64,000 nucleotides of DNA. Origin: Bacteroidales bacterium (GTDB lineage Bacteria; Bacteroidota; Bacteroidia; Bacteroidales; UBA12077). This document shows, piece after piece, positions 1 to 64,000 of the stretch. The translations under genes were made by a program, and so were the position numbers. Within the stretch, counting starts at the first letter, position 1, and each line of letters starts with the position of its first letter. Where the stretch lies: positions 257,102 to 321,101 of the forward strand of contig JAZBOG010000003.1 in the NCBI GenBank assembly GCA_036351015.1. The letters are read 5' to 3'. Below the pieces are notes generated by a model. The model searched no databases, was not told the origin of the DNA, and saw nothing but the letters and a program-made list of their open reading frames with translations.

Positions 1-611
1 TTTACGGTGCCGACCTGGGCTATCAAAACATGTACAATAAAACCGGCTCGGTGCTGGATTATATTTCTGCCATAAAAACCCTGGCGGATGGTATCCGGGT
101 AGGCCAGTTTTTTGATTTCACTACACTAAAACGTTTAGTAACCAATAATCAAAACCTTGATTCTCTCATGTACATTTCGGTACAAAACTTTAACCAAATG
201 GACCGATATTTGCGTGAGAATAACAGGGGAAATTTAAGTTCCTTAATTGTAGCAGGAATATGGATTGAAAGTATGTATCTGCTGGGGGGTGTGGTTAAAG
301 AATCTCCCAATGCTGAGCTGGCTGAAAAAATTGGGGAACAAAAGATCATTTTAAATAACTTAATGTTGCTCCTAAAAAATTATGACCGCGATCCGAAGTT
401 TAATGATCTGATTAAGGATCTGCAAGAGATCCAAACGATATATCGGGAGGTAACCATTACCTATGAAAAAGGAGAACCTGAGGCAGTTGAAGAGGATGGA
501 ATGCTGGTAATCAAACAAAATGACAAACAGTTCATTGAGATATCCAATGAAACCATGATGAAGATTATAGACAAAACTGCCGAAATACGTAATAAAATAA
601 TACACTTGTAA
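1..611 (+). CDS. hypothetical protein, 5' end outside the window
   Basis: The frame is open from base 3 (YGADLGYQN precedes the listed Met at 30) to the TAA at 609-611. I recognise no family motif. The stop lies 2 nt before the next start, so this gene is probably co-transcribed with 614..1066. Confidence 0.4.
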   Translation, partial: YGADLGYQNMYNKTGSVLDYISAIKTLADGIRVGQFFDFTTLKRLVTNNQNLDSLMYISVQNFNQMDRYLRENNRGNLSSLIVAGIWIESMYLLGGVVKESPNAELAEKIGEQKIILNNLMLLLKNYDRDPKFNDLIKDLQEIQTIYREVTITYEKGEPEAVEEDGMLVIKQNDKQFIEISNETMMKIIDKTAEIRNKIIHL

Positions 612-613
612 AT

Positions 614-1066
614 ATGAGAAATATACCCGCAATACTCATCTTTCTTGCAATTATTGTAGCAGGGAATTTAACTACTGCAAAAGCTCAATCAGGTCAGGAG
701 CTGGTTGATATTTGCAGTATGATTGCCGGAGACGAGGTAACCTATCTGAAAGACTTTCCCATCAAACTGGATGCAGCCAAACCAGGCGAAGAACCTCCAA
801 CCGCAAGATTCTCTGTGGTATTGAGCAAAAATACCCAATACCGGTTTACGGTGTGTAATTCAAAAGATTATTCCGGACAAGCTATCTTACAACTTTTTGA
901 CAATAACCGGTTGCTGGGAACCAACTTTGTCGTGGCCACCGGAAAAACCTATCCCTCCTTCGACTTTAAGTGTACATCCACCGGGGTATATCATATCTTT
1001 GTTACCTTTAAGGAAGGAGAACAGGGATTAGCCGTAACGATGCTTTCCTTTGTTAAAAAACTGTAA
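614..1066 (+). CDS. secreted hypothetical protein
   Basis: The N-terminus MRNIPAILIFLAIIVAGNLTTAKAQ looks like a signal peptide. The 150-aa ORF is tightly coupled to the upstream ORF. I recognise no catalytic motif. Confidence 0.45.
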   Translation: MRNIPAILIFLAIIVAGNLTTAKAQSGQELVDICSMIAGDEVTYLKDFPIKLDAAKPGEEPPTARFSVVLSKNTQYRFTVCNSKDYSGQAILQLFDNNRLLGTNFVVATGKTYPSFDFKCTSTGVYHIFVTFKEGEQGLAVTMLSFVKKL

Positions 1067-1107
1067 AAAATCAATTTTTCTCTGCACTGCAAATAAATAC
1101 AATCTAC

Positions 1108-2103
1108 CTAGGAATGGGCTATGATTTGTATGAATACCAACGATCCGGCCATCAATAACAACATTATATTTAAATACCACCGGGAACGAATGGAATAAAA
1201 ATATTCTGTATACAGAAAGGATATGGGAAGTGCCAGGAAATAGATCATTTCATAACCTGCATTTTCAAAAAAGATAAAAACCATAACGCCAATAAGAAAG
1301 ATCCACCAGTTAATCTCAAAATATTTCCGGTTTTTTATCTTCTTCTTATGAAAATCTGCTATCACCTTAAAGCTTGCCAGGACAATGATCAGAAATAGTA
1401 ACCCATAAAAAATATAATAACTGTAATAAACAGGAGCAATGTTTCGTAATATGGTAAAATGATTTAAAATAGTCTCTTTCAGTACCAGCAGTTTATCTAA
1501 ATCAAGAAAAACATAATAGTAGGTAAAAACAAATAAAAAGGGTGTTAAAAACCCCAGCAGGCTGACAATCCACTCACGCCCGACAAACGGGCGTAAAATG
1601 GTGAGGGCAATCCATATCACGAGAAAAAACACTGCAAAAGGGGGCCAGAACATACTAGCAAAAGACACGAATAATCCCGCCATATACAGACGGTTTAACG
1701 CATAATCCCTGCGGTAAATATCATAGATAAAATTAAGGGCAATAAACATAAATAATGTTCCCGGCAGTACCGGATTAATTCGCTGTAACGGCACAAAACT
1801 ACCGGCAATAAGCACATAAAAAAAAGCAGGTAAGTAGGTTCGGTAATTGATCAGGATATATTTTCGGTTAAACTGTACCAGTAAAAACGCCTGGGTTATC
1901 AATAAAAGCAAGGTAACTATCAGCGATCCGAAAGACTGATACTGCAAATACTGATCAATATACCTGTAAAATAATACCGGTTGTTTGTCAAAAGTGAAGG
2001 AGCCAACAACTGGTTGAATGAAATTTCCGATCCACAAAGCAATAGATCCTAATACAATGAAAAAAATAACTACGGGTTTGTTGCTTTTTAAAATACTTAT
2101 CAT
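1108..2103 (-). CDS. polytopic inner-membrane protein of unknown function
   Basis: The 331-aa ORF consists almost entirely of hydrophobic Phe/Leu/Ile/Tyr-rich segments, roughly 9-10 predicted TM helices. It lies directly downstream of purD on the same strand. Confidence 0.5.
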   Translation of the reverse strand: MISILKSNKPVVIFFIVLGSIALWIGNFIQPVVGSFTFDKQPVLFYRYIDQYLQYQSFGSLIVTLLLLITQAFLLVQFNRKYILINYRTYLPAFFYVLIAGSFVPLQRINPVLPGTLFMFIALNFIYDIYRRDYALNRLYMAGLFVSFASMFWPPFAVFFLVIWIALTILRPFVGREWIVSLLGFLTPFLFVFTYYYVFLDLDKLLVLKETILNHFTILRNIAPVYYSYYIFYGLLFLIIVLASFKVIADFHKKKIKNRKYFEINWWIFLIGVMVFIFFENAGYEMIYFLALPISFLYTEYFYSIRSRWYLNIMLLLMAGSLVFIQIIAHS

Positions 2104-2108
2104 AGATC

Positions 2109-3380
2109 TTATTTTAAATCCTTGCCAATATCCTTACGATAATATTTTTTTTCGAATTGAATATTTTCAGCATTCCGATAACTTAATTCCAGGGCATCGA
2201 AAATATTAGTTCCATAGGAGGTGACTGCAATAACTCTCCCTCCATTGGTAACCAGTTGGTCCTCCTTATAGGTAGTGCCGGCATGAAAAAGAATGGAATC
2301 CTCTATCGGAGCTTGGGTACGTATGGCCTTTCCTTTGTCATATTTACCGGGATAACCTCCGGATACAAGCATAACTGTTGCCGCAGCCTTTTCCTCAATG
2401 TAAAAAGAGGCGTCGCTTAAGGTCTGATCGGCTACATGGGTAAACAGGGTTAACAAATCTGTTTTTATCCGCGGGATTACCACCTCAGCTTCAGGATCAC
2501 CCATACGAACATTATACTCAATAACATAGGGTTCTCCATGTACATTCATCAATCCGAAAAAGATAAACCCCCGGTAATCAATTTTTTGCTGTTGCAGACC
2601 TTCAAGGGTAGGCTGAATAATTCTTTTTTCCACTTTATCCATAAAATGCTTATCTGCAAAAGAAACCGGTGAAACAGCCCCCATCCCGCCGGTATTAAGG
2701 CCCGTGTCACCTTCGCCAATGCGCTTGTAATCCTTCGCTTCGGGGAGGATCTTATAGGATTTACCATCGGTAAGCACAAAAACGGAAAGCTCGATTCCTG
2801 AAAGAAACTCCTCAATTACCACCGTCTGGCTGGCTTTGCCAAACTTACCTTTCAACATGGTATCCAGGGCTATTTGAGCTTCGTCGAGATCCTCAAGGAT
2901 AAGTACTCCTTTTCCTGCGGCCAGACCATCGGCCTTCAGCACATAGGGAGGTTTCAGGGTTTCTAAAAACCGCCTGCCTTCGTTCAGGGTTTTCAGGGTA
3001 CAAGACTGGTACCTGGCCGTTGGAATATGGTACCTGTTCATAAACGATTTGGCAAAATCCTTGCTCCCCTCAAGCACAGCACCTGCCTTTACTGGTCCGA
3101 TCACCGGTATAGAAGTCAGTTCAGGCTGAGCCAAAAAATAATCATGGATTCCGTCAACCAGGGGTTGTTCCGGGCCAACCACCACCAGGTCAACCTTGTG
3201 ATCCAGCACAAATTTTTTGATTGCCCCAAAATCATTCCCCGCCAGCGGAACATTCTCCCCCAACGCCTGGGTGCCTGCATTGCCAGGCGCAATATAAAGG
3301 CGGGTTAGCTGTTTGCTTTTGCTGAGCTTCCATGCCAGGGCATGCTCTCTTCCTCCGGAGCCGATGAGAAGTATATTCAT
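2109..3380 (-). CDS. purD: phosphoribosylamine--glycine ligase (GAR synthetase)
   Basis: The N-terminus MNILLIGSGGREHALAWKL, an ATP-grasp core and the length of 423 aa are typical of PurD. Confidence 0.95.
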   Translation of the reverse strand: MNILLIGSGGREHALAWKLSKSKQLTRLYIAPGNAGTQALGENVPLAGNDFGAIKKFVLDHKVDLVVVGPEQPLVDGIHDYFLAQPELTSIPVIGPVKAGAVLEGSKDFAKSFMNRYHIPTARYQSCTLKTLNEGRRFLETLKPPYVLKADGLAAGKGVLILEDLDEAQIALDTMLKGKFGKASQTVVIEEFLSGIELSVFVLTDGKSYKILPEAKDYKRIGEGDTGLNTGGMGAVSPVSFADKHFMDKVEKRIIQPTLEGLQQQKIDYRGFIFFGLMNVHGEPYVIEYNVRMGDPEAEVVIPRIKTDLLTLFTHVADQTLSDASFYIEEKAAATVMLVSGGYPGKYDKGKAIRTQAPIEDSILFHAGTTYKEDQLVTNGGRVIAVTSYGTNIFDALELSYRNAENIQFEKKYYRKDIGKDLK

Positions 3381-3458
3381 AAATAAATGTTTTTTTGACG
3401 TTGATTAATTCAATGTAAACATATAAAATCTTAGGCATTATCGATTAAACTTTTTCCC

Positions 3459-3490
3459 AAAAAATAAAGCCCCTGCTTGCAGAGGCTTTA
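3459..3490 (-). terminator. rho-independent terminator after the T9SS cargo gene
   Basis: On the minus strand, aaagcctctgc / gcaggggcttt forms a stem with one mismatch. It is followed by a T-run (the plus-strand aaaaaa at 3459-3465), just past the stop at 3513. Confidence 0.5.
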
Positions 3491-3512
3491 TAAAAAACAT
3501 AATATCAACAGT

Positions 3513-6500
3513 TTATTGAAAAATTACTTTTTCCTGGTAGGAGGATCCTTCGGTACTCACCCGGACAAAGTATATTCCTTTGGCATAATCAGATAAATCC
3601 AGTTTCTTCTTCAATTTACCCCTGGTTTCGATCACCTCGTGATATACCCGTTGACCGGAAATATTAAGGATTTCGAGGGCATATTTCTTTTGCTGTTCAA
3701 TGGCTATCTCCACGGTAATGTGGTTGGATGTGGGGTTCGGGTAGATGCGGATATTTCCGGCAACATTTAAAAACTCAACAGATGTGGAAGAGCCCACAGT
3801 CAGGTTGGTTGTAACCGGTCCGCAGCTGTTATCGTCGGTAATTTCGAGGAGATAATCGTCGGGACTCAGGTTTTCAAATATTCCGGTTTCATTCACCACA
3901 TCCCCGGGTGTTAAGGTATAGGATAATGTTCCGGTACCGCCTGCAGCTTCAACAGTGATCGAACCGTCGGAGGCGGATTCGGACGAAGCATCGGTCACAT
4001 TCTCGGACACAATGGTAATGGCAGCGGGTTCCTCAACGTCAACCGAAAGGTTGGCTTCACAGCCATGATCATCTACCACGATCAGATCGTATGTTCCTGC
4101 GCCCACAGATCCCTGGTCTTCAACATCCGCTACCTGTCCTGATCCGTCGGAGGTAGTCCATGCATAGATATACGGAAGGGTACCCCCGGTTGCCGTAACA
4201 TTTATCGTTCCATCCTCGGCCCCATTGCAAAGGGCATCGGTAACTTCTGTAAGTTCAACCGCAAGGGGTGCAGCGGGTTCGGTAATTACCACACTATCCT
4301 CGTACATACAGTTGTGGGCATCGGTAGCAGTAAAAGAGTAGGTTCCGGGAGTTAATCCCGATTGATCTTTCTGGGTTGGAACCAGTCCCGACCCGTTATC
4401 GGTAGTCCAGAAATAGCTGAAAGTCGGCGTACCGCCGGATACGGCAAGTTGTACGGCACCATCATTCCCACCATTACATGATACATTATATACGGTTTTA
4501 TTCACCTGGATTGCCGGGGGTTGGGTAAGGTTCACACTCGATGATTTATGGCAACCGTTGGCATCGGTAACCGTAACGGTATAAAATCCTGCATCCAGAC
4601 CGTCGGCAATTTGAGTACTCTGACTTCCCGGGTCGTTCCACAGGTAGCTATAAGGTTCAGTTCCACCGCTGCGGAGTACCGTAAGCTCACCGTCGTAATC
4701 GCCATGGCAGGTAGGACTATTCACCACTTCGGCAGTGGCCAGCACTTCGGTAGGCTGGGTAATCTCATAGCCGGTAACGGTAAACTCACATTCGTTGGCG
4801 TCAGTTACTGTAATGCTGTAAGTGCCGATGCCCACATTGGTCAGGTCCTGAGTGGTAGCCCCGGTATTCCAGCTGTAGCTGTAGGGCATCTCCCCGGCAG
4901 TGGTAATATGCACATCGATATACCCATCGGTATCGCCGTAGCAGTCGAGCAGGCTGGTTGACGAGGGAGTGATCTCCCCGGCAAAGGTATAACCCAGCTC
5001 GCCGATGGTAACATTAACCACATCCACCAGGTCGGGTTCGGCTTCCACATCGGTAACCGTAACAGAGTAGGTTTGTCCGGAAGCCAGGTTGATGGCTTCG
5101 GCGGTGGTTTGACCACCGGCATTGGCATCCCACTGGTAGGTGATATCGGTGTGTCCGTCCACTGAAAAATAGCTTACGGTAGCTTTCCCGTTGGTGGTTC
5201 CCGGACAGGCATCTTTGGAGTGGGAAATATAGGCATAGAATGTGGTCTGATCCAGCACATTGAAGGTGGTATCGAACACGCATCCATTGTTGTCGGTAGC
5301 GGTCACCGAGTAGCTTCCCGGGTCGAGATCTGCAATATCTTCGGTTTCTGCAGTAAAGCCCGAGGGTCCTTCCCAGCTGAAGGTAACCGTTCCGGTTCCT
5401 CCCTGGTACACCAGGTCGATGGCTCCCAGGTCAGCTGGGCCGGTATAGTGGGTTACCACGGATTCCCCGAAGGTAACGGGCTTAGGCCCGGTAAGGATTA
5501 TAGCCGTATCGGCAGTACATCCTTCGGCATCGGTAACGGTAACACAATAGGTTCCGGCAGTCAGGCCGGTTTGGTCTTCGGAGGTCAGGCTAACGCCCGA
5601 TCCGCCTTCGCTTTCGAACCAGTAATAGGTATTTCCTCCATTGCCGCCGGTAACGCTGATGTCTATTTCGCCTTCGCCGCTATAACTACAGGTGGTAACA
5701 TGCGTTACCGAGGGGTTAAAAAGGAAAGAATCCGGTTCGGCCAGGGTATGTAGTGCAATGGCGGAAGAGTCGAGGGCATCAGTTACGGTCACCGAGTAGG
5801 TTCCGGCAGATAATCCGGTAGCGGTTGAATCATTTAAGCCAGGATCGTGGTTCCAGGCGTAGGTATAGGGCGAAACGCCAAAGTAGGGGGTAACCACCAG
5901 CTCGCCGTCGGTACTTCCATAGCAGGTGGGGTTGGTTTTTTTGGTGAAGGTGGCATTTAACTCGGGGATAAACTGGGCCAGAATTCCATTATAAGTTCCG
6001 GTTGAATTAAAAAGTGTTCCCTCTCCGATTTGTAAACTTGCTGATCTATAAGCTCCGCCAAAAGTATTTATTCCATCTGAAGAAATTTCCAGAATATCTC
6101 CTTGATCAACTCCTCCTTCACCATATAAACTTGAAGCAAACAAAGTATTGCCTAAATTATCCAGACCTGCAACATAAATATCTAAATCTGATGAAGAACT
6201 TGAATTAATCGTATCGTCACCAAAAACCAATTCATCTGAAAAATATCCTGAAATATATAACTTATTTCTACGGGAAAGGATTACTTTGGCTACATCATTT
6301 CCAATACCTCCATAACCACGAGACCACAATAAATTCCCGTTTTTGTTATATTTATGGATAAAAATATCATTGGATCCACTGGTGCTTAAAATGACATTAC
6401 TGGTCAATGTTTCCGTGGAATCCGCATAAAATTCCGTGCCACTAAAATATCCGGTAAAATAAATATTCCCATAATCATCCTGTGTAATTGTGCCTGTATA

Positions 6501-7346
6501 ATCATTGTTATTCCCATAGGATTGCCTCACCCACAACCCATTCCCATCAAAATCAGTTTTGTATAAATAAACATCAGATTTATTGGTAATATAACTGGAT
6601 ATTGTTTTTACATCTAAATATAAATCCCCAAGAAAAATACCATTAAAATAATATCCGTCGTTAAAAGCGCTTATCGATGTTAATTTTCCAGTACCTGAAG
6701 AATTAAGAATATTGTCAACCCAAAGGTAATTTCCATCATCATCTAATTTAAAAATATAATTATTTGTTCCTGTTCCTCTTAAGGTATCGTCAGAATAAAT
6801 AAGAGAATCGACATAATCACCTACCAGTATAATATTGTTTGATTTATCTATATCAATTCCGTTAATATATTGTGTAGATTCACCCCAAGCTATTTTTTTG
6901 GACCATAGAAAACTTCCATTAATGTTATATTTTGCCAAAAACACATCATAAGAACCGGCATCACTTATTAAAGAATCTTGATTTTCGTTGAAATAACAGG
7001 TATCCTGGAAAATTCCGGTTACAAAAATATTGTGATATTGATCTAGTTTCAGATCAATATATAAAAGTTCATTTCCTTTACCCCCAATGGTTTTAATCCA
7101 AACAGGTTGTAGGTCACTAGAAATTTTAGCAATGAAGAAATCAAAACCTCCATTAGAGTTTATAGTATCACCAATGCTATTTTGAAAATGCCCGGCAATA
7201 TAGATATTATCATTCTCATCAATATCATTGGAAAGAATTCTCACATTTCCGGATGAATTAACTTCAAGATAATCTTTCCAAGTTTGTGCAGATGTAATTG
7301 CTGTAATAAAAACAAAAAAATTCAATAAAAATATTAGTTTTTTCAT
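3513..7346 (-). CDS. large T9SS-secreted surface protein: signal peptide, beta-propeller-like N-terminal half, nine SprB-type repeats and a type A C-terminal sorting domain
   Basis: The signal peptide is MKKLIFLLNFFVFITAITSAQ. The N-terminal ~465 aa carry recurring YI.G.F....F / D.F..K motifs (SBBP/propeller-like). There are nine repeats of the pattern C.G..DG.I.....GG..PY.Y.W......T....L.AGTY.VTVTD..GC. The C-terminus IYPNPTSNHITVEI...GIYFVRV...KVIFQ matches a Por/T9SS sorting domain. Confidence 0.85.
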   Translation of the reverse strand: MKKLIFLLNFFVFITAITSAQTWKDYLEVNSSGNVRILSNDIDENDNIYIAGHFQNSIGDTINSNGGFDFFIAKISSDLQPVWIKTIGGKGNELLYIDLKLDQYHNIFVTGIFQDTCYFNENQDSLISDAGSYDVFLAKYNINGSFLWSKKIAWGESTQYINGIDIDKSNNIILVGDYVDSLIYSDDTLRGTGTNNYIFKLDDDGNYLWVDNILNSSGTGKLTSISAFNDGYYFNGIFLGDLYLDVKTISSYITNKSDVYLYKTDFDGNGLWVRQSYGNNNDYTGTITQDDYGNIYFTGYFSGTEFYADSTETLTSNVILSTSGSNDIFIHKYNKNGNLLWSRGYGGIGNDVAKVILSRRNKLYISGYFSDELVFGDDTINSSSSSDLDIYVAGLDNLGNTLFASSLYGEGGVDQGDILEISSDGINTFGGAYRSASLQIGEGTLFNSTGTYNGILAQFIPELNATFTKKTNPTCYGSTDGELVVTPYFGVSPYTYAWNHDPGLNDSTATGLSAGTYSVTVTDALDSSAIALHTLAEPDSFLFNPSVTHVTTCSYSGEGEIDISVTGGNGGNTYYWFESEGGSGVSLTSEDQTGLTAGTYCVTVTDAEGCTADTAIILTGPKPVTFGESVVTHYTGPADLGAIDLVYQGGTGTVTFSWEGPSGFTAETEDIADLDPGSYSVTATDNNGCVFDTTFNVLDQTTFYAYISHSKDACPGTTNGKATVSYFSVDGHTDITYQWDANAGGQTTAEAINLASGQTYSVTVTDVEAEPDLVDVVNVTIGELGYTFAGEITPSSTSLLDCYGDTDGYIDVHITTAGEMPYSYSWNTGATTQDLTNVGIGTYSITVTDANECEFTVTGYEITQPTEVLATAEVVNSPTCHGDYDGELTVLRSGGTEPYSYLWNDPGSQSTQIADGLDAGFYTVTVTDANGCHKSSSVNLTQPPAIQVNKTVYNVSCNGGNDGAVQLAVSGGTPTFSYFWTTDNGSGLVPTQKDQSGLTPGTYSFTATDAHNCMYEDSVVITEPAAPLAVELTEVTDALCNGAEDGTINVTATGGTLPYIYAWTTSDGSGQVADVEDQGSVGAGTYDLIVVDDHGCEANLSVDVEEPAAITIVSENVTDASSESASDGSITVEAAGGTGTLSYTLTPGDVVNETGIFENLSPDDYLLEITDDNSCGPVTTNLTVGSSTSVEFLNVAGNIRIYPNPTSNHITVEIAIEQQKKYALEILNISGQRVYHEVIETRGKLKKKLDLSDYAKGIYFVRVSTEGSSYQEKVIFQ
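3780..5933 (-). repeat. array of nine tandem SprB-type coding repeats (~75-80 aa each) inside the T9SS cargo gene
   Basis: The repeat ends recur as SVTVTDALDSS, CVTVTDAEGC, SVTATDNNGC, SVTVTDVEAEP, SITVTDANEC, TVTVTDANGC, SFTATDAHNC, DLIVVDDHGC and LLEITDDNSC. The repeats are diverged at the DNA level. Confidence 0.7.
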
Positions 7347-7357
7347 GAAGTTCTTTT

Positions 7358-7513
7358 TTAACTCTCATAAATATAATCTTCAGTAGGATCAAGACCATTC
7401 CCTCCTTCTGTTTTCATTTTATCCAGGGAAAAAAGTTTTGGCATTTCCCAGGTTAACTTCGTATTATGTAGAGGTGTGTTTTTCTCTTCCAGTGTTCTCT
7501 CTTTCTCGTCCAT
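7358..7513 (-). CDS. candidate lasso-peptide precursor (51 aa): MDEKERTLEEKNTPLHNTKLTWEMPKLFSLDKMKTE|GGNGLDPTEDYIYES
   Basis: This is the first ATG of the 64-aa ORF; the TTG at 7552 overlaps a promoter box. It lies downstream of B1/B2 on the same strand. The leader has WEMPKL (a YxxPxL-type recognition motif) and Thr at -2 before Gly1. The core has Glu9 as a possible macrolactam acceptor and ends in Ser. Confidence 0.45.
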   Translation of the reverse strand: MDEKERTLEEKNTPLHNTKLTWEMPKLFSLDKMKTEGGNGLDPTEDYIYES

Positions 7514-7549
7514 ATCTTCACATTTTAACTTTTCACAACAAAAATGGTG

Positions 7550-7557
7550 CAAATATA
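7550..7557 (-). promoter_or_regulatory. Bacteroidota sigma-A -7 box (TAnnTTTG) upstream of the precursor ORF
   Basis: The minus strand reads TATATTTG about 37 nt upstream of the ATG at 7513. I saw no clean -33 TTTG element. Confidence 0.3.
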
Positions 7558-7674
7558 CACTTTGTGCCTTAAATTATATATTTTAGAGTAAATTTATTGC
7601 TTTTTTATCTGAAAACCCAAATTTTCGTTAAATTATTGATTAAACGACAGTTTGGATTGATAAAAATCTTGTTG

Positions 7675-8112
7675 TCAGCTATAAAAACCAACTACCGTAA
7701 ATTCTTTGTGCCCCTTTTCTCCAGCCACTACTTTGCCTCCGGCTTTGAGCCAGGCGTGGGCTTTTAAGCCCTCACCCTCTCCTTTCTTCACCCCCAGGTA
7801 CAAGGTACTGCCCAGGCCATAAACTTTTAACACTTTTTTTACCGCGATGGCCTCTTCAAAGCATTTTACCTTCCACGGCAACCGCCGTTTCATCCGCCGC
7901 AGGGCATGCTGTGCTCTGCCAATCAACTCCTCCTGCCCTTCCTTCAAAACATCCTTATTCTCATTCCGAAAAGCCCCTAACCGGTGCGAAAACCATCGCA
8001 AGGGCAACCACCTTACCCATACAAACGACACCACCAGCCAGTAAAAGGTTTGCCAAAGCAACCGTTTTTCCTGCCGCGGGGCGTTTAAATATTTACTAAA
8101 CAAATGAAACAT
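7675..8112 (-). CDS. lasso peptide biosynthesis B2 protein (transglutaminase-core leader peptidase)
   Basis: The 145-aa size fits. The Cys is in KVKCFEEAIAVKKVL and the His in GLKAHAWLKAGGKVVAGE, which is the typical B2 / Transglut_core3 signature. The gene is adjacent to a PqqD-like gene. Confidence 0.8.
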   Translation of the reverse strand: MFHLFSKYLNAPRQEKRLLWQTFYWLVVSFVWVRWLPLRWFSHRLGAFRNENKDVLKEGQEELIGRAQHALRRMKRRLPWKVKCFEEAIAVKKVLKVYGLGSTLYLGVKKGEGEGLKAHAWLKAGGKVVAGEKGHKEFTVVGFYS

Positions 8113-8156
8113 GAAAAAGTTCTTTTCTTAAGTCATCGGATGACTAATAAACATGA

Positions 8157-8435
8157 TTAGGTTGTAACAATTAGCTTTTTTTCTGCCAGATCGTTTAAAA
8201 AAGGGAGTATATCCTGCAGACACTTTTCCCGGCTTACTTCATATTTTTCGGTAATTAAATCAGCCAGGTCTTTTATCGTAATTGGTTTCTCGATGTTATC
8301 CCAAATAAAACTGCCGGTTTTTCCCAGTCCGTAATATTCGCCTTGCTGGATGCTCATCATTACTTTTTCGCCGTCGATATCGCTGGCCAGGATATCGTTG
8401 TTTCGCTGGATGATGTTATTTTCTGTTAGTTTCAT
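8157..8435 (-). CDS. PqqD-family RiPP recognition element (lasso B1)
   Basis: The 92-aa protein carries DGEKVMMSIQQGEYYGLGKTGSFIWDNIEKPITIKDL...EKCLQDILPFLNDLAEKKLI, the classic PqqD pattern. Confidence 0.85.
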   Translation of the reverse strand: MKLTENNIIQRNNDILASDIDGEKVMMSIQQGEYYGLGKTGSFIWDNIEKPITIKDLADLITEKYEVSREKCLQDILPFLNDLAEKKLIVTT

Positions 8436-8601
8436 TGATACTAGTTCGTTTATTTTATTCTCATTTTTTCTCGCAGCGACTCGTCCCGCTAGTCCCGAAA
8501 GCTATTGGGACACAAAGTCTTTTGCAAAGCATCGCAGAAAAACTGCTTCCTGTTGCCTGCCTCCGGCAGGTAAACTGGTTACTGCCGCTAATAATTTTAA
8601 T

Positions 8602-9468
8602 TTAAAAAACAATTTCATCTTTCTCATCCAAATATCCGAATTTTTTCATCACCCCGCGGTGGTTGCTGAGAATTTTGTTCACCTGCTTTTCGCTTAAATG
8701 ATTCCTCCAGTCGCCTACCTTCCCCTTCCGGAAGAACTGTTTCGATTTGATCATCTTCTCCTTAAACCCGCTCTTTTTCTCCTGTTGGGTAAGGATGTGA
8801 AAATCGCTTTTTTGCAGGGCATCCACAATTTTATCGAGGGAAGCTCCGAGGCCTAAAAACTTCACTGCCTGCGAAAAGGTGGTTAACGGGTCGCTGAGCA
8901 TATCCTCGTAACGCATCACATGGACAGGGATTAACGATTGCTCCGTCCAGCTATTCACATGGTCCGACCAGCTGCCCAGCAGCTGTCGAAGCTGGTTTAC
9001 CTGCCGGTCGTTGCGGTCGCAAAAGGCATAGCCTGGGTCGCTGATAATTTTCACCATCTTCTCCACGGGTTTTGCACTGTGGTAAGCAAAAGATACCAGC
9101 ACATCCAGGGGGTTTCGCATAAAATAGACGCACCCCCTCGAAATTTCGGGCGGGAACAGGGGCTGATCCGGCTCAACGAAATAAAAACGGTCGTGTACCT
9201 TTTTAAACAACAGCTCTTCCGACTCTTCCGACTGCATCCTGTAAACATCAGGCCTCAGGCGGTCAATCTCCTCAAAAGTCATATCGGCAGAAGAGAGGCC
9301 GGTATACTCGTCGAAAATCCTGCGTGAGCTGGAGATGGAGGTCTCCTTCAGATCATTGATACTTGCCGGCTGGTCCGAGTCGCCCAACAGGTTGGTAATA
9401 AAGATCCGGAACCAGGTATTCCCTGATTTGGGGTAACTGGCCAGCCATATGACATTTTTTTCAGGCAT
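8602..9468 (-). CDS. PAPS-dependent sulfotransferase (Sulfotransfer_1-like)
   Basis: The 5'-PSB loop is SYPKSGNTW and the 3'-PB motif is FRKGKVGDWRNHLS. I chose the ATG at 9466-9468 (MPEKNVIWLASYPKSGNTW). It lies 2 nt after the kinase stop at 9461-9463, whereas the longer listed ORF would overlap the kinase by 50 nt. Confidence 0.85.
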   Translation of the reverse strand: MPEKNVIWLASYPKSGNTWFRIFITNLLGDSDQPASINDLKETSISSSRRIFDEYTGLSSADMTFEEIDRLRPDVYRMQSEESEELLFKKVHDRFYFVEPDQPLFPPEISRGCVYFMRNPLDVLVSFAYHSAKPVEKMVKIISDPGYAFCDRNDRQVNQLRQLLGSWSDHVNSWTEQSLIPVHVMRYEDMLSDPLTTFSQAVKFLGLGASLDKIVDALQKSDFHILTQQEKKSGFKEKMIKSKQFFRKGKVGDWRNHLSEKQVNKILSNHRGVMKKFGYLDEKDEIVF

Positions 9469-10357
9469 CGAGGGCAAAGTTTTGGCGTAAAAAAATGGCA
9501 AACTCTTCAAGCATCAACGGCGCCTGGGGTCGTTTCACCCGGTAAACCTTCACCTGTTTTAACAGCTGACTGATTCCCCGGAAATGCTCCTGCTGTTTTT
9601 GCAGTCCCTCCACAAACCGGTAGCGGAAGGTGCTGTTTTTCAAAGCGTTAAATTTCTCTACCCCGGTCAGCTCTTCATACTCAAAACCCGGGGTGTTTTT
9701 GGGCTGGATGATAAAGATATTGTTTACCGGCAAAGGCTCAGTACAAAAATTTTCGTCGATGGTATATTTATATTTCTGGATATCGGGACGGATGGCTGAT
9801 AAGGTGTCGGCAGCAATTCCCAGTTTCCCGAGGACATCCTTCCATATTTTCATGTTGGGAAACCCGGGTTCTACCTGCAGGGAAGCATTGATCACGCTGA
9901 TATCATCGGCAAGGATCTGGTATCCTTGCCGGACAAACCAGGCGGCTATGGAGGATTTTCCTACCCCGCTCAAGCCGGTAAACACCGACACCGCCGGTCC
10001 AAACCTGATGGCACTGCCATGGATGGGCAATAATCCCCGCTGAATAAACAGTGCTCCAAAAGCCGATCCAAGCAAAAACAGGCGTACCTCCCTGTCGACC
10101 CTGGATTTGAAGGGTTCCACAACAATCTCTTTTCCGTTTTTAACATAAAACCGGGCAATCCCGTCGGTCTCCAGCAGAAACTCATCCTTTCCGGCCTGGT
10201 AGCGAACTCCTTTTTGGATGATCCGGTTAAGCTGTCCGGGTGTTTTTCCGATCCTTACCTCAACATCCGGCTTTTCTGCTGATGCCAACAGCTCAGGGAT
10301 CTCAAAATCGGAAATAAAATGCAACCCAAAGGCTTTATAATGATACTTTTTATTCAT
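9461..10357 (-). CDS. HPr-kinase-related serine kinase (lasso-peptide tailoring kinase type)
   Basis: The sequence LPIHGSAIRFGPAVSVFTGLSGVGKSSIAAWFVRQGYQILADDISVI matches the HprK C-terminal P-loop domain. The size of 298 aa and the position next to B1/B2 match paeninodin-type kinases. Confidence 0.75.
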   Translation of the reverse strand: MNKKYHYKAFGLHFISDFEIPELLASAEKPDVEVRIGKTPGQLNRIIQKGVRYQAGKDEFLLETDGIARFYVKNGKEIVVEPFKSRVDREVRLFLLGSAFGALFIQRGLLPIHGSAIRFGPAVSVFTGLSGVGKSSIAAWFVRQGYQILADDISVINASLQVEPGFPNMKIWKDVLGKLGIAADTLSAIRPDIQKYKYTIDENFCTEPLPVNNIFIIQPKNTPGFEYEELTGVEKFNALKNSTFRYRFVEGLQKQQEHFRGISQLLKQVKVYRVKRPQAPLMLEEFAIFLRQNFALDA

Positions 10358-10374
10358 AGTTAGTGGTTGTCCTA

Positions 10375-10382
10375 CAAAGGTA
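10375..10382 (-). promoter_or_regulatory. possible -7 box (TACCTTTG) for the kinase-sulfotransferase operon
   Basis: The minus strand matches TAnnTTTG 18-25 nt upstream of the kinase ATG at 10357. I saw no convincing -33 element. Confidence 0.25.
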
Positions 10383-10730
10383 AAGGAAATTTTGTTGAAT
10401 TTGGATCATTTAAGAGCATCTTACCTAAAAATCTATGCAAAAAAACCCGAAGACTTTATTGCTTTATGCTGACGATAAATGACCGTATGAAGCAATCGGT
10501 TTAGACAAATGATTAGGAGAATGTTTCGTTTCCCGAGAGCTCCCAATAACCGCATTCCTTTCAAAAGATTCACCAAGGTACTTCAGGTTAAAGCAATCAG
10601 TAGTGAACAAAATCTCAGGGTATGCTGTAGTATTAAAGATTAAAGAAACGATAAAAGAAAATCCGGTAAAAAATTTACCGCTTAAAAATTAATCTTTATA
10701 TTTAACTTGAACTATAAAAACCACAAAGCC

Positions 10731-11348
10731 ATGGATCTTAAGCAAACGATTGAAAAACGAGCAAGCATAAGAACCTTTACCGACGAGAAGGTTCCGGTGA
10801 ATGATTTAAAGGAGCTGGTACGAAGGGCCGGTTTAGCACCCAGTGTTAACAACTTCCAGCCCTGGAAGTTTTATGCCATCACCAACCAGAATATTCTAAA
10901 TAAACTGGCTTTGAAGGTGTCGGAAAAAATCAAACAACTACCGGCCAATCAATCGATTGCCTCGAAAAATGTAAAGTCACAGGTGGAGTGGTTTGCCACC
11001 TTTTTTGAAAATGCACCGGCAGTGATCGCCATGGCCATGGAGGATTACGAGTCGGTTTTAGAAAAAGGAGTCAATTTAACCCACGAGGAGATTAATAAGT
11101 TACGTAACTTCCCGGATATGCAAAGTGCAGGGGCAGCCATCCAGAACATCCTGCTTTCGGCAGTGGATTTAGGCTATGGGGCCTGTTGGCTAAGTGCTCC
11201 CATGATGGCCAAGTAGGAGCTGGAGAAGATTCTCCACATCGAAAGCCCTTTTCATCTTATTGCCTTTGTGGCTGTAGGAAAAGCATCCAAAGACATGCAG
11301 CCCAAACCGAAGAAATCATTGGACGAAATATTTACGCTTGTTGAATAA
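10731..11348 (+). pseudogene. nitroreductase-family gene interrupted by a single in-frame TAG at 11214-11216
   Basis: The N-terminal part (MDLKQTIEKRASIRTF...PSVNNFQPWKFY...GYGACWLSAPMMAK) stops at the TAG. The same frame then continues for 43 codons (ELEKILHIESPFHLIAFVAVGKASKDMQPKPKKSLDEIFTLVE) to the TAA at 11346-11348. That continuation is the expected nitroreductase C-terminus. Confidence 0.6.
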
Positions 11349-11361
11349 AAAGAACTATTTT

Positions 11362-11709
11362 ATGGCTTACCAGATTTATCACAATACCCGATGTAAAAAG
11401 AGCCGTGGAGGCCTGAAGTATCTTGAGGATAAAGGCATCAAGCCTGAGATCATTGAATACTTAAAAGACCAGCCTTTTACGGAAGAAAGTTTAACCGAAT
11501 TACTCCGGAAACTGAATATGAAACCCCGCGAAATCATTCGTACCCAGGAGAAAGAGTATAAAGAAAATTATAAAGGAAAAAATTTAACCGATGAGGAATG
11601 GATAAAAATCCTGGTAGAAAATCCAAAACTAATCCGAAGGCCTGTTATTGTTAAAGAAAATAAAGCAGTAATTGGGGATCCTGTAGAAAATATTGATCCC
11701 ATCCTATAA
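11362..11709 (+). CDS. ArsC/Spx-superfamily protein (arsenate reductase-related)
   Basis: The protein begins MAYQIYHNTRCKKSR... and contains LIRRPVIV, the typical ArsC-family fold signature. The ATG at 11362 is preferred over the listed TTG at 11338, which would overlap the tail of the nitroreductase frame. Confidence 0.8.
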   Translation: MAYQIYHNTRCKKSRGGLKYLEDKGIKPEIIEYLKDQPFTEESLTELLRKLNMKPREIIRTQEKEYKENYKGKNLTDEEWIKILVENPKLIRRPVIVKENKAVIGDPVENIDPIL

Positions 11710-11798
11710 TTTTTGTATCTTTTGGGTTGATAAAACTTTTTATACCATAATCCTAAATTACAAACGAACTGCCCTGTAGCAGTAAAAACAAAAGTTCT

Positions 11799-13415
11799 AT
11801 GTCAACACCAAAATTTTATTATCAGGATCCTTTTCCCATCGGAAAGGATGAAACCGAGTATTATCTGTTAACCAAAGATCATGTATCGGTCAGTGAATTT
11901 GAGGGCAAGAAGATTCTCAAGGTCGATCCGGAAGGATTAACATTTCTGGCCCGTGCAGCTTTTCACGACACCTCCTTTATGCTACGGACCGGTCATCTCA
12001 GGCAGGTAGCAGCTATTCTCGACGATCCCGGGGCAAGTGATAATGATCAATACGTAGCCCTAACCATGTTACAGAATGCCGAAATTTCGGCAAAGGGGGA
12101 ATTACCCTTTTGCCAGGATACAGGTACGGCAACCATTGTTGCCAAAAAAGGACAACAGGTATGGACCGGAGGTGGTGACGAGGAAGCACTGTCCAAGGGA
12201 GTATACGAAACCTATACGCAGGATAACCTGCGGTATTCACAAACCGTACCCCTGGACATGTATACCGAAAAAAATTCGGGTACCAACCTGCCTGCGCAAA
12301 TAGACATTCATGCTACATCCGGCGACGAATACCAGTTTCTTTTTGTTGCCAAGGGAGGAGGATCGGCCAATAAAACCAATTTATTTCAACAGACCAAAGC
12401 CTTGTTAAATCCCGAAAAGCTGGAAAGCTTTTTAATCGAAAAACTTAAGTCGCTGGGTACCGCAGCATGTCCGCCCTATCATGTTGCTTTTGTCATTGGC
12501 GGCACCTCGGCAGAGTCCAATCTTAAAACCGTAAAATTAGCTTCAACCAAATATTATGATCATTTACCCACCCGGGGAAATGAACACGGGCAGGCTTTCA
12601 GGGATACCGAGCTGGAACAAAAGATCCTGAAAGCAGCATACAACCTTGGCATAGGAGCCCAGTTTGGCGGTAAGCACTTTGCTCTCGATATCCGGATTGT
12701 CCGCTTACCGCGGCACGGAGCTTCATGCCCCGTAGGCATGGGGGTTTCCTGCTCGGCCGACCGGAACATCAAGGCTAAAATCAACAAAGAGGGGATATGG
12801 ATTGAGAAACTTGAAAATAATCCCGGAAGATTTATTCCTGAAAAATTCCGAAAGGAAGAGGAAGGGGGTGCCATTACGCTCGACCTGAACAAACCCATGA
12901 AAGAGATCCTGGCAGAACTGTCCAGACACCAGGTAGGCACAAGGCTCTCGCTGAACGGAACAATCATCGTAGGGCGCGACATTGCACATGCCAAACTGAA
13001 AGAACGTATCGAAACAGGAGAAGGTTTACCACAGTACATTAAAGATCATCCCATTTACTATGCAGGGCCAGCCAAAACACCCCAGGGGAAACCCTCGGGA
13101 TCATTCGGGCCAACCACTGCCGGAAGGATGGACCCCTACGTGGACCTGTTCCAGAGTCATGGCGGCAGCATGATCATGATTGCCAAAGGAAACCGGAGCC
13201 AGGCAGTTACCGATGCCTGTAAGAAGTACGGCGGATTTTACCTGGGCAGCATTGGCGGACCGGCAGCCATCCTTGCCGAAAAAAATATTAAGCAGGTAGA
13301 ACTGCTCGAATATCCCGAACTGGGGATGGAGGCCATCTACAAAATTGAGGTAAAAGATTTTCCGGCATTTATCCTGGTGGATGATAAAGGAAATGATTTT
13401 TACAGCATGCAGTAA
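11799..13415 (+). CDS. class I (Fe-S dependent) fumarate hydratase, fused alpha/beta type
   Basis: The length is 538 aa. The protein contains [23 protein letters not shown] and a C-terminal beta-domain (GRDIAHAKL...YYAGPA...GPTTAGRMD). Confidence 0.9.
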
Positions 13416-13487
13416 ATTAGTTTTTTTATTTTTTAAAGAAAGGGGAACCTGCCTGTCCGGTGTTTACAATTGCAACGGCAGGCAGGA

Positions 13488-13783
13488 ATGCCGAAGGACA
13501 GAGGGGTAAAATGTAATTAGAAAAAATGAGTATGATATTCTTTGACCCTTTCCCCGGTAGGGACTTTCCCTTAAAAGGGAAAGCAGCTTTGATTAAGTGA
13601 ACTACAAAACTTGAAAGTTTAGTAGCACAGATAAATCGAAGCTTTCTCCCCTTGGAAGGGAAGATGCCGAAGGCAGAGGGGTAAAAAAGTAAAAAAAATA
13701 AAAATGAGTAAATATATAATCCTGACCCCTTCCTCTATTGGGACTTCCCTTTAAAATGGAAAGCAGTTTCAATTGAAAGCACT
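13488..13783. repeat. two imperfect direct copies (~115-120 bp, offset 176 bp) of a hairpin-containing element
   Basis: Copy 1 (13488-13603) and copy 2 (13664-13783) both start ATGCCGAAGG(A)CAGAGGGGTAAAA and share ...AATGAGTA...GACCC..TCC...GGGACTT.CCCTTTAAAA.GGAAAGCAG.TT..ATT. Copy 1 contains the perfect hairpin CTTTCCC-TTAAAA-GGGAAAG. Confidence 0.6.
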
Positions 13784-13924
13784 AACCAATTTTAACGGGT
13801 TAGCTAAATAATTAATCAAAACGGTCAAACAAAGAAAATGTATGCCTTCAAAAATCTCCCTTTTACGTTACCTTGATACGAACAAAACCTTTTTAGAATA
13901 AAATTGTTAGAAAAATAAAAAACA

Positions 13925-15304
13925 ATGTTTCGTACAGAAAAAGACAGCATGGGGATCATAAAGGTTCCTGCTGATAAATATTGGGGAGCTCAAACCCAAC
14001 GATCAATCGATAATTTTAAAATTGGTACCGAGAAAATGCCGGTAGAAATCATCCGGGCTTTTGGGATTCTCAAAAAAGCAGCGGCAAGAACCAACCTGCA
14101 GCTGGGAGTTCTTCCAGAAGAAAAAGCCAGCCTCATCGAGCAGGTATGTGATGAAATAAACGACGGGAAGCTGGATGACCATTTTCCGCTGTTAGTCTGG
14201 CAAACCGGCTCGGGGACCCAAACCAACATGAACGTAAACGAGGTGATTGCTAACCGGGCACACGTTTTAGCCGGGAATCATTTAGGTGAAGGAGAGAAAC
14301 GCATACATCCCAACGACGATGTAAACCGTTCGCAATCGTCGAATGACACTTTTCCCACAGCCATGCATATTGCGGCATACAAACTTCTTACGGAGGAAAC
14401 CATTCCAGCCCTAAGAAAACTAAAGGATGTGCTGGCAGCAAAAAGCAGACCATGGGAAAGTATTGTGAAAACAGGGCGTACTCACTTTATGGACGCAACA
14501 CCATTAACGCTTGGCCAGGAGTTCTCTGGTTACGTATCCATGCTGGATCACGGATTAAAAAACATAGAAAACAGCCTGTTACATCTTTCGGAACTAGCAC
14601 TTGGCGGCACCGCTGTGGGAACCGGGTTAAATACTCCCCCCGGCTATGCTAAGATGGTAGCCGGTGAAATTGCAAAAATAACGGGACACCCATTTATCAC
14701 AGCGCCTAATAAATTTGAGGCGCTGGCAGCCCACGATGCACTTGTTTCATCACATGGGGCTTTAAAAACATTAGCCACCAGCCTGATGAAAATAGCCAAT
14801 GATATACGCATGCTTGGATCCGGGCCCAGGAGTGGCATTGGCGAGTTAAACCTACCGGCCAATGAACCCGGCTCTTCCATTATGCCCGGGAAGGTAAATC
14901 CCACCCAGGCCGAAGCACTTTCCATGGTCTGCACCCAGGTTATGGGAAATGATGTAACCATCAATATGGCCGGATCGAATGGCCATTTTGAGCTGAATGT
15001 CTTCAAACCGGTGATCATTAAAAACTTCCTGGCATCGGCCCGCTTACTGGCCGATGCCTCGATATCATTTGCCGACAAATGCATCGCTGGAACAGAGCCC
15101 AACATCCAGAATATTGAACGAAATCTGAAAAATTCATTAATGCTGGTAACCGCCCTTAATCCTCACATCGGCTACGACCAGGCTGCAAAAATTGCACAAA
15201 AAGCTTTTCAGGAAAACAAAACCTTAAAACAGGCAGCCGTAGAGTCAGGTTATCTTTCAGAAAAAGAGTTTGATCAGTGGGTAGATCCGCAAAAAATGGT
15301 TTAA
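13925..15304 (+). CDS. fumC: class II fumarate hydratase
   Basis: The protein carries the signature [13 protein letters not shown], the N-terminus [10 protein letters not shown]...[11 protein letters not shown], and is 459 aa long. Confidence 0.95.
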
Positions 15305-15391
15305 AAAGTTGTCATCCTGAATTCATGAAATCATAGAATCTGTATTATTTCTTTTAGTAAGTTTGTTGCTTTTAACAAATGATCCTTACAG

Positions 15392-17350
15392 ATGCAGCAA
15401 AAAATACGTAATATAGGAATTCTTGCTCATGTCGATGCAGGAAAAACAACCATCACAGAGAATTTTCTTTATGTAAGCGGACAGACCAAAATATTGGGAA
15501 ATGTAGATCATGGAACAGCTCAAACAGATTCCCTGGAGGTTGAACGTGAACGAGGCATCTCGGTGAGGTCAGCAAACACATCCTTCCAATGGAAGGATGT
15601 AAAAATTAACTTAATAGATACACCGGGACACGTTGATTTTTCTGCCGAAGTAGAAAGAACAATTCGTATTTTAGACGGAGCACTATTAATCATTTCAGCA
15701 GTAGAAGGAGTTCAGGGGCATACCATAACCTTATGGAATGCTTTACAAAAATTAAAAATCCCTACCTTAATTTTTATCAATAAAATTGACCGTGCCGGTG
15801 CTGATACAGAAATAGTAATCAACGAAATAAAAAAAGAATTTACATCCCAACCAGTAGTTTTACAACGGGTATCAAATGAAGCAACCAAAGATGTAAACAT
15901 TCATTCTGTTTGGGATAATAATACCTTAAATGAAGCTATTATAGAATCCATTGCGGGGAGCAATGAAGAAATTCTTGAAAAATATCTTAATGAACAAAAG
16001 CTTTCATTTTCAGTGCTGGATGAAGCACTGATAAAGGGCGTTCATAATCATCAGATCATTCCGGTATTATTGGGTTCAGCAAAAAACAGGTTAGGTATCA
16101 AAGATTTATTAAATGCTATGGTACATTATCTGCCCGAACCCAAAGCAGATGAATCAAAACCTTTATCCGCATTAATTTACCAGATTACGCATGATGAAGC
16201 CATGGGCAAAATTGCCCATATTAAACTTTATCATGGATCAATCCGCAACAGAGATATTGTTCATAATGCCACCCAAAACACGAAAGAAAAGGTAACCCGG
16301 GTTCTGAAACTACTCCCCGGCAAGCATGAAGATACCGGAGAAGTTTTGGCCGGAGATATTGCAGGGGTTTGCGGATTAAAGCATGCAAGGACAGGAGATG
16401 TGTTAGGAAATTTTTCAGAGAAGCTTCCCGGAAGTATTTCGTTAAGAACTCCCTTATTAACCGTACAGGTTGTGGCTAATAAGGAGAAGGATTATCCGGC
16501 TTTAGCTGAAGCCCTGCAAGAACTCTCGAAAGAAGATCCCGGCCTGGATTTTGAATGGTTACGGGAAGATAAGGAGCTACACGTTAAAGTTATGGGCTGG
16601 ATACAAATTGAAGTTATGGAAAAAATTCTGGAAACCCGGTTTGGTATTAAAGCAAATTTCCAGGATCCCACAGTCATTTACAAGGAAACACCCCTTCAAA
16701 AAGGAGAGGGTTATGTACGTTACTGGATGCCAAAGTCCTGTTGGGCCATCATGAAATTTTTAATAGAACCCGGCCAACGTGGTAGCGGAGTTAACTATGA
16801 ATCTAAAATAAGTGTCGACGATATCCATCAGAAATATCAGAACGAAGTAGAGCGAACCATACCATCAGCCTTAAAACAAGGCATCAAAGGCTGGGAAGTT
16901 ACCGATATAAAAATTACCCTGATCGAAGGAGAAGATCATCCGGTGCATTCAAATCCGGGCGATTTTGTTGTTGCCACGCCCATGGGTATTATGAATGGAC
17001 TCGCAAGTACCGGAACGACTTTACTTGAGCCCCTTATTTCTTTTAAAATTTCGGCCCCTGAAAATTTACTGGGAGCAATAACCAGCGATATTACCCAGAT
17101 GCGAGGGTCTTTTAACAGTCCGGAAATAGAAAAAGACAAATTTATTTTAACAGGGATTTTACCTGTAGCAACTTCACTCGATTTCCCTGTTCGATTAAGT
17201 TCTCGTTCCGGGGGAAAAGCCAAAATACGAACTGAGTTTTACGGCTATCGTGAATGTGCCGATGAATTGGGAACAATAAGAGAGTACAAAGGAATTAGTC
17301 CGTTGGATACCTCTAAATGGATTTTAAAAGCCCGCAAAGCGTTGCAATAA
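15392..17350 (+). CDS. Tet(M)/Tet(O)/Tet(Q)-like ribosomal protection GTPase (translation-factor family)
   Basis: G1 is AHVDAGKTT, G3 is DTPGH and G4 is NKID. The N-terminal ~150 aa align by eye with Tet(M): IRNIGILAHVDAGKTT.TE..LY.SG......G.VD.GT..TD....ER.RGI......TSFQW....+N+IDTPGH.DF.AEV.R....LDGA+L+ISA..GVQ..T. The length of 652 aa fits RPPs rather than EF-G (~700 aa). Confidence 0.7.
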   Translation: MQQKIRNIGILAHVDAGKTTITENFLYVSGQTKILGNVDHGTAQTDSLEVERERGISVRSANTSFQWKDVKINLIDTPGHVDFSAEVERTIRILDGALLIISAVEGVQGHTITLWNALQKLKIPTLIFINKIDRAGADTEIVINEIKKEFTSQPVVLQRVSNEATKDVNIHSVWDNNTLNEAIIESIAGSNEEILEKYLNEQKLSFSVLDEALIKGVHNHQIIPVLLGSAKNRLGIKDLLNAMVHYLPEPKADESKPLSALIYQITHDEAMGKIAHIKLYHGSIRNRDIVHNATQNTKEKVTRVLKLLPGKHEDTGEVLAGDIAGVCGLKHARTGDVLGNFSEKLPGSISLRTPLLTVQVVANKEKDYPALAEALQELSKEDPGLDFEWLREDKELHVKVMGWIQIEVMEKILETRFGIKANFQDPTVIYKETPLQKGEGYVRYWMPKSCWAIMKFLIEPGQRGSGVNYESKISVDDIHQKYQNEVERTIPSALKQGIKGWEVTDIKITLIEGEDHPVHSNPGDFVVATPMGIMNGLASTGTTLLEPLISFKISAPENLLGAITSDITQMRGSFNSPEIEKDKFILTGILPVATSLDFPVRLSSRSGGKAKIRTEFYGYRECADELGTIREYKGISPLDTSKWILKARKALQ

Positions 17351-17408
17351 TCCCCAATCTGTCAAAAAAAAAAACGAGTTTCTAATGACAAACCCGGGAT
17401 ATAAAAAC

Positions 17409-17434
17409 ATCAGGAGGATTAAAATCCTCCTGAT
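17409..17434. terminator. bidirectional hairpin terminator between convergent genes
   Basis: ATCAGGAGGATT-AA-AATCCTCCTGAT forms a 12-bp perfect stem. It sits between the Tet-like gene (+) and the DUF4097 gene (-). Confidence 0.6.
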
Positions 17435-17456
17435 AAGAAAGAATACTGCTTCTCTG

Positions 17457-18164
17457 CTATTTAGATTTTCTTAAGAAAATATCTCCACTAATGGTTTTCA
17501 GGTTAATGAGAGTACCACCATTGTTTAACCTTCTGGAAACTTTATTTCGCCGGTAATGATGATAACCCGTTTCCTGATTCGATGTAAAATCAAAATTAGA
17601 ATACATCCCCCCGGAAATGTTGCTCAGCTCCAAATCCGCATCATGGTCATCAGGTAAGGATAAATCAATATAACCACTAATGGTATTAATGTCCATTCTA
17701 CCCAATACCCCATTAATTTCTATATCTCCACTAATGGTTTCTAGCTCAAGGCCCGATTCTTTTGGAACTTTTACATCAAAATAGAGCTCCATTTCAACCG
17801 TACAATCGTTTATGACTGTTATTTCGCCATTTCTATCTTGTTTTACAACTCTTTTTCTCTGTGTTAAATCATCCAAATTAATAATCTCAGACTCAATTTC
17901 TAATCCGGCAGCATGCTGATTAAATTGTAACTCAAAATGATCATTATTGCTGTTATTATTAATATTAACAGAAACTTTTACATAAACTTCGTTTTTATCC
18001 CAGGTGGTTACATTGACCTTGTTAGCAAATTTAAATTCAAGAGAAATATCATCATCAGGCGAAACAGGAAAAGTTTTTTCCACAATTTTCTGGCTGTATA
18101 GTGATAGTGCATTTGCATTTAACAACAAGATAGCCAGAACATATATAAAACCTCTTTTTTTCAT
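17457..18164 (-). CDS. DUF4097-type beta-strand repeat protein (putative adhesin fold), secreted
   Basis: The protein has a signal peptide (MKKRGFIYVLAILLLNANALSLYSQ) and recurring ISGDIEI / ISGYIDL / ISGGMY / ISGDIFL motifs. Confidence 0.6.
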   Translation of the reverse strand: MKKRGFIYVLAILLLNANALSLYSQKIVEKTFPVSPDDDISLEFKFANKVNVTTWDKNEVYVKVSVNINNNSNNDHFELQFNQHAAGLEIESEIINLDDLTQRKRVVKQDRNGEITVINDCTVEMELYFDVKVPKESGLELETISGDIEINGVLGRMDINTISGYIDLSLPDDHDADLELSNISGGMYSNFDFTSNQETGYHHYRRNKVSRRLNNGGTLINLKTISGDIFLRKSK

Positions 18165-18209
18165 GATATTTAATTTTTTAGGATGTAAGATTATCTTATT
18201 TCTTAAATT

Positions 18210-19349
18210 TTATTTTATCGATAAATTAAATCTTTGATCAGGAGATGAATAAAATTCTTCTAAAGAATTAGTGTATATAAAATGATCGAGCTTATATTTG
18301 ATTTGAAATACTTTAGGATTTTTTGCGCCAACAGGAACCAGCATTAAAGATCTTTTTCCTTCAACTAAAGAGGGATTTGAATATGCTCCTTCCCTATTAT
18401 CAAAATTTACATCAAAATAATATAAATAAGGATAAATCCATTCAACATATCTTCTTTTGGAGGCATTTGAATAAGACAATATGTTTAAATCATTATAATT
18501 TTCTGTGATAGCTTTTTGAAACTCTACAGCATTAAGCGGTGTATTATGGAGTACAGGCATGGTGTTCCATTGTCCATCGAGAAAAGCCCACTTGCCGATA
18601 TCCTCCAGATACACTTCAACAACAACATGTCCGGCTCCGTAACGCCTGGTTTCAACATCCCGGGTTTTTAGCCCCATTATTCTTGCTTTCATTCCAACGG
18701 CATTAAGACATGCTGAAGCAACAATTCCATATTCAACACACCTGAAATTTTTACCTTGCTTTGCGTCGTCTAAAATTGATATTGCATCTGGTTTTTCGGG
18801 GACGTTGTTTCCGTTATGTTTCCATTGATGATGAACCCAGTTCAAAATAGCCAGGGCTTTCTCTTTATCCGACTTCAAGTTTCGCACTAAATCTTCGACA
18901 GGGTATTTTGTACGCAGTAATTTTAAATATTCACTATCTCTATTATTATCATACCAAAATTGTACTTCATTATTTAACACAGTATCAAATTGGAGATTAA
19001 CATATGCCGGAGTCACTCCTTTTACTACCGTTTGAGCAACGGCTGTGTCATTAAGTGCTATATAAAACTTATGCGACTGCCCTGGCGTTATTTTAAAAGC
19101 AATACTGTCGATATCTGTAAAGAAAACAAACTCTTCACCTCGATCAAGAAAACATGAAATAAACAAACTATCTGATTCAATTTGGGGAGTAATATTCCAT
19201 GCATTAATATACCAGTCATCACCTACTCTATAGTTTACTTGCACATTATTTGCTTGTATCATAGGAAATCCGTCATATTCCTGATTCGCTTTTCCTTCGT
19301 TCAAAGAGAGCATAAGAATAGCTGTGAAAAAATTTATTACATTTTTCAT
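18210..19349 (-). CDS. secreted transglutaminase-like cysteine protease-fold protein
   Basis: The protein has a signal peptide. The core has Cys in FRCVEYGIVASACLNAVG, His in GAGHVVVEVY and Asp in WAFLDGQ. Confidence 0.6.
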   Translation of the reverse strand: MKNVINFFTAILMLSLNEGKANQEYDGFPMIQANNVQVNYRVGDDWYINAWNITPQIESDSLFISCFLDRGEEFVFFTDIDSIAFKITPGQSHKFYIALNDTAVAQTVVKGVTPAYVNLQFDTVLNNEVQFWYDNNRDSEYLKLLRTKYPVEDLVRNLKSDKEKALAILNWVHHQWKHNGNNVPEKPDAISILDDAKQGKNFRCVEYGIVASACLNAVGMKARIMGLKTRDVETRRYGAGHVVVEVYLEDIGKWAFLDGQWNTMPVLHNTPLNAVEFQKAITENYNDLNILSYSNASKRRYVEWIYPYLYYFDVNFDNREGAYSNPSLVEGKRSLMLVPVGAKNPKVFQIKYKLDHFIYTNSLEEFYSSPDQRFNLSIK

Positions 19350-19460
19350 TCGTTCTAATTATTAAAGTTTAAGAAGAAAGCTGCTCAGAAGCATTAACTA
19401 TAAAAGCACCGATATAGTAGCTTAACAAACAAAAAAGGTTTCTCCCGAGCAGCGTAAATA

Positions 19461-20246
19461 TTATTTTTTCCGAAGATAAATATTATCATTAATGGTTGAG
19501 AGCTTAATATCAACACCCCCACCATTAATGGTTCCATTAATTTTCTGTCCGCCACCAATATAGCTTAAACCATTTTTGGTTTTCTTTTCGAAATTGATAT
19601 CAAAATTGGTAAAAATTTCACCATTAATGGTACTTAAAGAAATTTTGGCTGGCGTACTATGGGGTAAAGTGATATCAACCACCCCGTTAATTGAGCTTAT
19701 CGAAGTAGGGGCTTCCTGGTTAATGGATGAAAAAGCAATATTAATATCACCATTGGTGGTATTGAGAACCACAGGGCCAGTCACATTTTTCAAATCTAAA
19801 TTACGGTTTAGGGTCGATATCTCTAATTCATTACTGAAATTAACCACTCTAATGGTTTCTTTAGCAAATGGACTTCGATAATCAATTTTAACATTAACAC
19901 CCTTAGGAACTTTAAAAATATATTTAGCATCCTCAGCTTTTTTACTTGCCCCCTGAATCTCGATTATACCTCCCTGGTTTAAAACCTGCAATCCAATTTC
20001 GGTATTGTCTTCAGCGCCATTGCCGTATAAGGATTTTAACCCTTCGGCTCTAGCAGGTTTTTTAGGGAAATTCGCTCCTTCAATGATTAATTGGCTTCCG
20101 GAAATTTCTTCAATATTTATTTCACCCACCAGGTTTTTTATCTCAATCTGCTTCGATTGGCCTATGTTATATTTAAAACTCTGAGCAAATCCAGTACTTA
20201 GAGTTAGTACAAAAACCACTGTAATTATTGAACGTATTGTTTTCAT
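19461..20246 (-). CDS. DUF4097-type beta-strand repeat protein, secreted
   Basis: The protein has a signal peptide and repeats such as TNGDINI, INGVVDITL, INGEIFT and INDNIYLRK. It lies downstream of the ECF sigma/anti-sigma pair. Confidence 0.6.
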   Translation of the reverse strand: MKTIRSIITVVFVLTLSTGFAQSFKYNIGQSKQIEIKNLVGEINIEEISGSQLIIEGANFPKKPARAEGLKSLYGNGAEDNTEIGLQVLNQGGIIEIQGASKKAEDAKYIFKVPKGVNVKIDYRSPFAKETIRVVNFSNELEISTLNRNLDLKNVTGPVVLNTTNGDINIAFSSINQEAPTSISSINGVVDITLPHSTPAKISLSTINGEIFTNFDINFEKKTKNGLSYIGGGQKINGTINGGGVDIKLSTINDNIYLRKK

Positions 20247-20313
20247 GATTTAATTAATTTAATTTTTGATTTAACATTAAAATTTATGGTTGTATTGCCG
20301 GCTGCTTTTGCTG

Positions 20314-21111
20314 TTATATAAAAACCTTTAACCCTTCTTCGGCCTGCTGCTTTACAACAGGGATGGTGTTTTCATTTTGCAAAATCTTTTGAAAAGCTTT
20401 TTTGGCTTTTTTATCCTGAATTTGTGTTAAGATACTTATCAAGGTAATTTGTAATGCAGGGTCATCTTCATGTTCAAGACTTTCAACAAGCACATTACGC
20501 ACTTTTACATTTTCCGGATATTTTGACAATGCATTTGCTGCAGCCATTTTAACATTTACATTATCATCATTTGTTAAAGCATTTATTAACACATCTATCA
20601 TTTTATCATCGGGAGCATGCTGTTCACTAATAGTATTTACAGCTTTTAACCGCTGACTGGCTGTAGCATGAGATAAAGAAGCCATCGATAAATTTTGCTG
20701 CACCTCATAGAGTTCTTTTCGTAACATTGCAATCTCTGCCTGGTTGGCATTTCTTACCTGCACTTGTTGCCCAAATAAAAATCCGATGCCAATCAAAATA
20801 ATTGTTGCAGCTGCATATTTAATAAAATTCCAGTACAGCTGATTATTTTTATTGATTACATTCTTAGCGGTCTCTTTATCCAATTGCTTTTTTTCCTTTT
20901 CAAGCATAGCATAAAAACCATCTTTTAAACTGTTGTCAGGATTTTTATCTTCAATCATTTTTAAATCATCAAATAATTGAAGCATCAGCAAATATTCGCT
21001 TCTACACGACTCACATTCAAGCAAATGCTCTTCAATAGCCGCTTTTAAATCATCAGAAATATTTCCTTCGATAAAATCAGCGATTATATTTTGTAAGTTT
21101 CTGCATTCCAT
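20314..21111 (-). CDS. anti-sigma factor (zf-HC2) with one TM segment and a C-terminal HEAT-repeat domain
   Basis: The zinc-finger motif is HLLECESCRSEY and the TM segment is YAAATIILIGIGFLFG. The C-terminal repeats NALTNDDNVNVKMAAANALSKY / LVESLEHEDDPALQITLISIL look HEAT-like. Confidence 0.7.
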   Translation of the reverse strand: MECRNLQNIIADFIEGNISDDLKAAIEEHLLECESCRSEYLLMLQLFDDLKMIEDKNPDNSLKDGFYAMLEKEKKQLDKETAKNVINKNNQLYWNFIKYAAATIILIGIGFLFGQQVQVRNANQAEIAMLRKELYEVQQNLSMASLSHATASQRLKAVNTISEQHAPDDKMIDVLINALTNDDNVNVKMAAANALSKYPENVKVRNVLVESLEHEDDPALQITLISILTQIQDKKAKKAFQKILQNENTIPVVKQQAEEGLKVFI

Positions 21112-21122
21112 GATTTTTACTT

Positions 21123-21665
21123 TTATGCTAATTCAAAATAAACCTCTTTTAATTTATGAACAGCCCGGTGAACTTTTACTTTTATCGCAGCAACTGAGCT
21201 CCCGGTAATTTCTGAAATTTCCTGGTACTTTAGTCCCTGAAACTTGCTAAGCTCAATGATTTCTTGCTGTTCGGGAGTAAGCTGGCTCAGGGCCTCCAAT
21301 AAATTGTTCTTTTTGGCTTCAAAATCCATTGCTTCAATAGCCGTTTTCTCATCCTGCATAAGATGTTCCGGTTCGAAATAATCCGATTGTAAAAATTTAT
21401 TGTTCTGATAGTGCTTAAAAAGAACATTACGGGCAATCTGATACATCCATGTCCGGAATTTCCAATACTCATTATAACTTTCGCGATAAGCAATAATGCG
21501 TTGAAAAACCGTCTGGGTTAAATCTTTGCTTATTTCTGTGTTTCGACAAAGTCTTAAAAAAAAATTATATAATTTAATGTGATATTTTTCAAACAATGGG
21601 GCTAGTGAATCTAAATGGCCATCTTTTACTTTACCCATTAATTGTTCGTCGACTAAATATTCCAC
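21123..21665 (-). CDS. ECF-type RNA polymerase sigma-70 family factor
   Basis: The 180-aa protein has region 2 (DLTQTVFQRIIAYRESY...WMYQIARNV) and a region 4 HTH (LTPEQQEIIELSKFQGLKYQEISEITGSSVAAIKVKVHRA). Confidence 0.85.
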   Translation of the reverse strand: MEYLVDEQLMGKVKDGHLDSLAPLFEKYHIKLYNFFLRLCRNTEISKDLTQTVFQRIIAYRESYNEYWKFRTWMYQIARNVLFKHYQNNKFLQSDYFEPEHLMQDEKTAIEAMDFEAKKNNLLEALSQLTPEQQEIIELSKFQGLKYQEISEITGSSVAAIKVKVHRAVHKLKEVYFELA

Positions 21666-21801
21666 TCCATGAAATTTTTATTATTTGTTCTGTAAGGGTT
21701 ATCCAAATTTTGTAAAAAGGTTACAAAAATTTTTTTCTTTTTTAAAAATATTAAAACATTCACAGAAATCATTATGATTCAATAAATTAAATTTTGATGG
21801 T

Positions 21802-22413
21802 TTATGGAAGGATAATTGGATTGAAAGTAAATTTCTTATCAGAAAAATACTGCAATACCCTGGGTAAAGTGTAATACAAATTTTTCCAGGCCCTGAGGTT
21901 ATCATGAAAAACAACGATCGAACCAGAAACCGATTGTTCCACAACATTCTTGAAACATTGTTCGGGGAGGGTTGAAGGATCATAATCCTTGCTTAACACA
22001 TCCCACATCACCAGGTGATACTCTTTTTTGAGCTGTCTGATCTGTTTACAGGTTATTTCTCCGTACGGAGGACGGAATAGTTTTGAATGAATCAATTCAG
22101 AAGCTTTGCATATCTCCTTATAATATTCCTGATTTCTTGTATTCCATCCGCTAAGATGTGAATAGCTATGATTTCCAACAACATGCCCCTCATCTATAAC
22201 TTGTTGAAAAAGCCCAGGATACTGCTCCACTTTTTCACCTAAGCAAAAAAACGTAGCCCGGGCTTTATACTCTTTTAAAACCGAAAGAACCCACGGAGTA
22301 ACTTCAGGAGTGGGTCCATCGTCAAAAGTTAAAAAAATTTCATCCTTCCGCTGCGGAAAATACCAGGTCAACTGACGAAATATTCTTGCAGCAAGACGTT
22401 CTTTGGTCAGCAT
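21802..22413 (-). CDS. polysaccharide deacetylase (NodB homology, CE4)
   Basis: The protein carries LTFDDGP, GNHSYSH and RPPYGE motifs. Confidence 0.8.
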   Translation of the reverse strand: MLTKERLAARIFRQLTWYFPQRKDEIFLTFDDGPTPEVTPWVLSVLKEYKARATFFCLGEKVEQYPGLFQQVIDEGHVVGNHSYSHLSGWNTRNQEYYKEICKASELIHSKLFRPPYGEITCKQIRQLKKEYHLVMWDVLSKDYDPSTLPEQCFKNVVEQSVSGSIVVFHDNLRAWKNLYYTLPRVLQYFSDKKFTFNPIILP

Positions 22414-22414
22414 C

Positions 22415-25400
22415 CTATCGATATTGTTGCATATAATTCAGAAAATGCTGCTCGATCTGTTTACTCATCGCCTGTTGATTATTTTTGGATGTGATATGAT
22501 ACAGCTCCTGTAAAATATAGAGGTTGGTTTGTATCTCCTGATTCATTTCGTGCGGTCCACTTCTGAATTTCGGAGGCAGGCCAAAATAATATTCCAGCTC
22601 TGCCACCACGATATCATTTAGTCTTTGTGCCAGCCGGGTTGCAACTTCCTGGTTTCCGGCATGAAAATATGCCGAAATAACCGACAACAGGGTATTGTTG
22701 AACGGGATCACATCCTCCGGAAAAAGCTCCATGCACCGGTCTAAAACCATCAGGGAAGAGTCTTTTTTTCCTTCCCCGATTAATTTTTCAGCCAGTCGCC
22801 CAAAATTGCTCCGCATATTCGAAAACATCCGGATATTGTTTTCGTCCAGGTAAAGATTACGTTCACCAATGCCACCCCACTTAAAGGTATTCATCACATG
22901 ATCATACATCAGGTCGGCATCTACCTCACCTACGTAAAATCTTTCCGACTCGGCCTCTACCGGAACCAGCTGGTAGGTTAATCCATCAAGCTTAAAATAC
23001 TTCTGAAGATTAAAATATTTTGAGCTTGTAACCGTCATCGCCCAGTATATTGGGCGTTCCCAGTTGTTGGTAGCCAACAGGTCAAGCAGCATCAATCCAT
23101 CCTTATACAAATAGCTGTTGCCGATGTTCCACTGCATTTCATCGACAATACGATCTGCATATGCTTCACTGACGATGTTATTCTCCAGGATTGCCGCAGA
23201 ATCGATGGTGAGCTTAAATTTTTTGGTTGGGATATAGTTAATTCTTTCATTTCGCACAAAAGGCGAATTCATCTTCGTTTTATCATCGTCGCTGGCAACA
23301 AAGTCGATGACCTGTTTCAGTTCGACCGGTTTTCCTACCCGGTCGATCATCGGTAAGATATCCCGGTTGCCCCGGTGGATCTTATCATGGGTCAGGGTAA
23401 AAGGCATCGGATCGGCCTCATAGGATTTCCTGCTCATTTGTTCGATATACCAGGAGGCACGCAGGTAACTCAAATTACATAATTTAATATCTGTACGTAT
23501 TCCCTCCACCTCCTGGGCATACCAGAGCGGGAAGGTATCGTTATCGCCATTGGTAAATAATATGGCATCCTCCTTACACGAATTCAGGTAATTGTAGGCC
23601 AGGTCACGGGCCGTATAGCGGCCCGAACGATCGTGATCGTCCCAGTTTTCTTTGGCCATCACCCCCGGTACAAAAACCAGGGTAATAATTGTTACTAATC
23701 CTGCCGATAAGGTATCCGGCATTTTTCTTCGCAAAAAGTCAATGATTCCGCTTACACCAATGCCAATCCATATGGCAAAGGCATAAAATGACCCTGCATA
23801 AGCATAATCCCTTTCGCGTGGTTGTATCGGATACTGATTTAAGTAAACAACAATGGCCACCCCTGTAAGAATAAACAACATCAGGACCACCACAAAATCA
23901 TGCTTGTTTCGTTTATAGTGAAAAAGTAAACCAATTATACCCAAAAGGAAAGGTAACATATAATAGGTATTCCTTGCCGGATTATCTTTCAGATGTTCGG
24001 GCACTTTATCCTGATCACCCAGGCGTGCATCATCAATAAAAGGGATTCCGCTGATCCAGTTCCCATGAAGGATGTTCCCATGTCCCTGGATATCATTCTG
24101 ACGTCCGGAAAAATTCCACATAAAATAACGCCAGTACATATGCCCTACCTGGTATTTAAAAAAGAATGCCAGGTTATCACCCAACGTGGGCCTTACCTTT
24201 TGCTCATTTTCTCCCCGCGGATTTTGTATCGTAATTTCCTTCCCGTCAAGGTTGACCCATTTTTTATATTCATTTATATGGTTGGGGTCGCTACTGTACA
24301 TCCTGGGGAAGAGGGTTGTAAACCGTTCGTCATATTCCACCTCCATTTTATAATCAACCACTTCATAACGACCATTCTTTTTAATATAAACAGGTTTGGT
24401 TTGCCTGTTCCGAACCATCGGGGCATCAAAGGTATGGCCATAGATTAAGGGGCGGTCGCCATATTGTTCCCGGTTGATATAATAGAGCAAATCAAACACA
24501 TTATCCGGGTTGTTCTGGTCCATGGGGGGATCTGCCGACGAACGAATAACGATCATGGCAAAAGATGAATAACCGATTAAAATCACTGTTATCCCTGATA
24601 AGATCGTATGGTAGATTACTTTTTTCTTCTGCCGGGTATAGCGTAACCCCCAGACAATTACAGCCATTAAGGCTGCTGCATAAAAAATCACCCCCGAATT
24701 ATAGGGCAACCCAAATCCATTGACAAAAAGAAGGTCAAACCAGGAAGCGACTTTTACTACCCCGGGAATAAGAATATACATGATGGACCCCAGGAGCACC
24801 CCCGATACGACCAGGGCATAAAAAACCCCCTTGGATGTTACGGGATATTTTTTAAAATAATACACAAACACAATTGCCGGGATGGCCAAAAGGTTCAGCA
24901 AGTGAACGCCAATGGACAGCCCCATTAAATAAGCAATTAGAATCAGCCAGCGGTTGGCATACTTCTGTTCCGATTCGTTTTCCCACTTCAGGATAGCCCA
25001 GAAAACAACTGCAGTAAACAAGGAGGAGGTAGCATAAACCTCAGCTTCGACCGCTGAAAACCAAAAGGTGTCGGAAAAAGTATAAGCTAACGCACCAACC
25101 AGGCCGCTGCCTATAATCGCCAGGATCTTGCCGGTACTATAATGATTGTTGGAAACAAAAATCTTTCGTACCAAATGCGTAATCGTCCAGTACAAAAATA
25201 AAATGGTAAATGCACTGGCCAACGCCGACATCAGGTTTACCATCTGGGCCGCATTCGAAGGATCTCCGGCAAATAAAGTAAAGATCCTCCCCAGAATCAT
25301 AAAAAAAGGAGCCCCGGGAGGGTGTCCGACTTCCAATCGGTAAGCAGAAGCAATAAATTCACCACAGTCCCAAAAACTGGCTGTCGGTTCGAGGGTTAGG

Positions 25401-25477
25401 ATATATACCAAGGCAGCGATTAAAAAAGTCAACCACCCTGCCAGGTTATTATAAAACCGGAAATTTTTCATGATCAC
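22415..25477 (-). CDS. DUF2723-family large membrane protein (GT-C-like glycosyltransferase fold)
   Basis: The protein is 1020 aa. The N-terminal FWDCGEFIASAYRLEVGHPPGAPFFMILGRIF is the DUF2723 signature. It has many TM helices followed by a soluble C-terminal half. Confidence 0.75.
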   Translation of the reverse strand: MIMKNFRFYNNLAGWLTFLIAALVYILTLEPTASFWDCGEFIASAYRLEVGHPPGAPFFMILGRIFTLFAGDPSNAAQMVNLMSALASAFTILFLYWTITHLVRKIFVSNNHYSTGKILAIIGSGLVGALAYTFSDTFWFSAVEAEVYATSSLFTAVVFWAILKWENESEQKYANRWLILIAYLMGLSIGVHLLNLLAIPAIVFVYYFKKYPVTSKGVFYALVVSGVLLGSIMYILIPGVVKVASWFDLLFVNGFGLPYNSGVIFYAAALMAVIVWGLRYTRQKKKVIYHTILSGITVILIGYSSFAMIVIRSSADPPMDQNNPDNVFDLLYYINREQYGDRPLIYGHTFDAPMVRNRQTKPVYIKKNGRYEVVDYKMEVEYDERFTTLFPRMYSSDPNHINEYKKWVNLDGKEITIQNPRGENEQKVRPTLGDNLAFFFKYQVGHMYWRYFMWNFSGRQNDIQGHGNILHGNWISGIPFIDDARLGDQDKVPEHLKDNPARNTYYMLPFLLGIIGLLFHYKRNKHDFVVVLMLFILTGVAIVVYLNQYPIQPRERDYAYAGSFYAFAIWIGIGVSGIIDFLRRKMPDTLSAGLVTIITLVFVPGVMAKENWDDHDRSGRYTARDLAYNYLNSCKEDAILFTNGDNDTFPLWYAQEVEGIRTDIKLCNLSYLRASWYIEQMSRKSYEADPMPFTLTHDKIHRGNRDILPMIDRVGKPVELKQVIDFVASDDDKTKMNSPFVRNERINYIPTKKFKLTIDSAAILENNIVSEAYADRIVDEMQWNIGNSYLYKDGLMLLDLLATNNWERPIYWAMTVTSSKYFNLQKYFKLDGLTYQLVPVEAESERFYVGEVDADLMYDHVMNTFKWGGIGERNLYLDENNIRMFSNMRSNFGRLAEKLIGEGKKDSSLMVLDRCMELFPEDVIPFNNTLLSVISAYFHAGNQEVATRLAQRLNDIVVAELEYYFGLPPKFRSGPHEMNQEIQTNLYILQELYHITSKNNQQAMSKQIEQHFLNYMQQYR

Positions 25478-25616
25478 AGATTTTTATAAAATAAAACTCT
25501 AAAATAAATAAATAACCCTGTTTTTGAAATATTATTTTGGCTTAATTGAAAAATACCCGTTTTCGGGGTTCTTTTTAAAGCATTTTTCTTATTTTCGAGA
25601 ACATAAATAACCTCCA

Positions 25617-26750
25617 ATGAACAAGAAACAGGTTTACTTAACATTTATCATTTTTTTTCTGGGTGTATTAAACAGTTTTCCTCAAAGCTATCCCCCATTT
25701 TATTTTACCGACACAACGACTGACTCCACTCAAAACAACAAGATCTTCCTGCAAATCGACAATTCAACTTTTTTTAAAAATAACGAGTACTTTGGAGATA
25801 TTGCCAAAGGATATACCTTGCTTGGTTTTCACCTCACTCCCCGGCTGATCTACCAGCCCCATGAGAGAACAACGATCCGGCTGGGAACACAACTTTTAAA
25901 TTATTATGGCAGGGAGGATGAACTAAAGGTTTCACTCCTGTTTTCTTTTCAATACCAACTCCACAAAAATCTAAACCTGACGCTCGGCAGCATCCGGGGA
26001 ACATTAAATCACCGGCTTATTGAGCCTTTATTCGATTACGAAAGGTTTTTTACTCACCCACCAGAGAGTGGTATTCAATTTTTATGGGATAGTAAGAACC
26101 TATGGGGAGATTTATGGCTTGACTGGGAGCAACAGATCTTTTATGATGAGCCCTTTCAGGAAAAATTTAACGTGGGATTGTCATTAAATTATAAGCTATT
26201 TACACAAAATGACTTTTGCCTTTCCATTCCATTTCAAAACATTATCCGGCACCAGGGAGGACAGATCAACAGCAATAATGATCCCCTGGTTACTATCTTC
26301 AATAATGCTACGGGAATAAGGGGGGAAACAAATCTTTCCGGAAAATTTATACATCAAACCCGATTAAGCTCTTACATCGTTACTTATCAGGATTTATCAC
26401 CCTCCAAACAACAAATGTTTATTGATGGTACAGCCAGCTATTCAACCCTGGAATTTTCAGGTATGCATTTTAATATTTTGTTGGGGTACTGGTACGGAAA
26501 ACAGTTTATAGCCCCCTTGGGGAATCCTCTCTATGAAACCTATTCCCGGACCAACATTTTTGTCGAAGAACCTATCCGACAACTACTTACGGCAAAGATT
26601 AATTATCACCAGCAGATTTTTAAAGGCATATGGCTGGATGTACGTTTTGAGCCTTTTATGGATTTAATGAATGGATCCCTGGAATACAGTTATGGGATGG
26701 TGATCATCTTTTCTGAGCGTTTTTTTCTGAAAAAAATTGACCGTAATTAA
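25617..26750 (+). CDS. hypothetical secreted protein, possibly an outer-membrane beta-barrel
   Basis: The protein has a signal peptide (VYLTFIIFFLGVLNSFPQ) and alternating aromatic/hydrophilic strands. I recognise no family. Confidence 0.4.
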   Translation: MNKKQVYLTFIIFFLGVLNSFPQSYPPFYFTDTTTDSTQNNKIFLQIDNSTFFKNNEYFGDIAKGYTLLGFHLTPRLIYQPHERTTIRLGTQLLNYYGREDELKVSLLFSFQYQLHKNLNLTLGSIRGTLNHRLIEPLFDYERFFTHPPESGIQFLWDSKNLWGDLWLDWEQQIFYDEPFQEKFNVGLSLNYKLFTQNDFCLSIPFQNIIRHQGGQINSNNDPLVTIFNNATGIRGETNLSGKFIHQTRLSSYIVTYQDLSPSKQQMFIDGTASYSTLEFSGMHFNILLGYWYGKQFIAPLGNPLYETYSRTNIFVEEPIRQLLTAKINYHQQIFKGIWLDVRFEPFMDLMNGSLEYSYGMVIIFSERFFLKKIDRN

Positions 26751-27271
26751 TCCAGGATAAATCTCCAGGGTTTGTTCTTCCAATACTCCCCGGCATAATC
26801 AATGCCTACCCGGGGAGCGGTTTTAAAACGAACCTTCTCCGGGTGGCACGGATTTTCAATCCATAGGTGATGCGAAGTGTTAAGATGTATACCATAAAAA
26901 GAGTGATCGATCGATAAGTTCTTCGTAATTTTTCCCGGACCATCAAACCCCTCAATTCCTCTTATTAAAACAGCCTGGGGGTTATTCTCCTCGCCGGTTA
27001 CCACATTCAGCATCCAATACATACCATAGATCAGATAAACATAGAGGTGTCCCCCCTGGTGATACATGATCTCCGTTCGTTTGGTTCGTCCTTTTTGGGC
27101 ATGACAGGCCAGGTCTTCTTCTCCACGGTATGCCTCCACCTCGGTAATTAAAAATTTCCGAAAGGTCTGATCATCATACTTCCGTACTAATATTTTCCCC
27201 AATAAACCGGGGGCGACCTCTAAAACATCTCGGGTATAGAAAGCTGTGGGTAAACGATCATTTTTTTTCAT
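26747..27271 (-). CDS. DNA-3-methyladenine glycosylase (Mpg/AAG family)
   Basis: FYTRDVLEVAPGLLGKILVRK...ITEVEAYRGEEDLACHA...GHLYVYLIYGMYWMLNVV...AVLIRGIE matches the MPG family pattern. Confidence 0.85.
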   Translation of the reverse strand: MKKNDRLPTAFYTRDVLEVAPGLLGKILVRKYDDQTFRKFLITEVEAYRGEEDLACHAQKGRTKRTEIMYHQGGHLYVYLIYGMYWMLNVVTGEENNPQAVLIRGIEGFDGPGKITKNLSIDHSFYGIHLNTSHHLWIENPCHPEKVRFKTAPRVGIDYAGEYWKNKPWRFILD

Positions 27272-27277
27272 TCCAAC

Positions 27278-27748
27278 TCAATACTCAATTTTATCCTCTT
27301 TATTTCTCCATTTTTCAAAGGCTGCAATGGCTTCTTCACGCAGAACCTGGCGGGTAGGAATTTTTCGGTGTTCAATCGACTTTTCCAGCTCTTCGTATAT
27401 AAAAGAGTCGTCAAAATCAATATCCCGAGCATCGTTCTTGGTATTGGCAAAATAGATCTGATCCAGGTGGGCCCAATAGATTGCACCCAAACACATGGGA
27501 CAGGGTTCGCAGGATGAATAAATCTGACAACCGCTTAAATCAAAAGTCCCCAGTTTTCGGGTGGCTTCACGGATTGCATTTATTTCCGCATGCGCGGTTG
27601 GATCATTGCTTGAGGTGACCCGGTTGGTTCCTTTGGCAATAACTTCTCCGTTTTTAACAATAACTGCTCCAAAAGGACCTCCTCCTTCATCGACATTTTT
27701 AAGCGAAAGCTTGATGGCTTCACGCATATAATCTTCGTTATTCTTCAT
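27278..27748 (-). CDS. CDA-fold nucleoside deaminase, guanine-deaminase-like
   Basis: The zinc motifs are HAEINAIREA and PCPMCLGAIYWA. The C-terminal DIDFDDSFIYEE resembles GuaD. The start is placed at MKNNEDYMREAI; longer starts overlap the upstream gene more. Confidence 0.75.
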   Translation of the reverse strand: MKNNEDYMREAIKLSLKNVDEGGGPFGAVIVKNGEVIAKGTNRVTSSNDPTAHAEINAIREATRKLGTFDLSGCQIYSSCEPCPMCLGAIYWAHLDQIYFANTKNDARDIDFDDSFIYEELEKSIEHRKIPTRQVLREEAIAAFEKWRNKEDKIEY

Positions 27749-29327
27749 ATTCATCTCCTTTAAATTCATATCCAAATAAAAACAGCGCATAAAAATAAGA
27801 AAAAAATGTGACGCCGATCTGATTCTCTAAAGTATCTTCGTTTAGCATAGACAACAGGGCAATCAGGAAAAACAATACAAAAAAGTAATTCCGAAAACCT
27901 TTTCGCTTAAGGGGGGGATAAAACATACAAAACATAACCATAAGAAATCCTATGGCCCCAAAAGACACGAAGAATGTCACGTACTGATTATGAGTCCGTA
28001 GCCTCTTTGCTGGAGGAAGGATACTTTGATTTTCCTCGTATTGCTTATCAAAAGCATCCTGAACATCTCCGGTGCCGGTACCCAACCAAAAATTCTTTTG
28101 GATAATAGTAACGGCTGTTCTTAAAAACTCCCATCGCTGGGTGATGGAGTTCCCGGCAGGATTTGCTCCTTTAAGGTAAACATCTACCTCCCAGATCACC
28201 TGGTATATTTTTGGATAGAGCGCATAGCGACGGGTATAAATAACGTTGGCTATTCCATTTTCTATATTTCGGATATCTGCAGAAGTTAACCGGGACATCC
28301 CTGTCGAATCTTTCCGTAATCCTTTGGAGGTTAAATACCTGATAAGAGTGGTTTTTAGTTCCTGACCCTTCCTGTCGGTCCCTTCAAAACGGAAATCACT
28401 TATCTTGTTCCATTCCTGCTTCAACTCCTGCGGACATACATAAATCCAAACATAATTCCCGTTTTCAATTTGTTTCGGGGCACTCTTATGTTGATATGGA
28501 TTCCCGGAAGAGGTATATTGATCCAATTGCTCAAAATCAACCTGCTCCACGGTATAGAACCTGGCTATGGCATGGGTAATATAAGAAGCAACCCATAAAA
28601 ACCCGGTAATGAGTAATACCTGAACAAATAACCGGGGGATCAGATCCTTTATAGAAAAGGAAAAATAGCCGGTAAAAAGAAACAGAACAATACAAAAGAT
28701 CACAATTCCCGATAAGGATTTGAGCAAAAACAAAAAAATGATTAACCAAATAATGGTTAAGCCATAAGCAGTTCTTTTGAAGATTGATCTGGAAAAACTC
28801 CTGGAAAACAAAAAATACGCCAGGGTAAAAATACTCAGGTTGATCAATAAGCTTAGCCGGATATGGGACATAAACAAAGAGATCTCGCGGATATCTTTTA
28901 CCGGGAAGTTTAAAATTCCCAAAAAAACAGCCGTGCTGATCAGGGTGGAAATAACTACCGATAAAGAGAATAACAGCATGATATTTTGAAACTGTTTTTT
29001 CCCGGGAGCAGGTGAAGTTCCTATAATCAGCGGAAAAACAAGAATAATCAGTTTATTTTTCAGGTCATGAAATGCGTAATGGAAATTAGAGGTATTCAGC
29101 AGCCATAGGAGATGGACTAAAAAAATGCCGCAAAAGATTAAAAGAGAGGGATTATCCCTCAACTTTTTAATTTTTTCTGCAAATCGGCCTTCCAATACCC
29201 AGTTGGTGGCCAGGGTAATGATCGAAACACTGACTGCAAACTTCGACAGGGGTAAAGAAGCAGCAACCAGAAGCAAACCTGCATAATAAATTTTTGAATG
29301 ATGAATATGAAGATTAAAAACTTGCAT
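27738..29327 (-). CDS. O-antigen ligase (Wzy_C)-like polytopic membrane protein
   Basis: The protein has about 10 or more TM segments, a large loop, and RTHNQYVTFFVSFGAIGF near the C-terminus. Confidence 0.55.
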   Translation of the reverse strand: MQVFNLHIHHSKIYYAGLLLVAASLPLSKFAVSVSIITLATNWVLEGRFAEKIKKLRDNPSLLIFCGIFLVHLLWLLNTSNFHYAFHDLKNKLIILVFPLIIGTSPAPGKKQFQNIMLLFSLSVVISTLISTAVFLGILNFPVKDIREISLFMSHIRLSLLINLSIFTLAYFLFSRSFSRSIFKRTAYGLTIIWLIIFLFLLKSLSGIVIFCIVLFLFTGYFSFSIKDLIPRLFVQVLLITGFLWVASYITHAIARFYTVEQVDFEQLDQYTSSGNPYQHKSAPKQIENGNYVWIYVCPQELKQEWNKISDFRFEGTDRKGQELKTTLIRYLTSKGLRKDSTGMSRLTSADIRNIENGIANVIYTRRYALYPKIYQVIWEVDVYLKGANPAGNSITQRWEFLRTAVTIIQKNFWLGTGTGDVQDAFDKQYEENQSILPPAKRLRTHNQYVTFFVSFGAIGFLMVMFCMFYPPLKRKGFRNYFFVLFFLIALLSMLNEDTLENQIGVTFFSYFYALFLFGYEFKGDEYEE

Positions 29328-29595
29328 GTTTTATTCCTAAAAACGTATAAAGATAAAGAAAAGATTTTGTGGTTTGCTAAAGAAACGCTGGATAAAAAAT
29401 CAGGAAAAGATTTGGATTATCGGATAACAGGATCCTGTTAAACAGGGACAGGGGAAAAATAATTTTTCTTAAAATCCTCTCAAATAATCCTTTAATAATT
29501 AAACAAAATCATTATTTTTGCGCTTAATTTTTCGCGTATCAGCCAACAGGATTTCAGGTCAACAAGTTATTAACAAATAATTTGTTGATATTTTC

Positions 29596-29624
29596 TTGAT
29601 TTATAAAAAATAATTGTATTTTTG
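29596..29624 (+). promoter_or_regulatory. candidate Bacteroidota promoter for the rplM-rpsI-rpsB-tsf cluster
   Basis: The -7 box TATTTTTG lies at 29617-29624 with a TTG at 29596-29598 about 19 nt upstream. A second TATTTTTG lies at 29513-29520. Confidence 0.35.
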
Positions 29625-29688
29625 CAATCCGCAAAATACAGCTTGTATAATTGTATATAGGTATTAATTAAAAAGTTAGGAGTTTAAA

Positions 29689-30144
29689 GTGGATACATTA
29701 AGTTACAAAACAGTATCAGCAAACAAAGCTACTGTAGAAAAAAATTGGGTGCTTGTTGACGCAAAAGACGAAGTTTTAGGCCGGTTAGCTTCTAAAGTTG
29801 CAAAGATTTTAAGAGGGAAAAACAAACCTTCGTTCACACCACATGTGGATTGTGGTGATAATGTGATTATTATAAATGCTAGCCAGGCAAAACTAACCGG
29901 GAACAAAATGACACAAAAACAATATGTTCGTCATTCAGGGTATCCCGGAGGACAAAAAATTACTACTCCCGAGGAGTTATTTACCAAACAGCCGATCAAG
30001 GTTGTTGAGATGGCCGTAAAAGGGATGCTTCCAAAAAACCGATTAGGAAGAGAACTTTTCAGAAATCTTTATGTATATGAGGGGAGTGAACATCAACACG
30101 AAGCTCAAAAACCAAAAAAAGTAGATTTAAATTCAATTAAATAA
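29689..30144 (+). CDS. rplM: 50S ribosomal protein L13
   Basis: [47 protein letters not shown] is a classic L13 sequence. The start codon is GTG. Confidence 0.95.
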
Positions 30145-30536
30145 TGAATATGGAAGTAATAAATGCTTTAGGAAGAAGAAAATCCGCAGTTGCCAGGGTT
30201 TATTTAAGCGAGGGAAAAGGCAATTTTACGGTAAATGATCGTGAAATTGAGAATTTCTTTACTACAAAATCATTACAGTATATTGCGAACCAGCCGCTTA
30301 ACCTGTTAGAGGTAAAAGGAAAATATGACGTTAAGGTTAATATTTATGGTGGTGGAATTAAAGGACAAGCCGAAGCGGTTCGTTTAGGAATCTCAAGAGC
30401 TTTAAATAAAGCAAATCCTGAATTCAGAGATGCCTTAAAAAAAGCTGGATTCTTAATGCGTGATGCCCGAGTAGTAGAACGTAAAAAACCAGGACAACCC
30501 AAAGCACGCAAGAAATTTCAATTTAGTAAACGATAA
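30144..30536 (+). CDS. rpsI: 30S ribosomal protein S9
   Basis: The protein contains [12 protein letters not shown] and [19 protein letters not shown] and ends KKFQFSKR. The start overlaps the rplM stop (TAATG); the ATG at 30150 is an alternative start. Confidence 0.95.
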
Positions 30537-30643
30537 TCGTATAGCTATAATTATCCGTTTAGTATCTAAATTGGTGAGACCTCCGGCATGGAGTTACTCA
30601 ACAATTGTTTAATCAAAGAATGTAAACGAAAAAAATTAAAAGA

Positions 30644-31549
30644 ATGTCAAGAACAAGTTTTAACGAATTACTGGAAGCAGGTGTACATTTTGGACACCTA
30701 AAAAGAAAATGGAATCCGGCAATGGCTCCCTATATTTTTATGGAGCGAAACGGGATTCATATTATTGATTTGCAAAAAACCGAAGCCAAATTAGATGAAG
30801 CATGTAATGCTTTAAAACAAATTGCAAAATCCGGAAGAAAAATATTATTCGTAGCCACTAAAAAACAGGCAAAGGAGATTGTAGCAGACAAAGTTGCTCC
30901 AACCAAGATGCCTTACGTTACCGAACGCTGGCCCGGAGGAATGTTAACTAACTTCCCAACCATCCGAAGAGCCGTAAAACGAATGGCTACCATTGACAAG
31001 ATGGCTACCGACGGTACTTTTGACAACTTAGCCAAAAGAGAAAAATTACAGATTACCAGGCAAAGAGCCAAGCTGGAAAAGATGTTGGGCAGTATTGCCG
31101 ACATGACCAGACTTCCTGCAGCGATGTTTGTTGTTGACGTATTAAAAGAACATATTGCTGTTCGTGAAGCACAGCGACTTAACATACCCCTGTTTGCCAT
31201 TGTTGACACCAACTCAGATCCTAATAATATCGATTTCCCGATCCCAGCCAATGATGATGCTTCAAAATCCATTTCATTAATTCTGGATAAAGTAACTGAA
31301 GCCGTTAAAGAAGGATTGGAAGAACGAAAAATGGAGAAGGAAAAAGAAGGAGGTTCAAAAGAGAAGAAAAAAGGAACCAAAAAAGCTGCCGGAGATTCAA
31401 AGAAATCCAGTGCCCGAAAATCCAAAGAGGAAGAGGAAGAAACGAAAAAGGTAGAAAAAACCGAAGCTAAAGAAGAAGAAAAAGAGCAGGAAGAAACCAG
31501 CCAGGAAGATCCAAAAGCTGACAGCGAAAAAGAAGAAACGAAAGAATAA
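30644..31549 (+). CDS. rpsB: 30S ribosomal protein S2 with a Lys/Glu-rich C-terminal extension
   Basis: LLEAGVHFGHLKRKWNPAMAPYIF...GIHIIDL is the S2 signature. The last ~75 aa are low-complexity K/E/S sequence. Confidence 0.95.
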   Translation: MSRTSFNELLEAGVHFGHLKRKWNPAMAPYIFMERNGIHIIDLQKTEAKLDEACNALKQIAKSGRKILFVATKKQAKEIVADKVAPTKMPYVTERWPGGMLTNFPTIRRAVKRMATIDKMATDGTFDNLAKREKLQITRQRAKLEKMLGSIADMTRLPAAMFVVDVLKEHIAVREAQRLNIPLFAIVDTNSDPNNIDFPIPANDDASKSISLILDKVTEAVKEGLEERKMEKEKEGGSKEKKKGTKKAAGDSKKSSARKSKEEEEETKKVEKTEAKEEEKEQEETSQEDPKADSEKEETKE

Positions 31550-31576
31550 TTGTTAACATAGAAAAAAAGATAAACG

Positions 31577-32407
31577 ATGGCTAAAATAACAGCATCCGAC
31601 GTAAATAAATTAAGAAAAAGTACCGGTGCAGGAATGATGGATTGTAAAAAAGCACTGGTTGAAGCTGACGGAGATTTTGACAAAGCAACCCAGATTATCC
31701 GGGAAAAAGGACAGGCAATTGCCAACAAACGTTCTGACAGAGAAGCGAGTGAAGGCGTTGTACTGGCAAAAACCAACCAGGATAATACCAAAGGTGCAAT
31801 GATTTCGCTAAACTGCGAAACCGACTTTGTGGCTAAAAACGATGACTTTGTGGCTATTGCTGAAAAGATTCTAGACAAAGCGGTAGAAAACCTGCCGGCT
31901 GATATCGATGCCTTAAAAGCGATTGAGCTGGACGGTAAAAATATTGCCGATACTGTTCTTGAACAATCAGGTATTATTGGTGAAAAAATTGAGTTATCCT
32001 TCTTTGACAAATTAGAAGCAGATTATATCTCGGCTTACATCCACAGCGACAAAAAACTGGCTACCCTGGTAGGGTTCAATAAGGCCGGTTTTGAGGAGCA
32101 GGTTGGTAAAGATGTAGCCATGCAGGTTGCTGCCATGAACCCGGTTGCGGTAGACGAAAAACAGGTGTCCCAGGAGGTGATTGACCAGGAACTTGAAATC
32201 GGAAGAAACCAGGCACTTGCCGAAGGTAAACCCGAAAACTTAGTTGACAAAATCGCCCAGGGAAAACTAGGAAAATTCTATAAAGAGAATACCCTGGTAA
32301 ATCAGGCTTTTATTAAAGAAGGTAAAATGACCGTTAAGCAATATTTGCAACAAGTCGATAAAGACCTTACGGTTACCGATTTTAAACGATACTCAATTAA
32401 ACAATAA
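31577..32407 (+). CDS. tsf: translation elongation factor Ts
   Basis: The protein begins MAKITASDVNKLRKSTGAGMMDCKKALVEADGDFDKA, contains LNCETDFVAKNDDF, and is 276 aa long. Confidence 0.95.
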   Translation: MAKITASDVNKLRKSTGAGMMDCKKALVEADGDFDKATQIIREKGQAIANKRSDREASEGVVLAKTNQDNTKGAMISLNCETDFVAKNDDFVAIAEKILDKAVENLPADIDALKAIELDGKNIADTVLEQSGIIGEKIELSFFDKLEADYISAYIHSDKKLATLVGFNKAGFEEQVGKDVAMQVAAMNPVAVDEKQVSQEVIDQELEIGRNQALAEGKPENLVDKIAQGKLGKFYKENTLVNQAFIKEGKMTVKQYLQQVDKDLTVTDFKRYSIKQ

Positions 32408-32430
32408 ATAATTGTATAATATAAATTATT

Positions 32431-32462
32431 AAGGAGCTCATTCTTTTGAGCTCCTTTTTTTA
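32431..32462 (+). terminator. rho-independent terminator after tsf
   Basis: AAGGAGCTC-attctttt-GAGCTCCTT is followed by a run of seven T. Confidence 0.8.
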
Positions 32463-32495
32463 TTCATTATTTTTAGACAAAAAATTTCAACCTCT

Positions 32496-33443
32496 ATGAA
32501 AATTGTACAAATAGAACCCATCGGGATTAAACCAGAAGAGCTGAAAAAAATTGAAAAAACATTCGAAGAAGCAGGTCATCATTTTATTTTTTTTGAAGAC
32601 AAGCCACAACAGGATGAGAAGATTGTAGAAAGAGCAAAGGATGCAGAGGTCATCGTATTAAGCAATCTTCCGCTTTCTGAAAATGTAATTGCACAATGCC
32701 CAAAACTAAAAATGATCTCCGTGGCATTTGCCGGGGTTGACCATCTTCCGATGGCCATGTGTAATCAAAAAAATATTATTGTCTCCAATGCTGCAGGGTA
32801 TTCAAACCATGCGGTAGCAGAGCTTACCCTGGGGCTGGCCATCAGCCTTTACCGGAAGATTCTTTGGAGTGATGGCAAAACCAGGAGTTTATCGAACCGC
32901 CAGGGTTTCTTAGGTGCAGAACTTCAAGGGAAAACCTTTGGTGTGATTGGCACCGGGCAGATCGGATCGCAGGTGGCCCATTTAGCCAATGCCTTTGGCT
33001 GCAAAGTACTGGCATACAACAGGTCATCCAAAGATATCCCCAATGTGGAATTTTCCACCCTGGACTACTTGCTTAAAAACAGTGATATTGTTTCCTTACA
33101 TGTTCCTCTTACCAAGGATACAAAAGAACTCATCGGGGAAAGCGAGCTGAAAGTGATGAAAAGAACAGCCATTCTGATCAATACTGCCCGTGGACCCGTA
33201 ATAAACAGTTTATCATTAACAAAAGCCCTAAAAAATGGAGATATTGCCGGAGCAGCAATTGATGTTTATGAAAAAGAACCTCCGCTGGATAAAGATCACC
33301 CTCTCTTCGATGCACCCAACACGATCCTTCTTCCGCATGTTGGATATGCCACGCACGAAGCCATTAAGCGAAGAGGAGAGATCGTAATCGAAAATATCCT
33401 TCGATGGATGAACGGAAAGCCCCAAAATGTAATGAATGATTAA
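32496..33443 (+). CDS. NAD-dependent D-isomer-specific 2-hydroxyacid dehydrogenase family protein
   Basis: The Rossmann motif is GVIGTGQIGSQVA. The catalytic-region motifs are NTARGPVIN, AAIDVYEKEP and LPHVGYAT. Confidence 0.8.
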   Translation: MKIVQIEPIGIKPEELKKIEKTFEEAGHHFIFFEDKPQQDEKIVERAKDAEVIVLSNLPLSENVIAQCPKLKMISVAFAGVDHLPMAMCNQKNIIVSNAAGYSNHAVAELTLGLAISLYRKILWSDGKTRSLSNRQGFLGAELQGKTFGVIGTGQIGSQVAHLANAFGCKVLAYNRSSKDIPNVEFSTLDYLLKNSDIVSLHVPLTKDTKELIGESELKVMKRTAILINTARGPVINSLSLTKALKNGDIAGAAIDVYEKEPPLDKDHPLFDAPNTILLPHVGYATHEAIKRRGEIVIENILRWMNGKPQNVMND

Positions 33444-33447
33444 TAAA

Positions 33448-33479
33448 AATGGGTTAACCCTCAATCGGGTTAACCCATT
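33448..33479. terminator. bidirectional hairpin between convergent genes
   Basis: AATGGGTTAACCC-tcaatc-GGGTTAACCCATT forms a 13-bp stem flanked by A/T runs. It sits between the dehydrogenase (+) and queA (-). Confidence 0.6.
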
Positions 33480-33499
33480 TTGGTCTATTGATAAATCTA

Positions 33500-34552
33500 C
33501 TAAATAATAAGCATTGCATCACCGTAAGTCCCAAAGCGGTATTTTTCCTTAACGGCTTCCTTATAGGCATTGATCACAATATCATAACCACCAAAAGCAC
33601 AAACCATCATCAACAGGGTTGAATAGGGTAAATGAAAGTTTGAAACCATCATGGTGGGGACCTGAACTTCATAGGGAGGGAAAATGAATTTATTGGTCCA
33701 CCCATCAAAGGGTTTTAAATGACCTGTTGTAGAAACGGAGGATTCCAGGGTTCGCAGAACGGTGGTTCCTACCGCCACAATATTTTTCCTTTTATCCTTG
33801 GCATCATTAACAATCTTAACGGCTTCGTCATTAATCTGAATTTTTTCCGAATCCATTTTGTGCTTGGTAAGATCTTCCACATCAACGGTTCGAAAGTTTC
33901 CCAGGCCAACATGGAGGGTTATCTCGGCAAAATCCACGCCTTTAATTTCCAGCCGTTTAAGCAATTCGCGACTAAAGTGCATCCCGGCAGTAGGTGCAGC
34001 AACGGCCCCTTCATGTTTGGCATAAATGGTTTGATATCTCTCCCTGTCTTCGGGAAGCACTTCACGATTAATAAATTTTGGCAAGGGAGTTTGCCCTAAT
34101 TCATAGAGGGTTTTTTTAAACTCCTCGTAGGAACCGTCAAATAAAAATCGCAGGGTTCGGCCCCGGGAGGTGGTATTATCTATCACTTCAGCCACCAGGG
34201 TATCGTCTTCGCCAAAATAAAGTTTATTGCCAATACGAATTTTTCGGGCAGGATCGACTAAAACATCCCATAACCGCTGCTCCCGGTTTAATTCACGAAG
34301 TAAAAAAACTTCAATTTTAGCCCCGGTTTTTTCCTTATTCCCATACAAACGAGCAGGAAATACTTTGGTATTATTAAAAACCATCACATCCTGGTCATCC
34401 ACATAATCGACAATATCTTTAAACACTTTATGCTCTATTTTCCCGGACTTCCGGTCAACAATCATCAATCGGGATTCGTCTCTATTTTCTGCAGGAAATT
34501 TTGCAATAAGGTCTTTGGGGAGATTAAACTTAAACTGAGATAACTTCATCAA
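33500..34552 (-). CDS. queA: S-adenosylmethionine:tRNA ribosyltransferase-isomerase
   Basis: The protein contains [35 protein letters not shown]...[12 protein letters not shown] and [12 protein letters not shown]. Confidence 0.9.
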
Positions 34553-34612
34553 TGCAACGGATTTATTGGTTATACTTAAGTGCCCTGCTTATACGGACCT
34601 TTAAAAAAATGG

Positions 34613-35338
34613 TTACAAAATTACTAAAAATTTTTCAAATTCTTCTAAAGTAATTGAAGAATCTATATGATAATCTCCAATCCGGGTCCGGGTTAACTGG
34701 GTTAAGTGGGCTCCGCTGGATAATCGTTCTCCGATATCACGGGCTAAAGACCGGATATATGTCCCCTTACTACACACTACCCTGAACTGAATATTTGGTA
34801 GATCATATGCAAGTAACTCAATGGCTGAAATGGTAATCAGATTGGATTTCATTTCTACCGACTCTCCTTTTCGTGCAAATTCATAGGCTCTCTTCCCATT
34901 AATATTTTTTGCCGAATAGACCGGGGGCACCTGCATCTGTTCTCCCAAAAAACCCTGCAGCACTTCCTGCACCATCTCTTGATGAATATGGTCAACAGGA
35001 TACGTTTGATCGTAAGCGGTTTCCAGGTCAAAGGAAGGGGTGGTTTTGCCCAACATAATGGTAGCAATATACTCCTTTTCGGCAAGCATCAATTCATTAA
35101 TCTTTTTCGTTGCCTTACCGGTACACACCAACACCAGTCCATCAGCTAACGGATCCAGGGTCCCTGCATGTCCGACCTTAAAATTTTTGAGCCGGATATT
35201 TAGCTTCTGCCTGAGTTTTTTTGAGACCTGGTTTTTGATTTTTTTTACCACATCAAAGGAAGTCCACTCATAGGGCTTGTTAACAGGAATAATCACTCCT
35301 TTTTGAAAATCTTCGAGGCTATTGACTGTAAATTCCAT
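34613..35338 (-). CDS. truB: tRNA pseudouridine(55) synthase
   Basis: The protein contains NKPYEWTSFDVV and KVGHAGTLDPLADGLLV-type motifs (here GHAGTLDPLADGLVLV). The start is placed at MEFTVNS; the listed upstream extension overlaps the end of uppP. Confidence 0.9.
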   Translation of the reverse strand: MEFTVNSLEDFQKGVIIPVNKPYEWTSFDVVKKIKNQVSKKLRQKLNIRLKNFKVGHAGTLDPLADGLVLVCTGKATKKINELMLAEKEYIATIMLGKTTPSFDLETAYDQTYPVDHIHQEMVQEVLQGFLGEQMQVPPVYSAKNINGKRAYEFARKGESVEMKSNLITISAIELLAYDLPNIQFRVVCSKGTYIRSLARDIGERLSSGAHLTQLTRTRIGDYHIDSSITLEEFEKFLVIL

Positions 35339-35343
35339 GAATA

Positions 35344-36132
35344 TTATAAAAATGATGATAGGATAGCAATTGATCCAATGACAAAGCAATACATAGCGAA
35401 ATAGATCAATTTGCCTTGTTTAACAATTTTGAGCATCCATTTACAGGCAATCAATCCCGAAATAAATGCGGCTAAAAAACCTATCAGCAGCGGAGTTGTT
35501 TCTACCGTTGAAGTAAAAGTAATTGTTGAGTCCATGAGGTCTTTTACATTGGCCCCGATAATGGGAATCAATACCATCAGGAAAGAGAATTTTGCTACAA
35601 ATTCTTTTTTGTTCCCCAGGTACAATCCGGTGGCAATCGTTGCTCCCGAACGTGAAATTCCTGGCATCACGGCCAGCATCTGGGCTACTCCAATAATAAA
35701 CGAATCTTTCCAGGTAATCTCTTTTTGCTTTTCCCTGGCATAATAGGTAAATGCCAGGAGTAATGCCGTGATCAACAACATAACTCCTACCAGAAGTATA
35801 TTTCCGGTAAAAAACCCTTCGATTTCCTCTTTAAAAAACAATCCGGCGATAAGCACAGGAATCATAGAGATAAATATCTTAAGAATATACTTTGTGGAGT
35901 CGTTCCATTGAAACTTAAAAAAATCACGAATCAACTCCAGGATCGTTTTCCAAAAAACAATAACCGTGCTCAATACGGTAGCACCGTGAACAACAACCGT
36001 AAAGGTAAGGCTCTCCTTAAATTCAACCCCCAAAACATGCTTACTCAGCTCCAGATGTCCGCTGCTGCTAACCGGCAAAAATTCAGTCAGTCCCTGGATA
36101 ATTCCAAGGATCAAAGCTTCTAACCAATTCAT
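35344..36132 (-). CDS. uppP: undecaprenyl-diphosphate phosphatase
   Basis: The protein contains ALILGIIQGLTEFLPVSSSGHL and PGISRSGATI, which are BacA/UppP motifs. Confidence 0.9.
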   Translation of the reverse strand: MNWLEALILGIIQGLTEFLPVSSSGHLELSKHVLGVEFKESLTFTVVVHGATVLSTVIVFWKTILELIRDFFKFQWNDSTKYILKIFISMIPVLIAGLFFKEEIEGFFTGNILLVGVMLLITALLLAFTYYAREKQKEITWKDSFIIGVAQMLAVMPGISRSGATIATGLYLGNKKEFVAKFSFLMVLIPIIGANVKDLMDSTITFTSTVETTPLLIGFLAAFISGLIACKWMLKIVKQGKLIYFAMYCFVIGSIAILSSFL

Positions 36133-36153
36133 AAATAATTGTTTAACAGGAAA

Positions 36154-36423
36154 TTATTTTTCCGGTGAATCAGATTCTTTGGGTTTTTTCATGATGGCAT
36201 AAATCTCAAAGATAAATCCCGCCAGGACAATAATGGGAGCGAGCGTAATGCGTCTGAAGCTAAAAATCTCTTCGCTAAACACTTCCGGACTTTCAGCTTT
36301 GCCGCCAATCATTAAGATGAAACCCAATATGATAATTCCAAAACCAATGGCCAAAAGTTTATAGTTTTCTTTTCCTAAAGCAAACTCAACTTTTTTCTCT
36401 TCCGGTTTATTTTTCTTTGACAT
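36154..36423 (-). CDS. small two-TM membrane protein (DUF3098-like)
   Basis: The 89-aa protein has two hydrophobic helices. Its position between ftsX and uppP is typical in Bacteroidota. Confidence 0.5.
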   Translation of the reverse strand: MSKKNKPEEKKVEFALGKENYKLLAIGFGIIILGFILMIGGKAESPEVFSEEIFSFRRITLAPIIVLAGFIFEIYAIMKKPKESDSPEK

Positions 36424-36439
36424 TGCTCAATAATTTTAA

Positions 36440-37318
36440 TTAATAGTACAACTTATCGACATTCATTCGTAAATATTTTGTAACGGCGAAAAAGGTAGAA
36501 ATCCAGTTAATAACAATTCCAAGAACAAGGACCCCAAAAAATAAAATGCCAATAATTTCTATATCCTGCAGATTAATTACTTCTTTAAATTCCTTTTGAG
36601 CCAGGTATACCACACCGATCAATAATCCAATCGCTAACAGGGCCGACAGGATACCCTGCCAGACACTCCGGTACAGGAAAGGACGCCGGATAAACCCGCG
36701 GGTAGCTCCTACCAGTTGCATGGTGTTAATAATAAATCGTTTTGAATAAACCGATAAGCGAATGGTATTGTTGATGAGAGCCAGGGCAATCAGAAACAGT
36801 AACCCACTAAAAACCAGGATGATCAGACTGATTTTCCGGATATTTTCATTGACAAGACTTACCAGGGATTTTTGATAAAAAACCTCCTTGATCTGTTCAT
36901 ACTGCTGAAAATCCTTTTCAATCACCCGGATACTATCGGGATTTGCATAATCGGCATATAAATGGACTTCGATGGATGCCAGCAGGGGATTATACCCTAA
37001 AAATTCAATAAAATTCTCACCCAGCTCTTCCTGCAGCTCTTTGGCAGCCTGCTCTTTGGTGATATATTTGGTTGATTTAACATATTCTGCAGCATCCAGG
37101 CTTTTTTGCAACAGGATAACATCCACCTCTTTTACATTCTCTTTCAGAATAATTGAAAAACCAATATTTTCTTTTACATATTCTGAAAGACGCTGGGCAT
37201 TCAGAATCAATAATCCAAGCACTCCCAGCATAAATAACACCAGGGTAATACTTATGACCGAAGTCAGATAAGAGCTTCTAAGCCTTCGTTTAGTTACTGC
37301 CGGATCTTTTTTTGCCAT
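36440..37318 (-). CDS. ftsX: cell-division FtsX-like permease
   Basis: The 292-aa protein has an N-terminal TM segment, a periplasmic domain and three C-terminal TM segments, with MQLVGATRGFIRRPF. Confidence 0.8.
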   Translation of the reverse strand: MAKKDPAVTKRRLRSSYLTSVISITLVLFMLGVLGLLILNAQRLSEYVKENIGFSIILKENVKEVDVILLQKSLDAAEYVKSTKYITKEQAAKELQEELGENFIEFLGYNPLLASIEVHLYADYANPDSIRVIEKDFQQYEQIKEVFYQKSLVSLVNENIRKISLIILVFSGLLFLIALALINNTIRLSVYSKRFIINTMQLVGATRGFIRRPFLYRSVWQGILSALLAIGLLIGVVYLAQKEFKEVINLQDIEIIGILFFGVLVLGIVINWISTFFAVTKYLRMNVDKLYY

Positions 37319-37380
37319 TCCATTTCTAAAATAATCGTGCTAATATACAAATAAATAAAGCAAATTTTATGATTAAACGG

Positions 37381-39822
37381 TTAATCCTCCTGTTTAATTT
37401 TATTGAAGGTTAAAATTAACTCTTTACCCATAACTGCTACAAATAACAACAATAAGATTACAGAGCTTGCCAGAGAAATCTTATTCCCGGTATAATACGA
37501 CTGAGGTTCGAATTTAAATTCGATGGTATGGTTCCCTTCCGGGATAACCAATGCCCGTAACACATAGTTCACCCGAAAATGATCTGCCGGGTTTCCATCG
37601 ATCCGGGCCTTCCATCCTTTCGGATAGTAGATTTCTGAAAACACGGCCAGTTTCTCATCGGCACAACGTGCCTCATACACCAGGTGATTCGGTTCATAAC
37701 TTACCAGAGTAATCGAAGAGCTGGTATCTTTTGTAAACTCCCTGCCTTCGACATGATGTGCAAAACGTTCATCAACAATGGCTTCTTTGGAGGGATTAAA
37801 ATCAGATAAAGCATCAATTTCCGCATCGGCATCGGGTACAACCCGGTAATTCTCCACAAACCATGCATTCCCGAGTGCTTCGGGATTACGCTGAGCAACC
37901 GGCTGATTATCCTGTCCCTGTACAATAAAATATTTGGTGTTCAGCATGTTCAAAACATCCATGTTGTTTCGGGAAATCTGGTAGTCAATCAGATCCTGGT
38001 AACGTTGCATTTTAGCTCCATGGTAACCGCCAATCGATTTGTGGAAATAGGAGGTACTGGCATCATTAAAGGTGTTTACGGCAACATTCAGCACCCTGAA
38101 GTTTGGATCCTGATCCTGAAGGATCTGCTGATCGGCACGGGTCATCTGAAACGGTTGTTTCGCTTCGCGCTTGCTTACAAAATTATTGTCGTTTAAATAG
38201 CGCTTATCAATTGCCCACATATCTATTAAAATAAGTACACCCAAAGCAAGCAGGGTATATTTTGTTTTTAATTTGCCTGATATATAAGCCCATATAGCTC
38301 CAGCTGCTAATAAGATAAAAATTAAAGAACGAAAAGCATCCCGCTGCAAAAACGCTCTGCGATCTTCGCGAATGGCATCAACCAGGGCCTGACCGCCCTG
38401 GGCTATAATCCGCTGGTCGGATTCTGCAGAGAAATCAAAAAACAAACCCGGGACTAAAGCAAAAAACAGCGCAATACCACCAACGATATACACTGAATTT
38501 TTAAAGGCTTTCATCAGCTTTTGCTTATCAACAGAACCATCCATAATTTTTTTCAAAGCAAGCATGGCCATCAGCGGAATGGTAAACTGGGCAACCACCA
38601 GGGTCATCGAAACGGCCCGGAACTTGTTGTATCCCGGCACATAATCCAAAAAGAAATTGGTAACCAACGGGAAATTCTTTCCCCAGGCTAACACAATGGA
38701 TAAAACAGTAGCTGAAATAAGCCACCATTTTAGTTTTGGATCCAGGAGATAAATTCCCAGGACAAAAAGAAAAATAATGATCGCACCCACATAAACAGGG
38801 CCGGAGGTAAAGGGTTGTGCTCCCCAGTATAAATAAGGGAAATGTTGTACAACCTGCGAAGCATAACGGGGCCCTTGTGCCGTTTCAAAAAATTCGTAGA
38901 CGGCCGAATTTTTTCCCAGATTCACATCGCTCCCTCCTCCTTTAAAATTGGGGATTAACAGGGTCATCGTCTCTTCTATTCCATAGCTCCATGCGGTAGC
39001 ATAATCCTTATCCAGCCCGGAGGTTTTATTGACTTCATCTTTGGTTAGCTCGGTTTCTCCACGCATCGAATATTTCCCATACTCATAGGTAGTCCAGATG
39101 GAACTAAAGTTACTGCCTACGGCAAGGATGGCTGCAATAATTAATACCCCGGTAGCCTTTAAAAATTGTTGATAGGTTTTATCTTTTATCGTGTAAATTA
39201 ATTCCACCATTCCATATACCACAACAATAATCAGGGTATAATAAGTTATTTGCAGGTGGTTGGCCAAAAGCTGCAGGGTAAGAAAGATAGCCGTAATGGC
39301 TGCACCCAGCAGCACCCTGCCCCGGTAGGTCAGATAAATACCGGCAATAATGGGAGACATATAGGCGATGGCAAAGACTTTGGTGTTATGTCCGGCAGCA
39401 ATCACAATAAAATAATACGACGAAAAAGCAAAAGCGATCGCTCCTACCACGCTCAACCAGGGTTTTGCTCCAAAAATCAACAACGAAAGGTAAAATCCCA
39501 GCAAACAGATAAAAAGTTGGTTTGCCGGACGTCCCATAAACTTTAAGATCTGATCGACATACCGAACCAGGTTACTCTTATATTGAACCGAGATCAAATA
39601 GGCCGGCATTCCTCCAAACATGCTGTTGGTCCAGAGCGCTTCTTCGCCGGTTTGGTCACGGAAATCCCGAACCTCCTTCGACATCCCCAAATAGGTGGTT
39701 TTATCTCCCTGCTGGATCTCCCTGCCCTCGATCTGAGGTAAAAAGTAAGCATAGGAAATAAGAATAAACAAAATTACTGCAACGAAATGCGGATAGAAAT
39801 GCTTGAATGGAAGATTTTTCAT
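37381..39822 (-). CDS. YfhO-family polytopic membrane protein (GT-C-like)
   Basis: The protein is 813 aa with many TM helices. It has an N-terminal QQGD...G...E..DFR...GEEALWTNSMFGGMPAYLIS pattern, and a C-terminal soluble domain followed by a final TM segment. Confidence 0.6.
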   Translation of the reverse strand: MKNLPFKHFYPHFVAVILFILISYAYFLPQIEGREIQQGDKTTYLGMSKEVRDFRDQTGEEALWTNSMFGGMPAYLISVQYKSNLVRYVDQILKFMGRPANQLFICLLGFYLSLLIFGAKPWLSVVGAIAFAFSSYYFIVIAAGHNTKVFAIAYMSPIIAGIYLTYRGRVLLGAAITAIFLTLQLLANHLQITYYTLIIVVVYGMVELIYTIKDKTYQQFLKATGVLIIAAILAVGSNFSSIWTTYEYGKYSMRGETELTKDEVNKTSGLDKDYATAWSYGIEETMTLLIPNFKGGGSDVNLGKNSAVYEFFETAQGPRYASQVVQHFPYLYWGAQPFTSGPVYVGAIIIFLFVLGIYLLDPKLKWWLISATVLSIVLAWGKNFPLVTNFFLDYVPGYNKFRAVSMTLVVAQFTIPLMAMLALKKIMDGSVDKQKLMKAFKNSVYIVGGIALFFALVPGLFFDFSAESDQRIIAQGGQALVDAIREDRRAFLQRDAFRSLIFILLAAGAIWAYISGKLKTKYTLLALGVLILIDMWAIDKRYLNDNNFVSKREAKQPFQMTRADQQILQDQDPNFRVLNVAVNTFNDASTSYFHKSIGGYHGAKMQRYQDLIDYQISRNNMDVLNMLNTKYFIVQGQDNQPVAQRNPEALGNAWFVENYRVVPDADAEIDALSDFNPSKEAIVDERFAHHVEGREFTKDTSSSITLVSYEPNHLVYEARCADEKLAVFSEIYYPKGWKARIDGNPADHFRVNYVLRALVIPEGNHTIEFKFEPQSYYTGNKISLASSVILLLLFVAVMGKELILTFNKIKQED

Positions 39823-40018
39823 AGGTACTATATTTTTTCTAAGATCACTTATTTACAGAATGATATAACTTGTTCGACAGCAATAAACCATACGAATAAA
39901 GCAATAAAGTTAACACAATCTGACCAATTAAATAAAGTGATCGGTTTAAAAAAAGTTATATCATCCATAAATCTTTATTTTCTTTGTATTTTTGAAACAA
40001 CTCTTTAAAAAAATACTG

Positions 40019-41206
40019 ATGACAATTGGAGTAGTTGTTGACAATGAATTTAATCATGATGCCAGGGTAAGGAATGAATGTAAGATTCTTGCCCGGGCCG
40101 GTCACGAAGTAAACGTTTTATGTTTCAATTTCGGAAAACATGAACCCTACGAAGAGATTGACAAAATCAAGGTTTACCGGATAAGCATTAAACAAAAGTT
40201 CAGGAATATCCTGTTTGCTTTTAACAACAGTATTGAGTTGTATAATCTATTCTGGAGCGCTAACATCAAAAAATTTATCCAAAAATATAATATTCAGGCG
40301 TTGCATGTACACGACCTTTATATGGCAAAGGCAGCACATTATGCGACAAAAAACACGACCATCCCGTTTACCCTCGATTTACATGAAAATTACCCGGCGG
40401 CAGTAAAAGGGTACCAGTGGATGTATCAGTTCCCGTTTACTTATCTGATAAGGCCAAAAAAGTGGGAGCGGCTAGAGAAAAAATATTTAGAATATCCCCA
40501 AAACATTGTTGTTCTAAGCGAGTCGTTTCGAGATGATTTACTCTTTAAGTATCCTTTTTTAAAAGAAAAAGCATTTGTCGTTTATCCCAATGTTCCCGAC
40601 TTAGATGAGTTTAAAAATTACCCCATAGATCAAACGATATATCCAAAAAATGATGATTTTCTTCTTTTCTATTTTGGTGTTATTTCTCAACGGCGAGGGA
40701 TTTTTACGGTGATTGAGGCGCTAAAAAAAATAATCAAGGAAATACCATCGGTAAAATTACTTCTGATCGGCCCGGCAGATAAAGCCGAAAAAGAGAAATT
40801 CCTGAAAACGATCACTAACCCAAAACTGAAAAAGCATATTACCTGGTATCCCTGGAAAGATATACGTTTACTCCCATCCTATATTCATAGTAGTGATGTG
40901 TGTCTGTCACCAATTGTAAAAAACGACCAACACGAATCGGGAGTGGCCAACAAAGTATTTCAATATATGCTTTTTGAGCGGCCGTTGATTGTCTCTGATT
41001 GTAAGCCACAGGCAAAAATTGTTGCTGAAGCGCAATGCGGACTCGTATTCAAGAGTGAGGATGCTGAGGATTTAGCCCAAAAAATTAATATGCTCTATCA
41101 GAACCAGGAGCTGAGCATAGAAATGGGAGAAAATGGAAAGAAAGCAGTAGAGATGAAGTACAATACCCAAAATTATGGAAAGAATTTAGTTAATTTGTAT
41201 GACTAG
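40019..41206 (+). CDS. glycosyltransferase family 4 (GT-B)
   Basis: The protein begins MTIGVVVDNEFNHDARV and its C-terminal half has the SPIVKNDQHESGVANKVFQYMLFERPLIVSD (EX7E-like) region. The ATG at 40019 is preferred over the listed TTG. Confidence 0.8.
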   Translation: MTIGVVVDNEFNHDARVRNECKILARAGHEVNVLCFNFGKHEPYEEIDKIKVYRISIKQKFRNILFAFNNSIELYNLFWSANIKKFIQKYNIQALHVHDLYMAKAAHYATKNTTIPFTLDLHENYPAAVKGYQWMYQFPFTYLIRPKKWERLEKKYLEYPQNIVVLSESFRDDLLFKYPFLKEKAFVVYPNVPDLDEFKNYPIDQTIYPKNDDFLLFYFGVISQRRGIFTVIEALKKIIKEIPSVKLLLIGPADKAEKEKFLKTITNPKLKKHITWYPWKDIRLLPSYIHSSDVCLSPIVKNDQHESGVANKVFQYMLFERPLIVSDCKPQAKIVAEAQCGLVFKSEDAEDLAQKINMLYQNQELSIEMGENGKKAVEMKYNTQNYGKNLVNLYD

Positions 41207-41209
41207 AAT

Positions 41210-42091
41210 ATGAAAATATCAACGATTAAACATATCACCTTAGAAGATGTTTACTGGCGGCTAAAAGCAGGCAGGTCAGGAAAACGGCTGACTGTTTTTG
41301 AGTTAAGAGCGGATTTAAACAAGTATATCCAAAATCCTGTTTTTTTTCTTTCCACGGGTAGATGTGGCACCAAATGGTTTTCAGATTTATTAACTCATGC
41401 TAAAGAATTATTCGTTTTACACAGCCCTGTCCCAAGTCTTGCCATCCAAAGCAAACTGGCATATGAAATCTTAAAAACGGGAAATCTGAAGAATAGTCAT
41501 GTAGATTTATTGGAAGAAATTTTTCTTACCGGCAGAGAACAACACCTAAGGTATAGTTATAAAACAAACAAAAGATATATTGAAACGAATAATTATGTTA
41601 CCTTTTTTGCTCCCCTTCTGAATAAACTTTTTCCTGATGCAAAATTTGTACATCTTTATAGGCATCCTGGAGAATTTGTACGTTCGGCCATACGCAGAAA
41701 TTACTATACCGAGAATAATCCGGATAACCTAAAAAGGATCATTCCCTTGGATAGCCAACAAAAAGAGCAATGGAAACATTTTACCCAACTAGAGAAAACC
41801 GCCTGGTTATGGAATGAAACAAATCTATTTATCGAACAATTTAAAGAAAAAAATCCCGGGAAGGTTTTTGATTTTAACTTTAATGAGCTAACAACAGATC
41901 ATGTAATCAAATTATTACATTTCCTGGGAATTAAGATAAATCCTGGAATCATAAGTAAGTCGCTTAACAAAAAAGCAAATGTTCAAAAAAAGGGGAATTT
42001 CAAAAAATACTCAACCTGGGAAAAAGAAAAAAAACAAGAGTTAATCAACATATGTAACGAATTGGCAGCAAAGTACAACTATAACTTATGA
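41210..42091 (+). CDS. probable sulfotransferase (Sulfotransfer_3-like)
   Basis: The P-loop-like PAPS motif is FFLSTGRCGTKWF, followed later by VHLYRHPGEFVRSAIRR. The gene sits inside a polysaccharide gene cluster. Confidence 0.55.
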   Translation: MKISTIKHITLEDVYWRLKAGRSGKRLTVFELRADLNKYIQNPVFFLSTGRCGTKWFSDLLTHAKELFVLHSPVPSLAIQSKLAYEILKTGNLKNSHVDLLEEIFLTGREQHLRYSYKTNKRYIETNNYVTFFAPLLNKLFPDAKFVHLYRHPGEFVRSAIRRNYYTENNPDNLKRIIPLDSQQKEQWKHFTQLEKTAWLWNETNLFIEQFKEKNPGKVFDFNFNELTTDHVIKLLHFLGIKINPGIISKSLNKKANVQKKGNFKKYSTWEKEKKQELINICNELAAKYNYNL

Positions 42092-42104
42092 CGTGTTTTA
42101 AATA

Positions 42105-42824
42105 ATGAAAAATTTAAACATCACCATTATTGGTAATTCAGTTGCTCTTAGGGTAAGACCTCCCAAACAATACCCTGACAATGAAAACTATACCAAATTA
42201 CTTGAAAAAGAGCTAAATACTCAACTTCCATCACATAATATTAGGCTAATAAATAAAGCTGTTGGAGCCTCAACAACTTATGATGTAATTCAAAAAATTG
42301 ATGAGTATATTAATTCTTTTCCTGAATTTTATATTCTGAATTTAGGGGTTGTTGATGCTTCTACAAGAGAAATTCCCCGGTGGTTGAACCAATGGATTAA
42401 TTCCAAAAAAGAAAGTTTCATTCTTTTTTTAGTACGTGCACTTTTTAATCATTTTATTAAAAGATACAGGCCATTTTTTGTGAAATTAAGAGGTAAAAGA
42501 AGCTGGATATCCGGGAAAAAATTTAAAAAATATTTTTCAGAACTTGTACAAACTTTATCCAAAGAAACCAATGCGAAAATTATAGCCATTCCCATTAATC
42601 CGGCAAATCAACGGGTAGAAAAACAATTACCGGGTTCATTAAAAAAACACCTTGAATATAATACGATCATTGAAAAAATTATTAAAGATCATTCCCAGGA
42701 AATTTTAAAAACAGACTTTTTACAATCAGAAATCCATTATCCTGATGGTGTTCACTATTCTTCCGAAGGCCATAAGATGATCGCCAAAGAAATTAGTACA
42801 ATCATTTTAAAATATATTCGCTAA
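42105..42824 (+). CDS. SGNH/GDSL-like hydrolase or acyltransferase
   Basis: Block I is ITIIGNSVA and block V is DGVHYSSEGH (DxxH). Confidence 0.6.
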   Translation: MKNLNITIIGNSVALRVRPPKQYPDNENYTKLLEKELNTQLPSHNIRLINKAVGASTTYDVIQKIDEYINSFPEFYILNLGVVDASTREIPRWLNQWINSKKESFILFLVRALFNHFIKRYRPFFVKLRGKRSWISGKKFKKYFSELVQTLSKETNAKIIAIPINPANQRVEKQLPGSLKKHLEYNTIIEKIIKDHSQEILKTDFLQSEIHYPDGVHYSSEGHKMIAKEISTIILKYIR

Positions 42825-44177
42825 GTGGAAGGTTATTTATCAAAGCAAAAAATAAACTATACTCTTTTTCACGTATCTCAATCTGTTGATTTACATACAA
42901 CAAAAGACTTATTTTATTTTTGCACTTCCCAAAATGTTCCTGCAGATTTAAAAAATAAAATTGTTTTTAAACTATCTTCAAAAAACTTAAATTTCGAAAA
43001 TATTTTATGGGTGGAGGACCTTCCCATTCTGTTCCCTACGAATAATCAACAAGAACCCTATTCCTTTGACCAAAACAACAATCTAATCTTCCATCACGAC
43101 CTTCTTAAATCAGCCTTTTACCTGCTTTCGGGATACCAGGAATTAAAACCCGAATACAGGGACCGCTTTGGCCGTTTCCCTTATGAACTTTCCATCCAAA
43201 AAAAACTGGGGATCATTAAAAAACCGGTAGTTAATTATTATTTTAAACTTATAACCCAGGGACTGGAAGAATTCTGCAAGATCCATAACCTGGAATTCAA
43301 AAAAGAGAAGCCCTATAACCCATTTGCTTTCTTCTTATCGCATGATGTGGATAAAATTGATACCTACAACTTTTATGATTTAGTTTATTATCTAAAAGTA
43401 TTGTTTGGATTATCTAAAAAAAAGATTCCTTTTTCGAAGAAAATAAGAAAAGTTGCTGAATACGGATTTCATTTTCTTTTTACCCGTAAAAACCCAAACT
43501 GGGATTTTGATTTCTTAAGGGGCCTTGAAAAACAATTTGATTTTACTTCTACCTTTTACTTTTTACCCAAGGATCTCAAACACCAGGATGCTTATTACTC
43601 ATTTCACGAAAAAAAAGTACAAGACCTATTTAAACAATTAAAAGCAGAACATTGTGAAATTGGGATCCATGGAACCAACCGTTCAGCCACTCATTTAAAA
43701 TTCTTACAATCCAATATTGCCGAATTAGAGAAGGCTTCAGGGGTTAATATTTCTGGCATAAGGCAACACCGACTTATTTTTGATATGAACATCACTCCCT
43801 ACATCCATGAGGAGGCTGGTCTGGCCTATGATACTTCGTTAGCCTTTGCAGAGCACGAAGGTTTCAGGAATTCCTATTGTTTCCCTTTTAAGCTCTATAA
43901 TTTTAAGGAAGACCGCCCTTTTCATACCTGGCAAATTCCGCTCCATGTGATGGATGCCACCCTGTTTGAATACCGGAAACTAACGATGGATGAGGCCTTT
44001 AACTCGGTGGAGGAAATTTTAAACGAAGTGATAAAATTTAATGGTGTTTTTTCCTTGCTTTGGCATAATGGCTTCTTTGATGAAATAGTACATCCGGGTA
44101 TTAAAACATTTTATTATAATGTATTAGAATCTATTCATAAACGAAAAGGTCGCTCAATTCATGGGAAAAAATTGTGA
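42825..44177 (+). CDS. hypothetical protein, possibly a polysaccharide-deacetylase-like (CE4-related) enzyme
   Basis: The GTG start directly follows the upstream stop. FFLSHDVDKIDT and IGIHG motifs are reminiscent of deacetylase folds, but the assignment is weak. Confidence 0.35.
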   Translation: MEGYLSKQKINYTLFHVSQSVDLHTTKDLFYFCTSQNVPADLKNKIVFKLSSKNLNFENILWVEDLPILFPTNNQQEPYSFDQNNNLIFHHDLLKSAFYLLSGYQELKPEYRDRFGRFPYELSIQKKLGIIKKPVVNYYFKLITQGLEEFCKIHNLEFKKEKPYNPFAFFLSHDVDKIDTYNFYDLVYYLKVLFGLSKKKIPFSKKIRKVAEYGFHFLFTRKNPNWDFDFLRGLEKQFDFTSTFYFLPKDLKHQDAYYSFHEKKVQDLFKQLKAEHCEIGIHGTNRSATHLKFLQSNIAELEKASGVNISGIRQHRLIFDMNITPYIHEEAGLAYDTSLAFAEHEGFRNSYCFPFKLYNFKEDRPFHTWQIPLHVMDATLFEYRKLTMDEAFNSVEEILNEVIKFNGVFSLLWHNGFFDEIVHPGIKTFYYNVLESIHKRKGRSIHGKKL

Positions 44178-44200
44178 ATCAAAAACTTAAACCAATCTTC

Positions 44201-45565
44201 CTAAGAAAAGAAAGGCAAATTTAAAATATAAATTCTTATAAAAATCAGAGGAATAATAACAGCCAAAATCCACTTACTTGTATTTAACCCCGCTTTAATA
44301 AGTGAGACATTCGCCATCTTTAATAAATAAAAACAAAATCCAATCCAGAATATAGTACTTACCAGACTATACAAGATAATTACATTTAAAGCATTATCGG
44401 CATAAAGCAATCCCCCAATTATCAATGGTGTTGCACGGAATATTAATAATATGATATTTACTATTAAACTTTTTTGCTGTTTTTCCAATACCGAAAATAG
44501 TTGGGACAAAGGTGATGATATAAAATTAAACAAAAACCAGATGCTTAAAAACTGTGAATATACCCCGGCAATCACCCACTCTTTACCAAATACAAAACTA
44601 AAAATATAATCTCCCCAAACACCAATAATACTCATCGGGATTATTCCAATAATTAATAGTTTCTTATACACAGAAAAAGTGAAATTGGCTAATTCCTTTT
44701 TATTATTCCTTAAAGTTGATGCTTTCTGAAAATATACCTGAGCAAAACTACGTCCAATCACATACATAGGCATACTCAGCATCCTGTGTGAAAATGAATA
44801 AAAACCAACAATGCCTGCATTAAAAAAACGGGTTAATAAAATAACAGGAATCTGAACAGAAAGGGTATTTAATCCATTGGAAGGCATGGTAAACAAAGGA
44901 AACTTTTTAAATCTTTCAGCGACCAGCTTTAACGAATGTAAGGAGGGCCTTGGAAAGGAAACAGTATTTTTTTTGGAAGAGAGATAACGGATATGTAAAC
45001 CTCCGGTTAATGCACCCAAGATACTGCTTACAATCATTCCAAAACTGCCCAGGTGCATAAACCCCATCCCTGCCCTCGAAAAAGAAGTCCCAAGAGATTG
45101 GGATACATTGGCAAACGAAATCGATGAGTAATGTTTCTTCCGGTTTTCATAATATTCATAAATCTGAAAAAGTGCACGAAGAAAAACAGATAAGGGAATA
45201 AAGTAAAGCCAACTCGAAATATCCTCATTATCCAGAATCCTCGTTACCTGATCATTAAATACTACTACCACGAACAACAAAATGATACTGACAACCAGGT
45301 TTATATAAATCGACAGGTACTTTAAGTCAGAAGCCTCCCTTTCATCTTCGGGCAACATGATGGCCAGGTTATATCTTCCTGTAGCTACAATCACAAAGAT
45401 ATTTACGATAGCTAAATATAACGCGATCAGCCCGAAGTCAGAAGGGGAATACAGCCGTGTAAGGATAGGGCTTATCAGTATTGGAATAGCCTGAGCAATA
45501 GCAGTACCACTGACTAAGGTTAAAACATTTTTATAAAATTCCGAGGTCCGGATTTTTTTAAACAT
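44201..45565 (-). CDS. oligosaccharide flippase (Wzx/MOP superfamily)
   Basis: The 454-aa protein has about 12-14 TM helices and an N-terminal NVLTLVSGTAIAQAIPILISPILTRLYSPSDFG pattern. Confidence 0.75.
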   Translation of the reverse strand: MFKKIRTSEFYKNVLTLVSGTAIAQAIPILISPILTRLYSPSDFGLIALYLAIVNIFVIVATGRYNLAIMLPEDEREASDLKYLSIYINLVVSIILLFVVVVFNDQVTRILDNEDISSWLYFIPLSVFLRALFQIYEYYENRKKHYSSISFANVSQSLGTSFSRAGMGFMHLGSFGMIVSSILGALTGGLHIRYLSSKKNTVSFPRPSLHSLKLVAERFKKFPLFTMPSNGLNTLSVQIPVILLTRFFNAGIVGFYSFSHRMLSMPMYVIGRSFAQVYFQKASTLRNNKKELANFTFSVYKKLLIIGIIPMSIIGVWGDYIFSFVFGKEWVIAGVYSQFLSIWFLFNFISSPLSQLFSVLEKQQKSLIVNIILLIFRATPLIIGGLLYADNALNVIILYSLVSTIFWIGFCFYLLKMANVSLIKAGLNTSKWILAVIIPLIFIRIYILNLPFFS

Positions 45566-45582
45566 ATTTCACGTGTATTGAG

Positions 45583-46878
45583 TTACAAGGCATGAATAAC
45601 CTCAGCCAGCGACCGGGTTAACGCCCTGCGTTCAAATCGTTCAATATCCGCTGATTCGACATCATCATTACCCGCCTGGTACCGTTGAAATAAATGAACA
45701 ACGGCTGATTTCATTTGTACAGTATCTTCATATTCACAAACTTCTCCTACTCCCATTTCGCGGATTAACCGGGCAGTATCTCCCTGTGTATTTCCCAGCA
45801 TCAATACAGGTCTCCCGGAGGCCAGGTATTCAAATACTTTTCCGGGAATCATCCCGGACGAGCCGGAAAAACGGCTAATCAGCAGTAAAAGTATTCTCGA
45901 ACGCATCATCTGCTTAGGAATATCATTATGTTGAACATAAGAAATCCGCTCGGTAAACTCTTCCAACCCATGCACTTTCATCTCTTCAATCACCGAAAAA
46001 TCTACTTTACCGATCAGCTTAATCTTTAATTTTGATTGGAAATCAGGATTATTTTTCAACAGTTCCTGCAAAACCATCCACAGGTTATGCGGATTTCTTT
46101 CCTTATGAACCGTTCCGATATGCACGATACTAAATTCATCATCCACCGGGTTGGAAATATCTTTAAAGTCCAAAGCATCATAACCATTGGTAATAACTTT
46201 CACTTTTTTACCCCCAAGCTGTTCCAGGTCTTTGGCCCAGGATTGGCTTACCGTTAAAACAACATCCGCCGAGGAAATAACTTTTCGCTCCAGTTTACGG
46301 TGTTTCTTATCCGCTCTCTTGCCTGTTTTCAGCAAATGATAGTAATCTACCTTGGTCCAGGGATCCCGAAAATCGGCAATCCATTGAATATTTAATTCTT
46401 TTTTTAATTGTAATGCGATTAAATGCATGCTGTGAGGCGGACCGGTTGAGATTACCGTCTCGATCTGATTTTCAGCAATAAACTTCTTTAAAAATTTAAC
46501 CGAGGGGTTGACCCAAAATTTCCGGGCATCGGGAATAAACAGGTTGCCCCGTATCCATACCGCAATGGATTCCAGGAAACCTGTCTTTTTATTTTCCTGG
46601 ATAAATCCTGCATTTACTTTTTGTTTCTGGCTTTTCCCGGTAAAAATCTTGTAAAAAGAATAGGGTTCAAATATTTTTCTTTTAATAACCTGTATCCCAG
46701 GAGGGATATCCTCTAACAACGAGTTATCTTCAACGGGACTTTCAGGATTCGAAGGGGTGTAAATAACAGGCTCAACACCAAATTCGGGCAGATATTTGGC
46801 AAACTTCAACCAGCGCTGCACCCCTGCTCCACCACTCGGCGGCCAGTAATAAGTTATTATGAGGACTTTTTTTTTCAA
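45583..46878 (-). CDS. glycosyltransferase family 4-like (GT-B)
   Basis: The N-terminus is MKKKVLIITYYWPPSGGAGVQRWLKFAKYL. The C-terminal region has GKVFEYLASGRPVL. Confidence 0.75.
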   Translation of the reverse strand: MKKKVLIITYYWPPSGGAGVQRWLKFAKYLPEFGVEPVIYTPSNPESPVEDNSLLEDIPPGIQVIKRKIFEPYSFYKIFTGKSQKQKVNAGFIQENKKTGFLESIAVWIRGNLFIPDARKFWVNPSVKFLKKFIAENQIETVISTGPPHSMHLIALQLKKELNIQWIADFRDPWTKVDYYHLLKTGKRADKKHRKLERKVISSADVVLTVSQSWAKDLEQLGGKKVKVITNGYDALDFKDISNPVDDEFSIVHIGTVHKERNPHNLWMVLQELLKNNPDFQSKLKIKLIGKVDFSVIEEMKVHGLEEFTERISYVQHNDIPKQMMRSRILLLLISRFSGSSGMIPGKVFEYLASGRPVLMLGNTQGDTARLIREMGVGEVCEYEDTVQMKSAVVHLFQRYQAGNDDVESADIERFERRALTRSLAEVIHAL

Positions 46879-46915
46879 GGAGCAATGATGTTTTTTAATT
46901 TTATTTAGAGGCTAT

Positions 46916-46976
46916 AAAGGTTGTTGAGGAGTTAAAGGTTGTTGAGGAGTTAAAGGTTGTTGAGGAGTTAAAGGTT
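46916..46976. repeat. 18-bp tandem repeat, about 3.4 copies (AAAGGTTGTTGAGGAGTT)
   Basis: Three perfect copies lie at 46916-46969, followed by a partial AAAGGTT. The array is immediately 3' of the four-helix-bundle gene in gene orientation. Confidence 0.9.
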
Positions 46977-47031
46977 AACATAGTTATTAAGTTTAGTATT
47001 GCTTCGAAATAGTATTAAAATGTAAAATAGT

Positions 47032-47382
47032 TTACAATGATTTAATAAGTTTGTTGAGCAAATAACTTATTTCTGTTGTTTTGTGGTCCATATCATTAAA
47101 TTTATTGGCATCAATATAACCCAGATCTTTTGATAAAAGTAATAAATACCTGATTTCTTCCAAAGAACCTCTTGCAATATACAAAAACCTTAGAAATTCT
47201 TTCGTGGTATTTCTTGAATGACCTTCTACAATATTTGTTGGAACCGATGTTGCTGCCCGTCGTATTTGATCTGTAATATTATATTTTTCATCTCTGGGAA
47301 AACTTACGATTTCTTTATAAATATATATTACAAACTGATGGCTCCTTTGCCATACTAACAAATCTTTCCAATGATTACTCAT
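47032..47382 (-). CDS. four-helix-bundle protein (23S rRNA intervening-sequence protein / Avd-like family)
   Basis: The 116-aa protein has the pattern LLVWQRSHQFVIYIYKEIVSFPRDEKYNITDQIRRAATSVPTNIVEGHSRNTTKEFLRFLYIARGSLEEIRYLLLLSKDLGYI, typical of this family. Confidence 0.8.
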   Translation of the reverse strand: MSNHWKDLLVWQRSHQFVIYIYKEIVSFPRDEKYNITDQIRRAATSVPTNIVEGHSRNTTKEFLRFLYIARGSLEEIRYLLLLSKDLGYIDANKFNDMDHKTTEISYLLNKLIKSL

Positions 47383-47451
47383 TTTAACGTTAACTTTTAC
47401 AATATCAAAAACGTCTAAAACCTCATCTCGCTTTATAATTTAATGTAAATG

Positions 47452-47550
47452 TACTCTTACAACCTCTAAAACCTCTACAACCTCTACAACCTCTACAACA
47501 TCTAAAACATCTAAAACATCTAAAACCTCAATAACCCCTACAAAATCTTA
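47452..47550. repeat. 9-bp periodic tandem array, about 11 units (AACCTCTAC / AACATCTAA variants)
   Basis: From 47461 the units read AACCTCTAA, AACCTCTAC x3, AACATCTAA x3, AACCTCAAT, AACCCCTAC, AAAATCTTA. Its reverse complement (GGTTGTAGAGG...) resembles the 46916-46976 array (GGTTGTTGAGG...). Confidence 0.85.
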
Positions 47551-47554
47551 CAAC

Positions 47555-49108
47555 TTAAAATACCTCCCTCAACAATTTTTTCATACTTACCTTCTCGTCC
47601 ACAATCCCGGCCAATTTATCCATCTGAACCCGTTCCTGCTCCATGGTATCCCGGTCTCGTATGGTTACCGTATGATCTTCCAGCGTTTGATGATCAATCG
47701 TTATACAGTAGGGAGTTCCAATAGCATCCTGGCGTCTGTATCTTTTGCCAATCGAATCCTTTTCATCATACTGGCACATAAAATCGATCTTTAACTCATC
47801 GATAATCTCTCGTGCTTTTTCGGGTAATCCGTCTTTTTTAACCAGGGGCAATACAGCCAGTTTTATGGGCGCCAAAGCAGGCGGTATTTTTAAAACCACC
47901 CGGGTATCCACCTCGCCATTTTCTTTCGGCACCTCTTCCTCGCAATAGGCAGCAGTCAGTATGGATAAAAATGTCCTGTCCAGTCCGATAGAAGTTTCCA
48001 CCACGTAAGGAACAAAGCTTTCGCCCGATTCAGGGTCATAATACTGAATTTTCTTCCCCGAGAACTCCTGGTGTTTGGACAAATCAAAATCGGTTCTCGA
48101 ATGAATCCCTTCCAGCTCCTTAAATCCAAAAGGAAATTCAAACTCAATATCATAGGCAGCATTGGCGTAATGAGCCAGCTTATCGTGCTCGTGCAACCGG
48201 TATTTCTCTTTGGGTAACCCCATGGCTTCGTGCCATTTGATACGGAGATTCTTCCAATGCTCAAACCACTCTTTCTCGGTACCCGGTTTTACAAAATATT
48301 GCATCTCCATTTGCTCAAACTCACGCATACGGAAAATAAACTGACGGGCAACGATCTCGTTCCGGAAAGCTTTTCCTATTTGTGCAATCCCAAAAGGCAG
48401 CTTCATACGCCCGGTTTTTTGCACATTCAGATAGTTCACAAAAATACCCTGTGCCGTTTCCGGACGTAAATAGATCTTATTGGCTCCATCTGCCAGAGAA
48501 CCCAGTTTCGTTTCAAACATCAGGTTAAACTGACGAACATCGGTCCAGTTTTTGGAACCCGAAACCGGGTCGGCAATTTCATAGTCAAGGATAATCTGTT
48601 TAATCTCCTTCAAATCATCTGATTCCAAAGCTTTAACCAGACGTCCATTGATTTCATCAATCTTTTTCTGGTTTCTGAGAACATTGGGGTTGGTTTCCAA
48701 AAATTGTTTCTCGTCAAAATCATCGCCAAACTTTTTCCTTCCCTTTATAACTTCCTTATCTATCTTTTGTTGGTATTTACTGATATAATCTTCAATTAAT
48801 TCATCGGCCCGGTATCGTTTTTTTGAATCTTTATTGTCGATTAACGGATCATTAAAAGCCGCCAGGTGTCCGGATGCTTTCCAGGTTTCGGGATGCATAA
48901 AAATGGCCGCATCAATACCCACAATATTTTCATTCATCTTTACCATCGAATCCCACCAGTACTGCTTAATGTTATTCTTGAGTTCCGAACCATACTGACC
49001 ATAATCATAAACGGCACTCAGTCCGTCATAGATCTCACTGGACTGAAAAATATATCCATATTCTTTTGCGTGTGCTATCAACTTCTTAAATAAATCGTCT
49101 TGAGCCAT
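47555..49108 (-). CDS. glyQS: glycine--tRNA ligase (homodimeric class II type)
   Basis: The protein begins MAQDDLFKKLIAHAKEYGYIFQSSEIYDGLSAVYDYGQYG and contains YLRPETAQGIFVN and class II motifs. The start is placed at the internal Met; the listed 28-aa extension looks non-coding. Confidence 0.92.
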   Translation of the reverse strand: MAQDDLFKKLIAHAKEYGYIFQSSEIYDGLSAVYDYGQYGSELKNNIKQYWWDSMVKMNENIVGIDAAIFMHPETWKASGHLAAFNDPLIDNKDSKKRYRADELIEDYISKYQQKIDKEVIKGRKKFGDDFDEKQFLETNPNVLRNQKKIDEINGRLVKALESDDLKEIKQIILDYEIADPVSGSKNWTDVRQFNLMFETKLGSLADGANKIYLRPETAQGIFVNYLNVQKTGRMKLPFGIAQIGKAFRNEIVARQFIFRMREFEQMEMQYFVKPGTEKEWFEHWKNLRIKWHEAMGLPKEKYRLHEHDKLAHYANAAYDIEFEFPFGFKELEGIHSRTDFDLSKHQEFSGKKIQYYDPESGESFVPYVVETSIGLDRTFLSILTAAYCEEEVPKENGEVDTRVVLKIPPALAPIKLAVLPLVKKDGLPEKAREIIDELKIDFMCQYDEKDSIGKRYRRQDAIGTPYCITIDHQTLEDHTVTIRDRDTMEQERVQMDKLAGIVDEKVSMKKLLREVF

Positions 49109-49302
49109 ATTTTTTGTTTGATTAGTGTTTGAAAAAACGTTGGACAAAAATAGTTGAAAATGTTTTGATATCATAACATTCGAATACAACATTTTCCTTT
49201 CCTTTTAGTGGCCGCCTGAAGCGGCCTCGAGGATAAAATATTATTAGAGTCGTATTTTTGCCAAAGATGTTTTATGGTTAGGACTCAATGAATAGTATTT
49301 AT

Positions 49303-49310
49303 TATCTTTG
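49303..49310 (+). promoter_or_regulatory. candidate -7 box (TATCTTTG) for nadB
   Basis: The box matches TAnnTTTG 29 nt upstream of the ATG at 49339. A second match, TATTTTTG, lies at 49253-49260. Confidence 0.3.
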
Positions 49311-49338
49311 CTTTGTATTTTAAGAATTTTAATAAACT

Positions 49339-50919
49339 ATGGTTAGAAAAACCGATTTTTTGGTTATCGGAACAGGAATTGCCGGATTAAGCTATGCATT
49401 AAAAGTAGCCGAACATGGCCAGGTAATTTTAATCAGTAAAGCAGATGTACAAGAAACCAATACCCAATATGCCCAGGGAGGGATTGCTGCTGTCACCTAC
49501 TCCCCCGACAATTATGAAAAACATATCCAGGACACCCTGATTGCCGGAGATGGATTATGCACCCAGGAAGTGGTGGAAATGGTAGTACGTGAAGCTCCTG
49601 AGCAAATTAAACAACTTATCGAATGGGGAGTAAAATTTGACCAAGATGAGCAGGGGAAATATGACTTAGGACGTGAAGGGGGGCATTCCGAATACAGGGT
49701 ACTACACCACAAAGACAATACCGGCCAGGAGATTCAGAATTCATTGGTAAGACAAGTAAAAGCCCATCCCAACATTGAAATTCTAGAATACCATTTTGCA
49801 GTGGATATCATTACCCAGCATCATTTAGGGAAGCTGGTCAAACGAAGTCATAAAGACACAGAATGCTACGGAGCCTATGTTCTGGATTTAAATACCGATC
49901 AGGTACATACCTTTTTATCGAAAACTACCCTCATGGCTACCGGAGGAACCGGAAACCTGTATGCCACGACCACCAATCCCAAAATAGCTACCGGCGATGG
50001 AGTAGCCATGGTTTATCGGGCAAAAGGGGTGATTGAAAATATGGAATTTATCCAGTTCCATCCCACCTCCCTGTACAACCCTGGTGAACGGCCTTCGTTT
50101 CTAATCACCGAGGCATTAAGAGGATTTGGGGCTGTATTAAAAACTACCGACGGGAAGGAGTTTATGTCCAAATACGACCAACGAGGCTGCCTTGCTCCCA
50201 GGGATATTGTTGCCCGGGCCATCGATCATGAGATGAAAATCAGGGGGGATGATTATGTTCACCTGGATTGTTCGCATCTGGATGATAAAAAACTAAAAGA
50301 ACACTTTCCCAATATCCATCAAAAGTGCTTATCCCTGAATATTGATATTACGAAAGATCCGATTCCTGTTGTTCCTGCAGCCCATTACATGTGCGGAGGG
50401 ATAAAAGTAGACCGCAAGGGAAGAAGTTCTATCCACCGGCTGTATGCTGCCGGCGAAGTATCATCTACCGGATTGCACGGGGCCAACCGACTGGCCAGCA
50501 ATTCCTTGTCCGAAGCCGTGGTTTATGCCGACAGGGCTGCCCGGGATTCAATCGAAGTTGCCCACAAGGCCACCCTCCGGGAAAACATCCCGGAATGGAA
50601 TGCACACGGAACCACCTACCCGGAGGAGATGGTAATGATTACCCAAAATTATAAAGAGGTACAACAGATCATGTCTAACTACGTTGGTATTGTGCGTTCG
50701 AACCTGCGCCTGGAAAGAGCCATGCGGCGTCTGGAGATCATTTATAAAGAAACTGAAAAATTATATGAAAAATCCGTTCTTTCTCAGAAGCTATGCGAGC
50801 TAAGGAACCTAATCAATGTTGGGTATCTTATCATCAAAATGGCAAAAAGCCTGCACGAAAGTCGGGGATTACACTACACCATCGACTATCCCAAGAAAGG
50901 ATCAGTGAGTGAATTTTAG
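49339..50919 (+). CDS. nadB: L-aspartate oxidase
   Basis: The FAD motif is DFLVIGTGIAGLSYAL. The protein also contains YAQGGIAA, FIQFHPT and HGANRLASNSL, and is 526 aa long. Confidence 0.92.
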   Translation: MVRKTDFLVIGTGIAGLSYALKVAEHGQVILISKADVQETNTQYAQGGIAAVTYSPDNYEKHIQDTLIAGDGLCTQEVVEMVVREAPEQIKQLIEWGVKFDQDEQGKYDLGREGGHSEYRVLHHKDNTGQEIQNSLVRQVKAHPNIEILEYHFAVDIITQHHLGKLVKRSHKDTECYGAYVLDLNTDQVHTFLSKTTLMATGGTGNLYATTTNPKIATGDGVAMVYRAKGVIENMEFIQFHPTSLYNPGERPSFLITEALRGFGAVLKTTDGKEFMSKYDQRGCLAPRDIVARAIDHEMKIRGDDYVHLDCSHLDDKKLKEHFPNIHQKCLSLNIDITKDPIPVVPAAHYMCGGIKVDRKGRSSIHRLYAAGEVSSTGLHGANRLASNSLSEAVVYADRAARDSIEVAHKATLRENIPEWNAHGTTYPEEMVMITQNYKEVQQIMSNYVGIVRSNLRLERAMRRLEIIYKETEKLYEKSVLSQKLCELRNLINVGYLIIKMAKSLHESRGLHYTIDYPKKGSVSEF

Positions 50920-51012
50920 TGAATAATTTAATGATTTTTTCATAATCTAATCCCTGAAAAATTAGTATTTTAGCCGTTTATTTGCACAAAAATTACAAAG
51001 AATTATTCATGT

Positions 51013-52113
51013 ATGGCTTCTCCAATCCGAAAAATATTAAGTCCTGTTCTACTTCCCCTAAGCTTACTTTACGGATTCATCGTTTATCTAAGGAATCGTC
51101 TGTTTGATTACGGGGTTTTCAAATCAACGTCTTTTAATTTACCGATAATTTCCATAGGAAACCTTACGGTTGGGGGTACAGGAAAAACTCCTCATGTTGA
51201 ATACCTGGCAGATCTTCTGCAGCAGGAGTTTAACGTGGCCACTTTAAGCCGGGGATACAAAAGAAAAACCCGGGGATTTATTCTGGCTGACCAACAATCA
51301 ACGGCGACTGAGATAGGGGATGAACCCCGACAGATCAAACAAAAATTTCCACATATCGAAGTTGCCGTGGATCATAAAAGAGTAAGAGGGATTCAAAATC
51401 TTATGCGCAATAAAAAAGATCTGGACGTGATCTTGCTGGATGACGCCTTTCAGCACAGGCAGGTAGAAACAAACCTTTCCATATTGTTGGTGGACTATAA
51501 CCGGCCGATTGGAAAAGACTTCATGCTCCCCCTGGGGAACCTGCGCGAACAAGCTTTTGAAAAAAAACGTGCCAGCATTATCATCATCACCAAAGCACCA
51601 AAAAATATTCAACCCATCGAACGACGGGTCCTGTTTAATGAATTACATCCCTTTCCCTTCCAGGATGTATACTTTACTACCTTTGATTATGGTAATTTAA
51701 CCCCGGTTTTCGGAGATAGCGAGGTTTTAAGCCTTGAAGGGGAGAAACCCGAAATATTACTGGTTACAGGAATTGCAAACCCCTCGCCACTAGAGGAGTA
51801 CCTTAGAGAAAATATCTCGGATAAAATAAATACCCTAAAATTCCCGGATCATTATCAATTCAAAAAATCGGATATTCAAAACATTCAGCATCGCTTTGAC
51901 ACCATGGCATCACCCAATAAAATCATGATTACTTCGGAAAAAGATGCCATGCGTTTCCATAAATTTACTAATATTGCAGATAATCTGAAAAAATCATTTT
52001 TTTATATTCCGATTAAAGTTCGGTTTTTAAATAACAAAACAGATAATTTTAATCAGCAAATCATTGACTATGTTAGAAACAATAAAAAGCACAGCTTCCT
52101 TTATCCAGGATAA
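51013..52113 (+). CDS. lpxK: tetraacyldisaccharide 4'-kinase
   Basis: The protein contains ISIGNLTVGGTGKTPHVEYLA (Walker A), LSRGYKRK and LLDDAFQHR. Confidence 0.88.
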   Translation: MASPIRKILSPVLLPLSLLYGFIVYLRNRLFDYGVFKSTSFNLPIISIGNLTVGGTGKTPHVEYLADLLQQEFNVATLSRGYKRKTRGFILADQQSTATEIGDEPRQIKQKFPHIEVAVDHKRVRGIQNLMRNKKDLDVILLDDAFQHRQVETNLSILLVDYNRPIGKDFMLPLGNLREQAFEKKRASIIIITKAPKNIQPIERRVLFNELHPFPFQDVYFTTFDYGNLTPVFGDSEVLSLEGEKPEILLVTGIANPSPLEEYLRENISDKINTLKFPDHYQFKKSDIQNIQHRFDTMASPNKIMITSEKDAMRFHKFTNIADNLKKSFFYIPIKVRFLNNKTDNFNQQIIDYVRNNKKHSFLYPG

Positions 52114-52879
52114 GATCAGTGAAAAGCCTGAGGTAGGAATTATATTAGGTACAGGATTAGGAGGGCTAGTTAAAGAAATTGATATCAAGCAAACCCTTGA
52201 CTATGAAAACATTCCAAACTTTCCGGTTTCAACCGTTGAAGGGCACCATGGCCGATTAATTTTTGGAAAACTGGGAGGTAAGAATATCGTTGCTATGCAG
52301 GGAAGATTTCATTATTACGAAGGCTATGCCATGCAGGAAGTTACTTTCCCGGTTCGGGTAATGAAATTACTCGGCATAAAAAACCTTATGGTTTCAAATG
52401 CCAGCGGAGGAGTTAATCCAGATTATGAAATTGGTGATTTAATGATCCTAGACGACCATATTAATCTTATTCCCAACCCATTAATCGGGAAAAATCACAA
52501 TGAACTGGGGACCCGTTTCCCCGACATGAGCGAACCCTACGATCATATTTTAATTGAAAAGGCAAAGCGTATTGCAAAGAAGAACAACCTCAAAGTACAG
52601 GTCGGCTGTTATGTGGCAACCACAGGACCAACCTTTGAAACTCCTAAAGAATATCAGTATTTTAGGATTATTGGTGGCGATACCGTAGGAATGTCAACCG
52701 TTCCTGAAGTTATTGTTGCCCGCCACATGGGTATCCCATGTTTTGCCATCTCCATCATTACCGACCTGGGAGTTCCCGGAAAAATTGTACAGGTTACCCA
52801 TGAGGAGGTTCAGAAAGTTGCTGCTCAGGCAGAAACCAAGATGACCCTCATCATGAAAGAGCTGATTGCTCAAATTTAA
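52070..52879 (+). CDS. purine nucleoside phosphorylase (trimeric PNP family)
   Basis: The protein contains GIILGTGLG, EGHHGRLIFGKLGG, GRFHYYEG and GGDTVGMSTVPEVIVARHMG. It overlaps the 3' end of lpxK. Confidence 0.88.
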   Translation: MLETIKSTASFIQDKISEKPEVGIILGTGLGGLVKEIDIKQTLDYENIPNFPVSTVEGHHGRLIFGKLGGKNIVAMQGRFHYYEGYAMQEVTFPVRVMKLLGIKNLMVSNASGGVNPDYEIGDLMILDDHINLIPNPLIGKNHNELGTRFPDMSEPYDHILIEKAKRIAKKNNLKVQVGCYVATTGPTFETPKEYQYFRIIGGDTVGMSTVPEVIVARHMGIPCFAISIITDLGVPGKIVQVTHEEVQKVAAQAETKMTLIMKELIAQI

Positions 52880-52884
52880 AACAC

Positions 52885-52906
52885 GCCGGGTATTCCCGGC
52901 TTTTTT
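52885..52906 (+). terminator. short rho-independent terminator after the PNP gene
   Basis: GCCGGG-tatt-CCCGGC is followed by TTTTTT. It ends 6 nt before the MFS start codon. Confidence 0.55.
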
Positions 52907-52912
52907 CATGGT

Positions 52913-54076
52913 ATGGAAAAAGAGCAAAAAGCATTCCAGCTGAAAAATGTTATCAGTGTATCGTTTGCCCATTTTATGCACGATGTGTACTCGGCATTTC
53001 TTGCTCCCATTGTGCCTTTGCTTAAAAACAAACTCCAGATAAACAATACTCTGGTCAGCCTGCTCTTTGTTGCCCAACAAATACCCTCGTTGTTTAATCC
53101 GCTGATAGGCATTATTGCCGACAACCTTAGGATCAGGTACCTGGTCATTCTTGCCCCGGCGATTACAACCATATGCATGAGTTTAATCGGCCTGGCGCCC
53201 CACTATATTCTACTTATCGTATTGCTTTTTGTAATGGGCATCAGTAATGCCATGTTTCATGTTCCAACCCCCGTATTAATCAAAAAGATTGCCGGCAACC
53301 GGGTGGGTAAAGGGATGAGTTTTTATATGCTGGGAGGCGAGGCCGCAAGAACAATCGGTCCGCTGGTAATAGTAGCTGCAGTGAATTACTGGACCCTGGA
53401 GGGGACCTACCGGTTAATTCCTTTTGGCCTTTTTGCCTCGGCACTTCTTTATTTCAGGCTGAGAAAAATTAATGTCTCGGCAAGCATCCAACGAAACCGT
53501 TCGATGAAAGGAATAAAAGCAACTTTTAAAGAACACCTTCCGTTTTTTATTCTTATTGCCGGAGTAATGTTCTTTCGCGGCTTTATGAAAACCTCATTAA
53601 CGAATTTTTTACCAACCTACCTGGATGAAAAGGGTGGCAGCCTTTGGCTGGGAGGTATCTCTCTTTCTGTTTTCGAATTTGCCGGGGCTGCAGGAGCCTA
53701 TCTTTCAGGTACCTTCTCCGATAAAATCGGACGGTTAAAAATGTTAACCTTTATTATCCTGGTTTCACCGGTGTTAATGCTGGCCTTTGTCTATACCGAA
53801 GGAGGAATGATGTTCCCGGTCCTTCTCCTGTTAGGCTTTTTTCTGATCTCGTCAACCCCGGTTATCTTAGCCCTTGTTATGGATATTGACTCAGAACACC
53901 AGGCATTTCTAAGCGGAATATTCATGTTCATCTCTTTTGTTTCTACCTCGGTAACAGCATTTATCGTGGGAGTCCTTAGCGACTTCATCGGACTGGTCGA
54001 CACTTATAAAGTAGCTTCCATCCTGGCTTTTTTGGCGATTCCTTTTGTTTTGGTTTTAAGAAAACGTTTTCCGTAA
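52913..54076 (+). CDS. MFS transporter
   Basis: The 387-aa protein has about 12 TM segments and an N-terminal SFAHFMHDVYSAFLAPIVPLL pattern. Confidence 0.8.
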   Translation: MEKEQKAFQLKNVISVSFAHFMHDVYSAFLAPIVPLLKNKLQINNTLVSLLFVAQQIPSLFNPLIGIIADNLRIRYLVILAPAITTICMSLIGLAPHYILLIVLLFVMGISNAMFHVPTPVLIKKIAGNRVGKGMSFYMLGGEAARTIGPLVIVAAVNYWTLEGTYRLIPFGLFASALLYFRLRKINVSASIQRNRSMKGIKATFKEHLPFFILIAGVMFFRGFMKTSLTNFLPTYLDEKGGSLWLGGISLSVFEFAGAAGAYLSGTFSDKIGRLKMLTFIILVSPVLMLAFVYTEGGMMFPVLLLLGFFLISSTPVILALVMDIDSEHQAFLSGIFMFISFVSTSVTAFIVGVLSDFIGLVDTYKVASILAFLAIPFVLVLRKRFP

Positions 54077-54138
54077 GAAAATATTACCTTTGAATCAGGA
54101 GGGGAAAAAACAATATCCCCCTTTTAAATTATTCGTTT

Positions 54139-56025
54139 ATGCAATCCTATTTCGGTAAAATAAACCTGAACAATAACAGTGTAAACCAGGAAGATGTTGT
54201 TGGTGCTCTTAAAGAACTATCCCCCGGAAAGAACCTTAATCAATCGATGATTTGCAATCACCATTATGGACTGGGAGCCATTGAAATTTTCCCTGCCAAA
54301 CACCGCAACACCAAGCATTCTCCTTTCAAATCAGGAGCTTACATAATTTTAGAGGATTGCAGGATCGACAACCGCGAAACATTGATCCGTAAACTTAATC
54401 TTGATTCTAAAAGCATCACCGACCCCGAATTGATTCTGCAATGCTTTCAGCGATGGAAAGCAGACTGTCCAAAATACTTAACCGGCGATTTCTCTTTTGC
54501 GATATGGAACACAGAAACCCATGAACTATTTTGTGCCAGAGACCACTTTGGCGTAAAACCATTGAATTATTACCTGGATGATCATCAATTTATTTTTTCA
54601 ACAGAGATTCGGGGTATTTTAAGCCAGCAAAATTTAGACTTAACCATCGACCAGCAATTTATTGCCGACACCCTCTCCATTATAAAGTCTGATCATTCCA
54701 GGTCAACGTACCAGGGAATAAGAAAACTTCCCCCGGCACATTCCCTTCACCTAAAAAATAAGGAACTTACTCTCAGGAGATACTGGGAGTTAAAACCTGC
54801 ATACACTTCATGCAAGGACGAAGAGGAGTATATCCGCCGGTTTAAAGAATTACTCAACCAGGCTGTTCAACGCAGGCTGGAAGATCCGGTAAACTATGGC
54901 GCCGAGTTAAGCGGGGGTATTGACTCTTCAAGCATCGCCTCTTTGGCCTCCCGTCGGGTAACCCTAAAAACCTTTTCACACGTCATGCCCGATGAAATGA
55001 TCGGGAAAGTGCATCCGTTTAACGATGAGAAAAAATATATCCGTTTACTTAACGATTTCTGCAATATCAACCAACGATTTTTAATCACTTCTGAAAATTC
55101 GGGCATCATCCAGGCTCTGGAAAACAGCCTACTCCTCAACCAGGGGATTGTACAACAGAACTTTAGTGTGTTTTCTGACCAGCTCTACCAGGAAGCCGAA
55201 AATCAGAACGTGCAGGTATTGCTTTCGGGCTTTGGAGGAGATGAAGTGGTAACCTCAAAGGCAGGCAACTATTTAAGAGAGATCCTTAAGGAGCGGGAGT
55301 TTAAAACCGACCTTAAAGCACAAGGCCTCCCAACAATTGCCATTCACCTTACCAAATTTAAATACTGGTTAAAAAACAATTTTCCCCAGGCAACAAACCT
55401 TCTCCTGGCTTTAATAAAAGGGAAAAAATGGTGGGCCAGAAAATATAAAAATCTGGCCATTCAGAAGTCATTCAACCGACAATTTAATATTAAGCAACGT
55501 TATATTAATTATTATCAATCCATCCGAAGAGACAACCTGACAGAACAATCCACCGAAAGAATAACGCATCCGCATGTAGCACAGCGACTGGAATACAGCT
55601 CACTTGCGGCAAAACACCACGGGATCGAATATCGCTATCCACTCCTAGATAAAGATTTAATTGAATTTTATCTTTCGATGCCTCAACGACTGAAAGCAAA
55701 AAACGGAGTCTTACGGTACACTATCCGCCAGGCAATGGATGGTTACCTCCCCGAAGAGATCCAGTGGAGGGATGATAAAAGCGGAGCTACGATACCTACT
55801 GTTTTTATGCGGACCTTGATCGATAAAAATAAAATTTTCAGGATCATGGAACGGGCGAAATCCAACCCGGCTATTACCCGGTACATTGATATGCATAAGT
55901 ATCAACAATGGAGTACCCGCTTTTTTCAACGATCAGCAAAAAATAAATTTATCAATCCGGGAGCATTTTTTAATTACCTTAAACTGATTTTATTTATTGA
56001 AAATAATCCTTCCTTATTTAAATGA
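54139..56025 (+). CDS. asparagine-synthetase-like lasso peptide cyclase (macrolactam synthetase, C protein)
   Basis: The PP-loop is AELSGGIDSSSIASLA. The AsnB-like N-terminal domain (RDHFGVKPLYY-type: RDHFGVKPLNYY) begins MQSYFG without the catalytic Cys2 of true glutamine-dependent AsnB. The length is 628 aa. A PF14907-like nucleotidyltransferase follows with a 4-nt overlap. Confidence 0.75.
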   Translation: MQSYFGKINLNNNSVNQEDVVGALKELSPGKNLNQSMICNHHYGLGAIEIFPAKHRNTKHSPFKSGAYIILEDCRIDNRETLIRKLNLDSKSITDPELILQCFQRWKADCPKYLTGDFSFAIWNTETHELFCARDHFGVKPLNYYLDDHQFIFSTEIRGILSQQNLDLTIDQQFIADTLSIIKSDHSRSTYQGIRKLPPAHSLHLKNKELTLRRYWELKPAYTSCKDEEEYIRRFKELLNQAVQRRLEDPVNYGAELSGGIDSSSIASLASRRVTLKTFSHVMPDEMIGKVHPFNDEKKYIRLLNDFCNINQRFLITSENSGIIQALENSLLLNQGIVQQNFSVFSDQLYQEAENQNVQVLLSGFGGDEVVTSKAGNYLREILKEREFKTDLKAQGLPTIAIHLTKFKYWLKNNFPQATNLLLALIKGKKWWARKYKNLAIQKSFNRQFNIKQRYINYYQSIRRDNLTEQSTERITHPHVAQRLEYSSLAAKHHGIEYRYPLLDKDLIEFYLSMPQRLKAKNGVLRYTIRQAMDGYLPEEIQWRDDKSGATIPTVFMRTLIDKNKIFRIMERAKSNPAITRYIDMHKYQQWSTRFFQRSAKNKFINPGAFFNYLKLILFIENNPSLFK

Positions 56026-57188
56026 CAAGCAAAGCGCAACATATCATTTCCCAATATCCGGTGGAGTTACAATTGATTCTTTTATTTTCGCAGGATCATT
56101 TGTCGGGTGAAGCCATTGAAAAAATTAAGCGACTCGAAAAACAGGCAGACTGGACCTTATTTTTTGCCCTGGCCAAAAAACACCGGTTAATTTCTCATAT
56201 TACAAGATCTGCATATTTATTAAAACCGGAAATTAAAAAGCAAGTTAATACAACCCATAAAGCCCTATCTAAAAAGGCTTTGCTATATAGCAAACATTTA
56301 ATTAGCATCCACCAGATCTTAAAAAAAGAGCATATTCCCCACACCTTTTTCAAAGGGCCTTTATTATCCTTATCTCTATACCACGACATTGGTTTCAGGG
56401 ATTATAGAGACCTGGACATTTTAGTTCCTCTCTCCCGGATCGAAGTTGCCAAACGACGGATTCAGGAGCAAGGTTTTGTAATGCATGCTCCATCCTTGGA
56501 GCTGACTCCAAAGCAACGAAAAATTAATTATTCAATCAGTCATCATTACCATCTCAGAAACCCTGATGACTCCACAGAAATAGAACTGCACTGGAACTTA
56601 ACCAATCCCAGAACCTACCTTCCTCTGCCAACAGAAAAGCTCATAGCTGAGTCAGAGAATATTGAGATCGCTCAGAACAGGTTACCCTATCTTTCGAAGG
56701 AGGCAAACCTTGTTTTTTTGGCAGCCCATGGTGCTATTCATCAATGGTATCGCCTTTTCTGGCTAAAGGATTTTTCAGAAATGCTCCGGCAAAGTAGAAC
56801 CGAAGAAATTGAACAGGCATACACCCTGGCAGAAAAGCTGAAACTGGAAAAAACTTTTGCCCAGGGCTGTAGGTTATCCAATATACTTTATAACAATACT
56901 GTTCCGGATTGCATCAACCGCAAAAATAATACAGTCTTTTTAACACACTGCGCACTCAGGGCTATAGCCGATAAAGACTTAAGGCAGCAAGGCATCCCGG
57001 GTAAAATAAAATTTCTGGGATACCGGTTACATCTTAAACCTGATCGTCATTATTTCTTCAGTTTACTTTTCAGATTACGCACTCATTATTCTGACTGGGA
57101 AGTACTTCCATTACCCAACTCCTTGTTTTTTCTTTACTATTGGCTCCGTCCATTGATCCTGTTCTACAAATTTTTACGTAAAAAATAA
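56022..57188 (+). CDS. nucleotidyltransferase-fold protein (uncharacterised NTP_transf_5 type, lasso-cluster associated)
   Basis: The protein is 388 aa and contains FFKGPLLSLSLYHDIGFRDYRDLDILV (the G..RxxxDLDILV nucleotidyltransferase motif) and IELHWNL. It is translationally coupled to the cyclase (ATGA overlap). Confidence 0.65.
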   Translation: MTSKAQHIISQYPVELQLILLFSQDHLSGEAIEKIKRLEKQADWTLFFALAKKHRLISHITRSAYLLKPEIKKQVNTTHKALSKKALLYSKHLISIHQILKKEHIPHTFFKGPLLSLSLYHDIGFRDYRDLDILVPLSRIEVAKRRIQEQGFVMHAPSLELTPKQRKINYSISHHYHLRNPDDSTEIELHWNLTNPRTYLPLPTEKLIAESENIEIAQNRLPYLSKEANLVFLAAHGAIHQWYRLFWLKDFSEMLRQSRTEEIEQAYTLAEKLKLEKTFAQGCRLSNILYNNTVPDCINRKNNTVFLTHCALRAIADKDLRQQGIPGKIKFLGYRLHLKPDRHYFFSLLFRLRTHYSDWEVLPLPNSLFFLYYWLRPLILFYKFLRKK

Positions 57189-57304
57189 TCACCAACCATA
57201 GAAATAACTACAGGCTTTTGTTTATTTATTCGCCAAAAAAATTGGCGGTTGTCATAAATTTTGTGTTATTTTATTTTTTGAAAAGGAACACCAACCTTTT
57301 GCCT

Positions 57305-58399
57305 ATGGATATCAATACAACTTTCTGGTTTTTTGAGAGAATCAAAGAAGATAATTTATGTATGCTGTATAGTGGCAATTTCAGCGATGAAATTACCAAT
57401 AAGCTTATTGAGCTTAGCGAATACAACATCAATAATATCGATTCTCTTTCAAAAATGAAGAAAAAAGCATCGTTCTTGATGGCAGAGTGCTTTCAGAACA
57501 TTGTACGGCATGGGGAAAAAATAACCGAAGAACACAATGATGGTTTTTTTCTTACCAAAAACTGGGGTGGTGTGTATTACATTACATCTGGCAACCTGAT
57601 CGAAAAAAACAAAATCAAGAACCTGGAGAGCCAGCTAAAGACAGTTAACAGTCTTACCAAAGAAGAGCTGAAGATTTTATACCGTGAAGTATTGGAAAAT
57701 AACGAGATCTCCGATAAAGGAGGAGCCGGGTTAGGTTTGATTGAGATGGCCCGAAAATCGGGTCAAAAACTCGATTACCTGTTCGAAAACAAGAATAATA
57801 AATTCTTCTATTTCTACAATCAAATCATGCTTAAATCGGATATGGACGAATTCAATACGATGGTTAGCGATTTTCCCCTGACAGATTCTATCAGCTATCA
57901 CAAAAAAATGGTTAACGAAGATGTGATGCTCATCCATAAAGGTGATTTTTCACAGGATTCAATTTTTCCCGTGTTAAAAATTATTGAAGAAAACCTGCGA
58001 AAAGAATTTAAGGACTCTACCCAAAAAAAGAAGATTTTTCATATCCTGGTAGAGCTTTTACAAAACATTAGCAAACATTGTTTTAAGATAAATCACAAGA
58101 AGGAGGGTATTTTTTTAATTGGAAACAGTAATTCAAACTTTGTAATCAATACAGGAAACCTGATAGAGAATAAAAGCATTGAGAAATTCACAAAACTACT
58201 CGACGAAATTAACAGCTTAAACCGAAAAGAACTTAAAAATCTATACCTGAGCAAGCTCAGAGACCGGAACCTGCCAAGCAACGGAGGAGCAGGAATTGGT
58301 CTGATTGATATTGCTCGGAGAATAATTTCTCCATTAAATTATTCTTTTCACCGGCTGGATGATGAAAAATCATTTTTTACCATTAATGTAATTGCTTAA
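57305..58399 (+). CDS. SiaB-like (GHKL/anti-sigma-kinase fold) protein with the domain duplicated in tandem
   Basis: The two halves share LMAECFQNIVRHG / LVELLQNISKHC, GNLIEKNKI / GNLIENKSI, NSLTKEELKILY / NSLNRKELKNLY and GGAGLGLIEMARKSG / GGAGIGLIDIARR. The ATG at 57305 is preferred over the listed TTG. Confidence 0.6.
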   Translation: MDINTTFWFFERIKEDNLCMLYSGNFSDEITNKLIELSEYNINNIDSLSKMKKKASFLMAECFQNIVRHGEKITEEHNDGFFLTKNWGGVYYITSGNLIEKNKIKNLESQLKTVNSLTKEELKILYREVLENNEISDKGGAGLGLIEMARKSGQKLDYLFENKNNKFFYFYNQIMLKSDMDEFNTMVSDFPLTDSISYHKKMVNEDVMLIHKGDFSQDSIFPVLKIIEENLRKEFKDSTQKKKIFHILVELLQNISKHCFKINHKKEGIFLIGNSNSNFVINTGNLIENKSIEKFTKLLDEINSLNRKELKNLYLSKLRDRNLPSNGGAGIGLIDIARRIISPLNYSFHRLDDEKSFFTINVIA

Positions 58400-58401
58400 T
58401 T

Positions 58402-58779
58402 ATGCTTCAGACTTTTGAATCAGCAGAAACCCGGGATAAACCGTATATTATTTTTGATCCCCTAAATAACCACTTCGAGATCAGGGGGAACTCATTACCC
58501 GAAGATACTACCTTATTTTACCAACCGGTTATTGAATGGATTATAGAATATGCAAAAGATCCAAACCAGGTAACTCACCTGGTATGCAGTCTCGATTATT
58601 TTAATTCTTCATCGGCTAAAATGCTTTATGAACTGTTTATCGAGCTGGAAAAAATTAAAGATACCGGTAAAGAGGTAAAGGTAACCTGGGGTTATGATCC
58701 GGATGATCATTTAATTGAAGAAAAAGGGTTGGAATTTAAATCCATCCTTGAAATACCTTTCGAAGTACTGGAAAAATAA
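58402..58779 (+). CDS. DUF1987 (SiaC-like) protein
   Basis: The 125-aa protein contains FEIRGNSLPEDTTLFYQPVIEWI and LDYFNSSSAKMLYELF, the DUF1987 signature. Its start lies 2 nt after the SiaB-like stop. Confidence 0.65.
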   Translation: MLQTFESAETRDKPYIIFDPLNNHFEIRGNSLPEDTTLFYQPVIEWIIEYAKDPNQVTHLVCSLDYFNSSSAKMLYELFIELEKIKDTGKEVKVTWGYDPDDHLIEEKGLEFKSILEIPFEVLEK

Positions 58780-59107
58780 AACCGTCACTTTATTTACAGA
58801 ATACAAAAATCGTTGGCCAACAAAACAGATAACTGCTTCCGGAATTGCACTTATGATTATACCTTTCCAGGAAGGGCTCGATAGGCCTTATAACCAGGCA
58901 CTCACCTTATCTGCCTGACAGACTGAAATGACGGTAAAAATTGCATAAAGGATAAAAAATACTGTCAAAATCATCAGCAAAACATATCCATTTTCGGGAT
59001 TTCTTTTAATTCACCAGTAACATTTCCTGTGAAAAAAAAATTATTGAATTAAAATCTAAAGAACACTAATTATTGCGATCCTTACGCAGAAACTCTACCT
59101 TTACCCG

Positions 59108-59812
59108 ATGAATTATTCTCAACAAGGCACAAATCAGGCAAAAATAATTTTCCAGGATCAACACCTGGTGGTTTGTAATAAACCGGTCAATCTGCCGGTA
59201 CACAAAAACGACTTTATGCCTCATGATGCACCCTATCTGACGAAACAGATCGGACAATTGCTGGGAAAAAGTGTATACAATGTGCACCGGCTGGATGCTA
59301 AAACTTCCGGATTGATTGTACTGACATTCCATCCCGAAACTGCAAAACATTTAACCCTGCAGTTTGAGCGAAAAGAGGTAGAAAAAAAATACTATGCCCT
59401 GGTTAAGGGCAACCCTGAATCAGGAACTTTTACTGAAAATGTTTTCATCAAAAAACGAGGAAAGAAGAAACCGGCAATTACTCATTTCAAAACCATTGAA
59501 TCGATAAAAACCAATATTTGTTATAAAGAATTTAAAGATATTGAACTCGGTCTGGTAGAAATTAATTTAGAAACCGGCCGGTGGCATCAGATACGCCAGC
59601 ATTTTGCCATGCACCGGTTTGATATTTTGGGTGATACCCATCATGGGGACTGGACATTAAACAGGATAATTACCGAAAAGACAGGAATAAAACGCCTGTT
59701 TTTACATGCTGCACATTTAACATTTACTCATCCCGTAAATCAGCGTAGAATGAATTTCGATCACCCTATTCCTGCTGAATTTCAAGATGTTTTACAAACT
59801 TTTAAAGTTTAG
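59108..59812 (+). CDS. RluA-family pseudouridine synthase (TruC-like)
   Basis: The protein contains IIFQDQHLVVCNKPVNLPVH, the catalytic HRLDAKTSGLIVL, and GRWHQIRQHFA. Confidence 0.8.
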   Translation: MNYSQQGTNQAKIIFQDQHLVVCNKPVNLPVHKNDFMPHDAPYLTKQIGQLLGKSVYNVHRLDAKTSGLIVLTFHPETAKHLTLQFERKEVEKKYYALVKGNPESGTFTENVFIKKRGKKKPAITHFKTIESIKTNICYKEFKDIELGLVEINLETGRWHQIRQHFAMHRFDILGDTHHGDWTLNRIITEKTGIKRLFLHAAHLTFTHPVNQRRMNFDHPIPAEFQDVLQTFKV

Positions 59813-60005
59813 CTTCCAATACTTTTTTAACCCTTCCTATCTCACCGGTGGTTAACCTGATTTTTATCCCATACGGATGGGTTGCCGAGTGGGTTAGGAT
59901 ATCCTTAACTACTCCTTTGGTTAGTTTGCCTGTTCGTTGGTCTTTTTTTTGGACAATAAACACTTCCATCCCAGGCTTTATGTTATTTCTTATGGTGCCC
60001 CTCAT
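59802..60005 (-). CDS. YwbE-family small protein (DUF2196)
   Basis: The 67-aa protein contains RNNIKPGMEVFIVQKKDQRTGKLTKGVVKDILT.S..HP.GIKI.L..G.IGRV. Confidence 0.7.
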   Translation of the reverse strand: MRGTIRNNIKPGMEVFIVQKKDQRTGKLTKGVVKDILTHSATHPYGIKIRLTTGEIGRVKKVLEAKL

Positions 60006-61048
60006 TATTTCTCTTCATTAAAAAAAACCTGATAATAATGCATTCCCGTTTTATCGTCATATCCCCGGGTAATGTATTCACGATTACCATGAACATAAAT
60101 ATGAAAATTTTTATCCAGTTTGATCACGCTTTTATAAACCCTGGCGTTCTTTTTCACTGCACTCCCCGAGATCTGGAACTGGTCAGAGATTTGCACCTCA
60201 TGCTCCGTTTCATAGGCTTTCTTGTAGTTATTAAAACTGTCTATCAGGTTTTTATCTTCAAAAACTTTTTCAGAAAAATCTTCCAGCTGAAAATTATCGG
60301 TTTCTTTAAAAAACTTCTTCGACCGATTGATTAAATCCACCTGATCTGCTTTTTCCACTTCATATTCTCCGGGCAGTTCCTTGATAACAAAGTCTTTATA
60401 CATCTTCATCACATTTTCTGTATGAAAATATTCATCTTCACGTTGCCTGATCTTTAGAAAGTCATCCAACCAAAAGCGGGCATCCTCTCCTTTATTTATT
60501 TTGTCAACCGTAGCAACCACAAAACCATCCTCCCGTTCGGTATTCAAAATCAAACACCCTTTATCGAGTTTTCTAATATCGATCCCCTGTTCGCGTTCAA
60601 TAGTAAAATTATCTTCGGCAGGATAAACTTTTAAAAAAGTATCGCGGTTTTCGGATTTAAATAAACCTACCGCATTAACCGGCTCATTATTTAAAGAAAG
60701 GTTTTTGAAATAAACGGTATAAAACTCTCCACCTTTTATATTGGGGTGGTTAGATTTTTCGTAAAGATGCCGGGCTAAATTTACCGATTGTTCTAAAATT
60801 TGTCCGGGATCATCAAAAATTTTTGAAACGTAATGGTAAACTTCATTTAACTGTAAATCCGAATCATGGTAAAACCGGAAATACTCATCGGATTTAAAGG
60901 GAGTTAAAAAATACCGGGATAACAATTCTTTAATCTCCTCATCAGGACTTAAGATTTCTTTTGAACAACGGATATTTTCATTGTTATACTTATTTCCCAC
61001 TTTATGAACGGCGATCAGCTGCAAAATGGTTTCAGAAAATCCTAACAT
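60005..61048 (-). CDS. nucleoid-associated protein (NdpA/YejK-like family)
   Basis: The 347-aa protein has an N-terminal LIAVHKVGNK pattern and the general 37-kDa nucleoid-associated layout. The assignment rests on recognition only. Confidence 0.6.
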   Translation of the reverse strand: MLGFSETILQLIAVHKVGNKYNNENIRCSKEILSPDEEIKELLSRYFLTPFKSDEYFRFYHDSDLQLNEVYHYVSKIFDDPGQILEQSVNLARHLYEKSNHPNIKGGEFYTVYFKNLSLNNEPVNAVGLFKSENRDTFLKVYPAEDNFTIEREQGIDIRKLDKGCLILNTEREDGFVVATVDKINKGEDARFWLDDFLKIRQREDEYFHTENVMKMYKDFVIKELPGEYEVEKADQVDLINRSKKFFKETDNFQLEDFSEKVFEDKNLIDSFNNYKKAYETEHEVQISDQFQISGSAVKKNARVYKSVIKLDKNFHIYVHGNREYITRGYDDKTGMHYYQVFFNEEK

Positions 61049-61087
61049 ATTTTTTTGTTTTGGTTAGAAAGTGTAAATATATGCTAT

Positions 61088-61126
61088 TAAAACAAATATC
61101 CCCGGGCAACCACACCCGGGGATATT
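61088..61126 (-). terminator. rho-independent terminator after the LysE-family gene
   Basis: AATATCCCCGGG-(8-nt loop)-CCCGGGGATATT forms a 12-bp stem. On the minus strand it is followed by TTGTTTT. Confidence 0.65.
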
Positions 61127-61212
61127 CTAAATTATAATTCAAAAAGATGAATAATAATCTCCTGCAAAGTTACTCATTTATTTTCGAATTGTTACTGGTA
61201 AAATATTTAAAA

Positions 61213-61854
61213 TTAAAAAACGAATGCTGTATTTATAATATTCAAAAACAGCAATCCATCTTTTAGTAAGATGAGAGCAAAAAAGAATAAAACAAACCCC
61301 AGGATTTTAACCACAACAATGTATGAATTTTCAGAAAGAATATTTTTAGACTGATCAGAAATATAAGCAATCACTACCTTCGTTCCGATAATAGAGATAT
61401 AAAATCCTATAACAAACAGTACTGCAGAAAAAACATGTTCATGATAAGCTTTCATCGATAGTGGAGCACCGACCAGCATCCAGAACAAATAGGGATGTGG
61501 GCTTAATAAATTAACTACCACCCCTTTTCTAAATCCATTGATTGTTTCATTTTTCCGGCTAAGGCGAATTGATTTCATCCGGATATTTTCAAAGGCTAAA
61601 TAAATAAGAAAAAGAGCGCCCAGCAAAGAGATCATTCCCAGGATAAAATCGGAGCCAGAAACCTGATATATGATAAAAACAGAAAATAATACGATGGGCA
61701 CATCGGAAAGTAAAGGAACAAAAGCCATTTTTATTCCCGCTTTACGATTATGCTTTAGCGTTTCTGTGATAACCAATACCAATAAAGGTCCTGGGGATAT
61801 TCCCGCAGCAAATCCCAGGGCAATCCCGGTCATTAAATATTCAATCTTATCCAT
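61213..61854 (-). CDS. LysE-family amino-acid exporter
   Basis: The protein begins MDKIEYLMTGIALGFAAGISPGPLLVLVITETL and has six TM segments. The longer listed start would overlap the divergent ABC permease gene. Confidence 0.8.
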   Translation of the reverse strand: MDKIEYLMTGIALGFAAGISPGPLLVLVITETLKHNRKAGIKMAFVPLLSDVPIVLFSVFIIYQVSGSDFILGMISLLGALFLIYLAFENIRMKSIRLSRKNETINGFRKGVVVNLLSPHPYLFWMLVGAPLSMKAYHEHVFSAVLFVIGFYISIIGTKVVIAYISDQSKNILSENSYIVVVKILGFVLFFFALILLKDGLLFLNIINTAFVF

Positions 61855-61908
61855 TATGCAGCAAAAATATGAACTTATCGTCATTTCTATGGATAAATAA
61901 AGATTTAA

Positions 61909-64000
61909 ATGATGCTGATCAATTACATAAAAAGTGCTATACGCCATTTTACAAGAGACAAACTATATTCTTCGATCAATATCCTGGGGCTGGCCCTGGG
62001 AATAGCCAGTTGTATAATCTGTTACCTGCATATTAACTATGAGCTGAGCTACGATCAGTTTCACAGCAAAAAAAACCAGATTTACCGGGTGGTGAAGGGA
62101 AACCTGGAAACAGGACAATTTTGGGCAGCAATGTCCGCTCGGGTTCCTCCAAAATTAAAACAGGAATTCCCGGAGGTTAGGGAATATGCACGCCTGGGGA
62201 AATTTAGCTGGGATCCCAAAACAATGATAAAGTATGATAACAAAGCATTTTACGAAGACCATTTTTTACTGGCAGACCCCTCTTTTTTCAAACTATTTGA
62301 TTTTAAATTTATTGAAGGCAATCCGGAAACTGCTCTTTCGTCAGTGAACTCGGTAGTAATTACCCAATCCAATGCAAAAAAATATTTTGGTGACAAAAAT
62401 CCAATAGGAAAAGTAATAAATGCTGACGGAAAATTCGATTATCAGATTTCAGGTGTTATCGAAGATCCTCCCTTTAACTCTCACCTGGATTTCGATTTTT
62501 TAATCTCTTTCGAAAACCTGGACTTAATCTATTGGAAAAGGGCTTCTGAATCCTGGGGGGCTTTCAATTACCATGCTTATCTTTTAGTAGAAAAAGCGAC
62601 AAACATCAACGAACTCAGCCATAAAATAAAATCGATTAATTTTACCTTAGACAATGAAAAAGAGATATCCTTTCAAGATGTCAGTTTACAACCATTATCA
62701 GATATTCATTTCATGCAAAGCCGGGGAAACCAAAAACCGGCCTATGATTTAAACTACATCTATATTTTTATTGCCATTGCTATTGCAGTATTAATCATTG
62801 CAAGTATAAACTTCATTAACCTTACCACCGCCAAATCGCAACAAAGAATAAAAGAAACCGGAGTAAGAAAAACCATTGGAGCTTCAAGGAAGCAACTCAT
62901 CCTTCAGTTCATCACGGAATCTATCGTCACCAGTTTTTTTGCACTTCTCGTGGCATTAATTTTATTACACCTGCTGCTTCCATCCATCAACCAGATTCTT
63001 GAAAATAAAATTGACATCAATTACAGTAATCCAGGTTTTCTGCTCTCCCTGACCTTAATCACAGTTTTTATTGGTTTGTTATCAGGAAGCTACATTGCCT
63101 TTTACATCACTTCATTCTCTCCGGTTAAGGTATTGAAGGGAAAAATCAAAGTGAATTCGGGAGATATTACTTTACGAAAAGCTTTATTAATCTTTCAATT
63201 TGGAATCTCATCAATACTAATTGTTTGCAGTATAATTATTGTACGTCAGTTAAATATGATTCATAACCAGGATATCGGCATTAAAAAAGAAAATGTTTTA
63301 AATCTATCGGTGTATGGAAAGGAAGCTCAAAGTAAAATCAGTTTATTTAAACAAGAGGTTCAAAAAATACCTGAAGTAATTAGTGCTGCAGCTTCATCAT
63401 TTGTTCCGGGATATCCAAACTATAATCAAACTGTTTGGTGGGAAGGTCAGGAAAAGAGTGAACAAATGTACTTAATACCGTGTGATGAAAATTTTATACA
63501 AACCATGAATTTAGAGTTAACGGAAGGGAAATTGGATGAAATTCAAAATATTCCTGAAGATGAATATACTTATGTTTTAAATCAGGCAGCGCTTAAATTT
63601 ATGGGCTGGGAAAGAGGATACAGGAAACAATTCAGTGCTTATGGAAAAAATAATGCCAAAACCATTGCCGGTGTTGTAAAAGATTTTAATTACCGCTCAT
63701 TGCATTTCGGTGTCGAGCCGTTAGCTTTGATTATAAGCAACAGATCCGGACACGATCAAATATCTATCCGAATAGCGGCAGGGCAATATAAACCTGCGAT
63801 CCCAAAAATCAAGAAAAAATTTAACGAGATTATGCCCAGTACTCCCTTCGAATACAAATTTTTAGACGACCAGTTTGAACAACTATATAAATCAGAACTC
63901 AGGGCGGGAAAAATTATAAGTTTCCTAACCATTATATCTATTCTTATAGCGCTGTTTGGTGTTTATGGCCTGGCATCATTTGCCATAAAAGAACGAACCA
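61909..64000 (+). CDS. MacB-like ABC transporter permease with FtsX domains, 3' end outside the window
   Basis: This ORF is not in the ORF track because no stop is reached. I translated it by hand: MMLINYIKSAIRHFTRDKLYSSINILGLALGIASC...RKTIGASRKQLILQFITESI...LTIISILIALFGVYGLASFAIKERT. The frame is open to base 64000. Confidence 0.8.
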   Translation, partial: MMLINYIKSAIRHFTRDKLYSSINILGLALGIASCIICYLHINYELSYDQFHSKKNQIYRVVKGNLETGQFWAAMSARVPPKLKQEFPEVREYARLGKFSWDPKTMIKYDNKAFYEDHFLLADPSFFKLFDFKFIEGNPETALSSVNSVVITQSNAKKYFGDKNPIGKVINADGKFDYQISGVIEDPPFNSHLDFDFLISFENLDLIYWKRASESWGAFNYHAYLLVEKATNINELSHKIKSINFTLDNEKEISFQDVSLQPLSDIHFMQSRGNQKPAYDLNYIYIFIAIAIAVLIIASINFINLTTAKSQQRIKETGVRKTIGASRKQLILQFITESIVTSFFALLVALILLHLLLPSINQILENKIDINYSNPGFLLSLTLITVFIGLLSGSYIAFYITSFSPVKVLKGKIKVNSGDITLRKALLIFQFGISSILIVCSIIIVRQLNMIHNQDIGIKKENVLNLSVYGKEAQSKISLFKQEVQKIPEVISAAASSFVPGYPNYNQTVWWEGQEKSEQMYLIPCDENFIQTMNLELTEGKLDEIQNIPEDEYTYVLNQAALKFMGWERGYRKQFSAYGKNNAKTIAGVVKDFNYRSLHFGVEPLALIISNRSGHDQISIRIAAGQYKPAIPKIKKKFNEIMPSTPFEYKFLDDQFEQLYKSELRAGKIISFLTIISILIALFGVYGLASFAIKERT

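Follow-up and report, generated by a model that had tools for sequence, protein, structure and literature searches.

A split and probably functional lasso-peptide gene cluster with a kinase and a sulfotransferase in an uncultured Bacteroidales genome

Introduction

In the pseudomycoidin cluster of Bacillus pseudomycoides, psmCAKB1B2ND, the terminal Ser of the precursor is phosphorylated and then hexosylated; PsmN is required to place the hexose on the phospho-Ser, and PsmN D134A/D136A is inactive (PMC6993621). For paeninodin (Paenibacillus dendritiformis) and for the proteobacterial ThcoK and SyanK, the kinase likewise places a phosphate on the C-terminal Ser while the precursor is linear, and the remaining sequence has little influence on this (review PMC8498205). 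Both PadeK and PsmK act on this residue of the linear precursor (PMC8498205, PMC6993621).

The co-occurrence of a kinase, a sulfotransferase and a nucleotidyltransferase in lasso clusters has already been noted. The genome-mining passages of Letzel 2014 (PMC4289311) and of Zhu 2016 (via PMC8498205) describe HPr kinases together with putative sulfotransferases, and sometimes with a nucleotidyltransferase; the clusters described in those passages belong to Firmicutes and further anaerobes, and their sulfotransferase gene comes first. A sulfotransferase coupled to a lasso kinase has been known from genomes since 2014–2016. An earlier note on the DNA studied here held that no lasso-peptide sulfotransferase had been characterised experimentally, and the literature searched agrees, yielding bioinformatic mentions only and no report of the effect of the sulfotransferase on lasso peptides.

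Here we analyse a locus within a stretch of 64,000 nucleotides (the window) from an uncultured Bacteroidales genome. We conclude, with a probability of roughly 0.8, that it is one half of a split lasso-peptide cluster, which is functional and kinase-tailored in the manner of paeninodin and pseudomycoidin. The cluster is known here from its genes alone, and no product has been observed.

Results

Organisation of the locus

The earlier note described five minus-strand genes as a lasso-peptide tailoring and maturation locus. All five ORFs are present with the identities claimed, the 51-aa ORF at 7358–7513 being the precursor, and they are followed by a gene for a large surface protein. In order of transcription, the features are:

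9461..10357, minus strand: HPr-kinase-like lasso-peptide kinase, 298 aa, containing FTGLSGVGKSS
8602..9468, minus strand: PAPS-dependent sulfotransferase, 288 aa, containing PKSGNTW and FFRKGKVGDWRNH
8157..8435, minus strand: lasso B1, PqqD-type RiPP recognition element, 92 aa (NF033536, PF05402)
7675..8112, minus strand: lasso B2 leader peptidase, transglutaminase-like Cys protease, 145 aa, containing KCFEEA...AHAWL
7403..7513, minus strand: precursor leader MDEKERTLEEKNTPLHNTKLTWEMPKLFSLDKMKTEG, with the boundary favoured by conserved residues in orthologues
7361..7402, minus strand: predicted core peptide GNGLDPTEDYIYES, 14 residues, with the stop codon at 7358–7360
3513..7346, minus strand: SprB-repeat, T9SS-sorted surface protein, 1277 aa (PF13573 SprB repeats, PF18962 Por_Secre_tail)

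The assignment to lasso-peptide maturation is supported by B1 and B2, which profile searches place in the lasso families and which both pass the curated lasso models. B1 scores 101.4 bits against NF033536 (lasso_PqqD_Bac; cutoff 80) and 67.9 bits (1e-18) against PF05402. B2 scores 85.3 bits against NF033537 (cutoff 33) and 79 bits (3e-22) against PF13471, and its C84 and H119 are conserved in at least 95% of 33 homologues.

The kinase had been expected to match PF07475. As a single sequence it falls below the Pfam cutoff (22.4 bits against 33.3), but a profile of 28 homologues matches HPrK/P structures (2qmh at E=9e-11) and 25 of the 28 match PF07475, which makes it a member of the HPrK-like kinases of kinase-tailored lasso clusters. 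H113, G133-K134-S135 and D151-D152 are invariant. Homologues are found in more than 40 metagenomic lasso loci. The D151-D152 pair corresponds to the metal site D158/D159 of PsmK (compared by description), which was mutated in PMC6993621.

The kinase and sulfotransferase genes had been thought to be 2 nt apart. Read from the sequence, they overlap by 8 nt (ATGCCTGA): the sulfotransferase ATG (9468–9466) lies upstream of the kinase stop (9463–9461), and the minus strand reads ...cgATGccTGAaaa.... The spacing is thus to be corrected, while translational coupling of the two genes is plausible with the overlap.

A relocated cyclase and nucleotidyltransferase

The 3-kb locus indeed contains no cyclase, as had been pointed out, but the window does hold one, 43.8 kb from the other cluster genes:

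54139..56025, plus strand: lasso cyclase, Asn-synthetase-like macrolactam synthetase, 628 aa (PF00733)
56022..57188, plus strand: PsmN-type nucleotidyltransferase, NTP_transf_5 (here NTP5), 388 aa, overlapping the cyclase stop by 4 nt

The cyclase matches PF00733 with 152 bits (3e-44). Its best NCBIfam match, and the sole NCBIfam lasso-cyclase model matched, is NF033535, at 374 bits and below the model cutoff of 525. It starts MQSYFG and so has no Cys2 glutaminase nucleophile. NTP5 scores 154.8 bits (4e-45) against PF14907, the family to which we take PsmN to belong, and its K111-G112, D130 and D132 are conserved in 22 homologues. Polysaccharide-synthesis genes are abundant between the two halves of the cluster.

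Comparison of related loci shows where the cyclase normally lies. Orthologues with 47–51% identity are divergent beside the kinase in L005 and L007–L013, and the cyclase/NTP5 pair directly adjoins the kinase in L005, L007–L014, L016, L019, L021, L102, L103 and L106. The pair is divergent and directly upstream of the kinase in at least 12 more-distant Bacteroidales relatives, and still more distant cyclase homologues have flanking B1 and B2 genes in dozens of loci. Orthologous loci had been suggested as a check for an unrelated, non-RiPP neighbour pathway; the genes adjoin a lasso cyclase instead. In the loci compared, NTP5 is always paired with a cyclase; one such pair, in L022, belongs to a glycosyltransferase-cyclase-NTP5 module, and B1, B2 and kinase are all missing up to 8 kb away. 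Two further genomes (L003, L004) share the split: their cyclase and NTP5 are found on separate contigs, in the shared context MFS-cyclase-NTP5-DUF6272-SiaC. Judged by gene order in these relatives, the absent cyclase is a lineage-specific relocation in the clade of the window.

Selection and promoters

Within the split clade, dN/dS is 0.03–0.2 for all six enzymes, from which it follows that selection acts on the split cluster. Five split-clade genomes carry every ORF intact, at 70–90% amino-acid identity. Three predicted -7 boxes of the Bacteroidetes type (TAnnTTTG) may serve as promoters:

7550..7557, minus strand: predicted -7 box TATATTTG, upstream of the precursor
10375..10382, minus strand: predicted -7 box TACCTTTG, with its end 18 nt before the kinase ATG
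54085..54092, plus strand: predicted -7 box TACCTTTG, upstream of the relocated cyclase

Along the minus strand of 7300–10750 the TAnnTTTG pattern occurs just twice, once in the box upstream of the precursor; the sequence around this box is conserved in the upstream ORF translations of relatives. Of the 15 sequences compared for the kinase, 13 have a box equally far from its start, and L014 and L016 have one farther upstream. The cyclase is preceded by a box in all 11 sequences compared, with an identical TACCTTTG in the split-clade loci L098 and L099.

The precursor

The precursor-like gene is present in a single copy in the 64-kb window, and against NCBIfam it matched no family, including any paeninodin-type precursor model. 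A 64-aa version starting at TTG finds no support, since L003 has a stop codon just upstream of the conserved Met. Among 17 orthologous precursors the leader is conserved, with W22, P25, L30 and T35 invariant, and the cores are hypervariable. Within the core, G38 is invariant and a Glu is found at core position 8 or 9 in 17/17 (E45 here), a pattern that recurs in the cores of L071 and L051. These are features expected of lasso cores, namely a small first residue and an Asp or Glu at positions 7–9. The predicted macrolactam would join Gly1 to Glu8, or alternatively Gly1 to Asp9. The C-terminal Ser is present in all 17 orthologues and also in L044, L051 and L071, and this residue, Ser14 of the core, is the predicted target of the kinase.

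A 14-residue core with a tail of 5–6 residues would be as short as the shortest known lasso peptides, or shorter. Thr35 is invariant but lies at position -3 from the invariant Gly, as against the canonical -2; to place it at -2 would require a 10-membered ring in 4 of 14 orthologues. Some exceptions to the Thr-2 rule are on record in PMC10368454.

The sulfotransferase

As had been anticipated, the sulfotransferase matches PF00685 (101 bits, 8e-29). Motifs P13-K-S-G-N-T-W19, K90-x-H92, R118-N-x-L-D-V-x-x-S126 and F245-F246...G249 (FFxxG) are invariant in 15 homologues. The hallmarks of PF00685 are present, these being the 5'-phosphosulfate loop (PKxGxTW), the 3'-phosphate motifs (RNPxDxxVS, RKGxxGDW) and the catalytic His, and by these motifs the protein keeps all the elements of PAPS binding and catalysis.

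Among solved structures, the glycopeptide sulfotransferases Teg12, Teg14 and StaL come nearest (best E=1e-14; range 1e-14 to 6e-9); they share the PF00685 fold family, the N-terminal W-[IL]-A-S-Y-P-K-[AS]-G-N-T-W loop and O-sulfation of a peptide natural product, although their substrates are non-ribosomal glycopeptide aglycones and the similarity covers only parts of the protein. A tyrosine-sulfated bacterial RiPP is known from the RaxST/RaxX system of Xanthomonas, where the PAPS enzyme is encoded beside the peptide gene; RaxST is TPST-like rather than PF00685-like, and RaxX is not a lasso. The order kinase-then-sulfotransferase is found again in the distant lasso clusters L051, L052, L071 and L093, in most cases with stop and start codons that overlap; the genomic surroundings of these clusters differ, and none has a SprB gene.

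The cores compared offer no identifiable conserved acceptor other than the C-terminal Ser. In 5 of about 20 sulfotransferase-bearing clusters (L005, L014, L016, L051, L071) the core has no Tyr, so Tyr cannot be the universal acceptor. Nor can a sugar, because L051 has the sulfotransferase and no NTP5 within 8 kb.

Neighbouring genes

The SprB-repeat gene starts 11 nt past the precursor stop, with no terminator-like site between, and is probably co-transcribed with the precursor. It follows the precursor in every lasso-bearing locus among the related loci compared, and in the empty-site genome L105 both it and the lasso genes are missing. Insertions are found within the clusters of some relatives: IS200-like elements in L005, L006 and L010, a DDE transposase in L023 and a KilA-N gene in L106.

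No ABC exporter (PF00664-type) was found beside either half of the cluster or among the large ORFs of the window, nor was one found in any related locus examined. The absence of an exporter, which the earlier note had considered unusual, is therefore real but not special to this locus: the whole family is without one, including the unsplit ancestral arrangement.

Discussion

Comparison with described systems

The cluster shares with pseudomycoidin an HPrK-like kinase, split B1 and B2, a cyclase, an NTP-transferase with DxD and a precursor ending in Ser (PMC6993621). Compared by description with PsmK and PsmN, D151-D152 of the kinase and D130/D132 of NTP5 are conserved here. There are several differences. 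The psm cluster has the ABC exporter PsmD and no sulfotransferase, and the cluster described here is the opposite on both counts. The psm cluster is from Bacillota, contiguous and co-linear, whereas ours is split; the ancestral unsplit form also differs in being divergent, NTP5 and cyclase sharing one strand and the opposite strand carrying kinase, sulfotransferase, B1, B2 and precursor. The ring is Ala1-Asp in psm, as against the Gly1-Glu8/9 predicted here. In the paeninodin, ThcoK and SyanK clusters there is neither a sulfotransferase nor a nucleotidyltransferase, both of which are present here, although the invariant C-terminal Ser fits the rule for their kinases. From the earlier sulfotransferase-bearing clusters, as described in the sources cited above, the present family differs in being from Bacteroidales, in the coupling of sulfotransferase to kinase, in having no exporter and, here, in the split layout.

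Proposed pathway and alternatives

We propose that the B1 recognition element would bind the 51-aa precursor via the conserved leader (W-E-x-P-K-L-x-x-L-D-K-x-K-T-E-G), and that the kinase would phosphorylate the invariant C-terminal Ser while the precursor is still linear. B2 would cut off the leader, the favoured site being before Gly38, and the distant cyclase would link Gly1 to Glu8, or to Asp9, giving the 14-residue lasso. The PsmN-like nucleotidyltransferase, coupled to the cyclase, may decorate the phospho-Ser by analogy with the hexosylation of pseudomycoidin, and the sulfotransferase, coupled to the kinase, may add an O-sulfate. Candidate acceptors are a hydroxyl of the short tail (Tyr10 or Tyr12, which here have acidic flanks, or a Ser or Thr) or the appended sugar. 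The comparisons above establish the gene identities and their orthology, the split and its conservation, purifying selection and the pattern of conserved residues in the precursor; we infer the order of the steps, the cleavage site and the ring residue and, above all, the site of sulfation and the chemistry of the nucleotidyltransferase.

It could be argued that the five-gene locus is a decaying remnant, which has lost its cyclase and whose product is no longer made: there is no cyclase or exporter within it, and relatives carry the insertions listed above. However, the ORFs are intact in five split-clade genomes with low dN/dS, the cyclase-NTP5 pair is kept elsewhere and is also under purifying selection, the promoter boxes are conserved, and the precursor retains its leader, ring residues and C-terminal Ser while the core diversifies. 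This reading is largely refuted, and we give it almost no weight. The physical separation of the halves, each with its own promoter-like box, together with the ability of a cyclase-NTP5 pair to occur alone (as in L022), would also be compatible with the release of a linear phospho- or sulfo-peptide by kinase, sulfotransferase, B1 and B2 in the split clade, with the cyclase-NTP5 pair serving another purpose. Yet Gly38 and the acidic residue 8–9 positions on are invariant in the split-clade precursors (the window and L001–L004), a pattern that only continued selection for ring closure would predict; the window has just one precursor-like gene, and both halves are kept in the split-clade genomes, all of which leaves a linear product quite improbable.

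The sulfotransferase might be merely co-located and act on another molecule, such as a glycan or the SprB-like surface protein encoded downstream, and both the lack of a conserved core acceptor besides the C-terminal Ser and the richness in polysaccharide-synthesis genes between the halves would fit this. We nevertheless consider it unlikely, given that the kinase-sulfotransferase order recurs in L051, L052, L071 and L093, in different contexts and without SprB, and that the closest solved relatives sulfate peptide natural products. Returning to the functional split cluster, its product may, as a tentative suggestion that is doubtful as a whole, be a lasso whose very short tail bears a phosphate, a PsmN-type adduct and an O-sulfate, and be functionally tied to the T9SS-secreted SprB-repeat protein.

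Implications

A RiPP cluster can, on this evidence, stay under selection though split over 44 kb, and cluster-finding tools that depend on the cyclase being contiguous would overlook it or score it wrongly. The roughly 20 orthologous clusters form a clean comparative set for assigning the sulfotransferase: their cores are hypervariable, their invariant residues are defined and the masses of their products are predicted. Their stability gives lasso peptides their value as scaffolds, and any further tailoring enzyme extends what can be built on them. If the tentative suggestion above is true, this would be, to our knowledge, the first sulfated lasso peptide and the first lasso peptide characterised from Bacteroidota. 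That the link to a T9SS surface protein is conserved hints at a role in Bacteroidota other than that of an antibiotic. On the same suggestion, the peptide could, for instance, act on a cell-surface adhesin as its ligand or modulator instead of being exported as an antibiotic; if true, this would also explain the lack of an exporter.

The five-gene locus

All five open reading frames that the earlier note placed on the minus strand at 7358-10357 are present as it described them: an HPr-kinase-like kinase, a sulfotransferase, a lasso B1 protein, a B2 peptidase and a 51-residue precursor. By profile searches, 8157-8435 encodes a lasso B1 protein (NF033536, 101 bits, cutoff 80), 7675-8112 a lasso B2 protein (NF033537, 85 bits, cutoff 33) and 8602-9468 a member of PF00685 (sulfotransferase, 101 bits). 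The kinase assignment holds at the level of the family. Taken singly, the sequence is a weak match to PF07475 (22 bits against a cutoff of 33), but a profile of 28 homologues matches HPr kinase/phosphorylase structures (E=9e-11), and PF07475 is matched by 25 of the 28. Invariant in this profile are His113, the P-loop G133-K134-S135 and D151-D152, this last pair being the counterpart of PsmK D158/D159, a site that has been mutated (PMC6993621). The observation of a five-gene locus is confirmed, and its interpretation as a lasso maturation and tailoring locus is supported. One detail differs: kinase and sulfotransferase are not 2 nt apart. The minus strand here reads cgATGccTGAaaa, in which the sulfotransferase ATG precedes the kinase stop, and the genes therefore overlap by 8 nt.

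Relocation of the cyclase

The cyclase is indeed missing from the 3-kb locus, but not from the window, where it forms a relocated half of the cluster together with a PsmN-type nucleotidyltransferase (NTP_transf_5, PF14907; here NTP5; PsmN is that of the pseudomycoidin cluster):

54139-56025, plus strand, Asn-synthetase-like cyclase, 628 aa, overlapping NTP5 by 4 nt
56022-57188, plus strand, NTP_transf_5 protein, 388 aa

True asparagine synthetases carry a Cys2 nucleophile; the cyclase begins MQSYFG, and is thus without it. Its best NCBIfam match is the lasso isopeptide cyclase model, at 374 bits, short of the 525-bit cutoff. Housekeeping and polysaccharide genes are found in the 44 kb that separate the halves. 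A second transglutaminase-core protein (PF01841, 379 aa) is also encoded there, at 18210-19349 on the minus strand; it falls outside the lasso B2 family.

A B2-based scan, using one genome per species, gave 13 Bacteroidota loci. In L005 and L007-L013 an orthologous cyclase-NTP5 pair (cyclase identity 47-51%) adjoins the kinase divergently. The pair occupies one strand and faces five genes on the opposite strand, running from kinase through sulfotransferase, B1 and B2 to the precursor. A TMEM260-like/polysaccharide-deacetylase pair and purD flank the whole. Further relatives share this unsplit layout (L014, L016, L019, L021, L102, L103 and L106). The comparative genomics that the earlier note proposed thus finds the kinase-sulfotransferase-B1-B2 block kept in unsplit Bacteroidales relatives, with a lasso cyclase adjoining. 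L001-L004, the four relatives closest to the window, differ from this layout, as does the window itself: where the cyclase pair would be, they have a nitroreductase-ArsC-fumarase block. In the genomes of L003 and L004 the pair is found on other contigs, surrounded as in the window (MFS-cyclase-NTP5-DUF6272-SiaC), which indicates that the split is old and shared. The missing cyclase is explained as the result of relocation.

In the split clade, the dN/dS values of the six enzymes (kinase, sulfotransferase, B1, B2, cyclase, NTP5) fall in the range 0.03-0.2. Comparisons of the window with its nearest relatives show saturated dS, and selection was therefore judged mostly from less diverged pairs. 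All six enzymes of the split cluster are maintained. A metagenome scan with the cyclase sequence alone gave no matches, and one with the cyclase alignment gave mostly distant lasso cyclases, with no close relatives of the window.

Several related loci carry mobile or selfish genes within the cluster: an IS200-like gene between sulfotransferase and B1 (L005, 9006-9554), a DDE transposase between kinase and cyclase (L023, 564-1724), a KilA-N gene between cyclase and NTP5 (L106, 1660-2436) and a HEPN/nucleotidyltransferase pair between B2 and precursor (L011, 10597-11300). The split in the window could have come about through insertions of this kind at the junction of kinase and cyclase. Sulfotransferase and B1 are separated in the window by a non-coding gap of 166 nt (8436-8601), in which no terminator-like site was found; the spacing is just 2-15 nt in several unsplit relatives, while others have the IS200-like gene there. 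The gap may be an excision scar.

One MAG of the split clade (L004, L099; JBKHIH01 contigs) is labelled Thiohalospira sp. Its contigs are plainly Bacteroidales-like, sharing the synteny of the window and being 70-90% identical to it, and the public record was probably binned or labelled wrongly.

The precursor and its predicted core

The precursor is present in single copy in the window, and has orthologues 3' of B2 in every related locus. Among 17 aligned precursors W22, P25, L30, T35, G38 and E45 are invariant, the residues between them are hypervariable, and the C-terminal residue is always Ser. Such an alignment is what one would expect of a RiPP whose leader is recognised while its core diversifies.

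All 17 have an acidic residue at position 8 or 9 counted from the invariant Gly. Cleavage one residue earlier would give GGNGLDPTEDYIYES (computed cyclised M 1610.674) and place Thr at the canonical -2 position, but a 10-membered ring would then be needed in four orthologues. A start at Gly keeps the acidic residue at 8 or 9, which favours GNGLDPTEDYIYES (7361-7402) as the predicted core, in which a lactam would join Gly1 to Glu8 and Thr would occupy position -3. The computed monoisotopic masses for GNGLDPTEDYIYES are 1553.652 (cyclised M) and 1554.659 ([M+H]+), with adducts at 1633.619 (+HPO3), 1633.609 (+SO3, 9.5 mDa away) and 1795.671 (+HPO3 and hexose). Distant clusters having both kinase and sulfotransferase show the same design, with ...KTLG followed by GLNPFISEDPIFVS in L071, and ...NTSG followed by SGKPVFGGESGVTTGLS in L051.

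Tailoring enzymes

In the sulfotransferase, as across the 15 homologues compared, the 5'-phosphosulfate loop, the catalytic His and both 3'-phosphate motifs are all intact. Among solved structures, those closest to it are Teg12, Teg14 and StaL, enzymes that transfer sulfate to glycopeptide antibiotics. Literature searches agree with the earlier statement that no lasso sulfotransferase has been characterised, and found no characterised sulfated lasso peptide.

The order kinase then sulfotransferase is found again in the distant lasso clusters L051, L052, L071 and L093, in most cases with the stop codon of the first gene overlapping the start codon of the second. The kinases of these clusters are only 26-37% identical, and their genomic contexts are other than that of the window. 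This recurrence argues that the two enzymes would work on the same substrate.

Tyr10 and Tyr12 of the window core have acidic flanking residues. Tyr was rejected as a universal sulfation site because five of about 20 sulfotransferase-bearing cores have none. A sugar installed by NTP5 is weakened as a universal site by L051, which has a sulfotransferase and no nearby NTP5. The C-terminal Ser is the only universally conserved core hydroxyl, and is also the expected target of the kinase.

In NTP5, K111-G112 and D130/D132 are retained. PsmN adds hexose to phospho-Ser in E. coli (PMC6993621), and by this precedent NTP5 would add a group, hexose in the case of PsmN, to phospho-Ser. A literature search on PF14907 together with lasso peptides found no reports.

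Promoters, export and neighbouring genes

Scans of the locus for sigma-70 promoters, intrinsic terminators and inverted repeats did no better than shuffled sequence. The Bacteroidetes-type -7 box (TAnnTTTG) was used in place of the sigma-70 scan, and is found upstream of kinase, precursor and cyclase, including:

10375-10382, minus strand, kinase -7 box, TACCTTTG
54085-54092, plus strand, cyclase -7 box, TACCTTTG

The kinase box is at a conserved distance from the start in 13 of 15 sequences (further upstream in L014 and L016), and the cyclase box is upstream in all 11 compared. The two boxes are identical in the split clade. Unsplit relatives have two different boxes, with TAAATTTG the usual kinase form and TATCTTTG the usual cyclase form.

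The absence of an exporter is borne out, a lasso-type ABC exporter being absent from every locus examined. The MFS gene upstream of the cyclase belongs to an LpxK-PNP-MFS housekeeping context and has no homologue in the examined loci of unsplit relatives, and is therefore not assigned to the cluster. Nor is a TerB-ABC2 transporter about 8 kb away: it represents another ABC type and is found on the far side of purD.

Directly 3' of cyclase-NTP5 is a DUF6272-SiaC pair (57218-58779, plus strand), as it is across the split clade (L098, L099). The unsplit genomes L102 and L103 have a DUF6272-SiaC-SpoIIE (PP2C) set about 7 kb past purD (~16.9-20.5 kb). L022 (11068-11436) has a GT9 glycosyltransferase, cyclase, NTP5 and SiaC; B1, B2 and kinase are all absent from the 8 kb around them. 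The DUF6272-SiaC position could reflect a regulatory link or coincidence.

Association with a surface protein

The precursor is followed by a gene for a surface protein:

3513-7346, minus strand, SprB-repeat protein with T9SS sorting domain, 1277 aa, starting 11 nt past the precursor stop

No terminator-like site was found between the two, the scan being no better than shuffles. Each locus with lasso genes, the rearranged L106 (7166-9820) among them, has an SprB gene next after the precursor, and the product of this gene ranges from 884 to 2115 aa across genomes. In L105 (9369-11272), which has the same flanks, the deacetylase abuts purD and neither lasso genes nor SprB gene is present; both are also absent beside purD in three genomes of other lineages. 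This joint presence and absence suggests, though it does not prove, that lasso cluster and surface-protein gene belong together as a unit.

Comparison with known systems

Paeninodin and pseudomycoidin are characterised kinase-tailored lasso peptides. Putative sulfotransferases and nucleotidyltransferases have been noted in kinase-tailored clusters, with no function given for the sulfotransferase (PMC4289311, PMC8498205), and a paper on RiPP mining in Bacteroidales does not treat lasso clusters. What is new here is the Bacteroidales family with its divergent architecture, the conserved split of the cluster, the absence of an exporter, the predicted design of Thr-3, Gly1 and Glu8-9 with very short cores, and the apparent link to a T9SS protein.

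What the first reader, a model, noticed from the sequence alone, without database searches (positions are those of the whole stretch)
7358..7513. Candidate precursor: canonical lasso leader features, and a core whose tail looks designed for both Ser phosphorylation and Tyr sulfation
The ORF translates to MDEKERTLEEKNTPLHNTKLTWEMPKLFSLDKMKTE-GGNGLDPTEDYIYES.

Leader: WEMPKL fits the YxxPxL motif bound by PqqD-type B1 proteins, with Trp in place of Tyr. Thr sits at -2 before Gly1. The spacing from the motif Leu to Thr-2 is 8 residues rather than the canonical 10.

Core (15 aa): Gly1 and Glu9 could form a 9-residue macrolactam. Asp6 is too close to Gly1, and positions 7 and 8 are not acidic. Tyr11 and Tyr13 could act as plugs.

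The C-terminal residue is Ser, which is the site used by paeninodin-type kinases.

The tail EDYIYES places two Tyr residues among acidic residues. This is the classic context of tyrosine O-sulfation (compare the sulfated RiPP RaxX and its sulfotransferase RaxST). Assigning Tyr as the sulfotransferase target is inference.
Basis: partly seen in the sequence, partly recalled or inferred. Interest (0 to 1): 0.8.

Follow-up and report, generated by a model that had tools for sequence, protein, structure and literature searches.

The report
Lasso peptide precursor gene, Bacteroidales
This small gene is a real precursor of a knotted "lasso" peptide in an uncultured Bacteroidales bacterium; its last serine is very probably phosphorylated, but comparison with related clusters does not back the idea that its tyrosines are what the neighbouring sulfotransferase sulfates.

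Summary

It is a genuine precursor of a paeninodin-like, kinase-associated lasso peptide:
- It lies directly after kinase, sulfotransferase, B1 and B2 genes.
- It has a conserved Bacteroidetes-type promoter box.
- About 97 homologues in Bacteroidales metagenomes share a conserved leader (W-15, P-12, T-2) and a hypervariable core. The core consensus is GG..., Glu9 in 75%, C-terminal Ser in 91%.
- The "short" Leu-to-Thr spacing of 8 is the norm for this family, not an anomaly.

The cyclase and a nucleotidyltransferase lie 46 kb away. In relatives they sit next to the kinase.

Ser15 phosphorylation is well supported by comparison. Tyr sulfation is not:
- The enzyme is a cytosolic SULT/Teg12-type sulfotransferase, not a TPST/RaxST type.
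- The acidic context around Tyr is not conserved.
- Tyr-free cores sit beside intact sulfotransferases.
- In 15 of 34 loci from other phyla, no candidate core contains Tyr.
- The sulfotransferase's only constant partner is the kinase.

Tyr13 does occupy a position (ring acceptor +4) where Tyr outnumbers Phe 46:1, so it stays a candidate site.

Verdict: a new member of a known kind, with an unresolved sulfation site.

The parts
7358..7513 (-). Precursor gene (A), 51 aa plus stop. Leader is 7513..7406 (36 aa), core is 7405..7361 (GGNGLDPTEDYIYES), stop is 7360..7358.
   Evidence: Translation. Exact NCBI protein. Same position after B2 in the homologous loci. Family of 97 precursors. Only pattern match in the window.
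7550..7557 (-). TATATTTG, a match to the Bacteroidetes-type -7 promoter box TAnnTTTG (consensus from my own knowledge), about 37 nt upstream of the ATG. It lies over the alternative upstream TTG start at 7552, which argues for the ATG at 7513.
   Evidence: Conserved block GCAAAGTGTAT[A/C]TTTGCA within an otherwise 68%-identical spacer between the window and L001. A TAnnTTTG box lies within 70 nt upstream of the called precursor start in L082, L083 and L085-L088. Function as a promoter is inferred.
7675..8112 (-). B2 leader peptidase (transglutaminase-like cysteine protease).
   Evidence: PF13471, 79 bits. NF033537 lasso_biosyn_B2, 85.3 bits against a cutoff of 33.
8157..8435 (-). B1, a discrete PqqD-type RiPP recognition element.
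   Evidence: PF05402, 67.9 bits. NF033536 lasso_PqqD_Bac, 101.4 bits against a cutoff of 80. Best PDB hit is 9x90_B, a lasso PqqD chaperone, at E = 3e-20, compared with TbiB1 at 2e-10 and 9x8z at 1.5e-4.
8602..9468 (-). PAPS-dependent cytosolic-type sulfotransferase, 288 aa counted from the ATG at 9468. Its start overlaps the kinase stop by 8 nt (ATGCCTGA).
   Evidence: PF00685, 100.9 bits. Invariant PKSGNTW, KxHD, RNPxDVxVS and FFRKGxxG motifs in alignment A1. Nearest solved structures are Teg12, Teg14, StaL and SULT1. Junction sequence.
9461..10357 (-). HPr-kinase-like P-loop kinase, the paeninodin-type tailoring kinase.
   Evidence: Weak PF07475 hit, 22.4 bits against a cutoff of 33.3. GLSGVGKS at residue 128 and ADD at 150. 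A homologue was detected in 77 of 80 sulfotransferase loci and lies directly upstream in 67 of them.
54139..56025 (+). Probable lasso macrolactam cyclase (C), encoded about 46 kb from the rest of the cluster.
   Evidence: PF00733. NF033535 lasso cyclase, 374 bits, below the cutoff of 525 but well above the Asn synthase model at 236 bits. 44-50% identical to the cyclases that lie next to the kinase in L083 and L085-L088. SGGIDS ATP-binding motif present, and the N-terminus MQSYF lacks the Cys2 nucleophile.
56022..57188 (+). PF14907 nucleotidyltransferase (PsmN-like). Its start overlaps the cyclase stop.
   Evidence: PF14907, 154.8 bits. 42-47% identical to the nucleotidyltransferases next to C in L083-L087. 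PsmN is required for adding hexose to the phosphate of pseudomycoidin (PMC6993621).
3513..7346 (-). SprB-repeat protein with a T9SS C-terminal sorting domain. It starts 11 nt after the precursor stop codon and is probably co-transcribed. Whether it belongs to the system functionally is unknown.
   Evidence: PF13573 and PF18962. The same junction occurs in L082, L083 and L085-L091, and SprB homologues start right after the candidate precursor in L002, L003, L005, L012, L013, L015, L023 and L044.

Best explanation
The ORF is the precursor (A) gene of a paeninodin-like, kinase-associated lasso peptide cluster in an uncultured Bacteroidales bacterium.

Proposed pathway (all steps inferred from homology; none was shown here):
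1. The 51-aa peptide is transcribed from its own promoter, probably together with the downstream SprB-like gene.
2. B1 binds the leader through W-15, P-12 and L-10.
3. [quoted passage not shown]
4. B2 cleaves after Glu-1, guided by Thr-2.
5. The cyclase encoded 46 kb away joins the Gly1 amine to the Glu9 side chain, giving a 9-residue ring. Tyr13, and perhaps Tyr11, would hold the short tail in place.
6. The PsmN-like nucleotidyltransferase next to the cyclase may add hexose to the phosphate.

The sulfotransferase is intact, PAPS-dependent and translationally coupled to the kinase, so the product is probably also sulfated. The acceptor is unresolved. Tyr13 is the best Tyr candidate, but comparison across loci points at least as strongly to a hydroxyl or phosphate at or near the C-terminal Ser.
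For: - **Gene order and domains:**
- **Specificity:** this is the only precursor-pattern match in 64 kb, with none in 200 shuffles.
- **Conserved position:** a homologous small ORF lies after B2 in L001, L082, L083 and L085-L091.
- **Conservation pattern against L001:** leader 81% DNA identity and core 64%, with B1 at 83% and B2 at 80%. Of the 16 leader codons that differ, 9 are synonymous and 7 are not.
- **Family profile:** 97 precursors with the motif and 91 unique cores. W, P, Thr-2 and Gly2 are invariant in the 14-sequence alignment. Across the 91 cores Gly2 is 90/91, Gly1 80/91, E9 68/91 and C-terminal Ser 83/91.
- **B1:** closest to the solved lasso PqqD chaperone 9x90, which by residue numbering matches the PbaB1 that binds a WxxPxL leader with W at -15 (PMC13381572).
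- **Kinase:** carries the HprK P-loop and ADD motifs. Homologous kinases phosphorylate the C-terminal Ser (PMC8498205; PMC6993621).
- **Cyclase and nucleotidyltransferase:** as diverged from the cluster-adjacent copies in relatives (44-50% and 42-47%) as B2 is (47-54%), which fits orthologues that were moved.
- **Split layout is real:** it recurs in two independent assemblies, L082 and L084.
Against: - No cyclase lies within the cluster, and the distant one scores below NCBIfam's lasso-cyclase cutoff (374 against 525).
- No dedicated exporter was identified.
- The kinase scores below Pfam's HprK cutoff and was not compared with an experimentally characterised lasso kinase.
- The ring assignment is ambiguous. 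D10 follows E9, and 11 of 91 family cores have their first acidic residue at position 10. Cleavage one residue later, or a different acceptor, remains possible.
- There are no expression or mass-spectrometry data.
Confidence: 0.85

Rival explanations
1. The tail EDYIYES is modified twice: Ser15 is O-phosphorylated by the kinase, and Tyr11 and/or Tyr13 is O-sulfated by the adjacent sulfotransferase. That would make the first phospho- and sulfo-lasso peptide.
For: - Tyr at ring acceptor+4 (Y13 in the window) occurs in 46 of 91 family cores and Phe in 1 of 91, while the Tyr:Phe ratio over all tails is about 3:1. This suggests the hydroxyl matters at that position.
- 75 of 91 cores have a Tyr in the tail.
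- The nearest solved homologues are Teg12, Teg14 and StaL (glycopeptide-antibiotic sulfotransferases) and the phenol-sulfating SULT1 enzymes.
- The enzyme has intact PAPS-binding motifs.
Against: - The enzyme is not TPST/RaxST-like: PF13469 scores 16.9 bits against a cutoff of 27, and no TPST appears among 48 PDB hits. The acidic-context rule therefore does not transfer.
- Only 40 of 93 tail Tyr residues have D/E within 2 residues.
- The closest homologue (L001) has Phe at position 11 and its only Tyr inside the ring.
- 9 of 91 cores lack Tyr. Two of these clusters (L089, L091) keep an intact sulfotransferase.
- Outside the family, 20 of 44 candidate cores lack Tyr, and 15 of 34 loci have no Tyr in any candidate core.
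- A conserved aromatic residue shortly after the ring is also what a steric plug would look like.
Confidence: 0.3
2. The sulfotransferase works as a two-enzyme module with the kinase on the C-terminal end of the peptide. Its acceptor would be a Ser/Thr hydroxyl near the C-terminus, the Ser-phosphate itself (giving a phosphosulfate), or a sugar attached to that phosphate. Tyr would not be the target.
For: - A kinase homologue was detected in 77 of 80 sulfotransferase loci from many phyla. It lies directly upstream on the same strand in 67 of them, mostly with estimated gaps of -16 to +30 nt.
- In the window the two genes overlap by 8 nt.
- The only near-universal core feature is the C-terminal Ser: 83 of 91 in the family and 40 of 44 elsewhere.
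- One Anaerolineales cluster (L032) has six candidate precursors that all end in Ser, and three of them have no Tyr.
Against: - The single Ser hydroxyl is already the kinase's target.
- To my knowledge, no sulfotransferase that acts on a phosphate is known.
- A nucleotidyltransferase was detected in only 30 of 80 loci, so sugar sulfation cannot be the general role.
- This reading does not explain the 46:1 Tyr:Phe preference at acceptor+4.
- Gene adjacency does not show a shared site.
Confidence: 0.4
3. The peptide is matured as a linear phosphorylated and sulfated peptide rather than a lasso, because the cluster itself has no cyclase. This would resemble the linear polyphosphorylated peptides (LPPs) of Bacillota.
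For: - There is no Asn-synthase homologue within about 43 kb of the precursor; nitroreductase, ArsC and fumarase genes flank the kinase.
- Several other sulfotransferase loci show no cyclase within 6 kb.
- LPP clusters share the HprK-like kinase, nucleotidyltransferase and RRE with lasso clusters (PMC13381572).
Against: - A lasso B2 peptidase is present, not the SpI-type peptidase that defines LPPs, and the leader has WxxPxL rather than YxxPxVLxHQ.
- Gly1/Gly2 and Glu9 are conserved, as ring formation would require.
- A cyclase-nucleotidyltransferase pair lies on the same contig. Its homologues sit next to the kinase in L083, L085-L087, L089 and L091, and L088 has a truncated cyclase there.
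Confidence: 0.07
4. The ORF is not a RiPP precursor. It would be a chance ORF, or an upstream leader ORF that only regulates the SprB-like gene starting 11 nt downstream.
For: - The spacing to the SprB-like gene is tight and conserved.
- The ORF has no Pfam or NCBIfam hit and is annotated 'hypothetical'.
Against: - The pattern is unique in the window and absent from shuffles.
- 97 homologues have invariant W-15, P-12 and T-2 and a hypervariable core, which is the signature of a RiPP precursor.
- Candidate precursors of the same design sit in kinase/B1/B2/C clusters in phyla that have no SprB neighbour.
Confidence: 0.02

Closest known systems
Paeninodin (Paenibacillus dendritiformis) and pseudomycoidin (Bacillus pseudomycoides): lasso peptides with an HprK-like kinase, with or without a PF14907 nucleotidyltransferase
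   Same: - Discrete B1 and B2, an HprK-like kinase and a PF14907 nucleotidyltransferase.
- A WxxPx[L/I] leader with W at -15 and Thr at -2.
- A 9-residue ring and a C-terminal Ser, which is the phosphorylation site in the characterised members (PMC8498205, PMC6993621, PMC13381572).
- Sulfotransferase genes have already been noted in some of these clusters (PMC4289311, PMC8498205).
   Different: - The host is Bacteroidales rather than Bacillota.
- Ring closure is Gly1-Glu9, not Ala1-Asp9 (the Ala/Asp assignment is from PMC6993621; position 9 is from my memory).
- The precursor is the last gene of the operon and is followed by a T9SS cargo gene.
- The cyclase and nucleotidyltransferase are 46 kb away.
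- No ABC exporter is present.
- The sulfotransferase is a constant partner, coupled to the kinase.
Teg12, Teg14 and StaL (glycopeptide-antibiotic sulfotransferases) and cytosolic SULT1 enzymes
   Same: They belong to the same Pfam family (PF00685) and are the best PDB sequence matches, with E = 1e-14 to 1e-9. They share the PAPS-binding and catalytic motifs. From my own knowledge, Teg12 and StaL act on phenolic hydroxyls of a peptide natural product.
   Different: The similarity is distant. Their substrates are nonribosomal glycopeptide aglycones or small phenols. Nothing here shows which hydroxyl this enzyme uses.
RaxX/RaxST (sulfated RiPP of Xanthomonas) and TPST enzymes
   Same: The only shared element is the idea: a ribosomal peptide with Tyr next to acidic residues, encoded beside a sulfotransferase.
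   Different: The enzyme family differs. PF13469 was not met (16.9 bits against a cutoff of 27) and no TPST appears among the PDB hits. That TPST/RaxST belong to PF13469 is from my own knowledge. RaxX is a linear signalling peptide without RRE, B2 or cyclase. The acidic Tyr context is not conserved in this family.
Linear polyphosphorylated peptides (LPPs) of Bacillota (Popov et al. 2026, PMC13381572)
   Same: An RRE, an HprK-like kinase, a PF14907 nucleotidyltransferase, and no cyclase within the cluster proper.
   Different: LPPs use an SpI-type signal peptidase and a YxxPxVLxHQxIxFETxxS leader. This locus has a lasso B2, a WxxPxL leader, and a cyclase elsewhere on the contig.

Membership tests
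Lasso peptide precursor (paeninodin-like, kinase-associated subclass) | Leader carries the RRE-binding motif [Y/W]xxPx[L/V/I/F/A]; in paeninodin-like members it is W at -15. | tested here: met
   W22, P25 and L27 correspond to W-15, P-12 and L-10. W and P are invariant in the 14-sequence alignment and the motif is present in 97 of 98 family hits. The register matches PbaA W-15 in PMC13381572.
Lasso peptide precursor (paeninodin-like, kinase-associated subclass) | Thr at the penultimate leader position (-2). | tested here: met
   Thr35 precedes Glu36|Gly37. Thr-2 is invariant in the alignment while positions -1 and -3 vary.
Lasso peptide precursor (paeninodin-like, kinase-associated subclass) | Core starts with a small residue and has Asp/Glu at position 7-9 for the macrolactam. 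| tested here: met
   G1 and E9 are present. Across the family, Gly1 is 80/91, Gly2 90/91 and E9 68/91. The actual linkage was not observed.
Lasso peptide precursor (paeninodin-like, kinase-associated subclass) | Encoded next to a discrete B1 (RRE) and a B2 peptidase. | tested here: met
   NF033536 at 101.4 bits (cutoff 80) and NF033537 at 85.3 bits (cutoff 33), both immediately upstream of the ORF.
Lasso peptide precursor (paeninodin-like, kinase-associated subclass) | A lasso cyclase (Asn-synthase homologue) in the gene cluster. | tested here: inconclusive
   None is adjacent. The candidate at 54139-56025 scores 374 bits against NF033535 (cutoff 525). It is 44-50% identical to the cyclases next to the kinase in relatives. 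Action in trans is inferred.
Lasso peptide precursor (paeninodin-like, kinase-associated subclass) | C-terminal Ser together with an HprK-like kinase. | tested here: met
   Ser51 is the last residue. C-terminal Ser occurs in 83 of 91 family cores and 40 of 44 candidate cores elsewhere. The kinase has GLSGVGKS and ADD motifs but scores below the Pfam cutoff, 22.4 against 33.3.
Lasso peptide precursor (paeninodin-like, kinase-associated subclass) | Threaded lariat topology of the mature product. | not testable with these tools
   This needs MS/MS, NMR or carboxypeptidase/heat-stability assays on the product.
Tyr-O-sulfated RiPP of the RaxX/RaxST (TPST) type | A TPST-like sulfotransferase (PF13469 family). 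| tested here: not met
   The adjacent enzyme is PF00685 (100.9 bits). PF13469 scores 16.9 bits against a cutoff of 27. No TPST appears among the 48 PDB hits.
Tyr-O-sulfated RiPP of the RaxX/RaxST (TPST) type | A conserved target Tyr flanked by acidic residues. | tested here: not met
   40 of 93 tail Tyr residues have D/E within 2 residues. 9 of 91 cores lack Tyr. L001 has Phe at position 11. In 15 of 34 loci from other phyla no candidate core contains Tyr.
PAPS-dependent cytosolic-type sulfotransferase (PF00685; SULT, Teg12, StaL) | 5'-phosphosulfate loop PKSGxTW, a catalytic His, the 3'-phosphate motif RNPxDxxVS, and an RKGxxG loop. | tested here: met
   YPKSGNTW, KVHD, RNPLDVLVS and FFRKGKVGDW are present. 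The corresponding columns are invariant in the 16-sequence alignment A1. The Pfam score is above cutoff.
PAPS-dependent cytosolic-type sulfotransferase (PF00685; SULT, Teg12, StaL) | Identity of the acceptor hydroxyl. | not testable with these tools
   Only indirect comparative evidence is available, and it conflicts.
Linear polyphosphorylated peptides (LPP) | An SpI-type leader peptidase and a YxxPxVLxHQxIxFETxxS leader. | tested here: not met
   The peptidase is a lasso B2. The leader is WEMPKLFSLDKMKTE. The LPP definition is taken from PMC13381572.

The most novel reading that the evidence does not exclude
The product would be the first lasso peptide carrying both a phosphate and a sulfate. 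Sulfation would fall either on the family-conserved Tyr13 (ring acceptor+4, Tyr:Phe 46:1) or, more unusually, on the phospho-Ser end. The kinase-sulfotransferase gene pair, found here across Bacteroidota, Chloroflexota, Pseudomonadota, Acidobacteriota, Cyanobacteriota, Bacillota and other phyla, would then be one conserved tailoring module whose chemistry has never been described. In Bacteroidales the peptide would in addition be co-transcribed with a giant T9SS surface protein.
Probability: 0.3. Interest if true: 0.7.

Novelty: new member of a known kind. Interest (0 to 1): 0.45.

Why it matters
Lasso clusters with an HPr-like kinase, a sulfotransferase and a nucleotidyltransferase have been catalogued since 2014-2016. 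In the papers I could search, the sulfotransferase has no assigned function and no sulfated lasso peptide is reported.

This locus belongs to a large family of at least 91 distinct cores in Bacteroidales. I found no characterised lasso peptide from that group in the searches run. The precursors are annotated only as hypothetical proteins where they carry any name.

The comparison gives concrete things to test:
- Ser15 for phosphorylation.
- Tyr13 against the C-terminal end for sulfation.
- Expected masses, given.

It also shows that the sulfotransferase is bound to the kinase rather than to Tyr. That changes which experiment to do first.

The split layout, with the cyclase 46 kb away, is a reminder that cluster finders which require an adjacent cyclase may miss such loci. 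This last point is my inference; I did not test it.

Tried and rejected
- **Plus-strand reading** of 7358-7513: full of stop codons.
- **Upstream TTG start** (64-aa ORF, 7552): rejected. Protein conservation begins at the ATG, NCBI and metagenome gene calls use the ATG, and the conserved TAnnTTTG box lies over the TTG.
- **Other small ORFs as the precursor.** ORFs upstream of the kinase (10433-10610) and between the sulfotransferase and B1 (8502-8627) lack the leader motif. The sulfotransferase-B1 spacer is only 43% identical to L001, with gaps. The small ORFs called in that spacer in L083 and L088 are unrelated to each other.
- **A second precursor near the distant cyclase:** no pattern match anywhere else in the window.
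- **Known RNA element:** no Rfam family reached its gathering score anywhere in the 64 kb.
- **Sigma-70 promoter and terminator scan:** uninformative for a Bacteroidetes genome, and no terminator follows the ORF.
- **Kinase against the PDB:** only marginal HprK P-loop hits (E = 0.07), so the fold was not confirmed.
- **JBC 2016 paeninodin paper** (PMC4919450): not held in the library.
- **Sulfotransferase-free controls:** I looked for relatives within the family that lack the sulfotransferase, to correlate it with Tyr. None was evident among the fetched loci that cover that position. L090, where a transposase-like fragment precedes B1, is cut off at the contig end.
- **Structure prediction** of the sulfotransferase: not run. 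The fold is not in doubt and a model would not identify the acceptor.
Full report
**1. Observation**

The + strand of 7358-7513 contains stop codons. The ORF is on the minus strand, from ATG at 7513 to TAA at 7360-7358. It encodes MDEKERTLEEKNTPLHNTKLTWEMPKLFSLDKMKTE|GGNGLDPTEDYIYES. The same 51-aa protein is deposited as a hypothetical protein (V2I54_02525) of a Bacteroidales metagenome-assembled genome on a 396-kb contig.

The genes directly upstream on the same strand are:

| Gene | Coordinates | Evidence |
|---|---|---|
| HprK-like kinase | 10357..9461 | weak PF07475 hit |
| Sulfotransferase | 9468..8602 | PF00685, 100.9 bits |
| B1 (PqqD-type) | 8435..8157 | NF033536, 101 bits |
| B2 peptidase | 8112..7675 | NF033537, 85 bits |

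A lasso-precursor pattern matched only this ORF among 754 small ORFs in the 64 kb. It matched nothing in 200 shuffles of the window.

**2. It is a real, conserved gene**

A single-sequence search found one homologue at 70% identity. It lies on a 1.5-kb metagenome contig with the same order: sulfotransferase, B1, B2, small ORF.

DNA identity between the window and that contig:

| Region | Identity |
|---|---|
| B1 | 83% |
| Leader | 81% |
| B2 | 80% |
| B2-A spacer | 68% |
| Core | 64% |

Of the 16 leader codons that differ, 9 are synonymous.

Within the spacer, one block is conserved: GCAAAGTGTAT[A/C]TTTGCA. It contains TAnnTTTG, which I recognise as the Bacteroidetes -7 promoter consensus. 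A TAnnTTTG box also lies within 70 nt upstream of the called precursor start in six further loci. The precursor therefore probably has its own promoter, and the ATG at 7513, not the upstream TTG, is the start.

Eleven further loci were fetched through homologues of the sulfotransferase or the precursor. Nine of them show a 48-58-aa ORF right after B2. A profile built from 14 such peptides recovered 98 small proteins. Of these, 97 carry Wxx-P-x-[LIVMFA]-7 residues-T-x, giving 91 unique cores.

Family statistics:
- W-15, P-12, Leu-7, Thr-2 and Gly2 are invariant in the 14-sequence alignment.
- Across the 91 cores, Gly2 is 90/91 and Gly1 is 80/91.
- The first acidic residue at or after position 7 is Glu9 in 68 of 91, Glu10 in 11 and Glu8 in 8.
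- It is followed by Asp in 53 of 91.
- The C-terminal residue is Ser in 83 of 91.

A conserved leader with a hypervariable core is the expected signature of a RiPP precursor.

**3. Which kind of lasso system**

Popov et al. 2026 (PMC13381572) report that Trp in the first motif position is nearly invariant in paeninodin-like lasso leaders. In their PbaB1-PbaA crystal structure the Trp is at -15.

The window peptide has W-15, P-12, L-10 and T-2.

The window's B1 is most similar to PDB 9x90_B, a lasso PqqD chaperone (E = 3e-20). TbiB1 scores 2e-10, 9x8z scores 1.5e-4 and TfuB1 scores 1e-3. Applying an 18-residue tag offset to 9x90 reproduces the PbaB1 residues named in the paper. On that mapping, the window B1 keeps Y69, V71, F83 and L65 (as Ile). 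It has Asp for Q79 and Lys for E75. This mapping is my own reading of the alignment.

The kinase carries GLSGVGKS at residue 128 and ADD at residue 150. From my own knowledge these match the HprK P-loop and metal-binding signature, and the paired Asp residues resemble the D158/D159 metal site mutated in PsmK (PMC6993621). It scores below Pfam's cutoff and gives only marginal PDB hits. [quoted passage not shown]

**4. The missing cyclase**

No Asn-synthase homologue lies next to the cluster. Nitroreductase, ArsC and two fumarase genes flank the kinase.

At 54139-56025 (+) there is an Asn-synthase-like gene:
- Its best NCBIfam match is the lasso cyclase model: 374 bits against a cutoff of 525, compared with 236 bits for Asn synthase.
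- It has the SGGIDS motif and lacks the N-terminal Cys.
- Its stop overlaps the start of a PF14907 nucleotidyltransferase at 56022-57188. That family includes PsmN, which is required for adding hexose to the Ser-phosphate of pseudomycoidin.

In L083, L085-L087, L089 and L091 a cyclase-nucleotidyltransferase pair sits divergently next to the kinase. L088 has a truncated cyclase at the contig end.

The window's cyclase is 44-50% identical to those copies and its nucleotidyltransferase 42-47%. B2 is 47-54% identical to its counterparts. This fits orthologues that were relocated.

The two closest relatives, L082 and L084 (kinase 78-80% identical), come from independent assemblies. They share the nitroreductase neighbour and also lack an adjacent cyclase. 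The split is therefore real and not a misassembly.

**5. The sulfotransferase and the Tyr hypothesis**

The enzyme has all the PAPS-binding and catalytic motifs. Its nearest solved relatives are Teg12, Teg14, StaL and the SULT1/SULT2 enzymes, at E = 1e-14 to 1e-9. No TPST appears among the hits, and PF13469 is below threshold. The "Tyr among acidic residues" rule, which applies to TPST/RaxST-type enzymes, therefore does not carry over.

A scan of 185,579 species genomes with a sulfotransferase profile returned 80 loci from many phyla.
- A kinase homologue was detected in 77 of the 80.
- In 67 it lies directly upstream on the same strand, mostly with an estimated gap of -16 to +30 nt.
- In the window the two genes overlap by 8 nt.
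- B1 was detected in 60 loci, the cyclase in 55 and the nucleotidyltransferase in only 30.

I manually curated 44 candidate precursors from 34 loci outside the Bacteroidales family.
- 40 end in Ser.
- 20 have no Tyr.
- In 15 loci no candidate core has Tyr.

One Anaerolineales cluster (L032) has six candidate precursors that all end in Ser. Three of them have no Tyr.

Within the Bacteroidales family, 9 of 91 cores lack Tyr. Two such clusters keep a full-length sulfotransferase with intact motifs:
- L089: GGGSSALTETTDLQSAPAS
- L091: GGTTIQTHEEFDESFS

Only 40 of 93 tail Tyr residues have an acidic residue within 2 positions. The closest homologue has Phe at position 11.

These results argue against Tyr as the conserved acceptor, and against the acidic tail being "designed" for sulfation.

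One result points the other way. Four residues after the ring acceptor, which is Y13 in the window, the residue is Tyr in 46 of 91 cores and Phe in 1 of 91. The Tyr:Phe ratio over all tails is about 3:1. This suggests the hydroxyl at that position matters, either for sulfation or for a structural contact.

My estimates for the acceptor:

| Acceptor | Probability |
|---|---|
| Tyr, most likely Y13 | about 0.3 |
| A site tied to the C-terminal Ser or phospho-Ser, or a nearby Ser/Thr | about 0.4 |
| Something else, or nothing | the remainder |

**6. Comparison with what is known**

Kinase, sulfotransferase and nucleotidyltransferase genes in lasso clusters were noted by Letzel et al. 2014 (PMC4289311) and Zhu et al. 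2016, as reviewed in PMC8498205. The kinase and the PsmN-type enzyme have been studied experimentally. The sulfotransferase has not, and no paper in the searchable library reports a sulfated lasso peptide. I also found no characterised Bacteroidetes lasso peptide in the searches run.

The object is therefore a new member of a known kind, the paeninodin-like lasso precursors. Its family is large and uncharacterised, and it carries one open biochemical question.

**7. Side observations**

- A SprB-repeat gene with a T9SS sorting domain starts 8-45 nt after the precursor stop codon, mostly 10-12 nt. This holds in the window, in L082, L083 and L085-L091, and SprB homologues also start right after the candidate precursor in eight more distant Bacteroidales loci. 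purD follows it where the contig extends far enough. Co-transcription is likely. A functional link is unknown.
- Eleven of 91 cores have their first acidic residue at position 10. This implies either a 10-membered ring or cleavage one residue later.
- A second sulfotransferase (PF13469) at 41210-42091 sits in a polysaccharide locus. It suggests the organism makes PAPS.

**8. Verdict**

| Claim | Status |
|---|---|
| Observation | confirmed |
| Precursor identity | strongly supported |
| Ser15 phosphorylation | well supported by comparison |
| Gly1-Glu9 ring | plausible, not certain |
| Tyr sulfation | weakly supported, and contradicted as a general rule |

Interest is moderate at 0.45.

Noticed in passing
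window 3513-7346 (-); also L082, L083, L085-L091, L002, L003, L005, L012, L013, L015, L023, L044: A 1277-aa SprB-repeat protein with a T9SS C-terminal sorting domain starts 11 nt after the precursor stop codon. The same precursor-then-SprB junction (mostly 10-12 nt) is kept across Bacteroidales loci whose sulfotransferases are only 41-56% identical to the window's, and purD follows where the contig extends far enough. Co-transcription is likely; a functional link is unknown.
   Followed up: partly
window 9461-10357 with 54139-57188; L082, L084 versus L083, L085-L089, L091: The cluster is split. The cyclase and PF14907 nucleotidyltransferase lie about 46 kb from the precursor (about 44 kb from the kinase end of the cluster). 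In more distant relatives they sit divergently next to the kinase. The two closest relatives share the split layout, with nitroreductase, ArsC and (in L082) fumarase genes beside the kinase.
   Followed up: yes
window 9461-9468; L002-L081: The kinase stop and the sulfotransferase start overlap by 8 nt (ATGCCTGA). Across 80 loci from many phyla, the sulfotransferase has a kinase directly upstream in 67, mostly with an estimated gap of -16 to +30 nt. The two look like a conserved two-gene tailoring module.
   Followed up: yes
L082 10466-10615; L086 10157-10309; 11 of 91 family cores: Some family cores have their first acidic residue at position 10 after Thr-x, for example GGASYMPQNEGITYYS and SGSSFQKQAEESEYEFS. 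This implies either a 10-membered macrolactam or leader cleavage one residue later.
   Followed up: no
window 41210-42091 (+): A second sulfotransferase of the PF13469 (Sulfotransfer_3) family (38.6 bits) lies inside a polysaccharide locus with GT4 glycosyltransferases, a GDSL esterase and a flippase. It is probably a glycan sulfotransferase and suggests PAPS is available in this organism.
   Followed up: no
window 15392-17350 (+): A 652-aa EF-G-like GTPase whose best match is the tetracycline ribosomal-protection family (NF012153, 604 bits), below the cutoff of 775. It could be a Tet(Q)/Tet(M)-like paralogue or another EF-G-family protein.
   Followed up: no
window 57218-58779 (+): A DUF6272 protein (393 aa, two copies of the domain) and a SiaC-family regulatory phosphoprotein lie immediately after the nucleotidyltransferase. 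They may form a partner-switch regulatory pair. Any relation to the lasso genes is unknown, and they are absent next to the nucleotidyltransferase in relatives.
   Followed up: no
L032 (Anaerolineales MAG) 4878-5063 and 9543-10795: Six WxxPxL precursor candidates sit in one kinase/sulfotransferase lasso locus, five of them in tandem. Several have Cys-rich cores (for example SGAFVCTDEGLCICNPSS) and all end in Ser.
   Followed up: no
L014 11544-11687: A candidate with a WSKPKL leader has no Asp or Glu after the motif (FSGKGIGFLGLGQVQSSTGPYGTPS), and the locus shows no cyclase within 6 kb. It may be a linear, non-lasso product of the same tailoring enzymes.
   Followed up: no
L090 3-254: In one family locus, the gene fragment before B1 is a transposase-like sequence rather than the sulfotransferase. 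The contig ends there, so loss of the sulfotransferase could not be assessed.
   Followed up: partly
window 1-64000: No Rfam family reached its gathering score anywhere in the 64 kb, so no tRNA, rRNA or riboswitch was detected at that threshold.
   Followed up: no

Follow-up and report, generated by a model that had tools for sequence, protein, structure and literature searches.

Can the genes of one lasso peptide pathway be divided between two distant chromosomal loci, with the ring-forming cyclase encoded far from the precursor on which it would act? The question is raised by the window analysed here, a 64-kb stretch of a 396-kb MAG contig from a Bacteroidales bacterium, in which a cyclase-like gene starts on the plus strand at 54139, 43.8 kb from the near edge (10357) of a lasso-type operon on the minus strand. 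The reading that we favour, with a probability of about 80%, is that the window carries a single lasso peptide pathway whose genes are organised in two transcription units separated by this distance.

The right locus comprises two genes:
54139..56025, plus strand: predicted lasso macrolactam synthetase (C protein) gene, 628 aa, begins MQSYFG
56022..57188, plus strand: PF14907 nucleotidyltransferase-fold tailoring enzyme (putatively PsmN-type), 388 aa

The first-pass annotation described the product of 54139-56025 as an AsnB-fold protein with an SGGIDSS motif and without Cys2, and all three features were found in the translation, the motif at residues 258-264. A genuine asparagine synthetase, or an amidotransferase associated with polysaccharides, might be read from the Pfam domains (Asn_synthase and GATase_6/7), from PDB relatives that are AsnB-type enzymes only, from a partial match to the AsnB model TIGR01536 (236 bits), and from a polysaccharide locus 8-14 kb upstream of the gene. 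This reading is barely credible given the absence of the Cys2 nucleophile, the translational coupling to a lasso-associated PF14907 nucleotidyltransferase, and the presence of orthologues inside lasso clusters at 37 loci. The top NCBIfam model was the lasso isopeptide cyclase NF033535 (374 bits, E 1e-111, against a curated cut-off of 525 bits, the TIGR01536 match being likewise below its cut-off), so that in the comparison of lasso cyclase and AsnB models the former scored best, as the earlier assignment had anticipated. All 51 of the invariant columns in a 26-sequence alignment are present in the window protein, and its close homologues group into 10 clusters at 90% protein identity, as do those of the kinase of the left locus. 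The data support the identification of the 628-aa protein as a lasso-type cyclase and not an asparagine synthetase.

The second gene matches PF14907 (NTP_transf_5, Pfam, 154.8 bits) and encodes DLDILV at residues 130-135; its start overlaps the cyclase stop by 4 nt (ATGA, 56022-56025), so both the proposed nucleotidyltransferase identity with this motif and the reported overlap held. It lies directly 3' of the cyclase gene in 48 of the 69 loci with enough downstream sequence, and this synteny supports the view of the nucleotidyltransferase as a fixed partner of the cyclase.

The left locus contains the remaining functions expected of a lasso pathway:
7358..7513, minus strand: precursor peptide gene, 51 aa from ATG, MDEKERTLEEKNTPLHNTKLTWEMPKLFSLDKMKTE followed by GGNGLDPTEDYIYES
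7675..8112, minus strand: B2 leader peptidase (transglutaminase-like), PF13471 79 bits
8157..8435, minus strand: B1 PqqD-like leader-recognition protein (RRE), PF05402 67.9 bits
8602..9468, minus strand: PAPS-type sulfotransferase, tailoring enzyme, PF00685 100.9 bits
9461..10357, minus strand: HPr-kinase-like peptide kinase, tailoring enzyme, weak HPr-kinase match of 22 bits

The lasso-specific models NF033537 (B2, 85 bits, cut-off 33) and NF033536 (PqqD chaperone, 101 bits, cut-off 80) both exceeded their thresholds, and the PF14907 and PF00685 scores are well above theirs. The sulfotransferase, which has an alternative TTG start at 9510, contains both PKSGNTW and RNPLD motifs, and its orthologues lie within the cluster at most related loci. 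The HPr-kinase match does not reach the Pfam cut-off; the protein has a P-loop, GLSGVGKS, at residue 128, and many of its homologues carry PF07475. The precursor has Thr at -2, Gly at position 1 and a C-terminal Ser, the predicted target of the kinase, while Glu9 of the core is the predicted ring acceptor. At more than 25 related loci, the precursors found beside B2 have the WExPKLxxLDKGKTE leader motif and a GG start in common, together with Glu or Asp near position 9 and Ser at the C-terminus.

This minus-strand set (7358-10357) is the sole group of B1, B2, kinase, sulfotransferase and precursor genes within the 64-kb window. Neither a second B1, B2 or precursor copy nor a cyclase remnant was found elsewhere in the window, in agreement with the earlier remark that the cyclase locus is devoid of B1, B2 and precursor genes and the other locus of a cyclase. 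No exporter for the lasso peptide was identified, and the cluster has no ABC exporter.

The relation between the two loci becomes apparent from related genomes. The kinase operon, in the order kinase, sulfotransferase, B1, B2, precursor, divergently adjoins the cyclase-nucleotidyltransferase pair in 37 of the 62 related loci with enough upstream sequence, and the intact clusters occupy the same neighbourhood of purD and an SprB-like gene as the left locus of the window. At least 15 genomes of the closest group with intact clusters (e.g., L005), which share the left flank of the window, have the order DUF6427, purD, SprB-like gene, precursor, B2, B1, sulfotransferase and kinase, followed divergently by cyclase and nucleotidyltransferase. 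By this comparison, the single divergent cluster, with precursor, B2, B1, sulfotransferase and kinase on one side and cyclase and nucleotidyltransferase on the other, is the ancestral and widespread Bacteroidales layout. Because orthologues of both loci are contiguous in relatives, the two loci can be regarded as halves of one pathway; the complementarity suggested in the first-pass annotation is thus borne out by dozens of relatives, in which the orthologues are contiguous and divergent in the neighbourhood of the window's left locus. One or both halves might instead have their true partners in a different complete lasso cluster, as several lasso clusters occur in some bacteria and our inspection of this genome covered 64 kb. 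We regard this as very improbable, since the cyclase-nucleotidyltransferase pair is orthologous to the one adjoining this very B1/B2/kinase set in relatives and no extra copies are present within the window.

The DNA between the two halves is of ordinary chromosomal content. It encodes fumarases, an EF-G-like GTPase, an ECF sigma factor, rpsI/rpsB/tsf, queA, truB, uppP, ftsX, a polysaccharide locus, glyS, nadB, lpxK and a nucleoside phosphorylase (PNP), and no transposase or integrase was found between the loci, as the initial description of about 43.8 kb of core genes free of a mobile element had stated. Comparison with intact genomes divides it into two blocks:
10358..21801, unstranded: 11.4-kb block in the ancestral cyclase-nucleotidyltransferase position
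21802..54076, unstranded: 32-kb syntenic chromosomal block, from polysaccharide deacetylase to lpxK-PNP-MFS

The first block contains genes for a nitroreductase, ArsC, fumarases I and II, the EF-G-like GTPase, two DUF4097 proteins, a transglutaminase, an anti-sigma factor and the ECF sigma factor, and no cyclase or nucleotidyltransferase remnant was found in it. Where the cluster is intact, the cyclase and nucleotidyltransferase genes come immediately after the kinase, with the orthologue of 21802-22413 next, and the orthologues of window genes 21802-30536 continue after the nucleotidyltransferase in the same order and orientation. JAHLLG010000001.1 has the kinase, the cyclase-nucleotidyltransferase pair and the 32-kb block ending in the MFS gene, in the same orientation throughout, with about 37.6 kb between the cyclase start and the end of the MFS gene. 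Set against this order, the pair has in effect crossed the 32-kb block, and the 3.1-kb cassette, with its promoter-like box, now lies directly 3' of the resident MFS gene at the far end. The arrangement in the clade of the window (the split clade) is, on this comparative evidence, a derived relocation conserved across the clade, and the original label of an "orphan" module is too strong.

Two features upstream of the cyclase had also been ascribed to the module:
52885..52906, plus strand: intrinsic-terminator-like hairpin, 3' of the nucleoside phosphorylase gene and 5' of the resident MFS gene
52913..54076, plus strand: MFS transporter (Fsr/fosmidomycin-resistance-like), 387 aa, Pfam MFS_1

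The terminator itself was confirmed as a hairpin (GCCGGGTATTCCCGGC, 52885-52900) followed by TTTTTT, but it was rejected as a module element; because it is located between PNP and the resident MFS gene, it does not insulate the module as had been supposed. Recruitment of the MFS transporter as the lasso peptide exporter is suggested by its position immediately 5' of the cyclase, and co-oriented with it, at all split-clade loci with upstream sequence, and by the lack of an ABC exporter in the cluster. Nevertheless, the lpxK-PNP-MFS block also occurs without any cyclase where a genome has its intact cluster on the same contig at a distance of about 35-38 kb, and none of the intact clusters among 80 loci includes the MFS gene. 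The transporter shares 77-82% identity with that of intact-cluster genomes; among members of the split clade its identity is 90%, comparable to that of the adjacent housekeeping genes, against only 66-68% for the cyclase, which in addition has its own promoter-like box 3' of the MFS gene. We therefore rejected the MFS gene as a member of the module, as the resident block is present where the cluster is intact elsewhere, and consider the proposed exporter role improbable.

Promoter-like motifs were found upstream of three genes:
7550..7557, minus strand: candidate Bacteroidetes -7 box TATATTTG, a motif match only, about 37 nt upstream of the precursor ATG
10375..10383, minus strand: promoter-like -7 box TTACCTTTG, 25 nt upstream of the kinase ATG
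54084..54092, plus strand: promoter-like -7 box TTACCTTTG, 54 nt upstream of the cyclase ATG

The window, L088 and L093 all keep the kinase box at -25; L086 also has it, at about equal distance from an internal ATG, and L094 has just TACCTTTG, about 21 nt ahead of the ATG. All six split-clade loci keep the cyclase box, between -38 and -62, and intact clusters have TATCTTTGTTAAAA at about -24 of the cyclase. The window shows no enrichment of the TTACCTTTG motif, with 3 matches versus 1.2 expected (11 of 100 shuffles reach 3).

The fate of the two halves after their separation bears on whether they still cooperate. The order lpxK-PNP-MFS-cyclase-nucleotidyltransferase-SiaB-SiaC is found at split-clade loci L006-L010, and the short contig L011 has cyclase-nucleotidyltransferase-SiaB-SiaC. 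No cyclase was found beside the left locus in L086, L088/L089, L093 and L094. Both halves are present in at least three genomes, namely that of the window, GCA_034661075.1 (L008 and L088) and GCA_046538755.1 (L003 and L093), and the split-clade precursors are intact. The pN values were 0.06-0.25 versus a saturated pS of 0.39-0.81. Between the latter two genomes, dN/dS was 0.03 for the kinase, 0.14 for B1, 0.10 for B2, 0.11 for the cyclase and 0.14 for the nucleotidyltransferase. Judged from these ratios, about 0.03-0.14, both halves are under purifying selection since the split. NJ trees of cyclase and kinase both recover the split clade with identical internal topology, and the cyclase/kinase divergence ratio of 1.25 for split-versus-intact pairs is near the 1.15 of distant intact pairs. 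Within split-clade pairs, divergence of the cyclase and nucleotidyltransferase outpaces that of the kinase by a factor of 1.5-2.5, towards the top of what comparably diverged intact pairs show (1.3-2.2), and the two genes may have undergone some relaxation.

The relocated pair could be a relic, or have another job (another substrate, non-lasso amide ligation), which would leave the left locus non-productive or served by another enzyme. Other Bacteroidales do have partnerless cyclase-like genes, with neither B1, B2 nor a kinase inside 6-10 kb (L027/L028, where the gene adjoins a heptosyltransferase and a true AsnB, L029, L032 and L047); therefore, erosion of this cluster does happen. In the split clade, the cyclase and nucleotidyltransferase also evolve faster than every other gene of the set. 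We nonetheless hold this reading to be unlikely, as both proteins are full-length with all invariant residues kept, have dN/dS of about 0.11-0.14 and co-diverge with the kinase, and 0 of 5 split-clade genomes have a cyclase beside the left locus. Constraint also acts on the left locus and its precursor, which would be hard to explain without a cyclase.

For the two-unit pathway, we infer that the cyclase acts in trans with the left locus. The steps are modelled on established lasso and paeninodin/pseudomycoidin biosynthesis. The left unit (minus strand, 7358-10357) would provide the kinase, PAPS sulfotransferase, B1, B2 and 51-aa precursor, and the right unit (plus strand, 54139-57188) an ATP-dependent macrolactam synthetase translationally coupled to the PF14907 nucleotidyltransferase. 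B1 would bind the conserved leader (WExPKLxxLD...T at -2), the kinase would phosphorylate the C-terminal Ser of the linear precursor, and B2 would cut off the leader after ...KTE. The trans-encoded cyclase would then adenylate the Glu9 side chain and join it to the Gly1 amine, giving a 9-residue ring threaded by a Tyr-rich tail. Finally, the nucleotidyltransferase may decorate the phosphoserine, and the sulfotransferase may add sulfate, probably on Tyr.

The system belongs to an uncharacterised Bacteroidales lasso family with parallels among known ones. Paeninodin-type (HPr-kinase) clusters of Firmicutes and Proteobacteria likewise have split B1/B2, an AsnB-like cyclase and an HPr-kinase homologue, and their precursors share the Ser end and the ...PxLxxLD...T-x leader with that of the window; sulfotransferase and nucleotidyltransferase genes are noted in some of them (Zhu et al. 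2016, summarised in PMC8498205). The window system differs in its Bacteroidales lineage, the cluster without an ABC exporter, the kinase, sulfotransferase and nucleotidyltransferase all occurring together, the chromosomal fixation of the cluster beside an SprB-like T9SS protein, and the physical separation of cyclase and nucleotidyltransferase from the rest in the window clade. The pseudomycoidin (psm) system of Bacillus pseudomycoides also combines a kinase with an NTP-transferase, PsmN, but lacks the sulfotransferase, and psmN lies between psmB2 and psmD in a single contiguous cluster, whereas the window nucleotidyltransferase locus stands apart (PMC6993621). PsmN, an uncharacterised NTP-transferase, is required for the addition of hexose(s) to phosphoserine, and the statement in the first-pass annotation that such a protein decorates the phosphoserine was correct (PMC6993621; PMC8498205). 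PsmN requires the DxD pair D134/D136 and is functional from a separate plasmid (PMC6993621); the window protein has DLD at residues 130-132. This activity from a separate plasmid indicates that supply of such genes in trans is tolerated.

Lasso pathway enzymes spread over more than one locus are also a feature of the citrulassins, in which a peptidyl-arginine deiminase is reportedly encoded away from the lasso cluster. The remote citrulassin gene codes for an accessory tailoring enzyme, whereas that of the window codes for the core ring-forming cyclase.

The three open reading frames that the first-pass annotation had joined into an orphan lasso cyclase, nucleotidyltransferase and MFS module are real. 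They are listed here with the genes of the B1/B2 locus and with two promoter-like boxes.

Features of the two loci (window positions)
7358-7513, minus strand: precursor, 51 aa, MDEKERTLEEKNTPLHNTKLTWEMPKLFSLDKMKTE/GGNGLDPTEDYIYES (stroke, predicted cleavage site)
7675-8112, minus strand: B2 (NF033537, 85 bits, over the cut-off)
8157-8435, minus strand: B1 (NF033536, 101 bits, over the cut-off)
8602-9468, minus strand: PAPS-type sulfotransferase
9461-10357, minus strand: HPr-kinase-like protein with the P-loop GLSGVGKS (PF07475, 22.4 bits, under the cut-off of 33.3)
10375-10383: split-clade kinase box TTTACCTTTG, ~25 nt upstream of the gene
52913-54076: MFS protein
54084-54092: split-clade cyclase box ATTACCTTTG, conserved, 38-62 nt upstream of the gene
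54139-56025, plus strand: AsnB-fold protein (cyclase)
56022-57188, plus strand: nucleotidyltransferase-fold protein (NTase)

The AsnB-fold protein begins MQSYFG and thus has no Cys2, as had been noted, and it matches GATase_6/7 as well as Asn_synthase (PF00733, 152.5 bits). The PP-loop reported for it is present (SGGIDSS, residues 258-264) and invariant across an alignment of 26 sequences, whose consensus start is MxSIFG, with no majority residue, Cys included, at position 2. When curated lasso and AsnB models were compared on 54139-56025, the lasso isopeptide cyclase model NF033535 ranked top (374 bits, E 1e-111) and the AsnB model TIGR01536 reached 236 bits, both scores lying under the curated cut-offs (525 and 267, respectively). 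A PDB sequence search returned only distant AsnB-type relatives for the cyclase and no match for the NTase. By analogy, the predicted activity of the cyclase is ATP-dependent isopeptide formation on the leaderless core. Its gene overlaps the NTase gene by the 4 nt ATGA, as described before, and the DLDILV motif of the NTase is found from residue 130 (DxD metal site). The NTase belongs to PF14907, 'uncharacterised nucleotidyltransferase', which it matches at 154.8 bits (cut-off 31.2). Its earlier link to kinase-containing lasso clusters agrees with its position: it directly follows the cyclase in 48 of the 69 loci whose sequence extends far enough downstream. We label it putatively PsmN-type by PF14907 and the DxD site; PsmN itself is described as an uncharacterised NTP transferase (PMC6993621).

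At the B1/B2 locus, many homologues of the kinase were already annotated as PF07475 or PF27840. The precursor carries Thr at position -2 (...KTE before GGNGLDPTEDYIYES) and a C-terminal Ser, which is nearly universal among precursors of the family. The absence of a cyclase from this locus was upheld; neither a cyclase nor an NTase remnant lies elsewhere in the window, and no further B1, B2 or precursor copy was found in its 64 kb. The 43.8 kb between the loci consist, as claimed, of ordinary chromosomal genes by Pfam annotation, and no transposase or integrase was found there. A dedicated ABC exporter (D) is missing from both loci and their immediate neighbourhood, and likewise from the intact cluster L005 (L-numbers denote loci fetched from related genomes), and no other exporter for the lasso peptide is evident. 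A possible exporter candidate is a 1022-aa TerB, ABC_tran and ABC2_membrane protein encoded in L088 (20799-20897), ~10 kb from the kinase and beyond the orthologues of window 30-1066, that is, past the left edge of the window by synteny.

To place the loci in context, 80 genome loci around cyclase homologues were fetched and searched with the window proteins; in the scan of the genome collection an alignment query found loci, and a single cyclase sequence found nothing. The common arrangement is DUF6427(-) purD(-) SprB-like(-) precursor(-) B2(-) B1(-) sulfotransferase(-) kinase(-), divergent from cyclase(+) NTase(+). The operon running from kinase to precursor divergently adjoins the cyclase in 37 of the 62 loci with enough upstream sequence, so the orthologues, unlike the window cyclase (43.8 kb apart), are encoded in cis with B1, B2 and precursor. 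In genomes with a cyclase 47-51% identical to that of the window, orthologues of window 21802-30536 come directly after the cluster, with order and orientation kept. The left flank of these intact clusters matches that of the B1/B2 locus of the window, which, together with the contiguity in relatives, indicates that the two window loci are two sides of what is one cluster elsewhere. Comparative genomics thus bears out the proposal that the loci are complementary, and we regard it as well supported, on gene order and homology, that they would serve one lasso pathway.

Membership of the MFS gene in this pathway is not supported; it had been taken for a module member and possible pump. It is absent from all intact clusters among the 80 loci, and lpxK-PNP-MFS (PNP, nucleoside phosphorylase) occurs without a cyclase in L090 and L092, on the same contigs as the intact clusters L019 and L018, respectively; the MFS orthologues in these blocks are 77-82% identical. 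Within the split clade, i.e., the relatives of the window with two separated halves, the MFS protein is 90% identical, like its housekeeping neighbours, whereas the cyclase is 66-68% and the NTase 60-62% identical. The cyclase-free block and these identities mark the MFS gene as a resident beside which the cassette landed. By JGI names it encodes an Fsr/fosmidomycin-resistance-like transporter. As to the terminator at 52885-52906, the hairpin and T-run are there, but they precede the resident MFS gene and so do not delimit the lasso module.

The split is shared by a clade. Loci L006-L010, with cyclases 66-68% identical to that of the window, have the common order lpxK-PNP-MFS-cyclase-NTase-SiaB-SiaC, and the short contig L011 (cyclase 70%) shows cyclase-NTase-SiaB-SiaC. 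The left locus lacks an adjoining cyclase in L086 (a 3.5-Mb contig), L088/L089, L093 and L094. Both halves were recovered in two more MAGs, GCA_034661075.1 (L008 and L088) and GCA_046538755.1 (L003 and L093). The latter assembly (L006/L093) is labelled 'Thiohalospira sp.', a gammaproteobacterium, and its contigs are syntenic with the window, with neighbour proteins 78-95% identical. Either its label or its binning is probably in error. Lineages further off (cyclase 31-43% identical) have contiguous clusters, so the split is the derived state.

The probable course of the rearrangement is suggested by the intact JAHLLG010000001.1, in which a single contig carries, in one orientation, kinase, cyclase-NTase and a block ending in glyS-nadB-lpxK-PNP-MFS, the cyclase start lying ~37.6 kb from the MFS end. 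In the window an 11.4-kb insertion follows the kinase, then comes the same 32-kb block with MFS at its end, and last cyclase-NTase, which have in effect crossed the 32-kb block. Judged by gene order, the rearrangement is a cyclic permutation of a ~35-kb segment. Excision with later reintegration would give the observed pattern, and so would a tandem duplication with subsequent loss. Both mechanisms are putative: neither leftover pieces of cyclase or NTase where the pair formerly stood nor repeats at any of the four junctions were found above chance. In L094 (1-2823; GCA_046482355.1) the kinase, 74% identical, abuts an LTD/Big_5/CHU_C gene (58% identity) that follows MFS in intact genomes, and this junction looks as if the whole ~35-kb segment from cyclase to MFS had been excised. 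The 11.4-kb block at the old cyclase-NTase site of the window includes a 652-aa EF-G/ribosomal-protection-like GTPase paralogue (15392-17350, plus strand), neighboured by two DUF4097 genes, a transglutaminase-like gene, a zf-HC2/HEAT anti-sigma gene and an ECF sigma gene (17457-21638). Cyclase-like genes without B1, B2 or kinase within 6-10 kb occur in other Bacteroidales as well (L027, L028, L029, L032, L047): that of L027 adjoins a GT9 heptosyltransferase and a true AsnB, L029 has cyclase-NTase-deacetylase with the left half absent, L047 has SprB-small ORFs-cyclase-PfkB, and L032 has RadC-cyclase-MarC. Break-up or erosion of the Bacteroidales lasso cluster seems to be recurrent.

All genes of both halves are full-length, and the window cyclase keeps the shared residue at each of the 51 invariant columns of the 26-sequence alignment. 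Between GCA_034661075.1 and GCA_046538755.1, dN/dS was 0.03 for the kinase, 0.14 for B1, 0.10 for B2, 0.11 for the cyclase and 0.14 for the NTase, with synonymous sites near saturation (pS 0.39-0.81; pN 0.06-0.25); sulfotransferase values for pairs with GCA_034661075.1 were left out owing to a frame artefact. Split-clade precursors retain the leader motif, the GG/NG start, the ED motif and the C-terminal Ser. Neighbour-joining trees of cyclase and kinase both recover the split clade with identical internal branching, and the ratio of cyclase to kinase divergence is 1.25 for split-versus-intact pairs and 1.15 for distant intact pairs; the congruent trees and similar ratios argue that the halves are co-inherited. 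In split-clade pairs the divergence of cyclase and NTase exceeds that of the kinase by a factor of 1.5-2.5; the factor is 1.3-2.2 for intact pairs of like divergence. In this check for relaxed selection on cyclase and NTase, the split-clade ratios occupy the upper end of the intact-pair range, and constraint may have relaxed somewhat.

In intact clusters the spacer between kinase and cyclase holds Bacteroidetes -7 boxes (TAnnTTTG) placed back to back, with TATCTTTGTTAAAA ~24 nt ahead of the cyclase start codon and TAAATTTG, for the kinase operon, on the opposite strand. These boxes and those of the split clade are evidence that each half would have its own promoter, not that the two share a regulator. 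The 9-mer TTACCTTTG was considered as the sign of a common regulator and rejected: two of its three window copies are the cyclase and kinase boxes, the count is not significant, and without enrichment no more is claimed for it than a conserved promoter-like element. The 5' region of the cyclase also has a GGGG...CCCC hairpin (54097-54125), which was likewise discarded, being no better than shuffles (z -0.98) and not conserved.

Among known lasso clusters, those of paeninodin and pseudomycoidin stand nearest to the window system, which would be of the kinase type; it differs from them in coming from Bacteroidales, in having a sulfotransferase as well, and in being without an ABC exporter. On the model of these and other known lasso systems, B1 would bind the leader, the kinase would phosphorylate the C-terminal Ser of the linear precursor, B2 would cleave after KTE, and the cyclase would link Gly1 to Glu9; relatives have a Glu or Asp at position 8-10, most often 9. 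The NTase may then decorate the phosphoserine in a PsmN-like manner, and the sulfotransferase would probably sulfate a Tyr near the C-terminus, where Tyr residues are common in the precursors. The unmodified cyclised core has a computed neutral monoisotopic mass of 1610.67 Da ([M+H]+ 1611.68).

What is unusual is that the core cyclase lies physically apart from B1, B2 and precursor. In the literature searched, no split or orphan lasso cyclase is described, and no sulfated lasso peptide has been characterised. In citrulassins a tailoring deiminase is encoded elsewhere in the genome. Action in trans would come as no surprise for lasso enzymes, because their genes already work on separate plasmids, so the finding is of use chiefly for genome mining and natural-product discovery. 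Lasso mining tools search for cyclase, B proteins and precursor side by side, so a pathway with its cyclase 44 kb off would be missed, or called incomplete from either half. The clade of the window is a natural case of a core RiPP enzyme parted from its partners and retained under selection in several species, and its two loci form a concrete, testable pair. They also point to a large uncharacterised Bacteroidales lasso family in which a PAPS sulfotransferase and a putatively PsmN-type NTase are combined with a putative peptide kinase.

Several neighbours of the halves deserve mention. A giant SprB-repeat/Por_Secre_tail protein (T9SS cargo) is encoded at window 3513-7346 (minus strand) and also in L012-L024 and L043-L082. 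Of the 51 loci showing B1/B2, 35 encode such a protein at a distance of at most 1.5 kb, and it still adjoins cluster genes in the rearranged clusters L050, L047 and L066; it may have a functional tie to the lasso system. Directly 3' of the NTase, the split clade has a SiaB-family kinase (57218-58399, plus strand; two DUF6272 domains, NF038262 256 bits) and a SiaC phosphoprotein (58402-58779, plus strand). Four distant genomes with intact clusters (L045, L069, L081, L082) have a similar Sia pair, 5-7 kb 3' of the cyclase and on the strand opposite to it. We think it improbable that the whole would amount to a vertically inherited, chromosomally fixed system making a triply tailored (phospho-, sulfo- and NTase-modified) peptide, tied to the SprB-repeat T9SS protein travelling along with it, in which the ring step of the split clade is separately controlled, possibly through a SiaB/SiaC partner switch. 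If true, cyclisation would be a regulated checkpoint and not a constitutive part of one operon.

Between the two halves, the window has a polysaccharide-biosynthesis locus (40019-46428) with glycosyltransferases, a flippase and a GDSL esterase; it includes a second sulfotransferase (PF13469; 41210-42091, plus strand), unrelated to that of the lasso cluster. Beside glyS lies a gene for a 23S rRNA-intervening-sequence protein, bAvd-like (47032-47382, minus strand).
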